Positions 1-64,000 of a DNA stretch of 64,000 nucleotides are shown here, in pieces. Within the stretch, counting starts at the first letter, position 1, and every line of letters begins with the position of its first letter. Source of the DNA: Botryllus schlosseri (Eukaryota). The position numbers were made by a program, and so were the translations under genes. The stretch lies in the NCBI GenBank assembly GCA_051294905.1, contig CM119372.1, positions 22,508,001-22,572,000 of the forward strand, given 5' to 3'. The notes under the pieces were generated by a model that worked only from the letters and a program-made list of their open reading frames with translations, searched no databases and was not told the origin of the DNA.

Positions 1-375
1 GACGGCCGCATAATTTTCCTTCTACTGCCGCAGATTCGGCACCGTTGAACTGAAGAATCGATATTGTGGTTAGCTAGACACTGTACTTGCTGGAAAACGA
101 TCTCCTCGTAAAGCTTGGTCTTTTGGGAAGCCCGACGTCGTTTTCTAAGGGTGGGTTTCAAAAAGTTGTCTTAATTTAGACCTGGCTTAAGGCCAGTGAA
201 TGACTTGGCCGAGACGCCAGGCGACGGCGGTCTTAATTCGGTTTCAAATGTCAATTTGGCGCCGCGCTCGGCCAAGTCCGTTAGTTGCGAGTAATTACTG
301 TCTACTTCGTCGCTGTAGCGAGTTCAACACGGAACCGAGGCCAGATTGTTATTGTTTTGAGTTGCTCGTGGATGA

Positions 376-1437
376 ATGAAAGGAGATCAGTGGAGGATTA
401 TGGAATTGCTGGAGTTGTTGGAATTTACTGACGATGATGATGAACAGTACAGACTGCCAAGAAAGTATCTCGCAGATGTTCAGAACCCCTTCGAAAGGTA
501 TTCGAACAACGAGTTCAGACTGCGATTCCGGTTTTCAAAAGACGCAACTCACTATCTTTTTGGGCTGTTGAAAGATGATGAAGAATTGACCTGCAGAGAT
601 CATGCTCTTCCGCCAATACTACAACTAACTTGCGCCTTACGGTTTTTCGCGGATGGCCATTTTCAACAGACTGATGGTGACCTAGCTGGTATAAGCAAAG
701 TAACTGCTCACAGAAGCATTCACAAAATTACCCGTGCCATATGCCGCAAGAAGCTCCTGTTTTTGAATTTTCCTACTGACCTCGATAAAGTAAAGCAAGA
801 ATTTTATGACATTGCAGGCTTCCCAAACGTTGTTGGAGCAATCGATTGTACTCATCTACCCATAATATCCCCTGGCGGTGATAATGCAGAGGTGTTCCGG
901 AACAGAAAAGGTTATTTTTCATTGAACGTTCAAATGATATGTGATGCACAGCGAGTCGTAACAAACATTGTCACACGTTGGTATGGATCTTGTCACGATT
1001 CAAGAATCTTTGACAATTCGGTGATCCGTGATCGATTCGAAGATAATCAAATCGATGGATATTTGCTTGGGGATAATGGATATCCACTGAGGAGCTACTT
1101 ACTTACACCACTATTATCACCAAGAACATCGGCCGAAAAAAAGTATAATCACGCTCATATTGTAACCCGCTCTCGCATAGAGCAGTGCTTTGGCATGCTG
1201 AAAAAAAGATTTTTCGCCTTAGCTATACCGATGAGGACCAAGCTCAGCAATTCCACGAATATCGTCGTGGCCATAACCTGCCTTCATAATCTGGCAATTC
1301 GGACACGACAGATGACTGATGAAACGGAAGTTGATGACGTATTCGAACCAGATGCTTCAGACCACCCTCATGTCGCATCGACTCCTTCTGGACAATCCGA
1401 GCGACAAAGCATAATTTTGAGACACTTTTCAAACTAA
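376..1437 (+). CDS. Harbinger (HARBI1-like, DDE_Tnp_4) transposase, 353 aa, intronless
   Basis: Motifs FRLRFRF, ALRFFADG, GAIDCTH, NRKGYFSLNVQMICD, GSCHDSRIF, LGDNGYP, YNHAHIVTRSRIEQCFGMLKKRF, CLHN; open frame without stops. Confidence 0.95.
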   Translation: MKGDQWRIMELLELLEFTDDDDEQYRLPRKYLADVQNPFERYSNNEFRLRFRFSKDATHYLFGLLKDDEELTCRDHALPPILQLTCALRFFADGHFQQTDGDLAGISKVTAHRSIHKITRAICRKKLLFLNFPTDLDKVKQEFYDIAGFPNVVGAIDCTHLPIISPGGDNAEVFRNRKGYFSLNVQMICDAQRVVTNIVTRWYGSCHDSRIFDNSVIRDRFEDNQIDGYLLGDNGYPLRSYLLTPLLSPRTSAEKKYNHAHIVTRSRIEQCFGMLKKRFFALAIPMRTKLSNSTNIVVAITCLHNLAIRTRQMTDETEVDDVFEPDASDHPHVASTPSGQSERQSIILRHFSN

Positions 1438-1763
1438 TCCATGAATATTCTTTTTCTACACATTCCATTTCAATTACAAAGAAACAAACATGAGCTTTAT
1501 TGCGTGTGTCATGTAAAAATGAAAATTCGCATAGCGGCTGATAGTAAGTTTAACACAGTATAGCAGGATAGCATAAAACAGTATAGCAGGATAGCATAAG
1601 CGCTTAAGCGGTGTAGAAAAACGGTAGAAGCAATTTTATAAATTGCAATACAGGATAGCATGAGCAGTGTGGAAAACCTCGGCAAGAAAAGAATGGCGTG
1701 TCAACGAAATTGAACGAAGTATACAGAAAATTGGTTCAGACACTGGATTCAGTGAGCAAAAAT

Positions 1764-3346
1764 TCACTGATACTTTTTGTCCAGCATCTCGGACTTTTTT
1801 TTATAATGATTCACTTTGAGATCATGCTCAATTTGTCTCATTCTCGTCTCCGTAACTCTCATTTCCAAATCCTTTTCCAGGAGTCTTTTTTTAGCCTTGC
1901 TCTCCTCCAATTTAGCGTTTAGTACATCCAACCTCATTTCTTCATAGGTGGCCTTAGGCTTAGAGCGAGCTGTTTGGAAAGATGAAAATGATAAATACCA
2001 TGAGTTTAAAAAAAATGTTGATATTTATATTGCTGCAATATGTCCAAAATTCCGCAGTTGATAGCAGGGGTCGGCAACCTCTGGTCCGTAGACCAGCACT
2101 TTTCAAGTCCGTTCCTGGTCTGCGAAAAGTGATTTTATCATGCTTTGGCAAGTAAAGCGGGTTTTCATAATTATAGTGGTCAAGATCCCTGATGCTTATT
2201 TGGAAAAATTCAAGTGAATCTATTCTGAATTATTTTCCTCTGCTGCTCGCATCTGTAGGCTACTATATTCTGGGGATCAGATTGCATAATTCAATTACTA
2301 TATTGTAGTTGAAAAATGAAGCCGAATTGAAAATTTCAAGAATAATTAAAATCTCTCAATTCCGAAATTCAATTTGCATGTTGACGGCCGCAAGCACATA
2401 CTAATTGAATTACGTGTCGACGGCCGCACAAATGTCCGGCCATCCCAGAAATAGACAATGGTTAAATCAGAAATGAATGCGAATTTACCTTGATTTGGTA
2501 GTGGATTGTTCATGACGGAGCAAGTAGAAGTAGAAGTTGAAGTTCCAACTGCAACCCCAGACGTTGACAGATCAGGTGAACTAGGATCTATCAGAAAATA
2601 TCCAGTAAATTCTCAAGCAGTGAATAGAAATTGTATTGTATACTTACGGTTCAGTGTCGGAACGGAAAAAAGTTCGACCATAGAAGTTTCAGAAGAACCT
2701 AAAGATAAATCGTATTAGATCATGTTATCACCATTCAAGTGTATATACAGATATATATAGACCTATTTCAGAGCATGGCAGTTCTATGCCTGCTACATTT
2801 TCTGTGGTGCTGAAAGATGGCGCCTCCATTTGTGTTTCGCAGCCTGCATATGACTCTTGTTGCACTTGTACTGATATTGAATCATCATCAAATTGACTGG
2901 GGATGCTACTTATTTGACTTGGTATCAAACCTGTGAAAAACAATCCTGAATTATTATGTAGTCTACACAAGGAATGATGGATTACTGCAGCACCTACTTT
3001 TGATCTTGGCATAGATCATGTCTGATGCAGTTGGTTGAAGGTCAGGTATTCCACCACCAGTTTTTCTTTGCTCCCGTACTCGTTGCGCCTCATGCTTTTT
3101 ACAATCGCTCTTCAAATTTTTCCAGAGTTTTTTCAACTTGTCCTCATTTCTCTCCACTTGTGCAATTCCTGATGAATTGAATTCACTGACAAGTTTGCGC
3201 CAGGCCGCTTCTTTATTCCTTCTAAAATCCTTATCGCTCTGTCCACTAGTTTTGCTGGTAATCAAAACGGGGTATTTTCCAATCAAGTCGATAAATCCAT
3301 TTTTTTCAGCTATGCTGAAATTCGGAGCGCGTGCAGTGCCAGCCAT
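1764..3346 (-). CDS. Harbinger Myb/SANT-like DNA-binding partner protein, 5 exons, about 290 aa
   Basis: N-terminal RAPNFS...KEAAWRKLVSEFN...LKKLWKNLK...KTGGG trihelix motif. Exons 3346-2998, 2930-2763, 2698-2648, 2587-2489 and 1969-1764 join in frame via GT-AG introns and end in a coiled-coil-like tail (EEMRLDVLNAKLEESKAKKRLLEKDLE...KKYQ*). Confidence 0.85.
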
Positions 3347-3940
3347 TGCTTGTTCAGGATAATAAATTTTGAGTGGTGATAGCCAAAGAGTCAACTAGAC
3401 CAAATTGAGTATGAGCACAATGCTGGTAAAAACAATACCTACGTCATCAGCAATATTTAATAAAGTCAAAAATATACATATTGATGAAAGTTCCATATAG
3501 TCAGCACTATTGCTGAAAGTAACAGCGGTTGAACATATTTACGACAACGCTCATATGGGTGGGACGAAAATGGAAATCAAGATAAAAACCATGCAATCTG
3601 GCAAAATTGCGTGCAACATTGATTAGGCCATACTGTACCAAATATGTACGATACATATTTTCATTTTTCTAATGACGCGTCATGCGTTCACTTTTTGGCT
3701 ATGACCCCAGCAAAGGCAAACTGTCAAAACACCGACATGCTTAAGAGGTAACCAAGAAATTCTGAAGAGTCAGAAAACTGCAATGACAAGGTGACAGCAA
3801 GATGCAGACAAGACGTCACAACCTAATCTCGGTGCTTCTTCGATACATGTGCCATATTAACCGATGTTCCCCATGACCACTAATCAGCATCATTACCTTA
3901 ACGGATTCGCATCGCTGACTATTGTTTACCCACATAGGCA

Positions 3941-4245
3941 GGGGAGATAGCGTAGTGGTAACGATAAGCGTCCACCAATCTGACGGACCCGGTTCGATTC
4001 CTGTCGGAGGTTTATCCGTTCTTACGGCAACAAAAAGGTCTCCGCTTCAAAAAGATCAACATCGAAAAGAACTGTGACATCGGGTACTCTAGGCCGAGGT
4101 GGATGTTAGAGTAGAGGATCGCTACTGATGCGTGTCGTTCGACATCCTCCTATCTGTTCATAGCATTGTGTCTTATTGCATTGTACATTGTTTGTGACTT
4201 GTTCAGATGAAAAATATAACCCAACGATATTAATATATATTATTA
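3941..4245 (+). mobile_element. tRNA-derived SINE, family A, inside the Harbinger right subterminal region
   Basis: Pol III A-box TAGCGTAGTGG and B-box GGTTCGATTCC (3991-4001); head and 3' end (gcattgtg...gatgaaaaatataa) are shared with the copy at 6640-7010. Confidence 0.75.
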
Positions 4246-5599
4246 TTCACAATAGAAATAGTCCAACGGTAGGGCACATCTTTACGCCTTGCCTGAAATA
4301 TCACATCCCCTCTCTCGTAACCACAGTCATATCATATTCGTAACTGAATCGATTGGGGCCAGCGATCGCGGGTTATAGTGGTCATGGGGAACATTGCTTG
4401 ATACTATATGGTGCGGGTATGGAAGAAGTGCTGATGTGTCCTGTGTGCATCAGGGCTCTGGCTATCCATTTGACCTGAAATCCGTTCAGTATACGAACAC
4501 CCCTGCAGCATTCCCCTGTAAATCCCACTATATAACGGTATGACATCAACTTGTCACGTTTGTGATAAAAACATTGTTCCAAACTGCCTGAAAGCAATAT
4601 ACAATGATCTAATCTGATTTGCCAAGCTATACATCAGAAAAACGGCCAGTATCCTTCAACAACCAGCACAACAGTTACCAGCACTGGTGACTTCAGCCTA
4701 CCCCCTAGCTGGCTTGGATATCTGTCTTAACTAAGCGCACGCTGGAGGGGAAATCCCCTCAAGTCACACTTTTGAAACCGACTTCAGCCTGAGGGGTGTA
4801 GCTTAAGCCCGACAAAGGGATTAAGTTGACTATTTGAAACCCACCCTAAGCGTCCGGTCTGGGCAGTGGTGGGCCATTGCACGTCAAGGCAATATGCCAA
4901 TTCATATCAGCAAATTCTTCCTCCGTGGAATGATATTACAATCGCCGAAGCCATAACAGCTTGTGAGGAATATTGACATTGGGAACAAGAGAATAGCTTA
5001 CTTTGAACAACAACAGCAATAATATGCCTATACTAAAATCCATTTCAGAATTTCAAAATGCTTTACCAAGCGTTCTTCCGAAATTCTCCAAATCAGGTCG
5101 CGGGCCGCAAAATATGACGTCGCGGGCTGCGTGTTGGTGACCCCTGATATAGAGACTCTACAAATGAACCAACTATGAACGAAAAATTGGAGTCTTGATA
5201 TAGTCTAACTAAAGCTGTGGTTCTTTACCGGTGCTTCATGGAAGACTAGGGGCTTCTCGAGCCAATTTCAGGGGTTCCGCTCGAGCTCAGGCCGCACACT
5301 CATAACTTTGTAATGACCATCATCCATCATTAGTTGCGGGCAATTAGGCCCGATCAGTATACGGATAGTGAATGTGGTGGTCATACGTCGCGAGCAGAGC
5401 CGTACGCAGGGGAGGTTGGGGGGCGAAATAAAACTGCCAACTCGGTGTCCACTATTTATAACATCATTTGTAATTAGGACATTGATACCACTCCTTTGCG
5501 TTTCGATCGAACAATACGATGAAACTTTCCAGGGTTCAACCCGGATTTTGGAGCTGGTGTTTGAAAGGAAACATCGGAAGTCAGTGGGCAATAAATGTA

Positions 5600-5946
5600 T
5601 AGGGTTACCATACGTTCTCTTTTAAGAGGATTTGTCCTCTTTTTGGACTTTTTTGAAAGTGTCCTCGGAGGATGCCCAGATGTCCTCTTTTTTGAGAATT
5701 TGTACTCTTTTTTGAAAATGTTGGTTAGATGTGTGTGAAAATTGCACTGAGATATAGGAAATCAGCACTCAGGTAACGGCCCGGCGGCCTTTCGGGAGTT
5801 GAGCCAGAAACTCGACCTTTTTTTTAGTCAACCAACTACGAACTCGGAGTAAATTTACCACTTTTCCGGATTTTTCACCGGTATTGTCAGTCTGAAAATT
5901 TTGAAAAAGTGTCCTCTTTGCAGATTTCACAAACATGGTAACCCTA
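5600..5946. mobile_element. hAT-type MITE
   Basis: TIR TAGGGTTACCAT / ATGGTAACCCTA with repeated subterminal TGTCCTC motifs; no clean TSD. Confidence 0.65.
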
Positions 5947-6361
5947 AATAATTATATATTATCATGTTTTCGTGTTGCGTGAAAATTATATTTTAATGTT
6001 TTTTCTTTTCTTCTAACACTATGTTGGTTCACAGTTCATTTTGTGCTCCAGTAATCTATAGTCATAACTGATATGTGGAGTTAGATGTGTATACTGTGTT
6101 ACATTTTTGTTTTTATGACTCAGCGAATATTTGCGGATCCGCGAAGACTTGTGAATTGCGTAAGTGATCCGGCAGTTAGTAGACAACCACTGTATTAAAG
6201 GCAGAGTGATATAAACTTTTGCGTTCAAAGAAGAACCTTTGCTTCATCGGCTCATCATGCGCTTATCGACCCTGAGAAATCACAAAGTACAGTATTATAT
6301 TATTGTGGGAATAGGTAAGAGGATGACAAGCATAGCCTATACTTTTAGGTGTTAATCGATC

Positions 6362-6630
6362 GGCGAGATAGCGTATAGTGGTATAATCCACAGCTGCAAC
6401 ATCAATGGGTTGTGGATTCGATCCCGACCGAGGTCGACTTCAGAATTCCTGCCTAAGTGTTCGAGGTTCATCTAGGCTCCTCCTCGCCACATCATCCGTG
6501 TAAGCGGTGCCTTATAAAGGCTTAGAAGTCGGCCATGCTACAAGTCGACAGCTATGAAGAGCATCTGTCTGATGTGAACGACCATAGTGGTCGACAAACA
6601 CCACGAATGCCACAAAAAGAAGAATAAAAA
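6362..6630 (+). mobile_element. tRNA-derived SINE, family B (full length)
   Basis: A-box TAGCGTATAGTGG, B-box GATTCGATCCC; body and 3' end (taagcggtg...tagaagt...gtcgacaaacacca) are repeated at about 14304, 15392, 20815 and 50807. Confidence 0.8.
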
Positions 6631-6639
6631 TATGTTAAT

Positions 6640-7010
6640 CTGTAAAATCAATAATCGCCAGATTATATTTTCATCCGACAAAGACATACAATGTTCAATT
6701 CGAAAAGGCACAATGCGATGCAATGAACCGAGGATGATTCAGAACGACCAGTTGCGGTCTCTTACACTGGCATCCACTTAGACCTGGCGCCTATAGCTCT
6801 TTCCGGTGTTAATTTCTATTCCGCGGCTCTTTCTTGCTCTTTCCATTCCTTGCGACTGAGTGGATTCTTTTGTCTGGTCTTTTTCTGAGGTTTTGTCGCC
6901 ATTAGAATAGCGACGCGGGGAAGAGGAACCCAGACAAACCTCCGACGCGGAATCGAACCTGGGCCGCCGGGGTAACAGGCGCTTATCTTCACCACTATAC
7001 ACTAACTCCC
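6640..7010 (-). mobile_element. tRNA-derived SINE, family A
   Basis: Minus strand reads gggagttagtgtatagtggtgaagataagcgcc...GGTTCGATTCCgcgtcggaggttt, matching the 3941 head; tails also match. Confidence 0.75.
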
Positions 7011-8022
7011 ACGCTAAACAACTGAGCTACCCAGTTTTAGAAAAACTGGAGTAGCTCATGACATGGCTAACGTACAGCCCGCGGGCCGGATCCGTAATGA
7101 TCAGTAAATGAACAAACTGTTTGTATATTGTTATATTGTTTCTGTCAATACTCCGGTGTAGCAAGAGCAGCATCAATTCAAAATAATTGAACAACAGTGC
7201 CACCAGGAGGATCGAAATGGAATCATAATAAATATTACATCACAAAACTCAAAATTTCTCAATTCCACAAAGTTCTCCATAAAACGAAATCCATAACCAA
7301 ATTTGAAAACACACCACTAGCACACGAAAAAGAAACGGAACAATAGTAATACTGGAGTCCAGTATTGAGAACGTGACACTTCTACGAATATGGCCGTAGC
7401 TGAATCAACATATCCCATGCCTAGCATAACAGTGCGACGGAAAGAGACTTCACGAGATGAAATGCAAAGGTGACGACATGCAACCCTGATGAAAAATCCA
7501 TCAAACCTGCCATGTCACTGATTCGCAGGCCATTAATATCGAACCTTTACTTCGGTAGGCCTACTCATCATGTAACTGGATGTCAGACGTCACCACATCC
7601 TGTTATGTGAAACTGCGTGTACAACTTGGTATGTTTCTATAAAAGCTATTCCATCACGGTACAACTATTTTGCGATATGCAAACAATCAAGGATGTATTG
7701 TGCAATCCACATATTACTCGTATACCGATTATTATAATAATAGGAGTGTTACACAGACAAAAAAGTCTGAATACCAGATAAATTGATTCCTAGCGTTTCA
7801 TGCTGCGCGATCATCCGCTAAAAATTAGTAATGACGTTATATACTGACACATGATGAAGAGAAGGGCCCTCGGAAAGGTCCAACAATTCCTGCAATACAA
7901 ATAATATGCGTTGGTTCAACGTTTTTGTTATTACAGTGCACGTACAACAAGCTGAAACTCATAAGTTACGCAGTGGCCCTGAAATTCTCAGTTGAAAAGT
8001 ATTACCGAAAGCGAGACGATAC

Positions 8023-11000
8023 ATGAAAGTATTTGTTATAATCCTCACCGCGGTGGCTGTAAGTATAAGATCATGGGAAGAAAATATTCCTCTAATTTCA
8101 AGCCTTACTTTTAACAGGTGGCCAGCTCCGTTGTTGAACAGTTGAGCTTTGACCAGCAGTATTTGAGCGAAATAAAGTCACTATGGAAGCTTCCTGGGTC
8201 GGAGTGTTTCAAATTTTCGCCTTGCGTTCGTCTGGCGTGGTTTCAAACCAAGTCTTACTCAGACGTTCTGCGTAATTACCCGGGAGAGGAAGATGACGGT
8301 AAGATCAAATTTGATTACGCTTTGACCCGTAAATACAGTTCCACCACAATACAGAGTTGGATGAAAGTGAATTTGAAGATATGTGCAAGAAAGCATTGCA
8401 CGATAAGGCAAGAGAGATATACCGGGAAATCGACCAGAACGGATTAAAATGGTTTCGTTCAGTCAGAACAGTAGCGGTCGAGGCTCGTGATGATTTCAAA
8501 AATGAATTAACCGACTTCACGCAGGATTATGTTCGGTGAGAAAATTATGTTACAGTGTGATCTTTAAATGCTTACTTTACATACGCTTAACATAAATATG
8601 GACTTGTCAATCTAAAATTATGTATTGAATGACACGATGGTCATCGTCTTTACACGTAGATATATTCGTTATTTGTTACTCCTGGGTGTCGACAGTCGAT
8701 ATACTTAATGACGATGTCATGTATGTACGGTCGTATCACCGACACTATTTTATAAATGCATCCCGTTTATTCAATATACTGTGTGCAAGAGAATTTGCCA
8801 GCATATCTCCATGCGAATCAGAATATACGCCATCATGTAAAATATGAACATGTTAATTCAGAGGCATTCCTGAATACGCCAAGGCTCAAATTCAGGGTCT
8901 CATGAAAGAAAGCCTGAATGATTATAATCAACACATTAACGAAGAGCTAGCGGAGGCTGTAAAGCAGTGGAAATCCTCCCACAGAAATATCTACGGCCGC
9001 GTTCTAGCTTTGCACAGTCGAATCATCAAGGCGTAAGTTGTATACGAAAACTTTACCAGTTCATATTGTATTTGACATATTTGTGCCCTCAGTGCTGTTG
9101 CTGCATTCCGAAACCGTGCCAAGAATATAGCTGCCTTCGTCAATACCCTTGAAAATAAAATTATAGGATACGCCGCAAAATATCAAACAACTCTGGCCGA
9201 TGACGTTAGTAAAAATGTGGAGGAATATGGACGGTTACAATTCGAAATATTCGGTAAGTGGTATTGAAGTGTTTCCAAGACACGAAACAGATCGAGCATA
9301 GTTAATGAGGATGCAATACATACAGGTCGGGTGCCTTATTTGTAACGATAATAACGTATAAACACGATGGGAGTCTCGTTGCTATAGCTATATTAGTTCA
9401 TGCGCAGGTAGTGAAATCTGAAGGAATTCGCATCGGCTATACAATATGACTACAAGATGAAGCAATACATGTGGTCTGTTTTTGAAATCGCTCTACTCTA
9501 AGCGACATAAAAAATACAATTATAGTTACGGTGCGAACCTCTGTCTTCATAACTATTTATTTAAATTGATAGATCTAAAGGGAATGGAATTCATGACCAC
9601 AAGATATCCGTTAATCGCCGTATCATATTTTAAAGAAAGACCTATACTTGATCACCTCTTATCGTCATATCGACACTGTTGCCCTACCTCACTCTGACAC
9701 TGCTTCATTGATTTGCTGCTTTCTTTTTACTTCTTCTTTAATTTTTCTTTATCTAAAATTCATTACAGCCAGATTGCGAAGAGTCAATGTACCTGTTTGC
9801 TGGTGTGATCAGACTAGTTGACCTCCAAAGTTGTATCGATCATCTCTACCCGACACCGAATGCTGTGCATGCGTATTTCTCTGTATCATCGTTGCCGTCC
9901 GTTTGATCTGAATTTCAGTTGGATAAAAATAAAGACCCCCTCTCTCTATATATATTTGACTCCCCTTGTCGGAATTAGCAAAAATCCTGACAGTCTAAAA
10001 TGTTGGTTTGATAAGTTGCATTCGACAGCGCCTTTGCTTTTCTGTCCGCGACGGTGTCTGATATTGCTGAATTAGCAGTCAGCAATCGGTATGATATCAC
10101 TCATAACTAAATGTCTGATGACATGATGTTAGATGTTAGGTCAACTCTGGTCAAAAGGTTTTCTGGTTAAGATTTTTAAGGTAAAAACTGTCAAATTTTT
10201 GATTTTTTAGGTCAAAATCTTCCGTTTTTCAGGTAAAAAATCGCCCCAGTCATTAGTTATCTTATTTTAGGCATGGAAAACCCTAAATAGACCTGAGATT
10301 GATGTGAATACCTTCCAGTCATCGGCTTTTGAAATGTTGGGGTACGCGTAACTACGATGTAAAATGTTTGAGAACCCTTGATCTATACTGTATGTATTGC
10401 TCCAGAACTCAATGCCACAACCGTTTCATCTACCCGGACAAGAAAGATTGTACAGTCTGCACAAAAGAATTATCAACTATTGAGTTGGAATGCGGCACGC
10501 AAACGATTGATAGAATACCGGAGCAAACTAAACGGCTGCAAATCAAAATTGATTAAAAAATATAAAAGCTGCTACCAACTAGAGACATGTAGCGGGAAGT
10601 TGACATTTGACAAAAAGAACTACACCGGTTTCAGGTGCATGAAAGTTTATTATGAGTTGGTATGGCCCCACTGAAAACGCCCGCATTTTGAAACTTTTAT
10701 TCAGCAAGAAAATGGGATTGTGGTGGAAATCCAACCTGAAAAGCACAGCCCATGATTATAGGAGTGCCGATTTTGAATTGCGTTGGAAAAAGCCTGGATA
10801 TAAGAGCTTGGTTAGCGGCAATGCCTGTGAGTTGAATATTTCATATTTACTTTTCTTCCATTGACATTTAATCTATATAATTATAATTTGATAAACGCTT
10901 CCAGACATACATGACTGAGTTTGTTGTTGTGTTACGTTCGGAGAGAACAGTTAAATCATTTTTCCTTTCAGCACGACTGCCGAAGAAGATAAAAAAACCT

Positions 11001-13030
11001 TGGTGATCATTCACAGTATATTCGAACGAATAAAGATAACACTTGCCGAAATATCCGTAGCATAATTTTATACGGTGTAATAACTGTTATCTGTACGAAC
11101 TTGACGTCATAGATATGGATCACTATTAGTAAAGGCATATAAGTGATGAACAATTTCATCCTAAAATTTATGTGAGGGTTTCTTTGAACGTCTACGTCCA
11201 ATGATAGATGTGTCATCGGTTCATTTATATTTTATAAGCATGTGCTTATATACGCCCTTATGGCCCAGCAAATATGCGCGTGTCCAGCAACATCGCAGAA
11301 TTCAATGACAAAGTTTGTATTGTCTCTAACAGCTGACGTCAACGAAAAAGTGAAGGATTTCCAAGAACGCATCGTAGCGCTGGGAAACAAGACAATCGAA
11401 AATTCGCAGACAGCGTTCGCCGAATGGAAGAAAAGATGGACGACCATTCATTCGCGCATGTGCAAAGACTACCTGAAAGTAATCAAACAACGACACCAGC
11501 TCCTCCTGACGGGAGCAAAAGCACAACTATACTGCAGGTTTCAACCAATCACAATCACACATATCAGTAGTGCTGTTGGAGTTGAATGTTTGCAATTGAC
11601 AGGTACGGTTTCTGGTGCGCGCGATTCCAGGCCAGATACGACTTGCTCAAAAGGGATCTCGCCGGAAGACGCGTTGCTGCCATGCGCAAATACATCAATG
11701 CTCTGAAATCCCGATTCCACAACGGATGCAAGCGAATTCAGGCGTCGTTAACGGAATACAAGTCGAAGGTTGAATCTCTGGTAACAGATGCTCTTACGGC
11801 GTATTCACGTTGCATGAGAAACAGGCGCGATATGATAGAAGCGTACCAGAAGGAATTAGCATCAAAACGTGATGGGGACCGTAGTACGCTGTGGAACAAA
11901 CTTCGCCAGGTATAAACTCATCGTATTACACAATATCCTTCGCTACGGCGCTTGTAATCCACTATGCTACTATTTCTGTACATTCCTAAGTAATTCAATT
12001 GTTTTAAAATACATCGTCACTTCATTGATTGCGTCATACGAACTCGATTATATACTCATTCCGCAATTGTATTTGTCAAATTCTGGTAAAGTTACCGATT
12101 ATATTGGAAATTGCGTAACACGGCGCATCGTTTACGTTTACGAAACTGGACAACAGCAGTCGCGTCTTGGGCATTATCCTGCATCGTTTCAATGTCATCA
12201 TACTTTGGCCAATATTAAATTAATGGTCTCGGCGGGTCATTTTGTTGCAGAAATTCCTATCGTGCCCAGCCGCGATCACGTTTGACCTCGAAATTAAAAT
12301 CTAGCGATAATTTATTCATTCGCGAGATGTTCTCGTCCGGCTTAAGATTGCGCGGAAGCATATATGTTAATGAGTTTCTGATATTATTGTAAAAATTTAG
12401 TTTTCGAGTTTGTGCCTGGGGCGATTCATTGTCTAAATGCCGGCATGAGATACCTCAAAAACAAGACTTCACAGAAAAATACGTATGAATTCAGTGTAGG
12501 GAGAGATCTTGAATAGTGTATTTTAGTATAATGAAATATTTAAATGATTCCACAGCATGCCGTAGACCTGTTTCTCAATTTTAAGCCCCGCATTATCAAT
12601 TGTAATCCGATATGTTATTGAAGACATGGAATTGCTGTTCCCTTTGAGTGGTTTCCAAGCTTCCGACAAAACAGAGAGATAAACTCAGAATTACTACAAT
12701 ATTGCGTTTCAGTCCAGGGCCAAGAAGACAAATCACTTCAGAGATCTTCTAGCACATTATCACGGGCCTGCCAAGTCCTGGGACAAATCTGTAACAGTTC
12801 TGTACGACCAATACAAATACCATCTGAACGGCATGATCGAAATAATCAACAATGATTTCGAGGCCCATTGGTCAGACATACTACCCAAACTACTCAACCA
12901 TTACGAATGCAATTACAAATGCAACACTGAGTCCACGTTTCAATGCCCGCTGTTTTCGATCACTATCAATTGGACTGTCGTAAATCCCACTATTGATATG
13001 TACCCGTACCGACTCAAGTACTTCAAGTAA
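8023..13030 (+). CDS. Multi-exon secreted, largely alpha-helical protein of unknown function with internal repeats; middle exons disrupted (possible pseudogene or sequence errors)
   Basis: Signal peptide MKVFVIILTAVA|VASS. In-frame GT-AG exons 8023-8058, 8118-8298, 8355-8535, 8862-9032, 9093-9253; later clean exons 11239-11537, 11603-11909 and last exon 12713-13030. The exon starting at 9408 hits TGA at 9419-9421, and exons between 9408 and 11100 and near 12556 could not be joined in frame. Confidence 0.65.
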
Positions 13031-14303
13031 GTTGTTTGCTTTTGCGAGAGATGTGCATGTATATAATTCCGGTTGATTTGCAACAGACGGTACCGGGATT
13101 TCAGTTTGAAGAAAATCAAAGGAAGATACTTCTGGACAAAAAAGGTCCAAGGAGAAGTCAAATGACACTGCGTTTTCTAATTCGGACAATGTACAGGATA
13201 ATATAGTACTTTAATTTTGACCTAGTTAAATGCCGTGGGTGGAAATCCGGCATGAAACACAATATTTATTGAAAATTCAATCTTATGTAATTTGGGATTA
13301 AAGAATTATAAACATTGGTGGTTTTGGGCGTCATTACTTTTGAATATGTGCACTGTGTATTTATGTCTACAGTATAAATATATAGTAACTGGCAGTTTAT
13401 TGTAAAGTAGCGTTGTATATTTTGTGAACATGCAGAGTTCTGCATGCCAAGTATGTACAATACATAAGTAATTACAAGATCTTCCTCCAATGAATGTTGA
13501 TGGAAATAGTTGACAAATTCTTACGGCAGTCAAGATATCATCCTATCAGGTGAATGGAAGTAACACAAAAGTACAAGTTGCAGCGGTTAAGCTAAGCATG
13601 TTCTTCAGCGAAATACCTCGAAGGTGTCACGCTTCAGCGTCTATAATCACGTCGCAGGAAATATCTTACGAGTAATCACTCTTCGGGAAATGGTGTATAT
13701 AAAATTATGGTCTCGGATGCGTTAAGGTTTCAATACATTCGATATAAGCCTTATTTACAGAAACGGAAGCAGGCATATCTAGACAACTGTGTCTCTAAGA
13801 TATTTATTCGCTAGACATAAGAAGAGCCATGATTGTAAAGGCGAATGTGTCTGATCGTATTTTCATAAGCGACGACTATAAACCTCTAGACTATTTATTG
13901 ATATTGGCATACCAGTGCCGTAATCTTACAGCAATCAGTCTTACCAACAATCGTACTAAAATCAGATATCGTGTATCTGTGTGTGTGAAGGCTGATTTGT
14001 CGTACCGCACGGGTGTTATTACTGCAATGATCGTGGCACATCAGAAATAATTACACTGTAAATTTCAAACTTACGACCACAGAACATTTAGTCAATTATA
14101 CCGACTATATATTTTCTACAACATGCTAGTGGATATTATCCGACCGTTGCCGACTTGCGAAGCAGTGATGGACGCGAGCCAATTCAGTATTGCATCACCT
14201 TATCCCGAATTTGCGATTTTGGTCCGTAACACCGAAAGTAAAATTTCAACCATATTTTGTTCGGAAAAAATCTTTTTTGATGTCAGTTGCACAACTAGTA
14301 ATC

Positions 14304-14468
14304 GTCCTCCTCGCCACCTTATCCGCGTAAGCGGTGTCTTAGAAAAAGCCTAGAAGTGGACCGTGCTATAAGTCGGCATAGTTGTGGAAAAAATGAAGAA
14401 TATCGGCCTGGTGTAAATGACTATAGTAGTCGACAAACACCATGAATATCACACAACAAAAACAAAAA
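14304..14468 (+). mobile_element. 5'-truncated SINE family B copy
   Basis: Matches the 3' half of the 6362 and 20815 copies and ends in an A/C-rich tail. Confidence 0.75.
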
Positions 14469-15391
14469 GCTATTTATCGCACTATATGACCTTAAAATGA
14501 ACATCCGCAAGAGTTTTGAAAAATGCTGCCTTTATCAAATATCAATAATAATGCATCCATTCCAAGCGCGAAACATCTTGCCCGAGATTCATCACTCACA
14601 GCAATGCAGCTTATCGCCACAACAAAATGGCGGATTTGGAATTGAGTCCACAGATCTCGAAGCATTGGAACTGTTACTTATCATAGGCAAAACAATGTAT
14701 GGAGTGGTGTTTATCACAACTCCGTTTTTTTGCACCACGGACAGAGATAAATCAATTGCGATTGTTGTGCATCGGTAAGTAGACTTTGTATATCGATAAT
14801 TCCTTTAGTATAGCATCTGCATAGCGTCGTAAGCATTCACTTCGGTGGTGTTCTTATGCAATCTATTAAATAGTGCCGTACGGTTCCTTCCGTATAGCAC
14901 GTCTACCGCTCTTGTACAACATGTTGCTTTTGTTTAAAATAAACCTTATGTTACTTCACGTGCAACAAAGCATAGGAAATCCACTTTCAAAACAGTCACT
15001 TCATCTATCACAGACGGTACAAAGGACACTGTCCGTTATTTTGTTTTATAAAAATTCAACCAGACGCTTTGCCGTGCGTTACTGCATGAGTTAAACCATA
15101 ACCCAATTGTCGTACCTGCATGAAATCGTGGGTAAAATTCAAAAAGTTTGAACATACTCACGCACGTCACTAATATCGCAAAGTTTGCAGCCAGTTGCAA
15201 ACATGCCTTAATCGTGTTGCTACAGTCAGGTCTATATTCCTCTTATCCAGTGTTGCCACTCAAGGTTCGTGAAAAAACGCGATATTTGCTAACTAAAAAC
15301 ACTAAATCGCCTTAAAATACACCATAGTTTTGAAATGTAGGCCAAAACCTAAAGTCGTAAGAGTGGAAAGCAATGATCAACACCAAGAGCC

Positions 15392-15538
15392 CTTCTCGCC
15401 ATCTCATCCGTGTAAAAGAGGTGTCTTATAAAAGCCTAGATAGAAGTGGGCCGTGCTTACAAATCGGCAGCTACGGAATAAAAATAAGGATATCGGCCTG
15501 GTGTAAATGACCGTAGTAGTCGACAAAACACCATGAAT

Positions 15539-15614
<76 letters not shown>
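15392..15614 (+). mobile_element. 5'-truncated SINE family B copy with long (ACA)n tail and 14-bp TSD
   Basis: CAACACCAAGAGCC at 15378-15391 and 15615-15628; pure (ACA)n tract from about 15538. Confidence 0.85.
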
Positions 15615-15619
<5 letters not shown>

Positions 15620-16766
15620 CCAAGAGCCTTACGAGAACACATCGCAAATGACAAATTAATCACGTATTTTGCAATCTTTCTATATCAATGTCAATGAATC
15701 AAAGGAAGATACGCATACGGATACTGTAATGGATTAAAACACCGTTGCATAGTCCTTATAGGCAAGAATGACCACTGCAAATTTAAACTTCAGCGTTATG
15801 ACGTAACGTTCTTTTGCAAATAATCTGACCCGACAAAATTTACATCCTGGCAACACAGTGCTATAACGTACACAACATATATATGCACATTTGGTAATCA
15901 TTCAATAATGGGTCCAGTCAACATTAGGCAGGCATCATTTTGCCTTAGTTATAGAATATAGAGATTGGTTTTGTGAGACTTGAAATCCGGTGTCGTTGAC
16001 GGCTAGCCCGGTTTATCTCTGTTGTTGTCATACAAACTTCAGCCGTACTATATATGGAGATAGGATCTCCAAACTGCTAGTGGTGACTTACTAAAAACTT
16101 CAACATGGACTCACGAACATGATATCATAACACCAGGCTGCATATGCAAAAGGCATCGACAACCACGGATTTAATCTCGGGATATTAAACAGTCCGCTAT
16201 ACTGAAAGAAATGTGAGACTGGCAAGGCATTAAACTATATAGGCTTACGACTGATTCTTGTGCTAAATGAGAAAGTATAGACGACTATTAACTACCATCC
16301 CATCAAGTAGGCTATACATTGTGCAAAGCACGTCTCAATAGCACCCTCATTTAAATGTATTTCTTCACGAATAAAAAACAACACTAGGATTGCACAAAAA
16401 ATCACTAGAACACTTGGTCAAGTCAAATAAGACTAAACCTAGTGTAACACACCAGGGGTGGCACCGTGGCACCACTTCTCTCATCTCGAGGTTTTCATGG
16501 AAATGTCTCCGTTCATTTCCAGTATAGGCCTGCATAAGTGTCGAACGGTTGATGACCAATCGGTAAATCCATCGCAGTATCATCGCCACTTTAAGGCCAT
16601 GGTGAAATTTTGTATCTCCGTCAATATTGCAAAGTTTGGATCAACGCCGAAAGTATGACTATTCCCTCGATAACCACATCTGACCTCCCTATGTCAGTGT
16701 AATCCGCTTGTTCTGAGCACGGTTCTATCCGAGACTGTAGAACTGATGATGTGATCTCTCGAGTGA

Positions 16767-19700
16767 TCATTTCGGTTGTCCTGACGCGATCGGTAGATCT
16801 TTGAGGAGCGACACAGACTCTTGCACGATGTCTTTGGCTGTTTGCAGTGTACTGCCACTGACAGAGCGCACTTTGGCTCGTAGTGCAAGTCGGACTTCGT
16901 TATTTATGTTTATTTTACGAGGCTTGACCCGTGTCGATTTCTTAGTCGTCGGAGATGGACTCGTCGGTGTGTCCGTGAATGCATTTCCCTTATCGGTCAC
17001 AGGATTGTTTCTGTCCATTGGTGCAGCACTGGCGCTGTTGTTCCGATCTTGGCTGGGGTTTGGTGATGCCGTGGATGATACGGTGTTCATTGACGACTCG
17101 ACTTCTTGAGTTAGCGATTGCGAGCGTATCATGTTTACGACCTTTCGCGACCGCATTCTTGCTGCTTTGCTCCTCGACTTAGAAGTTAACTGCAGGATTG
17201 CTTCCTCGGCGCGATCGGCTCGAAACTGAAAAGTTAAATTTTGTTTTATGAGTGCATGCATGTATTCGGTGACTTCTGCATATGCACGAATGTGTTGGAG
17301 GGGTCTGCATTAATTTTTATGGACAGTAAATAAAACTTTACAAACATATATTGCTAAGAAATATCCTAAATTTCATTTTATCTCAATAAACAATATCGGC
17401 GTACTAGCTATGCTGGTGTGTGTGTGAATGAATGAATATTTGTACGGAGGAACAAATTTAATGAGATTTCATCAGATGGGCGGCAGGATAGTAAAGGTGT
17501 AGTCTACAACTAACTGTACGTAGCCTACACAACGTCAAATGCTCAAGTTTCCACATGGCGGTCATAGAGATATAACCGTTGTTATTCCTGGTATAGCACG
17601 AAGTACATATATTCCTTTGCTATGAGCTATACCTATACTTCAAGTTGAAACCTGCTGTAGGTTTGAATGTGTTTAAGCCATACCTTCATTGGCATACACT
17701 TCGATAAATGCCCAATATAGTGAAATAGTATTTAGCAACGGTGTATACGTATAAAATATTTAATAATTGAATTATTCGTCGTCAATCATCATCAAACAGG
17801 GAGAAGATGATTTACTGAAGCATCGGTTATCTTTGCTGAGCAGACCGCTATCTACGGTCGGCCGATTCAACGAAATATGAGCTCATCTGGATTTGATCTT
17901 AGATTTTTACGATATTAGGTACCATGTCTGGAGAGGGAAGATTTGGATACTTTCTTATTCAAAGCCATGATTTTGTTAGTTTCGATGAAGTAGCATATAT
18001 ATGACCTTTACAAGACATGATAAGGTTGAAATGCTAATTATTTTAACAATGTCAATTGACTAGTGGTGCGCGGCTAGACGTGCGTTACTCAACGCTGCAA
18101 TAAGTGGTCACAGCCGTAAAAAATAGGTACCACTGCTCCATACTGACAAAAAATTAAATGCGACATAGCGAACAGGCCCTATTCAATATAAATAATAATG
18201 TACTTAAGTTGCCACTGGCCCCAGGTAACCACTGGAATGACTGGCCTTGCGGTTCATTGTATCGGGATGGATTTTTGTTTCTCGCACGACCGTTTGATAC
18301 GTACTGCAGCGCAATTCCTAAAATTCGGTCACAGTGCCGAGGGATATAACTGATACATTTATATACTCCCGTCAAATCTACCGCAGTCACTATACAGGAC
18401 CTCACGCATATAAGTTGCGACATTTTCATGGAGTGAGAAACGGTAATACCAACTTCGCCAAATCCATTCGCATCATTGCTATGTTGCATATTCACTGATT
18501 CGGAATTATAAAAAATCAACATTGTAAAAGTAGCAATGATGATAATATTTTTATATGTTGATGCGTATAATCGGCCACATTATGCGTATATAGAAGTTGC
18601 ACACATAGACGTATAGATTGGATAAAAATGTGAAGGTACCGAGAAAAATTGCAAGAAAAAATATTTTGTAACATTGACGGGGTTGCATCATGTGACAGTT
18701 AAAGTTAGAAAGACGGCACGCTACCTTCTCCAGTTCCATTTGCGCTCGGATCTGTCGGGCAGCTTCGAATGCTGTCTGTGCAGCTTTTTTCCATTCCGCT
18801 ATTTGTTTACTCATAAGACGCGATACCGAACCTTCTAAAGTGATCTTCGACGACAGTTCAGTATTCTGTTACGTACGAAATTTCGTTAAAGACAAAATAC
18901 GGTTTGAAGTTTACCAATAACTCACTTGCTGCGCCATATCACGATCCACCAAGTCAGTCAATCTCTCTTTCGTTGGCGATACAGAAGTAGTGGCACTACT
19001 TGATGCTGCACGAACTGTAGTTTCATTCATAGACGAACAGCCCTCATTAGATGTACTCCTTTTGTAGCTGCAGTAACCACCGATACCACTCTTAGCAAAG
19101 TCCGACTCCGCACTGTCTAACGCGATAGATTTTGAGGCGGGCTCTTCGGTTAAGTAAAATGGCGACGCACGTTTGCTAGAACCGACTGCTTCAACTGAGA
19201 CCGGTGAAGTAGTAGTGAGCGTGATGAAAACTTTACGATTCGTGTTAGCTCCGGTTATTTTCGGACTGATCGACATTGTAGGAATCGTTGACAATTCTTG
19301 CGTTGAAATACCTGCAGGGTGTTCGTTATGAACAGTGGCAACTGAATCAGAAGAAGTAGTCAAGAATTGGGCTATGATCGCGTCGTCAGATAGTAGGTCA
19401 TTTTGATAGCATGACGACAATGCATCGCCGACTGCCTCCGTTAATGCTTTTTCTAATAGAGCAGCATCATTGTCTGCAATCCCTCCTGTTTCTTTCTGAA
19501 AGCACATTTCTGAATTCGGAGTCATTACAGTATGCGGTTGCTCGCAAGTTCTCTCTTGATCTGGGGAATGCATAAAGGTATTTTCTCTAGTCGAATTGTC
19601 AGTTCCTAAATCCTCCACCGGCAGTGAACAGGCGTCGTCTTCACATAACCCGTCCACTTGGTAGAGTTCTTCTAATTTGTCGTCGTACTGAAAATCGGAC

Positions 19701-19780
19701 GCTGGATAAGCCGCCATTTCAAGCTGCCAAAAGGGTCTGGTAGGAATAATCTCTTCGAAATCGACGCCGCAATTAGACAT
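16767..19780 (-). CDS. Uncharacterised protein, 3 coding exons, about 484 aa: acidic/Ser-Thr-rich N-terminus, central coiled-coil-like segment, basic C-terminus
   Basis: Exons 19780-18926, 18865-18725 and 17225-16767 join at phase 0 with GT-AG sites (MAQQ|NTEL...ELEK|FRAD). An acceptor-like ttgcag just upstream of the ATG suggests a further 5' exon. Confidence 0.75.
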
Positions 19781-20814
19781 ACTGCAACAAGTCAAGTCAA
19801 TATAAATTCACAGTGGATCATAAAATAATCGAAGTTGTAGTCATCAGACCGAATCCCTTATTAAATGGATCATTTTGTACGAGTTGAACGTATAATAACG
19901 CCACATTTTTTCCTCGATTGCTTTCACGTGACGGTGCGTGTGGTATCATTTTTGAGCAACATAACTTTTGAATCTAGCGCGGGAACCAGCTGATTCGTCC
20001 ATATTTTTAGAAATCGACTTTTTATTAACTAAATCCGCAAGTATATGAATAGCTTTTCGTTCTATATTAAGGCAGCTGTAGCATAAAAATAGAATTCGCG
20101 ATATCTGCAGGATATCTATATCACGGGTTCTGACGTCAAACGGTGGCCTTCGGCGACATTTTCGATATCGATCGCTTGAGGATTAAAAACGCGACATTGT
20201 TTTGTACTGTTAGTCGGATCAATGTTGTAGCCTCGAGTGTTTCACGAGGCAGTGACTTCACTTTGCAAGATATCGGATAAGCATTCAGACACGCAACAAC
20301 AATGCGTATATACTAATGAACCAGTGCTCTCATCGGTCTCATGTCGTATTATTATCAACACCGCCATCATCACTTGACCATGAATCACAAATAATGTTTG
20401 TGCACGATATCGACTTGCATATAAAGTCGTATCGTTTGGATTTTATTAATCAACATCGGTACATTGCAAATCTCTAACAAAATTGCAAAGATAAAACCCT
20501 GGAAAATGCTGTTATCACGATCCAGATGCATATTTTCAGTCCTTCTGTGGTATTGCCCTGAATATTTTATTTTAATGAGCGTAATTGAAATTCCAGAATC
20601 CTGCCAGGGACATCAGGAGACATCTGGGGTTACTCCAGATTAGTTGAGGACTAATGGGCCAATAAGATGACCATCGCCCGAAGTAGCAGCTGGACATTGA
20701 AAACAATACTAATGGGATTTCATGTCTTCAGCACTTTTTGAACTGCTCAAACAAGTTTCTGCCTTCACCCGGAGCTGTCTTTATTTACGCTAGAAGTAAC
20801 TACGGGTACATTGT

Positions 20815-21057
20815 GGCGAGTTAGTGTATTGTGGTATAATCCACAGCTGCAACACCAGTGGTTGTGGATTCGAATCCGACCGAGGTCGACTTTGGAATTT
20901 CTACCCAACTCTTGGAGGTTGTTGGAGGTTTTTCTTGGTTCATTCGCGTAGGCGGCGTCTTATAAAAGCCTAGAAGTGGGCCGCGAAATAAGTCGGCAGA
21001 ATATCGACCTAGTGTAAATGACCATGGTAGTCGACAAACACCATGAATACAACAAAC
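20815..21057 (+). mobile_element. tRNA-derived SINE family B (full length)
   Basis: Colinear with 6362-6630, including A/B boxes and a CAA-type tail. Confidence 0.8.
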
Positions 21058-21384
21058 AGACACACTACGGGTGCATTGGATCTCACAGGAACGTGGTAGT
21101 AAGAACTGATGTATTTGACCAACTCAATACGGGCCACTTTTCAAATTTCGTTTAGGCCGCGGGCCGCAAGAACTGGATATTGAGAAAAATAGGCTATACT
21201 GTTACGTCGGTATACAACGCTCACGCTGTGATCTCTAACATGGGCGACAGGTATAGTTACCACAAAACAAGTAATATTTTATCAAATATATACAAATCCA
21301 ACAAAAATATCATGATCATCAATTTGATATTATTTTGAATTATGAGCTGCGCACGATACCTGACCGCGCTTTTCAGCGACTATA

Positions 21385-21762
21385 TAAAGAATCGATATTG
21401 GGGCTAGCGAGACACGGTACTAGCTGAAATACTATCTCCTTGTAAAGCTTGATCTAGTGGGGAAGCCCTAAGCCTTTTCTTAGCGTCTCAGTCTTGATAG
21501 TGTCTAGGACCTAGGTCATTACACGTCAAGAGAATATGCCCACTGATATCCGCTAATTCTTCCTCCATGGACTACTATTACCATCGCCGATGCCCTATCA
21601 GCTAGTTGGGAATAGTGCTGTAGAGCACATCAGGAGAGTAGATTATTTTGAACAACAACAGCAACAACAACAACAACAATATTTTTAAACTGAAATCAAC
21701 TTCAGCATTTCAAAATGCAATTGCAAAATATGACCTCTCGGGCCGCATGTTGGTGACCCCTT
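21385..21762 (+). repeat. hAT-type non-autonomous element; uninterrupted paralog of the repeat into which the Harbinger inserted
   Basis: Colinear with 55-148 joined to 4850-5146; ends gggccgcatgttggtgacccct. Confidence 0.8.
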
Positions 21763-24274
21763 GTGTAGCTTATACTGCATTGCAAAGGCGAAGCGAAAGC
21801 ACCTCTCAAAGTTCAGTCATGACTGCATGAAAAGTATGCTACAATGGTATTATGCCAAAGCGTCCCCAACTCACATTTCACCAGAATTGGAGATTACAGA
21901 AGTCATCTTTTGGTTGTCGGTGCTTACTCCTATACACCACAAAGAAGTGCATTACAAAATATTGACGGCAGATTTTATTCATATACCTAATCAAGTCTTG
22001 AGTTGTTCGACTACACGAATGCCGAGAGTAGGCTAGTAATGATTACTTAGTAAATCGTTCCAACAGAAGTACAATTTGCTTGAGTACAATATTGACCTAT
22101 AAAACACTTGTTAGGCCACGCTTGATAATTTCTATACGTTTACGATCTATTATTAGACAACAAATTACATTGATGCCGCAGTAGAACATTGAAGCATAAA
22201 TAGCTAAAAATAGATAGCTGCTACAAATAGGAATAATACTATTATGCCAGTCCTCTGACCATTTGGACCTTAATCCGACATTATTTTCCGGATATACACC
22301 TATTAAAAGTTACAGTAACAGTGTTTGAAATGTCAACCATAGATCAAGAGATCGCGGTTTATTAAAACAAATATAGACTTCGACGATATCGAGATAATCA
22401 CTATCTTTGCGATTTCCGCGATTACTATCTAAGATATATCCTACAACAACCGACGACAGCATACTATATTAATGGATTACATTTTTGCTTAGGATGTTCG
22501 TATAGTCGAAAGACGAAAGAACTTCATATTGGTAATATAGTCATTAAAAGCTTTTCGTCTGACTGTGAATTGTTAGTTCATGTTGTATAACTACTTCGAT
22601 TTTTGGAGGGGTATCAAAACCAAACTAAAAAATCTTGTGACACTTGATCGTGCGAAGCACGAAGACAAATTTAGAGTTGAATATATCTGCCCACAAATAT
22701 TCTACTTCAATTCCACTTTTATCTGCCCACTATTATTTACAAAATAATCTTGGAAATAATTAACATGATTGTGAAAATATAATAAGCGTAAATCATCGAC
22801 TTAGGAAAGATGCATGCTTTATAGCTTTAATTTTCTGACAAATATTACACTCTAAAACGATTCAATGACATCAGCTCATGTCGTAACTCTGTTTTCACTC
22901 ATCTTGGAATACTCGATACTGATTTGAGGGTTAATTGGAAGAATTTGAACCTAGTATTCGGGTTAAGTATGTAATGTAGGCCTACTCAGAGAGAACAACC
23001 CTAATTCCCGGAACGAGTTTGAATGTTCACTGAAAAAGCCGTCAGCCATCACTCCATCACCTGACGTGATCGCCATCGTATACGGCTGTGGACATATGAT
23101 GACTGCCTTTATGGAAAGGGTCGTATACTCGTATATGACCATTTTAGAAATAGCCAAGTAAGCCGTTTAGGTCGAGTTAACAGTCTTGAGACTGTGAAAA
23201 TGTAATTTTTCAATATTTTAGCAGTTTCTTCACCGCAGCACCGAAAATTTATTACCCAAGGCGTCATGGGTTCATTGGAGTGATAACATAAGATTTCATA
23301 CATTACATTTCTGTAACGTGGCGACTGCAACATTATTTATAGGTCTCTAGACATCAATCATATTTTGAAATGCCAGATAGGCCACATTTTAATTCAATAT
23401 GTTCTGATCATTCAATAGTAGGCTACAGTATAGTTACAGTTCACATCATCACAATGTTAGGAAATGAGGAAAGATGCTGAACGTTTAGCCAGACTAAGCT
23501 ATATTCAGACCAGTCGTGTCCTGATATCAGCGTAGCATGTAGGGATTATCTGGTCGACTTTTAAAAGTGTAGGGGGGAGCATCTTACCAATGTTTTACTC
23601 AGTTCCACCGATCACTGCCAACGTATGTGATCGACTATATACAATGCACGCATTCTAACCACACAGCATTCAATATCTTTTATAGCTCAAACCAAATTTC
23701 ACGATCTCGCTTCAGTGTAAAGCGAGTCCGAAGCGGTTTATCAATTGAATGTCTTATTTATTAGGAAGATGTAGATTGTGGGTTACGGAAGTAGGCCTAC
23801 TCCTAAATACCAGGGCTATTGAGCCAACTCTTAGCATTCCAATCCGTCTTGACTGGATTTACAGTGGGACACTATGACTGACTGATCACAGCAAACCTGT
23901 AATTTAATCTGAGTCAAATTCTTCCTTGTCGCAATCGCATAACGATTTCGACGAAAACAATCAATTTCTTTATGTAAATTATTGTATGTAAATTATTATG
24001 ATGGTGTTGATGTTACAAGTTGTATGTATAGATCGGTGTGTTCGTTAATCGTAAGACCTCCATCCCGAAACCAAGCAATTATCGTCCAAGAGGTCGCAAA
24101 ATGTTGACAAAGGTCTCAAGACACGAACGAAACAATATCTAATTGCTCGTCACTGTTACTATATTTGTTTCGTTGATTTTCATACTTTCGCGTATCTTAA
24201 TTAAAAAACATACAGTATCTTCAACCTGGTTGAACGGAGCCGTGATAAAATGTCGGTCCGGATGCGTTTATAAT

Positions 24275-27200
24275 TTACACGCAATTCCGAAACGACTTGC
24301 TGTGCTGAGCGCGTCTGATACTAGGGCTCGGAAATTTTCTACTCATTTCGTGGAGTACTTTTTGCTCGAAAACTCTCTTGCGAAGATGTATACCTTTCTC
24401 TCTCACCACATCCTCCAGGACCTGTGAGTTTCGGATGTCGTTTTTGTAAGTTTCGGTGCGAAAGCGGTGTATATTAAAAGATGTGACTTACTTTCTTTTT
24501 GTAATTCTTCCAGCCGACGTTCACCATCCATAAATCGAAAGCTTGCTTTTGCGTGAGCATCCTCGCACTCGTGTGATTCACCATGTCGAGAATCGTTCCG
24601 ACATTCCGTATGTCACCCGTCCCGGAAGAATCTGCTCGGTTATGTAGGGTCGTGATACTTCAGAGTGGCATGTTTTAACTGTGAATCCAGGGATACCTAG
24701 AACTACGGAGTTCTAGATATCCCTTCTTTTCATCTCACCTAGTCTTTCCAGAGATACGATCACGTGTCTGGGGAGTACTAAGCATTCTACTCTGCCAAAG
24801 GCCATGATGAAAGCGTCCGTCATATCTTCCCCTGCTCCGAAATAATCTCCCGGCTCAAGCGTACCTGCTCATAAGAGACACATCATACATACGACATCAT
24901 ACATAACAAAAATGCAATTCGGTGAAATGCGATACATGTTATGCAAGGTATATATAGACGAGAGGTTTGATATAAGAAGTTCATCAATGCCGAGCAATCC
25001 AGGCCAGGAGCAACCTATCACAAAGAATAACGTGTTTATTTATTTATTTATTCATAGAGTTCTTTAGTTAAAGAAGAAAACAATGCATGCGCGATCTTAT
25101 TCACCACAAGAATAGTAGTTAGTATATCACAAATTATAAATAGAGCAATTACAGTTCATAACAAATTACAAAGAGCATCTCAATAGGTGGTCAAAGTAGT
25201 CAAGAAAGCTACTCAAGTAGAATTAGAAGTAGCGACGAAAACATCTACTCGAGTACGAGTAGAATTAGTCCTTTTAAAAGCAGCCGAAAACTACTTGAAG
25301 TAGAAGTAGAATTGACTGACTTTATATCTACTCAAGTGAGTAAGTAGTTGTCAAAACGATCGTAATTCGTTCGCATAGACTGCGGAAAGCTGCTAATTGC
25401 GCTATCCGAAAGGTGCAAAGAGCTTGATTCATACTGATACATCGCAGGAAGTATAAATTTTCGACAGCATAAGCATTCGTCCGCATCATGGGAGTAAAAT
25501 GATGGCATTGATATGGGAATGCGATACTAATCCTCTGTTTACTCGAACATCCCGATTTAGAAAATATCATGGTATGGCGCCCTCTCCCAAGGCCCATTAG
25601 TTTGGTTGAAGAGCAACACGGAGAAGGGGTGTTGGATACGGTGTTAACACTTTGCGCGATTAGTACACGTAAATTAAAAAATTGGCTGATCGTAAAAATG
25701 CCCTATATAGTGTGGCTTTATTTTCAAAAAAATAGAGGCATTACTACACTTGCTTTTATACTTCAATATGTATGTTCTCCAGACGAAAGAACTGAAACTA
25801 ATTAGAACTCAAAGTATGATACTGGGAATTGGAAGAGAAATACAAATACTACTTCTATAAAGCGGAAAATATATTTCATGTCTTTTGCCCAGAAAGTTTC
25901 AACAGTGGTCTGCTAAAACAGGTGTAAAGCTTAAAAAAAAGTCAGAGTCCACTTTTCCAGATTAGGACACGCCATGAGCTGCTAGATTACAATATGATAG
26001 GTAAATGTTAGATTGCGAAATTGTAGTTTCGAACGCAAAAACATGCTATCTAAAATATTATATCAAATATATTGCGGGGTATATACACGGGTTCGAAAAT
26101 ATATATCTGGCATATGAGCTTGTTCGCATTCACAGCCAGATATCGAATGATACAATTAAATTTGCTGAAGTGAACGAAAGTATTAAAAAAATCTCCGCTT
26201 CATTTGGCTGGTGGATATAATCCGAATGATTCACTTCAACTATAAATAATGTCCGTGTAAAGCGTCAATGCTATTTAGTAAAGTTAATTTGCATATAGGA
26301 TGTTGAATTTGAAAGAAAATCCTAATGATATGTTTTTTTTTAAATAATTGTATGTCATTATGAGTCAAATAGTAGTCCATGGCCTGAGTGATTGGAATTT
26401 CAATTCGACATGCCTCTTTGTCGACTCATATATTCAAAGAAGAAATTATTTACAGAAGCAATGTTATCACTGTTTATGATATAATATAATATATAATTAT
26501 ATATGTTATAGGAAATAAGAAAGGTGTGAGACTTCGGCCCATCTTCGTGATCGGTATGAGCCTTGGCGGTGGAGGTTTGCTTTCACAAAGAAAAAATCGA
26601 ACTGCCAAAAATAAAAACTATAAAATGCCAAAAATATGGCTTTTTGAAAATATAGATTTTTATAAAAGTTTTAGATAGAAATGTCAGCAAGTATTGAAAT
26701 GAGTCTGCATAAAGCCACAATACAAGTGTGTAACGCTAAATTCCTAAATTGAGGTCCGTGAACCCTTCGGAAGGCCGCGGTTTACCGTCCAAGGGATCTA
26801 TGTTATGCAAATGAAAATCTTAGGGTCGAGGGCAAAAAGTTGAGTGCTGAAATCTGGATTTACGATATACTGTGGATGGATCAACCAGGGTAGCAAATGA
26901 TATCCAGCAATGAGGGATGTAGCTCAATGACGAGGTATTTTCCTGTTGTCACTGCTCGTGCGTTTTGTTACCTCATGTAGCCGACACGCGCCACCCATGC
27001 TGCATCTATGCTTAATGCCTATGCGTATATATAATTCCATTTGCTTTCAACTTTTAATGAAAATGTCAGCATGTGGTGCAATCACTAATAAACTGTGTCC
27101 CGTTGGACAATAAGGATATATATAGTTTCATCAATGAACAATTGAACATACACACGTACACAGCGCAAAATGCCTCAGTCGCCAAGAAGTAGGCTAACCC

Positions 27201-30200
27201 CCATCAACGCGCGCGCACCATAAACAAGCTTGCAAACATTCGGTCCTTTTTTTGTTTGCCCGTTGGATATTTTTTCATATTATATTGAATATTGAAGCCA
27301 CACGAGATTTCGAACTATCGGTCAGCGAGTGATTGGCTGTGATTCAAAAGTGTCAGAAGCGATTTTGAATTGTTATCACAAGTGGTATTGTGATCTGCGT
27401 GAATGCAGGCAATTATGCACGCATATCGAATCGACTATTCGGATAGACATTGCAGAAGCGGTTTGATATCAATGATGAGCGGATAGTTCTTTTCGAGACT
27501 CCGAATCCCTCCGACAACTTTAGTGTCTGAGGAAAACTCCCTCCGACTCCGAAGAGCTCAATCCCAGACTCCGAGATACTCCGATGAATCTCGTCAAGTA
27601 TCCGAAACAGTGACAGGGATGGCACATGGTACAACATGGTACATGGTTCGCATCATAGTATTGTTTACTCTCCAGTCCCCAATTGCAGTGCAGATGGTTG
27701 ATTTTTATGCACTTGGCAATCATTATTGCATGTTACCCGTCATATTACAACTTTACAAAGTGTCAACTGTGTCTGTTTTGGTTTGTAATCATAATCAATA
27801 GTGTATTCTGGTCAGAGCTATCCAAAGATATCGGGGACAAAAGTTACAATACTCCGAAAATATATCTGTAGTAGGCCCCTAAACTCAAACTTCGCTCCGA
27901 CTGTCACAAAATCGGCAAAACTCCGCTCCGATGCTCATCACTGTTTGGTATGTACGGTCGACCCTGTGATATGATCGATTGGTGTGAAACATTTTGCAGG
28001 CCCAGAACAATTTGGATGGTGTAAGGCCTGCGGAACGGGTTTTTAATTTTGCTTAGTCTGAAAGGTTTGAACTAAGATTATATTGACTAAGAAAAAGGCA
28101 AAAACACTAAATTCACCAAAATATGACTACGCCTACTGTTTTTGACAAACTGTACAACACAACTCGACTAGATTTCAGCTTTCATCAGTCATCGTTATGT
28201 GTAGTTCGATACGGAACTTTATTATTCAGTCTAGCAATCAGCGTTGCCAATTCCTAATAAAATGGGCCTTGCAAATGAACTAGAAAAGCCTATACGCGGC
28301 CCGAGGTTTCACTTCGCTATTTATGTATGGCCATTGGCCAGGCTGTCAAAAATTTGCATATACCCGCGATCTATAGCTAACCAAGACCGACGATTCTAGC
28401 ACATTCACTAAAGAATTAATCTAAATATTTTAGGCTCATACTATGCCACGAAGAGGTCGAATGCGAAATCCATGTTTCGTCAATTTGCATCTCAAAAACA
28501 GCTTACCAATGTCCAAAAAGCGGGTTTGTATGATTTGATTTCCCAAGAGAGGCTGCGGGTCCTTGGGTGCCAACGCCAAGATCGTCTTCCCAGTGCAGTC
28601 CGGCGTGGCAATGACTTTGATTTTCTAAATATTTCAGAATTGCAAACCATTGTGTCAAAAACCAAACATCGTACTGTACAGCAACGTCAAGTTCCTTTGA
28701 TTCGTATCGCAACGAAAGAAGATACATTACAGATACACTATATTGGATGAGGTATATTCGGCCAAATTTTGTGAAGCACGTCGCATCACGCTGCTGGTAT
28801 CAAGTACCATGACTACTCGCATGTACGACTCAATTTGGATTGACTGCTGGCTTCCTCCGACAACAAAATGGGAGGCAGGTCCAACGAAAACGATACCTCT
28901 CTCTGTCATGTCAATGCGCACCCCGGATAAGAGAAAAGCGACAATTTACACTAATCAGATGTTGGGTCGATTGGAAGGCACCAATTAGTGTCAATCGATC
29001 GTCCTTCACGAATACGGGACAAGATAGTAACTCGACTCATCGATAATAAGAAATGATCACCTGCTAAACTATTGTAATCCCGAGGTCAATGGGGAAGAAC
29101 GAGTGAAAGCCTGGTCTTGTAAATTCATTTGTTGCGTAATTTTATTCCCTATTAGAGAAACTTTGTTGTAATGATTCCCTTTCCAGATCTGAATAAAATG
29201 CTATTCCCATAAACCCGCAGATCTCTGAACACGACGTTCGTCCGTTCACGGCTTTATCAAACGAAATGGATGTGGGCCTAACCCTGCTAATCATTCATGC
29301 ATACAGTAAAGTTGCATAATTTGAGGAAGCATTTTGTCTTGATGGCATGTTGTTATTGTTGTGTTATTGTGGCTTCATTCGTCACAACTATCGAATCTGC
29401 AACATCTTTCGATCCCAACTTTTTGCGACTCATCGCCCCCTTTTCATGCTTCACACCGATCATCGCCCCCCCCCCCCCAAATCGTGGGAACCGAAAAATG
29501 GGCATTAGGGTTGTTAAAAAAAAACTTTTTTTTCCAAATCTCACTCGCCTAGTGACTAAATCGTCAGGTTGTCCAAGAAAACGATGCACACCAAATTTGA
29601 CTCAATTCCAACCAGTAACGGCCGTGCAATCTTGAATTGAAATTTTTAAATTATTATTAAAAATAAAAAAATAAAAATTCTCAAATTTTTCTGTCAACCC
29701 CATGAAATTGTTGAGCTGTCTTCAAAGACGATGCAAAACAAATTTGAGTCAATTCCGACTAGTAGAAGCGGAACTATTTGAGTTTTTCGTTGATAATCCG
29801 CGGATCAAGGATAATCCGAGAATTATCAACGAAAAACTCGAATAACTCCGCTTCTACAAGTCGGAATTGACTCAAATTTGTTTTGCATCGTCTTTGAAGA
29901 CAGCTCAACAATTTCATGGGGTTGACAGAAAAATTTGAGAATTTTTATTTTTTTATTTTTAATAATAATTTTAAAATTTCAATTCAAGATTGCACGGCCG
30001 TTACTGGTTGGAATTGAGTCAAATTTGGTGTGCATCGTTTTCTTGGACAACCTGACGATTTAGTCATTAGGCGAGTGAGATTTGGAAAAAAAAGTTTTTT
30101 TTGAACAACCCTAATGGGCATACATAATGTAATCACTGGCGAGTTGACTAAAAAAAGGCTCGACTGGCGAGTTTACTAACTTTTCGACTCGACCTCGAAA

Positions 30201-33200
30201 TTATACTTTTACAGCTAAATTTTCGTGATTTGACTAAAACAAAGATCATTTCTCCGACTCGACTCCAATATAGCCGTTTTAACGCGCCATCGCCCCCCAT
30301 TATTTTCGCACCCTAGACCGCCGAATCGTCCCCTGGGTGGCGATAGCGCCCACGTTGAGAACCACTGATCTAGTACAACCTGGTGCTGGTAACGATCCAC
30401 TTCTGACACTTAGATAGACCGAACGATTGCACAGGATACTCATTTCTACAATCAGGAATAGGCAAGGTAAGTGGACTTTCCATCAAGATTGTTGAACTAT
30501 TTAGAGAATAACTGGCAATGACCCTTTAAGACATTACCGATTTTCCAACGATCGCAGGCAAGTCCTCCTTCCCAAAAAGTACTCTACGAAAATCGTACTT
30601 TTATAATCTTGCACAGTCCTGTCACGATGAAATATATAGGCTCCTTTTTACTTTGCGGATCCGGCAGTATAATTTTGTCGGAGGAGAACTCTTGAATCTT
30701 GCAGTTCAAGTTGACATGCCTCTTCTGAAAGTCGGTGCATTCTCTGTGTGGTTAAATAAGAGTATGTCGCCAGAGCATCGTAATGAAAATCAAACCAGCA
30801 TGTCAAAATTTACTTAAAAAAGGGTATTGCTTCTATCATATTTAATCGATCTTTCCATTCCTTTTCGTAGCTTCTTCGCAGCACTAAATCAAAATCCGGT
30901 TTGTCGACGCGTAAGAATTGTGAGGTACCTGGAATAGTTGCAATATCTGAAAACATAGGACTCCAAAAGCTTGGACTAACAGCGTCTATGGTGACGTGCC
31001 CATATAGCCAGACGAGAAATTAGGTGAAATAATCATCCGATGCTAGATGGTAAAAAGTTCTTCACATTTGCTCCTTTTGTACGGCGAGGGATGTTGTTAA
31101 CGTGAGGTTCACGTTCGCGTTCTGTGTGTGAACCTCAGAAATTTAGAGGTTCACGTTCACAAACGAACCTTGGTAGGTTCTGCTCTGTGAACCTTTTTCA
31201 TATAGTACAATTTTCTCTTCATTATAAATTCTTTGGTTGATATATATTGCATTTCAACTGCGGGCCACTATATGCATGGCGCTGACAGCATTAAAAAAGT
31301 CATCACTAAACGAGCGTGCACCTTGACAATCTCAAAGATGTTACTTGCTTTGTTGCAATAGTTTGTTCGAATATTTAGTGACACTCTGCTGTGAGATTGA
31401 GCCGCAATCACTCAACATCAAGAGCGAAATACACTAAATGTACGTAGTCAGCGAATGATGCTTATTCAACCAACCAATGAAATTGATATCGTTGCCTGAT
31501 GTAAAAAATCTAGCCGTTGGCTACTAATGTATAACTTGTTGATGGGGTGATATCGGTAGCAAGTACAGAAATCCGTTTTACACTCTGCTCAATATTAACG
31601 TAGCAATTACTCTGACGCCTAATATATTGTCCGTCTGACCTAGACCCTTGAGGCGTAGGCATATATTTTCTTGCAAATCTTCGTCGAAATTGTTGGCAAA
31701 GCGACGGAAGATGTTATGGGATTATTATATCATTTGATTGCCCCAGTTAATACATTTTGCGACGTTTAAGACGTCAACATGAACTTCAGCATTGTGGTAT
31801 TATGTGGCCCGAGTCGTCGCTAGGTATCGTATACAAATAGGCTATCACTTCACTGAAATATAGGGTTGAATTAGCAATATGACGTCACGTGACGTCATGA
31901 GATTCACGTTCGCGTTCACACAGAACCTTTCAAAAAGGTGCGCGTACACATGAACCTGAACCTTTCATAGGTTCACACCATCCCCAGCGGCTATGTATAT
32001 TATACCTTTGCAAACGATCGTGGCAGTCCTTGTACAGTCCTGTATCAAAGCAAGTTCGCCGAAACAAGAACCAGCCGCTATTTCTCCTACTGTTTGTGTT
32101 CGCTTCTCCAACGTACGGGTGTCCTCTTGTGTGACCTATTCGGTTCAGTTCAGTTTGAACTGTTTGGAATTTCCTCAGATCAAAAAAGATTGCTAATAGC
32201 GATACAATGAAAAGATATGAAATAGTAGAAAAGACGTAGGGAAATCAATAAATGAAAGCCCCACCCGGGCGTAGCAATATCGTAAAAATATAAGAACGCG
32301 TTAAATGTAGCATGCACAATGCACATTGAGCAATGTGCACCCAATGAGAAGTAGCCTATATACAATTATCAAAAAATAGACAAGTGATGTTGAGGCATGA
32401 TATGCGGCACTGGGTTAGGGCGAAATTGGTGTGTGGTGTGGCGTGGCGTAGGCCTATACGCCAATCTCGATATACACGCTATAGTATATATAATATCCAG
32501 TGAATCCTCCTTGTATTTCGATTTCGACACCCTTCAACTAGATCAGGGGTCGGCAAATCCTGGCACGCGTGTCATTTGTGGCACGCGGGATGATTTTTCA
32601 TAGCACGCCAGTTGATTTCACGCAAACGACATATTGAGACCATGTTTTTGCAAAAAAGTTAAACAAGTTTTCAAAATGTACAAAGCTCGTTAGGCGATCC
32701 AAAATTATTTCGTAAATCATCATGAAATATAGTCTTTTAGGGCGGATTTTACTCATCATGAATTTTTTTCCCGCACTTCGCGCGATTTCTCGGATCCAGA
32801 TGTCTTGATTATAATGTGGAAACCTCAAATAAATAGTTATGTATGTCTTTAGAAAATGTTGTTAAAATCCATGCATAATGTACAGAAATGAGTCAAACGT
32901 ATTAGCAGTTATGAAATATCGTCAACCGAATATATAGTATGAAACCGTTTGGATGCTTAAGTCTATGAGTTTTATTCACTGTGCAGTGTGCACTGTGCAG
33001 CCTACAGAAGCGCAACTAGTGTACCGGCATTCCGGCGCTGGGCATTTTCACGCTATAGAAGACATGGCCTAGACCAGTGGTTCCCAACCTTTTTCGGTGG
33101 CAGGGCCAAATTTAGAATTTCAGAGTACGGTCGGGGCCGCACGAATACCAGGGCAATGAAAGGAATCCAAAATAGTCACCAAAATATGAAAATTGGCATT

Positions 33201-36200
33201 GTTCCGATCATTCGCTTGACGCCATTCGTCATTGTGTTGCCGCGCTCCAGTTGTTCAGAACAATCAACCTTTGCTGGCTATTTAGGAGTAGTTTTATTGC
33301 CCTGGCGAGATTTCAATTCGTATTTTTGGAATCAGTACGACACTTGCTTTCGATAAACACGACATATCAAATTATTCGGACGCTTGGGTCGCGAGCTATA
33401 GGACTACCAAATATGCTGCTTTTGCCGGCTAAGCAGTAGCCTACGCATCACGGCGTATTCAATCGTAAGTCACTTGTTGCACAACTATCCGTAAATTAGT
33501 TATCAATACCCAGGACCGTAACAGCACTTCGTCAGCCCCCCCCCCCAAAAAAAACGTTGCTTTTGGGCTCCCCATATGGTGATAAACCGAACTTCGAAGC
33601 CCCCAGACCCCCCTCAGGCTAGATGGCTGTTTACCGCTATTTATCACCTAAATCGGGTGTGCGTTTTAGGCAGCTTCTCTCGACTAATCACAGGAAGCGC
33701 GAAAAATTTCCATAATTCATGATTGAATCGGTCAATATAATCGGGAATTGCGTATATATTGGTATCAATTTTTATCCTCTCTCTGCTCACGTAATCAGAT
33801 CGACCGGTTGAGCCGAGTCAGTTGTGTTTGAAAAGGTAGGACCACTCAATAATATTTAAACCTCTTCGGGCGTATACCCGTTGGCAGGAACGAAACAGCA
33901 CTTCGTCAGGCCACCCAAAACACTTAGGTCATGAGCTCCCACAGGGTGATAAACCGACGCCCCGTCCCGTTGTTCGCTTCTGCCACGAAATCAGGATCCC
34001 CGTTTAGTGAGCCAGCGTGGAGTGCGAAAATTTTCGATAATTCAAAATAAAATAGGTCAATAAGATCGGGAATTGCATATATATTGCTATCAATTACTTG
34101 TCCTCTCTGCTCACGTAATCAGATTTACCGGTAGAGCTGAGTGAGGTGTCTTGGAAACTGTAGGGCCCGTAAATAATAATTAAACATATTCGGACGGGCG
34201 GACCCGTTGGTACGACTTCGTTACATGATGTTATTTCGTGACCTCCAGTCTGCAATATCAAAAAATATAGAATCGTCCAAACGTACCAAACTAAAAGATG
34301 CACTGGAAAATAATTCTTCCCTGCGGGATGGTAGCCTATTTGTCTCGTGAGGTTCAGATTGCCAGGACAGGAACATTCGGCGCCAGTCATTTAAACGCCT
34401 ATGATCAATTATACCTATATGTATTTTGTATATACATAACGAAGTTTTCGGTCAGAGTAAGGGCAGTCTCGCTGACGATTGTTCTGGTACACTTCTTGGA
34501 GTCGCATGTTACATGACCTAAAACTTTATATGTCTTCGTGCATCGAGGCGCGCTAATGGCCAACGCCGATATGCCCACTTCGATAGATCTTGCGTATTTT
34601 ATCTTGGTAAAAGAGAACCCAATAATTAGGGTACTTGGAAACTTGAAATCGCGAACAGTGCGAAAATTTTTTGAAAAAGTTGCATAAAATTTCATAAATT
34701 ACTCTATAATTTATGCTAATTCACTAAATAATTTTGAGCCCCCTTCGAGCTGGCTCCCCCCAATTTGGGGGGCTTGGGGTTCGGCAGTTACGGTCCGGTC
34801 AATACCTAATATCTATACCTATATATATAGGTACTGCTCGTTCAACTGGAAAGTTAGGGCACATTGCATTGAAACAGCAGTGACGTAATCTTTGCAGTCT
34901 ACTCACAACTCTCCTGCAATCCTAATTGAAAACTCGAGACTCCAAGCCAAGCAAGAGAATTTTATAAATATATATTTTTTTTCATAAATCGATTTCTAAA
35001 TATTTTAGTGGGGGCCGCAAGAAGGCTAGCTGGGGGCCGCGGTTGGGAATCACTGGCCTAGACATAAAGTTTCGGACGACATGCTACCATGCGACCCCCA
35101 TGCGGTGTATGAGTTGCCAAAATGATTGGAGGCGATAAAACCTTAAAACAAAATAACCACATCATACTGTCAAGGCGACGAAGTGACCATCGACGAATAG
35201 TCCAGCGCCCGCGGCTTGAGCCGCACGTATCAAATAAGACTAGCCGAGGAAAATAATGGGCCCCTTGTTGAAATGCGAATTTGGAATCGTGTTCGTCTCT
35301 CGGAAGGAGATATTCTTTTAGTTTCGTCTGGTGTACAAGCCATTACATAATATATGGAGCAGCGACAGTCTTTACCGCTTTACCGCGACCTTTGCAGACA
35401 AATCTAGTGTCAGACCGACCTTAATCTGACGCGAAACCGACTTGAATAATACAGGGAAGGGCACATTTGTCATCGTCATCAGACTATATCATTGTAACAA
35501 CACAATCAATCACAGAAGATCGATCATTGCCCCATTGCGCGACTGAAAATAAATTATGTAAATATCACGTACATTTAAGCGCTAGGTCGGGTGCGGTAGC
35601 AAGTAGCGACCAAAATTTATTCCCTTCGCGACCAATCAAGAATCACTGGCGCGAAGAATGTCGTAGCCAGCTGCGGAAAAACGGTTGGTGGTATTCTTCG
35701 CTTGAAACGTGAAATATTTATAAATTGAATGTTTGACACGCAAGCTATTAAAAATGGACATTTTTTGACATTTTGGCACGCTGCACACAAAAAGATGCCG
35801 GCCCCTGAATTAGATAAATGATGATATTTTAGGCAAGCCCTAAATACACTTTATATATGTCATAGCATAGACGCCGTAAAAGTCCCAAGTTCATGGGAAG
35901 TGAAAATAAAACTTGTATCGATATTTCACTATGACGATGCCAGCGGACATTGAGAGAAGATTTATTATTACAGTGAAATTCAGTGATGCCTGTCGTCTTC
36001 TCCGGCCTTGTGCGCGACGGACAAAATGTCTTCAGGGTAAACAGACTTAACATCTGTCCTATTTTTAAAAAAACGTTGGTTGGGCGCCAGCATGTAGGAT
36101 GATTTATGAAATGATTTTTGGCCCCTTGTATCTCGCCCCCCTCCAATTTTGCGGATGGGTGCGGTAGTTACGGGAGTGAACGTGTATCGACGGTTCGACC

Positions 36201-37330
36201 TCATGCTCTTTACAAGCGGATTGAGGCGATACGAGGGAGACATCTAGCGAGGAGTTTACACTAACCTGAACTGCGACGCTCCCTTTGACAATGAAATACA
36301 TTGAGAAACCCTGATGTCCCTCACGTAAAATGACGCGGCCGTCTTCAAAAGTCTCGAAATGCATTACCCTCGCCAGCTCACGCTTTACTAACGGAGAACA
36401 TTTTTCGAACGACTGAAGAGAGATCAAGTTACTCACTGTTGATAAATAGGCTACATAGGCCTAGAGTGATCGCAAGTTTTCAACCTTCATTTGATTGACG
36501 ATTCCATGTAGCAGTTCGAGTTCCTCATCCGTCCTCTCCCAAGGATTTTTCAGCAGCACGAATTTTGCCCGTTTTGACAATCCAGTACCGGAGTTACCCG
36601 GTTTGAATGCATTGATGTTAAAGTGAAGAGTGTCATTGTCTTCATACCTGGTCCATTGAAAAGAATGATTTAGTTATCCAAATGAGTCAATATGGAGAAT
36701 ATCAACAGATAAGCTAAAGTACGAAATCACCAACATAATTCAACAATTCATTTCATATTACACTTTGAAGTTGCGGATTCCTAGTCCAAATACAAATCCA
36801 GAAATTCTCTTTTGTTGCAATTAGATCTGGAAGTAGGCCCTATATACTTCATTCATTCTCAAAGAATTGTGTTATCAACGTGGAATTCCTATTCGAAGTC
36901 AATGATATTAGCATGATAATTATGGTGCCTCACTTAAAATTTACCATACAAACCATGATAGCTGAGAACAGACTTATTGCTTTGTCGGGGATTAACTGCT
37001 ATGCTTCGCTTTAGTAAGCCCACGGTTGGTTGCCTTTGAACTTCAGTTGTTTTATTCAATTTGAAACTTTACCAAAGTATAGGCTTACTGTTCTCGATAG
37101 GAATGCATGCTCATCCCAAAAATCACACAAGGCTCTCAAATAAGGAAAATTAAATCCCGTTCCCTAATTGGTACGTGATTGCAAAATTCTTACCATGATT
37201 TGATCGCTAGCTCTTCGGAACTGAGACCGTCCTTGCTTTCGAGAAGTGATATTTTCCATCTACCAGCTCGAATAATTGATCTTACGATATTTTTGAATGA
37301 TCTTTTGCCATTATTGTTATTGGATAACAT
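24275..37330 (-). CDS. Cyclic nucleotide-binding domain-containing protein, CNBD2-like (two cNMP-binding domains), 10 coding exons, about 455 aa
   Basis: Exons 37330-37194, 36647-36485, 36412-36266, 32135-32006, 30928-30814, 30743-30599, 28624-28507, 24864-24739, 24631-24492 and 24421-24275 join in frame. Motifs GRVILREGHQGFSMYFIVKGSVAV, GSCFGELALIQDCTRTATIVC, FLRVDKPDF, IYFIVTGLCKII, LEPGDYFG, WKNYKKKVLEDVV. True start may lie further upstream. Confidence 0.88.
27470..27943. mobile_element. hAT-type MITE (intronic)
   Basis: TIR CAATGATGAGC / GCTCATCACTG, subterminal ACTCCG repeats, TSD TTTGATAT/TTTGGTAT. Confidence 0.75.
29506..30113. mobile_element. 608-bp near-perfect palindromic (foldback) element with 8-bp TSD
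   Basis: Arms of about 300 bp are reverse complements around a short spacer near 29806-29812; termini TAGGGTTGTT / AACAACCCTA; TSD ATGGGCAT at 29498-29505 and 30114-30121; inserted into a MITE spanning about 29413-30368. Confidence 0.92.
31086..31986. mobile_element. hAT-type non-autonomous element (intronic)
   Basis: GGGATG / CATCCC ends with clustered GGTTCAC/GAACCT subterminal motifs at both ends; TSD unclear. Confidence 0.6.
33075..35055. mobile_element. hAT element nested in the 32544 element
   Basis: TIR CAGTGGTTCCCAACC / GGTTGGGAATCACTG; perfect TSD GCCTAGAC (33067-33074, 35056-35063). Confidence 0.9.
33511..34798. mobile_element. Third-level nested hAT element with internal tandem duplication
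   Basis: TIR CAGGACCGTAAC / GTTACGGTCCGG; perfect TSD TCAATACC (33503-33510, 34799-34806); 33520-33885 is repeated at 33895-34215. Confidence 0.88.
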
Positions 37331-38819
37331 GTTCCATGTCAGTCTGTCAAGAATCGGGAATTTATTGTACCGGATGGTTAAATCATATCCTTGTGACGTA
37401 ACAATGTTCAAGTTAACTGCTGCCATATGGTGTTTTTCAATTGGGATGCCATGTCGCCCCCGACTGCCATTTGGAATGCTCAAGGGTACCGCGAAATAAC
37501 GAGGTATTGAAAGACTGTGCCCTATAGTTTGTTTAGCTTGGACCCATTAGGCACTGATTCTACGTATTTTAAACCCGACGCATTGTGGATCGAGGGTGGA
37601 AAAGCACTACTGGCGCCTCTGCGCTGCGATGTTAAATTCGCCAAGAGACAGCGGAATACGGCGCAGCACAAACTGTATACATTGTTGTGACACAATAGGC
37701 TTGGTAATTATCCGGTGACATGACTACCGGTTGGAATATATTCTCAATTCAGTTCGTCAGCTTTCGACAACATGTCCGCTTTGGCTCTGTCCTGATCGCT
37801 GCGATAATTATTTCATATGATTGGGTGCCTCAAGGTCACAAAGGTTCAGAACCGCTCTCTCGCAGCATGACAATATAAGCATATTGAATCTTAATTCGCC
37901 TGACGCGTTATTTGAGAACTAATAGTTTGAAGAGCTATCGGCGTAATCGATTGCAGATCTACGCCGTAAAAGACATTTTTACTCACAAAACCATTTGACG
38001 TTCTAGCATTTTCACCAACAAAAATTTATAAGTTGATTAGACAAACTGACATTTTCTGAACCGCAACGCATGAATAATGTATTTCGTTTTGAAATGCCGT
38101 TCATCATTCTTGATTTTTGAATGATTGTTATAGGAAAACATCCGATTCAATTTGAAATTATTCGACAATTCCGACGATTTGCAAGTCTAAACTCGAAATG
38201 TCCTCTGGTAGCCGATACAATCGATATATTCCCTCCCACGGGATGACTGCGGTACTTTACAAAATTTAATTACCTAAAGATGATTAATTGGCCATATGTA
38301 CAGATGTGATCCATGCATTGAATTTGTGATCACACAGGAGGAGAAAAGGAGAAATGAATAGCACCGTTCACAGCGACATAGTTTACCATTTGATGAGATT
38401 TTATATGTACCCGTTTAACGATTGTAGAATCAAACAAGACATGTAGTTTGTATATCTTGCGTGCAGCGTACAGTCGTACACCCATCCACAGTCCACACCC
38501 TACCAAGCTGCTTTAATGTGGACACCAGAACGTTTTGGCACAAGTTTGTATATAATGTCACATTTCCCAGTTTTTATAACACTAAACACGATTTCTCAAG
38601 TAGTAATATTGTACGAACTTCGCGTACGGGTACTAGTAAAAGCTAGGAGTGTTACAGTTGCTGAGTCCCGCCAAATTACTTCAAATAAAAGTCGAAAATA
38701 ACAGGTATAGGACAGGGATATCTAGTCTAGATATCCCTGATATCGGAGTTTAATCTTAGGCTATTGATCCCGAATCAGTTTTCGTCAACCGGGGACAGTA
38801 TATACTATATAGTGTACGG

Positions 38820-40381
38820 CAAGGGTCGGCAACCTACGGCTCGCGGGCCGGATCCGGCCCGCCATGTGAAATCGCCCGGCCCGCGGCATCATTATTAGTT
38901 ATCACGAAAATACGGCCCGTAGTTTCTTATTGAATTGAGTTAGCACTGTGTAGAGCAGTGGTTCCCAACCTTTTTCGAACCATCGCCCCCTTTTCAAGCT
39001 TTACACCGATCATCGCCCCCTAGATTCTGTGTACCGAAAAATGGGCATACAAACTGTAATCACCGGCGGGTTGACTAAAAAAAAAAGGTCATTTTTCTCC
39101 GCTCAGAGCTCAAAATAACGTTTTTCTCTCCGCATTGATAGGTGGATTGTCCATTTTCGCCCCCCCTATCGCCCCCTTCGTCATTTTCGCCCCCCTGGAC
39201 CGCCAAATCGCCCACGTTGGGAACCACTGGTGTAGAGTAATTGTAGCATTGTCACGATAAAGTAAATTGTACTAGTCTATAGTCACGGCATAAAACTGGT
39301 GCGTAGCCGGTATCGGCCTACTTGTAGTATGTCCCACAAAAAGTGAATCAACGACAGTTTCGCCACATCTTACTAGAGGCAGAAAACCTATATGACGATG
39401 TTCTGTATTTCTGCGATGTTCGCTGGCTAAGTCGAGAAGTTATGGTTGCACGAGTGTGCAAGTTTAGAAATTAAATAGCATGGTCCCTTGCAAATAAAAA
39501 CATTGGCGCCATAGAAATTCGTGATGCGGAATAGGTATCCTAAACTTGGTTTTCTTGTTATATTTAACGTCACATCCGAATAAATTGAATTTGCAACTTT
39601 AGGGGAAGAAACAGCTGATACATGAAAACCTGATACTCGTATTTGAAACGAAACTGTGACTCTGGGCATGTAAACGGGACGTAAATTGGACAAAAAACCA
39701 TACTCACTTTCCTACACTGGAAGAAAGCAAACCTAGTTGCAACACTGTATTATAGTCACTGCGATACGAAATTGAGTTACTAAATTTTCCTCACGCGTTT
39801 CCGACGTTCGTTCTCTAGAAAATAAAGTCAGGTTATTCAGTACTCCTTTTGATGTGGACGTCAATAAAATTCCCACAAAATTTTAATTGCACCTTATTGA
39901 AATGCAAGGCAGGGAGGGAGGAAATATATCATACAAGGGGCATATCGCGGCTTGATGTTCACAAAAAGTTCCTCCTTGAAAGTGGTCCCAGCTTGACCAA
40001 ACATGCAAAATAGAGGGCATCTATGTTTGGTTGCAAATACACATGTAAACAATTGTTTTCAATAATGAAATTCACGAAGAACAAACTAAGATCGCACATG
40101 TCCGACGCCCATTTAGAAAATGTTCAGTTTCTTGCTTCATCTGACTTGGAACCACATGTTGAAAAAACGTTCAGAAAGAAAGCAGCATCAAGTGTCACAT
40201 TGATGCTGTGTTGTTTAAGCGTAAATACATTTTATCTTTTTGTGATTGGTATGATTGAGATCGCAAAAATGTAGCGTAATATACTGCAGTGAGTGTGAAT
40301 TATAGTATGAAAAGTCCGGCCCGCCAACGAGTTCTGCACTCGACATTTGGCCCGTGACTAGCAAAAGGTTGCCGACCCCTG
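38820..40381 (+). mobile_element. Internally deleted hAT (Charlie/Buster-type) transposon with transposase remnants
   Basis: TIR CAAGGGTCGGCAACC / GGTTGCCGACCCCTG; perfect TSD GTGTACGG; remnants NQRQFRHILLEAENLYDDVLYFCDVRWLSR (about 39346-39435) and MFGCKYTCKQLFSIMKFTKNKLRSHMSDAHL (40023 onward, hAT C-terminal dimerisation region). Confidence 0.9.
38956..39229. mobile_element. hAT MITE nested in the 38820 element
   Basis: TIR CAGTGGTTCCCAAC / GTTGGGAACCACTG; perfect TSD GTGTAGAG; ATCGCCCC subterminal repeats. Confidence 0.9.
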
Positions 40382-41245
40382 GTGTACGGTATTCTGTTAG
40401 TGTTAAAGCTGCCAAGTTCGATTTCAAACGTATGCGTTTGTGCAATCTAAGTGGTGCAATTAGAGAAAAAAATCCATAGGCCATCAGCTGCTCACCTCTA
40501 CAAAAAAGCAACGCAGGGTTACATTTGATATAAGAGGTGTTTTAAAACACTTCGTTTAAAACATGTTTTGCAATGTTTTAAACCATGTCATTTAAAAAAT
40601 CTATAAAACTTTATAATTATGTCATATTTTCTGAATACTTTTGAAAAAACATGTTGTTGTTGTTGTTGACTTATTGTTCTAGAAATAGTCGACGTGCACG
40701 ATACGGAATAAATGGAAACCTCGACATCGCCCTCGGTTCAGCAGCTTTGCACAGGTTTGAACAGAATGAACTTCCTGATGACGATAATTGTGGGCTGTAA
40801 AAATGCTAGATGATGAATGATGATGTATAGTCCTGATCAAGCATATTCTTTGGTCCATTGAGACGGTTTATGGAGCTGCATCCCTGGCGTTTTTGTGAAA
40901 CAATTTAGAACAGTGGTTCTCAACCATTTTGACTTTGCGGAACGGTAAAACTGCAAAACAAATATTGCGGACCGCTAAGCCTTCAAAAATCGATATTCAC
41001 CCTAAATTTAATTACGACAAATTCATGTACACTCAAATGTAATATTGAAAACTTCATGTAATACCGAATTTTGATATTAAATATTAATACGTGGCTCTAT
41101 TGAGGTTTCTGCAAGGCGAAGCTCGCGAAGTCCTGTTCAGCACAATTTCCTTGATTGTGATTGTTCGGTTTCCTTTGAAATAACTGTGACTTTGCTGTTT
41201 TAATTGCAATAGAGTCTATTATGTCCGATATAAAATCTGCTATAT

Positions 41246-42499
41246 CAGGGGTCGGCAACCTTTTGTGTGCAGCGTGCCAAAATGTCAAACGAATATCAAA
41301 TTATTACCAACTTGCCTGCCAAACACTAAATTTATTCATATTTAACGTTTCTAGCAAGGAATCCCACCAACCGCTTTTCTGCAGCTGTTATCGGCATCCG
41401 TTACGCCAGTGATTCTTAAATTATTGGTTGCGAACGGAATAAATTTTGGTCGCTTCCGCACTGGACCTATCGCTTACGTGTAGACCCTACGTAATATTTA
41501 CATAATTTATTTTCAGTAGCGCAATGATCGATCTTCTGTGGTTGCTTTGGTCGTTTCCAAGTTCACTGTGTTCGGTCGGTACCATATCCAAGAGGTGACA
41601 GACCATGTATCAGTGTTGTCACGATGATATATGGTCTGATGATGATGAAAAATGTGCCCACCCCGGTATCATTCAAGTCGGTTTGGTGTTACATTAAGGT
41701 TGGTCTGACAGTAGATTTGTCTGCAAAGGTCGCGGTAAAGATTGTGGTTGCTCCAGGTATATTGGAATCGCGTGCACACCAGACGAAACTGAAAGAATAT
41801 GTCCTTCCAAGAGACGAACACGATTCCAAATTGACATTTCGACACGGGGCCCATTATTTTCCTTGGCGGGTCTCATTTGATACGTGCGGCTCAAGCTGCG
41901 GACGCGGTACTATTCTGCGGTCGTCACTGCGGCGTCTGGACAGTAGACATATCAATGTCGAGCGTTTTGGCCAGCATGCGGCGGTCATCTTATTTCAAGG
42001 TTTTATCGACACCAATCATTTTGGCAGTGCATATCACCTACATCGCACGGAGTCGTGTGCCCAGCGCCGACCTGTCGGTTGATGAAATAGTCGAGCTCCC
42101 GCAAGCTGCACAGTGAACCCTGCTAGACTAAAGCATCCAAACGGTTTCATACGATATTTGGTTGACGTTCTTTCATATGCTAATACGGTTGACTCGCTGT
42201 ACATTATGCATATTTTAAAAAGACATGTTCTGTATACATATATATTTCTTTCTTGGGAGTCCCCCAATATATTCCAGACATCAGGGCCCAATAAATCGCG
42301 CATAGCGCGGAACTTTTTTTAAAGATACATGAAATCTGCTCTAAAAGACTCTATTTTGTGTTGATTTTAAAAACTTATGTTTCACTTTTTTGCAAAAACA
42401 TGGTTATAATATGTCGTTTGCGTGAAATCCTTTGGCGTACCATGAAAAATCATCTTGGATGCCACAAATGGCACGCGTTCGGGGGGTTGCCAACCCCTG
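41246..42499 (+). mobile_element. Approx. 1.25-kb hAT non-autonomous family copy
   Basis: Ends CAGGGGTCGGCAACC / GGTTGCCAACCCCTG; degenerate TSD TGCTATAT/CACTATAT; reverse-complement homolog of 44304-45578. Confidence 0.85.
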
Positions 42500-43653
42500 C
42501 ACTATATGTATACTGACGTACGCCTAAAGTAAACCATGAACTCTATACATTAGAACATCTCGCAGAAAAATGCCTTGCAAACTTCCAAATGTTTTATTTC
42601 ATAAATTAATGGAATTGGACAAGCACTCGATATAGTGCATTTTTGGAACTGAGATATAAAAGTATAATATATATATGGCGCACCGGCAGAAATCTTGCCA
42701 CCGACTGGCGGTTGAGAACCACTGGTTTAGAGTATCGATTTGCATACACAAACAAGTCTTAGAAACATTCTCTGCCTATATTGGTAGAATAAACTATCAA
42801 TCTGGTTTGTTGAAATTATAATTCGTAACGTCTCATGACATACAGCCTAATATAACATTGATTCCGTCACACGCGCCGTGTATTGATGACATCAATGTTC
42901 TCTCTAAGCTTCGCACGTGCGCAAATGCGCAGTGCTAGCACGGTCTCTGCGCACAGAAAATCCAAGTTGCGTACAAAAAGTCCGAAGTGATGACCTTTTT
43001 TTAGTCGTTATGCACTGTTTTTCAAGAGTCTGCGCAGTGAGTTGGTGAGTGTGCGCAGACTCCTCAAAAATTAGAGGGAACATTGGATGACATATCAAGC
43101 TGATTTCATCCGACTGACTTGAGTGCAGTTTTAGTCGCCTTTTTCAATACAAGCCTTTCGTCACTCGTGGCATCTATAGCTATCGAGTTACTCTCCCTGA
43201 CCTCAGAAAATCGATTGCTGCCCTCGTCGAAAATGAATTCCATATTCCCAGACATAGTTGAATAACACGAAATTGATTTGCAGCGTACAACGTATTAGGA
43301 ATTCACTTATACATGAATTCGCAGAATAAAAATGTGCGTTTTTTACAGGCGCATCACAATGGAAAGCTTCAAATAGCAGTCGCGACCCACCATCTTATCA
43401 GTGGAACGACTTGTCGTACATAAGGAGGATGTATGCTTATGCTTATGCATCACTATTCATGGTGTTTGCAACTAGATCTTTTTTCTGGTTGGTTTTTACG
43501 TCGAACACCAGAATTAACGTAAGCTATATGGATATGCGTGAAGCTGAACACCTGAACGCTATACGATAAGTACAAAAATCTCATTACGTTGATTATAGTG
43601 TAGCACGTCACAATTTACTACGGAAAACGTATCGTTATTTTATTCAAGGGATA

Positions 43654-44073
43654 ATGTTAAACAAGACGATGCTCGGATCAATAGGGGTAATTTTACTATG
43701 GGTATCCACAATGGAATGCAGAAGTCTGACCAACGCTAACGACAATCCGCTGTCAAAAGTTTCGCAACAAAACGCACAACTATCACTGGGGTACGTGCCG
43801 AAGAAATCGTTTTATCACAACACCGAACGGGATCTCGTCAATAGGCAACATTTTTCATTTGGGTTCCGCCCTGGTGGCAAAAGGTCGTTGTATTTCGATA
43901 TTCCGAACAGCCTTTTGGATAGCGCTGAAGAAGTAGCAACCGACTGGCCAGTAGTGGACGACTTCGATAAAGATAAAAGACAACATTGGTCGTTCGGATT
44001 CCGACCAGGTGGCAAAAGATCCGCCCCGTCGGACGAAATGCTGCGAGAAATACTCTCGGTGAGTATTGGATAA
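43654..44073 (+). CDS. gnrh: Gonadotropin-releasing hormone prepro-peptide, tunicate-type multi-copy precursor, 139 aa
   Basis: Hydrophobic signal peptide; R-QHFSFGFRPG-GKR (43846-43884) and KR-QHWSFGFRPG-GKR (43981-44019) have an N-terminal Gln, a Pro-Gly end, an amide-donor Gly and a dibasic cleavage site; single coding exon with an acceptor-like ttcaag just upstream. Confidence 0.95.
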   Translation: MLNKTMLGSIGVILLWVSTMECRSLTNANDNPLSKVSQQNAQLSLGYVPKKSFYHNTERDLVNRQHFSFGFRPGGKRSLYFDIPNSLLDSAEEVATDWPVVDDFDKDKRQHWSFGFRPGGKRSAPSDEMLREILSVSIG

Positions 44074-44303
44074 CAGTCTTGAAACAAACCAAAATAATTG
44101 GGAGGGGACCCGTTACTGAAGGATTAATATTAATATTATCATTAAAAGTTTTCAGTGGCACTTATCCCCTGTTAAGGTCTTGTGTTCCACAGACGCAAAC
44201 AAATTCATGAAAATGGAACCCAGATGAATCTACTACTGGATAGAACAATTTAGCAACAACGGGCGATAGGGTGGGGTTAGATAGCACATCAAATAGAGTA
44301 AAT

Positions 44304-45578
44304 CAGGGATCGGCAAACCCCGGCACGCGTGCCATTTGTGGCACGTGAGATGATTTTTCATGGCACGCCAAATGATTTCACGCAAACAGCATATTATAAC
44401 CATGTTTTAACAAAAAAGTAAAACAGAAGGTTTTTAAAATGTGCAGGGTTCGTAGGTGACCCAAAAATACTTCGTAAATCAACATCAAATAGAGTCTTTC
44501 GGGGCAGATTTTAATTATCTTGAAATTTTTTTCCGCGCTTCGCGCGATTTATAGGGACCTGATTTCAAGTTTATAGTGTGGGTACCCCCACAAATATGCA
44601 TAATGTGCAGACATCAGTCCAACCGTATTAGCAATCATGAAAGAATGGCAACTTAACAATCTTAACACCGTATCATACCGTTTGGACGCTTTAGTCGATG
44701 AGTGTGCACTGTGCACTGTGCAACCTGCGGGAGCGCGACTATTATATGAACCGGCATTTCAGCGCTGGACATTTTCACTCTATAGAGGACACGACATCGA
44801 CGTTGCGTTACGGGCAACATGCGACCACGCGACTCCGCGCAGTGTGTGAGCTGCTAAATGATTGGCGGCAATAAAACCTTGAAAAATAAATAACCGCCGC
44901 ATGTTGGCTAAAACGTTCGACATTGACGTGTCCACCGTCCGAATGACCAGCGTCGAATAGTCCAGCACCTTGCGTATCAAATGAGACCCACCGATGAAGA
45001 AAGTGTCTTCACTGTCTAAATGTGGATTTCTAATCGTGCTCATCTCACGAAAGTAGCTTTTATTTTAGTGTTATCTGATACGTGTAAGCGATTCCAATAT
45101 ATCGGGAGCAACGACAACCTTCACCGATTTACCGCGACATCTGGATCTTAGCAGACAAATCTAGTGCCAGAGGGCAACCTCAATGTAACATCAAACCAAC
45201 TTGTGTGATACACTGATACAGGGGCGGGCTCATTTTTCATCATCAGGACATATCATCGTAACAACATTGATGGGCATGTCACTGATTGGATATGGTAGCG
45301 AACGCAGTTGACTTGGAAACGACCAAAGCAACCGCAGAATAATTGCGCGACGAAAAATAAATGATGCAAATATAGTACAGCGATATGTCTAGTGAGGTAG
45401 CGACCAATAATTTAAAAATCACAGTCATAACCGAGGCTGCTGCCAGGTGCAGATAACCGGTTGGTGGATTCCTTTCTTGAAACGCTAAGTATGACAAAAA
45501 ATGTTTGGCACGCCAGTTAGCAATAATTTCTCATTTTTGACATTTTGTCACGCTGCATACAAAGGTTGCCGGCCCCTA
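44304..45578 (-). mobile_element. Approx. 1.25-kb hAT non-autonomous family copy (inverted relative to 41246)
   Basis: Ends CAGGGATCGGCAAA / GGTTGCCGGCCCCTA; TSD GAGTAAAT/GAGTAAAA. Confidence 0.85.
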
Positions 45579-46021
45579 GAGTAAAATGAAGCATGAAGGT
45601 TGAGCCTAGTATACACTCGTCGCGCAGAAATCTGCGATGAAATTGATATTCCGGACATACAATAATGAAATGGTACACCGTTTCGAGTACATCACAAAGG
45701 GGGGAGAGAACCGACTGAAGGATATCGAAGATGAGAATAGCGAATGCCACAATAAGGTCATTAAATGTTCGAGTTCGTGTGAGTTCCAGCATTTACAAAA
45801 ACCTCGTAATGATTGAGAAAGTGAAATTGTGTCGTCATATTGCCAATTCCAAATACCAATTATCCGATCGCGGGCAGAACGTATAATGACGACGCAATTG
45901 CTTGTCACTTTTCGAATATGACAACATCAGTACTTCACGAAATCAATTTCCGAATTCTAGGAGGAAAGTCTTCTGCCCTTCCCGCTGATTATATGCATTA
46001 CCGAAGTATAGTGCGTCTCAT

Positions 46022-47232
46022 CATAGTGTCCTATATGGTGTGGACACAAGCAAATCTCACGGCTCAGTGAAATTTGTATACGTCACATTTTCCATTTGAC
46101 TAAAGGCAATTTGACGGTAATTTTTGACCGGCTTGCCGAGCATCAAATTTGATGAAACGGGTATCAATCGAAAGCTGCCGCTGTACTGATTAGGAAAATA
46201 TAAATTTTATTTCGCTCATGGTCCTGGAACCCCCACAATCAGTCTCGAATTTTTCATTGTTATGGTGAGAGTCATAGTAAAGCAACAATGCTGTCTGACG
46301 AAACGAGAGCGTAGCGTAGCTGAGGAGCAAATGAGTGGCTGCGCGGCGAGAGTGAGTGCTCAGCTGGCGTCGCGGCAATGATACAGTAGGCTGTACTTCT
46401 GACGCACTGACGCAGAAGGTCTCCGACATTCAGAGAAATCCAAATGGTGATTGAAAAATGATAAACCAAATTCCAACGTCGCCGTTTAGTTTAATCTTTT
46501 CCATATTCCTGACAAGGGCTATATTGGTCTAGGCTTGGTAATAGAGCATTCCTGTGAAAAACAAAGGTATAAGAATTTGGTGGTAACTTTTTGGAATCAT
46601 TTGACTTGTCCGGCCCGCAAGCTATCTAATAAAGGATTGAATCCGGACCGCGACCCCAGTTTAGTTCGACACCCCTGCTGTAAACCTTCAATCAACATTT
46701 TACCTACTGCATTCGAGGACCAAGTACTACCCTTACAGGTCAAGGAAAGGCTGGTAATGTGTGCTCACTGCTCACACATAATTTGTGTGCTCGCTTCTAC
46801 CGAAGCGACTATAGAAAGTATTAACAGCGCAATGATTCTCAGCGACGCGATTGCACTTCGAAACACAAGCTCGATCATTGCCCATTGCCGCGACGCCAGC
46901 TGAGCGGTCACTCTCGCCGCGCAACCACTCATTTTCTCTTCAGCTACGCTATCGTTTGGCCAGACAGCATTGTTGCGTCACTATGCCACTCTTCATAACA
47001 ATAAAAAATTCGAGGCTGGTTGTGGGGGTTCCACGGCCATCAACGAAATAAAATTTATATTTTCGTAATCAGTACAGCGGTAGCTTTCGATTGCTACCCG
47101 TTTTATCAAATTTGATGCTCGACAAGCCGGTTAAAAATGACCGTCAAATTGCCTCTAGCCAAGGGGAAAATGTGACGTAAACCTATTTCACTGAACCGTG
47201 AGATTTCCTTCTGTCCACACCATATAGGACAG
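46022..47232. mobile_element. Long-TIR non-autonomous element, P-superfamily-like
   Basis: Inverted arms of about 350 bp (46022-46380 vs 46883-47232); left terminus CATAGTGTCCTATA; flanks GTCTCAT/GTCTCAC consistent with a 7-bp TSD; another arm copy at about 61340-61560. Confidence 0.75.
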
Positions 47233-47768
47233 GTCTCACCAGGTAAATTGAAATTGTAGTCTACGACTAGTTTGATCAATAGGATATTCGAACATATAGT
47301 ATTGTAGAGCTTCTTGGAGGTACAAAACTTCAGTATACAATTGAATAGTATATTCATATTGAAATGATGGCTGACTCTCGTCAGGGGTAATCGTCAACAA
47401 CTAGTAGAGAATAAGAAGGAACATTGTATATCAACAATCGTATCACAAAATATGATGTCACCAGCATGAAACTTCGAATGAGAGAGCGTTCAGTGCACTA
47501 TTCCTAGGTGGTACACGAACTCCTTCTGTTGTCAGAGTTATCTGATATCAGAACACGTGCATCACGCTCGGTGTAAAGCTCACCCTTAACTCATCCACTC
47601 AAGCTTGATGCTGACCGATCGAAGGCCATTAATTCTGCAATCGGCAAACATCTGTTGGATAATCCTATTTGTGCGAATAATTATCGAGACGACTAATTTT
47701 GGGTTATTGGGAGGGGTCGTTCACACTGCCACTTGTGTGCCTCGGAGTCGACTTTTATCAAAATACAC

Positions 47769-48252
47769 CAGGGCTGGCCAACCTTTTCGACCAAAGGGCC
47801 ACATTTGATTGGCGAACTGCTGCGAGGGCCACTAGCCGCGCCAAGCGCGAAAATTTTTTGAAGTTCACTGGTCAATAATATTGTCACCTGACTATATTGC
47901 GGGCCTGCTGTATATCGCTGGGCTCAGTTTGCAAGGACTGGGCTATCGGCGTCTGGACATATCGATATCGAAAGTTTCGACCAACATGCGTCAATCATTT
48001 TGTGCCTATAGGTTTGATAGTCGACGGTCTTTCTGCGAGTGCAAACGCACAGTCGCAGATGTTGAACGACACTCTGTCTCGTAATCTCGAATATAGTTAG
48101 ATTCAATTTGATACATTAGGCGTCCTCACAGGTTCACAATATGTGAAATCCATTTTTGATAACATTAGAAATTTCGGAAATTACCTCGCGGGCCACTCAA
48201 AACCTTCTCGCGGGCCACATGTGGCCCGCGGGCCACGGGTTGGCCGGCCCTG
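47769..48252. mobile_element. hAT MITE inserted in the Penelope ORF remnant
   Basis: TIR CAGGGCTGGCCAACC / GGTTGGCCGGCCCTG; perfect TSD AAATACAC; related to 52642-53266. Confidence 0.9.
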
Positions 48253-48424
48253 AAATACACCAACCGAAACTCTGTCAACAGAAGGAGTTCGTGTACCACC
48301 TAGGAATAGTGCACTGAACGCTCTCTCATTCGAAGTTTCATGCTGGTGACGTCATATTTTGTGATACGATTGTTGATATACAATGTTCCTTCTTATTCTC
48401 TACTTCTACTAGTTGCTGACGATT

Positions 48425-48458
48425 ACCCCTGACGAGTGTCAGCCGAAAATATTCGGGT
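48425..48458 (+). ncRNA. Minimal type I hammerhead ribozyme motif
   Basis: ACCC-CTGACGA-G-TGTCAGC-C-GAAA-ATAT-TC-GGGT: stem I ACCC/GGGT, both conserved core boxes, 1-bp stem II, palindromic stem III (AATATT); lies in a Penelope pseudo-LTR, where such motifs are known to occur. Confidence 0.75.
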
Positions 48459-48725
48459 TCATTTCAATATGAATATACTATTCAATTATATAGTATTGTG
48501 CAACCGATGCCCCCGATCCTGATAAGTTTACCACGATAGTCCAAGTACAGAATGCTTCAAATCAAATGAGTTGTCGATATGTTTTCGCCCAAATTTGTGT
48601 GACATAGGCTACGCAAATCAGATGTATAGGCCTCACTATACAAAAGTTTTGCCGGACAATCCGCCCTTATGCAGTTAAGTTTAGGATGATTGTAAAGTGG
48701 TGATATGCGGCAATACTATGATCAC

Positions 48726-49551
48726 CAGGGCTATTTTTTTGACATGTCAAAATAGGTCAAGATTTTGTCAAAATCGTAGCGTTAGGTCAACAATTATCAA
48801 AACTGTTTTCAAAGTCTAAATGGTTTTGCTACCTGCATTTCGTTTGTATCGTAGATGTTTGCACTGTCGGTGAATTTTTCATTTGACATTTTACAGCTTG
48901 TATAGCCTACTTTATACGCCTAACCGTTGTAGATGGCCCACTATCTGCTCATTGTAAATCATAAACGGCCAAATGAAGCAAATAGGTTGACAACCGCAAT
49001 GAAGCAAGACTTCGAGGGCATTGGTTCTTATATCAAGAAGCGCAAGATGAAAAATTGTGATGTATAGAGTATAGATAACACTGTCAGAATGAAGCAGCAC
49101 GGTGTGTCACCAGCCAACAACTGCTGCTGTTGAACGTTCTCTCTCCATTCTTAGCAAACTGCTTAGTAAGGACAGACACTTTCTATCCTAGAATGTAGGA
49201 AAGTATCTTTCGTTGTACTACAACAAATATTAAATATTTCTGCCATAATGCATGATGTAACTAGTGGAATTCTTCATGGGTCCAGATTTCGCTAAAATAT
49301 AGTTTTTTTTTCATGGAAAAGTTTGCCAGTTTTAAGTCAAAAATGTTTTTTCAGCCCAAGCTACGTCATAAGGACAGACAGTTCCAACCAGAAATGAAGA
49401 TAAGTAGTAGGCCTACAATTCTAACATTATGTGGGAAAACACCTAATTTACATACATTAGGTCAAAATTGAGTTTATTAATGTCAAAAAATGTCAAAATG
49501 TTGATTTTTGAGGTAAGAATTTTCCATTTTTTAGGTCAAATATTCGCCCTA
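48726..49551 (+). mobile_element. Deleted hAT element with transposase C-terminal remnant
   Basis: Ends CAGGGCTA / TTCGCCCTA; perfect TSD ATGATCAC; GGTCAA subterminal repeats; PTTAAVERSLSILSKLLSKDRHFLS*NVGKYLSLYYNKY* at about 49114-49233. A related end fragment lies at about 10135-10248. Confidence 0.85.
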
Positions 49552-51214
49552 ATGATCACTAGTCAATATATTTAGAAACGGTGACATAACAAGCAGCCTC
49601 TCTAATGAACCCATGACCTGTCTGACCTGTCTTTGATTAGGGTACACGGATACGTACGAGTGGTCGAGTCCGAATTGAGTATTGATTGAAGTGATGCGAA
49701 TCGAGAAGAAACCGTTCAATTTAATTTAATGTTTCATAAAAAATGTAATTACAATACAAGTAGTAGATACTGGCACAACAATGCTGTAAAGCGATTTCAT
49801 TGAAACGTCACTATATGATTGCGGACGTTCATAGTTTATTAGTGCCAATATATACCGTCATTTGCCATGTAAAATGAGCAAGATTTTACCGATTTTTTGT
49901 CCTAAAATCGGCGGGTACGCATCATACATGGGTACATCAAGTCTTGAAAAAAATCTCCATCGAAACCAAAATTGAAATCATACCTTTATTCGTGTTTGTT
50001 TTCAGTCGCGCAATACATTCAGCCAGCCCATCGTGCCCTGTAATTCGTATTATCAGTGTTGCGCGGTGCCAATTACCGAGAAGCGCGTTATTAATTAGCG
50101 AGAGTCATCTGCGCTGCGCAACTGAACGCGATCTCCTGCTAAGTTGGTTTGCCATTTGTACGCGAGCGAAATTAGGTCATTGATTGCATTACCAATTGGC
50201 TTGGCAAACATTTCTAATTATGTCATATTTAGCGTTGCAAGCAAGGAATTCCACCAACTGCCTTTCTGCAGCTGACAACCGCGTCGGTTACGCCTGTGAT
50301 TTTTGCAGTATTGGTCGCGAAGGATATACAACAGGGGAGGGCAACTTCTCCAGTCGGCGGGCCGGATATAGGAAAATAAAGTACTTGGCGGGCCGGATTG
50401 CTGAATCGATACATTATTCGCCCATTCATCCACATATACAAGGAATAAATCGTATTTAATGAATGTATTTCAACGACAGCAATGTCACTTCAAAGCCATT
50501 TCTTGCCGATAATGACGAAGACAATGTGAATTTGAGAATAACATTGTCATACAGGCGCCGCCATGTCTGCTTCTCTCTGATCAACCAACGCACGGTGCAG
50601 TCCCTAATTAAGATTTCAAGGCGTTCGATAAGCCCGGTAACCATAATTAACCAAGATATCAATCCATAAGGGTTGAGTAGGTGACGAGATAGCGTCGTTG
50701 TTCAGCTGTGTGGCTTAATTAATCTCGATATTGAATTCATGCGGCCCGCACCCTTTACGAAATTTGAAAAGTGGCCTGCGACCGTTTTGAGTTGGCGACC
50801 ACTGGCATAAGCGGTGCCTTACAAAAGCCTAGAAGTGTGTCATGCTACAAGTCGGTGGTTGGAATTAAAAATAAGAAATATCAGCCTGATGTAAATGACC
50901 ATTGTAGTCGACTAAAATCATGATTACCACAGACGACATTAGGGTTGAGTGCATCGTAAATGCCGATAATGCAAGTCTTCTCGCTTCGACGAACTAATGC
51001 GTAAGCTCCTTTCTCGCAACGCGGTGTATTGCGCATAATAACATTCAGTCACTAAAATTTGACGTAGTAAGCAAGTAGTGGGGAATCTCAACAGACTGGG
51101 CCGCGGGCCACATTATCATGTAAGACGGAAATCTGTCCGCGGGCCGGACAAATTCTCTTTGCGGGCCGGATCCGGCCCGCGGGCCGTATGTTGCCCGCCC
51201 CTGATATACAATAT

Positions 51215-51750
51215 ACATTTTGGTCGCTACCGCACTAGACATATCGCCTAATGTACATATTTGCATCATTTAATTTTAGTCGCGTAATGTTCGATCTTCT
51301 GTGATTGATTTGGTCGTTTCCAAATCAACTGTGTTCGGTGCCATAACTAATATGTAACAGTCCCATCAATTATGCTACTATGATATGGGCTGATGATGTA
51401 AAAATGTGCCCATCGCTGTATCACGCAAGTCGGTTTGATGTCACATTAGGGTTGGTCGGACACTAGATTTGCCTGCAAAGCTCCAAAGATCGCGGTAAAG
51501 CGATAAGGTTGTCTTTGATCCAGCACACGATTCCAAATTAGCAGTTCGACACGGGATTCATTTGATACGCGCAGCTCAAGCTGCGGGCGCTGGACTATTC
51601 GGCGGTGATTTCGGCGCCGGTGATTTCGGCGCCGGTGATTTCGGCGCCTGGACAGTGGACATATCAATGTCGAACCTTCTTGACCTACATGCAGCGGTTA
51701 TTTTATTTAAAGATTTTATGGCCACCAACCATTTTGGCAGCGCAGACAGC
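51215..51750 (+). repeat. Partial copy of the 1.25-kb hAT family containing a 15-bp tandem triplication
   Basis: Colinear with 41445-42030; GGTGATTTCGGCGCC x3 at about 51604-51648. Confidence 0.7.
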
Positions 51751-52641
51751 GCGCCGAGTCGAGGTTTACCATGTCCTCCATTTTCAGGAAATCGAAAATG
51801 TTCCCTACGCCTAAATGTCCGCAATTTTGTAAATTCGTCCTCCTTTACAGCTGTGGCAGCTAGGCTAGTGGATAGCGTCAACTGAAAATCGCCATAAATG
51901 ACGCGAAATGCGCCATGCGGACGTTTGAGCGCGTCATTCAGGAGTCGAGTCGGACTGCTGACTTTTTTTTTATTTTTTCCTAGTCAACGCCAGAGAAGCA
52001 TCGTTAAAAAGTGGGTATTTCGGGAGTTGAATCAAAGTGATGATGACCTCTTTTTTAGTCAACACCAGAGCTGTGTCGGTAAAAAGTGGGTTGTTGACCT
52101 TTTTGATAGTCAACACAACAAGATCAGCAGTTTTCAATTTCGGTAAACCAACTTTTATGATTTGATGCAACTGCCCTCCTTTTCCGATTCCAAAATATGC
52201 TACCCTATCGGTATATATTATATAGAGTCAAGTAATAAAATGAAATGGCGTAGGCTTATACGGGTCAGGAACCCAAGTTCGAGCATGATTGGATAATCGC
52301 TGACCACGCTGTAAATCTAATTAGTAAAATATTTGTAATGCGTGCGTTCCCGCCTAATTGCAGGAGATGCATGAATGACACCGACGGCTACAGACGCAGC
52401 TGCACCGACCGACTTGAATGAATAAGAATTCTTCCTATATTTATATAATACAACGCATCAGAAAATGTTCACGAGTTTTGTACATCATATAGATGCCGAG
52501 GGATTCAGGGAGATGAAGAATGAAAAATACTATTTTTCGCCGTCGGGAGGAATCCTATCTCCTATGCTTTCATTATATCGCAGTCGTGTGATGTATTGAT
52601 TTGATATATAAAAAATAAAAAAAATGATGATGATCTTAGAG

Positions 52642-53266
52642 CAGGGGTGACCAACCTTTTTCGGCTAAAGTGCCACATGCAATTGACAAGTCACGGCATG
52701 GGCCACTTGCCGCGCGATGCGCGATAATTTCTCAAACTTCGTAAATGAACTGGGTCAATAATATTATTACACTTGAGTACATTGCGGGTCTACTGTATAC
52801 CGCCCGCTGGGCTCAGTTTGCAGGACAGGACTATTCGGCACCTGGACATGTCGATATCGAAGGTTTCCGCTAACATGCTTCAATCATTTTGTGCCTAGGT
52901 TGCATCGTCGATGATTTTTGTGCGAGCGCAAATCCAAAAAGCTTTCTCTCCAAATTGCGAATATAGTTGGACTAAATCGTATACATTTAGGCGTTTTTCA
53001 TCTTCAGGAGGGGCACAAATATTGAAAGCAATAAATCGAGGGATAATTAAATTTTTCTATTTCACTTTATTGTAATGACTGGACCCTGGAGCTGATAATG
53101 TGTCGGATTCTGATATTTTTGTGTCGCGGCCGTCAATTATGAAATTTTTGGTTGGCCTTGCAAGTTCACAAAACGAGCAATTCATTTTCTATAATATATC
53201 TAATTTCGAAAATTACCTCGTGTACCACTCGAAACATTATCGGGGGCCACGGGTTGGCCGCCCATG
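52642..53266. mobile_element. hAT MITE related to 47769-48252
   Basis: Ends CAGGGGTGACCAACC / GGTTGGCCGCCCATG; shared internal sequence; degenerate TSD TCTTAGAG/CCTTAGAA. Confidence 0.75.
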
Positions 53267-54149
53267 CCTTAGAACATTTCCACAAAAACATTACCCCGGT
53301 CCTCAACGTATGTTGTGCATGTGCCTGAAAAATATTAATCTTTGTCTAATTCCTTGCCTTTGACTTTCAATTGAATAGTGGCGTGTTGCTTTGATTGAAA
53401 TCCTATAGTATTCCGATACGTTACCAAATGTCTAGTACGAATCAGCGTCAGCGGCGGATTAGGACTCGATCTGCAGGCTTTCACGGTCTTTTTGGTAGGT
53501 AGTCAAAATTTGATTTAAGACAGGCTAAATGTAGCATCACATAACAAAACAACTGAGAAAATCAGCTATTCTGGCATCAAGTAGTGATACACGAAAAACC
53601 GCTTGTTTCATTGAGGCCAACAGTGCGCTGGATTAAAAGACACGGCCAATACGTCACTGGAATCAAGTTCCTAGTCCTTAGCCTGACAAGTTTCTATCTG
53701 TCAGTGTTTTCCCGGGCATTTCCGATTTCAGACGCCCAGTCCAGCGTGAGGGCATGTGCATATTGAACAGAACAACTTTTTGGTAGGGAGAGCGGGCGTT
53801 TGGTAGGCTATCTGGTACAAATCCGAAATGGCGTTGCGTAGAAAAAGTCTGGGAATCACTCTGGCACAAAGCATAGCACTATGATATCAAACATCACTAT
53901 GATATCAAACATCACAGGTTGTAGCAGCATAAGATCCTACTTTTGATATACGTGCAATAGTTTCGCATTGTCCCTGATACTTTCGGCATACGAGTATCCT
54001 TAGCTTTTGTTTGTTTTGTTTTATTCACATAATTGGCACTTTTAACAACTTGGGTCACCAGCACGGAAATTTCAATAGATATTTGCTGTCTTTCTTTCTG
54101 GTCGTTTGCTGCCATCTTTCAATAGTTCGGCTCTCTCTTCCTCTGGATT

Positions 54150-54297
54150 TTTCAAGCCGCTGTAATCACAGCGGGATCGCCGATGAGGAGCCCAGATGAA
54201 CCTCCGACACATAGAAACATGGCAGAGCCGAGACTCGACCCAGTAACCATTGGTGTCGTGACTGCAGTGTTTAACCAACTGCGCCACTCGCTTGCCC
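54150..54297 (-). mobile_element. tRNA-derived SINE, third head type
   Basis: A-box TGGCGCAGTTGG, B-box-like GGGTCGAGTCT, followed by ggaggttcatctgggctcctc, which is shared with family B; 3' limit uncertain. Confidence 0.6.
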
Positions 54298-54777
54298 AAT
54301 CCTTCGCTGTTACTAGCGAAAAGAGTTTATTTACACCCTTATACCACCCCTGACATACTGGTGTGAATATACACCTAGCACTGGAAACCCGAACCCACCT
54401 TAAATTTATACCACGAGGAGTACATTTTCATCTAAATTATGCATGCAAATAGGAATGTAGGCAGGTATGCACGTAGTAGGTACGTATGATTTATGAACTC
54501 GATATCATTGAGTTACGCTCTGCTGTCGTGCCACCCTTGTCGGTGCATATAGGCCTACCATGCGTGTACGATATATCGCCTATAGGCATGGTGCATATGC
54601 CGCTGGTCAGAAACGTGGTAATCTAAATCATTTAGAGTCAAATCTCTTGTTGTACTATTTTCTGTCGTGGCGCACCAGACCGATAAGGTGATAAGCGTCA
54701 TATTGTGTTATTTTCCACAACTACCAATAAGGTATAAATTTCTCAACAACTCCCGTCTCAATAAGCTTGATTCTTGG

Positions 54778-55051
54778 CATTGTCCATTTTCGGTAATGTA
54801 CCCTATATTGCACATTCTTGGTGATGTTCATTCTCGGTAATGTACATTCTCGGTAATGTACATTTTCGGTAATGTCCACTGGTAATGTACATTCTCGGTA
54901 ATGTCCATTATCGGCAATATTAATTATCGGTAATGTCCATTGTCCATTATCCGTGGTGTCCATTCTCGGCATTTTCCATTGCTATCGCTAATGCCCATTC
55001 CCGGTAATGGCATTCTCGGTAATGGGTTTCTCGGTATTGGTATAGAGACCG
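54778..55051. repeat. Approx. 16-bp minisatellite (CATTCTCGGTAATGTA-like), probably a solitary DNA-transposon end
   Basis: Many degenerate tandem units ending abruptly at tatagagaccg next to a T run. Confidence 0.7.
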
Positions 55052-55545
55052 TTTTTGTATCCTCCTATCTGCTCATTGCGTCGCATTGTGTTTTGTATAC
55101 ATCGCATTGTACTGTATAGCTGTTAAAAAAAACCTTTCCTTCAGATTTCACTGGCTACTTGATAAAATTGTTAGGTTGGTTAAAAAAACGCCGCACACCA
55201 ACTTTGGCTCAACTCCAACCAGTAAGCGAGATTCTTGCAGTTAAAAGTTTTGAATTTATGGTTAAAAAAATGAAAAAATAAAATTTCAAAATTTTTGTGT
55301 CGACCCCCATAAAATTGTTAGGCTGTCAGTAGAGATAATGCATGCCAAATTTTGCTCGATTCCAACCACTAGAAGCAAAGTTATTGCAGTAGCTCAGTGG
55401 CTTCCACTATAGATAACTAACCTACGCAAAACCTGTCGCGAAATTGTTTTTCCTGTGATAATATTTCATTGTTCCGAACCAACCGAAAGTGATCGAATCA
55501 TTTTCTGCTAGAATCACAGCGGTGAGTGTATTCAGTTCGTTTGAG

Positions 55546-56490
55546 CATAGTGTCCTATAGGACACTATGGCAGGGTTGTCACCTGCTGGAGGTCCAAAAG
55601 AGCCAAATTGCTCTCCGAAATGTGCCAAATGGCCCTTCAAGGAGCCAACTATTTTCGATTTCAACCAATATGCTTATAAATTACACCTAAACACAAAAAT
55701 GATACGTTGTCAACAGCCTATGCACTTTTACATTCGAGTGGAGTGAAAATCCCTTTTTTTAATCGAAAAAGGGGGGTTCTTAAATCCTGACAAATGTCCT
55801 GAAACTGCAATCAAAATTGACTTCAAGAAATTGCCCCTATTTTGCCCCCAATGTCTGCACACGGGGGGTAAAATTGCACAACTCGACAACCGCTGCTGGT
55901 AGAGTCATGATATATAGCTCAAAAGCTGCCAAAACATCATGTTTTTAGCTGTCTTAAGAAGAAGAAAGTTTTCTCTATTGTGAACACGAAACGAGTTACA
56001 GCCAAAAAACAGTAAAATATTGAAGCGGGTAAATGGCGGGAGTAACTAATGTCATATGTTAGTGTTATTTACACAAAAACAGCTAAATAAATCAATCTCA
56101 TTATATAAAAGCACACTGGTAAGAGCTGTTACTCCATTTTTTAGAACAGGCCCGCGGGCGAATCATCTGGTCTTTGCGGGCTACCATAGGCCTGCGTTGG
56201 TGACCCCTGATCTAGAATATGGAGCACGAAATCTCGAAGCACTTTGATGGCAATAAGCCGCTCAAATGATTACATGGGATTGCAAATCCTAATAGCCACG
56301 GTTAAAATGAGAACTAAACAAGAGCGATTCGACTTTACATCAGTTTAAATTGTTGAATAATTTTATGGTAAGATGCGCCAAATTGGAGCCAACGCGCCAA
56401 ACGTTATTTTTCGTTGCCAATCAACTTTTAAAAGAGCCAAATTTCCGAAATTTGGCTCCCGAGTGCGCCAATTGGCAACAGTGCACTATG
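55546..56490. mobile_element. P-superfamily-like non-autonomous element
   Basis: Termini CATAGTG / CACTATG; perfect 7-bp flanking repeat GTTTGAG (55539-55545, 56491-56497); left end is a 24-bp palindrome matching the 46022 terminus. Confidence 0.65.
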
Positions 56491-56517
56491 GTTTGAGCTT
56501 CGTGGATCAGAGATGTG

Positions 56518-59500
56518 GGCCCCGTGGATATACTCAGATATCGCAGATATCGCAGGTATCGCAGATATCGCAGATATCACTACTGTGGATATACTCAGAT
56601 ATCGCAGATATCGCAGATATCATTGTGGATATACTCAGATATCGCAGATATCACCAAAATCCGCAGACATCGAGGTCATATAAAGGTCACGCTTCATTTA
56701 GAGCGCAGATATCACGTCTTAAGCATGTCTAGGTCGATTCAGTGCGCAGATATCAGGTCCGGACCATGCCTGGGGGAATTTTGTGCGCAGATATCAGCTC
56801 CGGAGCATGTCCGAATACAAAAAGTGCGCAGATAGCAGGTATGGACCATACCTGGATTCTTTTGGTGCGCAGATATCAGGTCTGGACCATACCTGGATTC
56901 TTTTGGTGCGCAGATATCAGCTCCGGAGCATGTCCGAATACAAATAGTGCGCAGATATCAGGTATGGACCATACCTAGATTCTTTTGGTGCGCAGATATC
57001 AGGTATGGACCATACCTGGATTCTTTTGGTGCGCAGATATCAGCTCCGGAGCATGTCCGAATACAAATAGTGCGCAGATATTAGGTCTGGACCATACCTG
57101 GATTCTTTTGGTGCACAGATATCAGGTCCGGACCATGCCTGGGGAAATTTTGTGCGCAGATATCAGCTCTGGAGCAGCATATCCGGATACAAATAGTGCG
57201 CAGATATCAGGTCTGGACCATACCTGGGCTCTTTTGGTGCGCAGATATCAGCTCTGGAGCATGTCCGAATTCAAATAGTGCGCAGATATCAGGTCTGGAC
57301 CATACCTGGATTCTTTTGGTGCGCAGATATCAGGTCCGGACCATGCCTGGGGGAATTTTGTGCGCAGATATCAGCTCTGGAGCATGTCCGAATACAAATA
57401 GTGCGCAGATATCAGGTCTAGACCATACCTGGCGCTGTTTCCTGCATTGATATCAGGTCCGCAGCATGTCTGACGCCAAGCGATACGCAGATATCAGACC
57501 CGGAGTATGTCTGGATACAAATATTGCGCAGATGTCAGGTTTGGACCATGCCTGAGCGTATTTCTTTGGTCGATATCAACTCCACATCATGTCTGGATGA
57601 AAATGGTCAGGCCTGGTCACTGGTCAGAGCTGACCAGTAACAAACCACTTACAGTTATTTTGGAGTCCTCTGGCAGATTTTGCCTGCTTGCATCACTTAG
57701 GCTACTCTAGTGCAGGGGTGTCAAACTCAAGTTGTTTCGCGGGCCGCATTCAAACCTTCAGAACATAGGGGATTAGGGGTTCTATTCAAGCGACACGTTT
57801 ATTCGCAAACAATGGAATTTGCAAAAATACAAATATTGACTGGTTGAATATAGTTACAAACCGCTAAAACAGGGGCTCTTACGACGATATCAGCATATTT
57901 CTATGATCGCCTTGTTTCAGTAGTAATCTGGCGTTAACTCTGCGTATGCGTTGGGAGGAATACAAGAGATTTAACTGTAGACGTGGCCGTTGGAATTCGG
58001 TTCATTTAAATCGCGATTCGTTTTCCTCTGGTGGTCGGGAACCTTTTCAGTCAGAAGTGATACAGTAGTGCGAACGCAGATATTTGAATTACATTTTTGT
58101 AACTACTATATTCTCCATATATTCATGCATGCAACGATTTCACATTGGCGTTTTCGCTTCTTCTAGGTCAATTCTAGGTCAATTCTAGGTCAATTTTTCC
58201 ATTAAACTCTGAACTCAGTGTTCTTCAGTTTGGCTTCCCGGAATTGCGTGTCAATGTCACCGAATTTTTGCTAATACTGCTAGAGTGAAACCACAAAATA
58301 ATAGGTAAAATGTGGCCTATGCACATATTTTACCTTTGCTGCATTGAGGGATTATTTAATAGAAGTTTCACGGACTAAAAATCTCAACATTTGTTAGAAA
58401 TATGCAGGATAATACAAGCATTTTTCCATCAAATCGAAATTTTTTCGCGGGTCGGATAAAATCGTCCGGTCTTATGTTTCACACCCCTGCTCTAGTGGTT
58501 ATATATCTTTGTACTACATCCAATACTACTTGAAAAAATTTTAAGGAAATAATAATACTTTTTTACACTTTGTATTTTGTAAAGTAGAGAGTAGGCTAGC
58601 ATTGGCACATGTTTCTATCACGTTTATAAGAATAATATCCATGATAAATGTTCAAATAGCCTCACACTCCTTGCGAAAAGAGTGTGTATTCACACCCGAA
58701 GGGCGGAGAAGAGTGGTACAAGAAAACATAACGTAACTAAGAATTATATAGCGGTCATAAATCCCAAGTGCCTATACGTGCATACCATTCTACGTTACTA
58801 TGAGCATGCAGAATTTGGATTAAAATGTTGTAGACTAGGCTACTGTATTTATACCGCGGTTTAAATCTGAGGTACTTTCAGGTTTTGTGTGTCATGAGTA
58901 CAGTGTCGTTCAAAAATAACTTTTTTCCGGATTCCAGCCATTCACTGATTAAATTGTCAGGTTACCCTGAAAACCGTTGCACGCCAAATTTGGTTCAATT
59001 CTAACAAGTATATAAGCCACCGCAGAGCCAATTTAGATTTTTAATTTATTAGAAAAAATGTTTTAAAAATTTCAAATTTTCCTGTCAACCCCCCGAAATT
59101 GTTGAATTTTCTTCAAAGACGATGCAAAACAAATTTGAATCAATTCCAACTAGTAAAAGCGGAGTTATTTGAGTTTTTCGTTGATAATTCTCGGATTAAC
59201 TACCAATATACACAATTCCCGAAGAATCCGACACGGCTCGGATTTCGTGCTAATGCGTGAGCCGAACAAAGCGCAGATGGTCGGAGTTTCTCATTTAGCT
59301 GTTTAAACAGTATTTACCATGTTTGTCGACTAGCCCTACCTGCGTATTCGATTAAGTTGACCGTCGCAACGCTCTATTTGTATCCGGACATGCTCCGAAC
59401 CTAACATCTGCGCATGAAAAATGCGCCAAACCTGATATCTGCGCACTGGTTAGGGCATTATATGTTCAATGCTCATATAGGTGCTGATATCTGCGCACCA

Positions 59501-60213
59501 TTTGTATCCGGACATGCTCTGGAGCTGATATCTGCACACCAAAAGAACTCAGGCATGGTCCAGACCTGATATCTGCACCCTATTTGTATTCGGACATGCT
59601 CCGGAGCTGATATTTGCGCACCAAAAGAGCCCAGGTATGGTCCAGACCTGATATCTGCGCACTATTTGTATTCGGACATGCTCCGGAGCTGATATCTGCG
59701 CACCAAAAGAGCCCAGGTATGGTCCAGACCTGATATCTGCGCACTATTTGTATTCGGACATGCTCCGCAGCTGATATCTGCGCACCAAAAGAATCCAGGT
59801 ATGGTCCAGACCTGATATCTGCGCACTATTTGTATTCGGACATGCTCCGGAGCTGATATCTGCGCACCAAAAGAGCCCAGGTATGGTCCAGACCTGATAT
59901 CTGCGCACTATTTGTATCCGCACATGCTCCAGAGCTGATATCTGCGCACAAAATTCCCCCAGGCATGGTCCGGACCTGATATCGCGCACTCAATCGACCT
60001 AGACATGCTTAAGACGTGATATCTGCGCTCTAAACGAAGCGTGACCTTTATATGACCTCGATGTCTGCGGTTTTTGGTGATATCTGCGATATCTGAGTAT
60101 ATCCACAATGATATCTGCGATATCTGCGATATCTGAGTATATCCACAGTAGTGATATCTGCGATATCTGCGATACCTGCGATATCTGCGATATCTGAGTA
60201 TATCCACGGGGCC
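56518..60213. mobile_element. Foldback-type element: long inverted arms made of 9-bp and 41-bp tandem units
   Basis: GGCCCCGTGGATATACTCAG at the left end and its reverse complement at the right end; arms about 56518-57610 and 59375-60213; flanks GAGATGTG/GAGAAGTG (7 of 8 match); no transposase inside. Confidence 0.9.
57713..58489. mobile_element. hAT non-autonomous element inside the foldback spacer
   Basis: TIR CAGGGGTGTCAAAC / GTTTCACACCCCTG; perfect TSD CTCTAGTG. Confidence 0.9.
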
Positions 60214-60789
60214 GAGAAGTGCAATGTGCATGGATTAGGATTAGGATTTGAAAAATCCGAATTTGTGAAATTTTGTCTGATTTGGATTGGATTAGGATTG
60301 GAGTTTTTTCTGAATGGATTAGGATTTGGATTGGATTGACCTATTTTCCGGGAGATTGATATGTCGTGTGGCGAATTGCGACAAACTTTATTCAGATCAG
60401 TTATTAATGGACTTATGGTACTCTACCTACACTATGGTCAGGCCGTGTTATTTTTGGCATATGCCAAAAGTGCCAAAAATAACTGATTTTTGGCATTTTT
60501 CGATTTTTAGTTTTGGCAGTTTTGGCATCGTCCTCTAAATAAATAGTTTCAGCCTCGAATTCGTCACAAAAACGCTTTATGTGGGCTAGTTTGTCAAAGG
60601 ACACCACAAAATGTGCAGCATCCACGTATAATCAGTGCCAACAAACAATAAGAAGAAGAAAAAACCTAACGATTTCATAGGTTAATAATATCAAACGAAA
60701 CCACAAAATGTGCAGTATCCATCGGAATCGGTGCCAATAAGCAAACAAAAAGAAAGAAAAGCCTAACAAACACGCTCAACAGCTGATTG

Positions 60790-61225
60790 TTACAGCTGTT
60801 GAATAGACTTGAATCGTTTGCACTGTAGCAGTGCTTCCAAACTCAGGTCAGCTAAGTTTCTCCTAAATTCATTTCTCGCCCAGCGAATCTGGGAAATATC
60901 GGCTTCAACAGTAGCCGTTGAGGGAAAGAATGTTGCCAATCATCCACAAAAGGTTTTCAGAGCTTCAAAATATTTGGAGGGCCGAACCGGCTTCCATGCA
61001 TCATGAAAAGAGATCACTTCGCCAGTGCCATCGATCTCATCACGGAAAGAATTTTCTTCCCGATCCTTTTACAGGAGTTTCCTGTGTTGTCTCTCAACGC
61101 ATTCTATTTAGTAGCCCGACTATCATTTCTCCTTCAGTCTACCGATATATTTTCGGAGGACTTTTGTCACTTCAGGTGGCTTTAATATTATACCAACTCG
61201 CATGGAAGAGTCCTGGGAAGGTTAG
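60790..61225 (-). pseudogene. Decayed hAT-like transposase C-terminus
   Basis: Translation through stops: LPRTLPCELV...IECVERQHRKLL*...SFHDAWK...LKTFCG*LATFFPSTATVEADISQIRWARNEFRRNLADLSLEALLQCK; resembles the hAT dimerisation motif (PxT..VE..FS...R..L....LE). Confidence 0.7.
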
Positions 61226-62407
61226 CTTGTTTAAGAACATTGACGCAACAAGACTGTCTGGCAAAACGAGACTATGCAGCTCAGAAATAGTCAGACAGTT
61301 TGTTGCGTCACAATGTTCAACTCGATCACGATGCAAAAATCGTGGTTGATTTTGGGGGTTCCAGCTCCATGAGCAGAATATAATTTATATTTTAATAATC
61401 AGTACTGCGGCAGCTTCTCATTGATACCCGTTTTATCAAATTTAGTGCTCGACAAGCCGGTCATAAATGGTCGTAAAATTGCCTTTGGACAAATGGAAAG
61501 TATGACGTAAACCAAATGCAGTCAGCCGTCCAATCACGCTGTGCCCACACCATTTAGGACCAGACATGGGGTAATCGTGATTAGTAATCGTAATCGATTA
61601 CGACGATTACAGCATTTTCAAGTAATCGTAATCGCAATCGATTACATTCGAAAAAAATCCCAAGTAATCGTAATCGTAATAAAATCGACTATTTCGCAAA
61701 TCTAATCGATTTATTTGTTAAAGAACGATAACTTTTTATTTGTACTAGGACCGTAACGTAAACTGAGCATTCGTGAACAACGAAGAGTGCGATTTACAAC
61801 AGGTTATTGATAAAAGAAACGTCGGATATTCAAACGCCACTCCTCATTATTGCGTCACAAGTATTCGTTTGACTTAGCTCGTCATTGCCGAATTATCCAC
61901 GCGTAGTAAATAGGTATTCAATGTAATGTAGTATTGTGATTGCCTCACATCATGTTATCAATACACTCCAGACGCCGCTACCTCGCAGCAGGATAATATT
62001 CGCCACTCCACCTAGTTCCAAATAGTAACGTTTGTGTTGATCTTTGGTTATTCTAAGTTAAACGCAGTTTACCCGTTGCTTGCTTGGTGAGCAGTAGGCC
62101 CTTTTGAAATTTTGTACCCGTCAAACTAAACATGACGATTTCCATATCGAAGCAATAAAAATCAACGGCTGCTGATAAAATTATAACCGAGTCGTTTTTG
62201 CCGTTACCTGCAATATATGCATTTAGTGGATTGTAGGCAGAATTTTATGTTCACTCAAACTTATTCTCGTATAGCGCTACTCGAAGAGGGCACCAGTCGT
62301 TATTTCGAAATTCTTCACTCAACATTTGAATCTGCCACTATTACCATATCTGCTTACACATCACGTAAGTAGTTAGTATGATCGCTCGTGATTCGTACAT
62401 TTTTGCA

Positions 62408-62630
62408 TGGGGTAGTATAGGCGGGGTGGCGAGCGGCTGGAAAACCGGGGGGGGCGAGCGGCTCTTATTTCTTATGGCGGGGGTGGCGAGCGGCTATTGG
62501 GTCTTATGGCGGGGGTGGCGAGCGGCTCTTATTTCTTATAGGTGGGGTGGCGAGCGGCTGGAAAACCGGGGGTGGCAAGCGGCTTTTATGTCTTATGGCG
62601 GGGGTCGCGAACGGCTATTGTGTCTTGTGG
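62408..62630. repeat. G-rich array: seven copies of a GGGGTGGCGAGCGGCT-like core with recurring spacers
   Basis: Cores are separated by three reused spacer types (GGAAAACC, CTTATTTCTTAT.., ATTG.GTCTT.TGG). Confidence 0.85.
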
Positions 62631-63294
62631 TCACACGGTAACCCTTTTCAGCATAGACAGCGGTCGCACGCGGCTTCGTTGTTGGCATGTCGTACTTCGT
62701 GTTGAATATGTATCAAGTAAATAGTCATGTGAATGAACCTTTGTTAATGTGTATATCGTCGTGTATTATTACACGGTCTCTACTGATTCACCATGTGTTC
62801 TTATGGGTGCGGTCGTGATTCGTACTTTCAGACATCTCTCGCGTGGTGTTGAATAGTCACCAACAATAACCGCACAAACGGAAACGTGGCTTGCAAGAGG
62901 ATTAAGCAGTGCGTGCGACCTATATTCCGAATGACCTACGCGCTGAATTGTTTCCGTGCAGTTGTGTGCTACTATCGATTATTACACTAGATCAGTCAGT
63001 GTGAAATAGTTTTATCGTAAATTATGATGTATGATGTCGTAGTTTAGTCGTGTCAAATGACCGATCGTGTTCTCTTTCCTCGCTATTGATTGCTACCTGA
63101 ATAATACTTTCGGCTTATTCGCTGTTTCGCGCCTACAGAATAGTCTGCTGTTCACAGTCGCAACTTCATCGCGATAGCACAATTTTCACACCTCGATCAG
63201 TAGAACAACACCGCGCTAACCCAGTTGTCGAATCACATAGGTCATACATTTTACGCGAAATGAAATATTGTATTGTGGTATACAAATATGCAAA

Positions 63295-63930
63295 CTATTC
63301 TTTCAATTCAACAAGTCTAGTTAACGGATCGATTTTCAAGCTGCCCACACAGTTTTTAACACGAGTGAGTTGATATTTCTTCCCGGGTACGAGCGAGGCT
63401 TTGTTCCATTGATCCAAAACCACCTCACCAGTATCATCCTTCAATGTAAAACTGTATAATTTCAACTCCTTTCCGGCACCAGAATTGACCATCTTCTCCT
63501 CTCGAGAAACACAAGTAGCGGCGATCGAGACGTATTCATCTTTATTTCCGTATACCGATTCACAGGTCAATAATGGGTATTCTTCAGTCGTATGTCTCGA
63601 TTTTCCATGTAAAGTTACTGACGAAGCCCGACCAAGTAATACAGCGGGTTTTCCAGTGATTTTATCAATTTGAACCCAACCGGATTTGACCATGAGTTTT
63701 TTTCGTTTGGTGAATGCTTTCTCAATGTTCCCGAACAAATCACGATTGAAACACGTGAAAGATATCTCTTCGTTATTGCCATCGATGAATATACCTTTGA
63801 GATATTGGCTAACGCCACCTCTTTTGGGTGATGAGACGAATTTGACGCCGACGTGAAAATTTGAAGTTGCTCCGACTTGCATAGTGTTGACGCTGTTCGA
63901 TGCCATATCGTTTGATAAAGTGGGAGTCAT
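63295..63930 (-). CDS. Intronless 211-aa protein with two predicted OB folds (RPA/SSB-like ssDNA-binding)
   Basis: Two beta-rich repeats: VKFVSSPK...YLKGIFID..EEISFTCF and VSIAATCV...KLYSFTLKDDTGEVVLDQW...LVPGKKYQLTRV; the L.D.TG....W motif is typical of RPA-type OB folds. Confidence 0.7.
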   Translation of the reverse strand: MTPTLSNDMASNSVNTMQVGATSNFHVGVKFVSSPKRGGVSQYLKGIFIDGNNEEISFTCFNRDLFGNIEKAFTKRKKLMVKSGWVQIDKITGKPAVLLGRASSVTLHGKSRHTTEEYPLLTCESVYGNKDEYVSIAATCVSREEKMVNSGAGKELKLYSFTLKDDTGEVVLDQWNKASLVPGKKYQLTRVKNCVGSLKIDPLTRLVELKE

Positions 63931-64000
63931 CAGTGTAACTCACTACACAAATCAAGTTGAATCGTATTTGAATGTAGTGATTCGACCCAACTCAAATCCT

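Follow-up and report, generated by a model that had tools for sequence, protein, structure and literature searches.

Introduction

Among named GnRH precursors, those nearest in layout and peptide core to the gene described here come from Halocynthia roretzi and Styela clava, both with Tyr5-Gly6-Phe7 copies; with the cassettes masked, the similarity is weak. The prepro-GnRH of H. roretzi (P0009; UniRef100_J7M3X0, BAM38050.1; 134 aa) encodes two decapeptides, tGnRH-10 and tGnRH-11, which both have Trp3 and Tyr5, carry Ser8 or Leu8, and both follow Lys-Arg. Tandem Gly6-Phe7 cassettes are also found in S. clava LOC120342289 (XP_039266993; P0004) and in the Logan sequence P0003, with four and seven identical Trp3/Tyr5/Ala8 copies, respectively, seven being the maximum in the set of 25 precursors surveyed below. 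In Ciona intestinalis, gnrh1 and gnrh2 encode tGnRH-3 to -8, three per gene, flanked by monobasic as well as dibasic sites, all with Trp3 and none with Arg8. Ligand-selective GnRH receptors have been described in Ciona, together with an endogenous partial antagonist, Ci-GnRH-X (PMC7697785), which is a 16-residue peptide.

The consensus pGlu-His-Trp-Ser has been stated for all ascidian GnRHs (PMC7697785, PMC5592718). In the table of a 2020 review (PMC7697785), 17 of the 18 chordate decapeptides have Trp3, one has Tyr3 and none has Phe3, and Arg8 is found in none of the 11 tunicate decapeptides. With regard to mammalian GnRH, agonist activity is set by residues 1–3 and affinity by the C-terminal part, in particular by Arg8, and Tyr5 of GnRH1 was reported to contact Tyr6.58 of the receptor (PMC5662886); alterations of Trp3 are said to strongly reduce binding and activation at the mammalian receptor (PMC11768417). 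The minimal motif of the GnRH/AKH/corazonin superfamily includes an aromatic residue (W/F/Y) followed by S/T (PMC3969558, PMC5592718). Protostome GnRH-like peptides, which have been discussed with the corazonin/GnRH-like receptor group (PMC3969558), comprise 11–12 residues with a two-residue insertion.

In Botryllus, a 2026 single-cell atlas (PMC13635237) reported a Gnrhr2-like receptor in bud founder cells, budlets, gonads and the nervous system, and proposed GnRH signalling in budding; no ligand gene is named in the sections of that source available to us. Here, we describe a GnRH gene within a 64,000-nucleotide stretch of Botryllus schlosseri DNA (the window), in which an initial annotation made from the letters alone had noted two GnRH decapeptides with unusual residues.

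Results

Two Decapeptide Cassettes in a Single prepro-GnRH Exon

The segment 43654–44058 (+) of the window is confirmed as the coding exon of an ascidian prepro-GnRH, with a signal peptide and two decapeptide cassettes (Table 1). The open frame (P0001) extends from the ATG at 43654 to the stop at 44071–44073 and comprises 139 residues. Both decapeptides predicted in the initial annotation were found in this one exon and in the same frame, and position 3 is indeed the sole residue that differs between them (TTT versus TGG, two bases). We refer to the Phe3 decapeptide of cassette 1 as peptide 1 and to the Trp3 decapeptide of cassette 2 as peptide 2.

Table 1. Features of the B. schlosseri GnRH locus, in window coordinates.
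Feature	Position	Strand	Content or evidence
Trans-splice acceptor	43640..43648	+	Pyrimidine-rich, AG at 43647-43648; 81 X23 reads with loose 5' letters
Main coding exon	43649..44058	+	5 nt UTR, then residues 1-135; X13 contig, X23 depth, X21 strand
Predicted signal peptide (~residues 1-22)	43654..43719	+	Core hydrophobic (Kyte-Doolittle mean over 9 residues, maximum 2.6)
Probable vestigial third GnRH cassette (residues 41-50)	43774..43803	+	Ser4/Gly6/aromatic7/Pro9-like core; His2, Trp3 and amidation signal lost
Cassette 1	43843..43884	+	Monobasic Arg; QHFSFGFRPG (43846-43875; Phe3 TTT 43852-43854); Gly-Lys-Arg to 43884
Cassette 2	43975..44019	+	Lys-Arg; QHWSFGFRPG (43981-44010; Trp3 TGG 43987-43989); Gly-Lys-Arg
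Splice donor GTGAGT	44059..44064	+	Phase 0 after Ser135; X13 leaves the window, RNA depth drops to ~1

In a six-frame translation of the window, the motif Q-H-x-S-x4-P-G-G-[KR]-[KR] occurs twice, where approximately 1e-5 occurrences would be expected, and the Pfam GnRH model (PF00446) matched P0001 with 31.8 bits (cut-off 18.5; E 1.3e-7) over two stretches, the better one being cassette 2. This match, together with the layout of a tunicate multi-copy prepro-GnRH (a predicted signal peptide, at least two cassettes, basic sites and a Gly amide donor), supports the earlier assignment to the tandem multi-peptide precursors of ascidians. The cleavage site of the predicted signal peptide was placed by hydropathy and alignment, its end aligning with the same motif in P0002 (see below), Halocynthia P0009, Styela P0004 and P0003.

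Both predicted peptides have the ten residues of chordate GnRH decapeptides, with Gln1, His2, Ser4, Pro9 and Gly10. Peptide 2 also carries the Trp3 of the pGlu-His-Trp-Ser consensus, from which peptide 1 departs with Phe3. The minimal motif of the superfamily is present in both cassettes (Gln1, Phe3 or Trp3 followed by Ser4, Phe7 and Gly-Lys-Arg), and neither peptide has the two-residue insertion after pGlu or the 11–12 residues that accompany His-Phe-Ser in protostomes and echinoderms. The MH+ values computed for the predicted pGlu/amide forms are 1161.559 for peptide 1 and 1200.570 for peptide 2.

At the DNA level, 7 of the 13 cassette codons differ, six of them synonymously and the seventh being TTT/TGG at position 3. 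Given these six synonymous differences, we rejected a recent copy event from cassette 1 to cassette 2; an old gene conversion between the two is possible. No second GnRH gene was found in the window, either by the six-frame motif scan or by tblastn (0 of 91 matches outside the locus). A PDB sequence search gave 0 matches, and the ESM Atlas returned generic neuropeptide-precursor look-alikes alone, with recognition under the threshold.

The Gene Is Transcribed and Its Message Is Trans-Spliced

Four of the 24 runs listed were aligned to 42000–50000. The GnRH transcript, whose absence would have spoken against the initial annotation, is present in the raw RNA runs X21 and X23 and in contig X13. 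In the bulk RNA run X23, depth was around 80 across the two exon bins and 0 to 1.3 in the flanking bins (0 before, ~1 after), which corresponds to roughly 24 reads per million as a rough estimate. The single-cell run X21 was stranded (97.9 versus 1.26) with coverage rising toward the 3′ end, a pattern that we read as a + strand message with 3′ bias and a short last exon. At 43335–43601, no RNA depth was detected in any of the three RNA-type runs.

The contig X13 (504 nt), presumed to be of RNA type, covers 43646–44059 ungapped with three differences (43676, 43710 and 43737), all outside the cassettes, both of which are identical to those of the window; its sample and study differ from those of the best DNA match. 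The DNA contig X1, which may derive from the source sample, spans 43738–44179 with 0 differences. The TTT codon of Phe3, on which the annotation depended, is thus supported by both contigs. Since X13 matches both cassettes exactly, Phe3 is not an assembly error. An assembly or sequencing error, which would have to involve the two bases separating TTT from TGG and to recur in another sample and study as well as in the Phe3 cassette of P0002, is refuted by X13 and by this ortholog, and we give it practically no weight.

A total of 81 X23 reads carry loose letters 5′ of 43646, preceded by a sequence that we take to be the end of a template-switch oligo. Together with 43646–43648, the loose letters match the 25-nt ‘Chordata 1’ spliced-leader consensus (Table 1 of PMC3795323) at 25 of 25 positions, which indicates that trans-splicing adds the leader 5 nt upstream of the start codon. 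This leader differs from the 16-nt spliced leader of Ciona (PMC3407064). An upstream 5′ exon was also tried as the origin of the loose letters, which had 0 matches in the window at 3 mismatches (best ungapped match, 10 mismatches in 30) before they proved to be the spliced leader. Leader trans-splicing of the GnRH message is an ordinary tunicate process. The leader and the precursor design are those of a tunicate, and the nearest named precursors point to a likely stolidobranch.

Contig X13 departs from the window at 44059 with 78 more letters, and the GT donor at this position, directly after Ser135, implies that P0001 closes with four residues read through from the intron. P0002 ends at a like place, and the mRNA form (P0009) and the read-through form (P0022) of the Halocynthia precursor diverge about there. 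With regard to the last exon, no joint from 44058 was present among the joints listed in 42000–50000, and no convincing candidate was found in 45500–52000.

Among the rows listed, five allelic differences fall in the exon (G8E, L87I and three silent ones) and none in the cassettes. The change of Gly8 to Glu, at 43676 in codon 8 of the signal peptide, is a common allele, observed in 48 of 102 X23 reads and also in the X13 contig.

Phe3 Is Rare among Tunicate-Type Precursors and Recurs in an Ortholog

The word-index search returned one clear relative of P0001, namely P0002 (Logan, one contig), with 44% identity (E 2e-23). When the cassettes were masked, P0002 alone still matched significantly within the set of precursors tested (E 1e-7) and is therefore treated as an ortholog from another species. 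The first cassette of P0002 also has Phe3 and shares nine of ten residues with peptide 1 (Gly8 replaces Arg8), and its second cassette shares seven of ten with peptide 2 (positions 5, 7 and 8 differ). Identity between both precursors amounts to 13/14 in cassette 1, 12/15 in cassette 2 and 29/81 (36%) in the spacers; the conservation of the cassettes over the spacers had binomial p values of 1.5e-5 and 6e-4, respectively. Because Phe3 is found in two species, one of which is represented by a single contig, the retention of this residue by itself is not significant against a spacer identity of 36%, whereas that of the whole cassette is. The two peptides of P0002 differ from each other at positions 3, 5, 7 and 8, so that the one-residue pairing is particular to B. 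schlosseri.

The frequency of Phe3 was assessed in a set obtained from a full HMMER scan (15 matches) and a profile search from 16 precursors (23 matches). After exclusion of seven near-duplicate cluster members and one fish protein, it comprised 25 tunicate-type precursors, including P0001 and P0002; nine of them are named (Ciona, 4; Clavelina, 2; Styela, 2; Halocynthia, 1), and the others were classed as tunicate-type by layout. Of the 66 cassettes that they contain, 64 have Trp at position 3 and two have Phe, one each in P0001 and P0002, and every intact cassette of the nine named precursors has Trp3. Together with the 0 of 18 decapeptides in the review table, this agrees with the near-invariance of Trp3 that had been claimed at the outset. 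Beyond P0002, Phe3 was found neither by profile search nor among shorter proteins (one match, of the Trp3 type). A degenerate DNA scan of metagenome contigs yielded 26 loci, of which 13 translated to the motif, all of them single copies without precursor context, and no further Phe3 carrier.

The same survey gave other departures from the common pattern. Thr4 replaces the consensus Ser4 in 7 of 66 cassettes, in P0011/P0036 (Styela clava LOC120342299), P0015 and P0030, which are annotated as uncharacterised or are unnamed; these precursors represent another exception to the stated ascidian consensus. Residues 147–156 of P0012 (Clavelina lepadiformis XP_076819378.1) correspond to human GnRH1 with Met7 instead of Leu, a peptide outside the 2020 review table.

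Neither decapeptide equals any of tGnRH-1 to -11 or any other of the 18 chordate decapeptides in the review table (PMC7697785), as the initial annotation had noted for the tunicate forms. Both were also absent from a full-text literature search, which gave one unrelated match and which covered few subscription journals and not the first descriptions of the tGnRHs. No description of these ligands was found in the ascidian, Botryllus and styelid GnRH literature searched, and the sections available of PMC13364575, PMC3691228, PMC3074122, PMC6475428 and PMC7776563 contain nothing on these peptides; a gene model for this locus may already exist in genome databases.

Non-Trp aromatic residues at this position are known from more distant peptides. 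In agreement with the annotation, the review table (PMC7697785) gives Tyr3, not Phe3, for lamprey GnRH-I and His-Phe-Ser for octopus-type GnRH-like peptides, with receptor activity listed for both. According to proposals made in reviews (PMC7697785, PMC5592718), the ancestral motif was His-(Phe/Trp)-Ser, and on these grounds Phe3 could be a retained ancestral state common with the H/R-F-S peptides of protostomes and echinoderms. We regard this as very improbable, given that Trp3 occupies all intact cassettes of the nine named precursors and 64 of 66 overall, that a reversal in one lineage is simpler, and that peptide 1 has the chordate length without the two-residue insertion.

A Probable Relic Cassette and the Integrity of Cassette 1

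Residues 41–50 of P0001 are probably a vestigial cassette, judging from the comparison of several precursors, the signal being weak in P0001 alone. In P0001 as in P0002, this stretch scores higher than any other site apart from the true cassettes. Its shuffle p values were 0.055 and 0.0008 for positions 4–9 and 0.22 and 0.036 for positions 1–10, respectively, and in the alignment its counterpart is a full cassette of Styela P0004. The latter precursor contains a decayed extra copy of its own at residues 153–162 (p 0.001). A similar-looking Halocynthia stretch did not score in the shuffle test (p 0.48). These precursors gain and lose copies, and cassette 1 does not resemble the putative decayed relic.

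The existence of such relics, together with the single Arg that precedes peptide 1, could suggest that cassette 1 is itself a redundant copy in early decay, or one poorly released from its monobasic site, with the Trp3 peptide alone being of importance. This seems distinctly improbable to us: cassette 1 keeps Gln1, His2, Ser4, Gly6, Pro9, Gly10 and Gly-Lys-Arg in two species, well above the spacers, and is free of the allelic differences listed for the exon. Moreover, a single Arg precedes 21 of the 66 cassettes, including those of Ciona tGnRH-3 and -5. P0001 has a second Arg at P6 of the monobasic site, which fits the convertase rule, and the corresponding cassette of P0002 is preceded by Lys-Arg.

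Comparison with Known Precursors

Like the Halocynthia precursor, which is of similar length, P0001 encodes two decapeptides, and both have the Gly6-Phe7 core, a similar signal-peptide end and a near-C-terminal intron in roughly the same position (35% BLASTP identity; E 0.57 with the cassettes masked). Peptide 2 differs from each of tGnRH-10 and -11 at positions 5 and 8 alone. In contrast to the Halocynthia pair, the Botryllus peptides carry Phe5 and Arg8, and only one of them has Trp3 and follows Lys-Arg. The tandem arrangement of Styela P0004 and of P0003 is also found here, the C-terminal stretch of P0003 resembling the one before the donor, but with two unequal copies rather than four or seven identical ones. 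Several decapeptides per precursor and the combination of monobasic and dibasic sites are shared with Ciona, whose peptides differ in the features mentioned above.

As the annotation stated, peptide 2 differs from mammalian GnRH1 at positions 5 and 7 only according to the review table (PMC7697785), that is, 8 of 10 residues match, including Gly6 and Arg8; mammalian GnRH1 has Tyr5 and Leu7 and is encoded as one peptide per precursor. However, the emphasis then placed on Arg8 and on this likeness has lost ground. Arg8 is present in 8 of 66 cassettes, six of which belong to four other tunicate-type precursors, and the Clavelina peptide of P0012 matches human GnRH1 at 9 of 10 positions, so the mammalian likeness is not unique to peptide 2 and is less special than it appeared. 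Peptide 2 is, in addition, equally close to tGnRH-10 and -11, with two differences each. Phe5 and Phe7 occur in 8 and 25 of the 66 cassettes, respectively, those of the window included. Convergence probably accounts for the resemblance to mammalian GnRH1, to which we attach little importance. Accordingly, the distinctive feature of the locus is Phe3, and not the mammal-like look of peptide 2, which is a new yet ordinary member of the decapeptide family in a precursor type already known.

Genomic Surroundings of the GnRH Exon

The GnRH exon lies between two inverted repeat copies of ~1.3 kb (41247–42499 and 44304–45577; 67% identity), and this repeat family recurs at 32.5–33.1, 35.1–35.8 and 51.2–51.8 kb. 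Around 6 kb upstream, exons of a gene with a cyclic-nucleotide-binding domain were recognised at 36104–37546 (−), with a cNMP_binding match below the cut-off (E 1.6e-4). At the start of the window, a PIF/Harbinger-type transposon has an intact-looking 353-residue DDE_Tnp_4 transposase frame (376–1437, +; E 1.5e-30) facing a Myb/SANT-like protein (2963–3394, −; E 1.3e-12). Three further regions with long coding-like frames gave no significant Pfam match, namely a helical, lysine/arginine-rich exon set (11188–13030, +), a low-complexity and coiled-coil exon set (16767–19807, −) and a frame of 214 residues close to where the window ends (63295–63939, −). Inverted satellite-like arrays with 41-, 82- and 123-bp units and 9- and 40-bp sub-repeats occupy 56535–57595 and 59484–60196.

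Discussion

With its Phe3, the predicted peptide 1 lies outside the chordate consensus as stated and represents a variant conserved in two species, and both predicted peptides are likely candidate ligands of this animal's own GnRH receptors. The locus is an expressed, leader-trans-spliced GnRH precursor gene, and we consider it reasonably probable that its two predicted decapeptides would be co-released and would both act as agonists at these receptors, with Phe3 shifting potency. According to established neuropeptide biology, the precursor would enter the secretory pathway and be cleaved by convertase at Arg64 and at the Lys-Arg sites. Trimming by carboxypeptidase would follow, the donor Gly would supply the amide and Gln1 would cyclise, giving two peptides in approximately equal amounts, to be stored and released together. 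Since residues 4–10, the part associated with affinity in mammalian GnRH, are common to both peptides, they would address the same receptors, and position 3 would tune activation. Two working agonists are favoured because W, F and Y all occur in active peptides of the superfamily and because lamprey GnRH-I, with Tyr3, is listed as active. With regard to its origin, Phe3 would be a derived change in one lineage. It would postdate a reduction of the precursor from several Tyr5-Gly6-Phe7 copies to one relic and two functional ones; the origin of Arg8 would be independent of that in mammals.

Phe3 may nevertheless do more than shift potency, since Trp3 is kept in 64 of 66 cassettes and alteration of position 3 is described as costly at the mammalian receptor. 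Old analogue studies reportedly found low residual activity of Phe3-substituted GnRH at mammalian receptors; data on its potency were not found in the literature searched. Peptide 1 could be a dedicated modulator, co-released with peptide 2; it would then either partially activate or antagonise a receptor common to both, or be the selective ligand of one receptor paralog. This possibility, which we hold to be tentative and rather unlikely, is consistent with two peptides that share the affinity residues and differ in an activation residue alone, with the near-fixation of Trp3 elsewhere and with the six synonymous codon differences, which imply that the protein identity does not stem from a recent copy. 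Cassette 1 is also better kept between species than cassette 2 (9/10 versus 7/10 residues), mammalian structure-activity data make a modulator plausible (PMC5662886, PMC11768417), and the ligand-selective receptors and the partial antagonist of Ciona provide a precedent (PMC7697785). On the other hand, the P0002 pair differs at four positions, so a pairing of the same address with a different trigger is not conserved, and Phe is usual at this position in protostome GnRH-like agonists, W, F and Y being accepted across the superfamily (PMC3969558, PMC5592718). For these reasons, two agonists of different potency remain our preferred reading.

No counterpart of the Phe3 decapeptide was found among the chordate GnRHs compared. 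The locus contributes two sequences that were not found catalogued in the literature searched, one of which breaks the Trp3 consensus that reviews apply to all ascidian GnRHs. With a single residue differing between them, at the activation position of GnRH, the two peptides amount to a natural experiment. A more far-reaching view, which we judge doubtful, is that this precursor would encode an agonist together with its own modulator: the Phe3 decapeptide would compete at, or select among, receptors and thereby set the gain of signalling, and the pair would be the ligand for the Gnrhr2-like receptor of Botryllus, tying the neuropeptide to the onset of asexual budding. The two peptides are exact and cheap-to-synthesise candidate ligands, which makes the proposal of GnRH signalling in budding directly testable.
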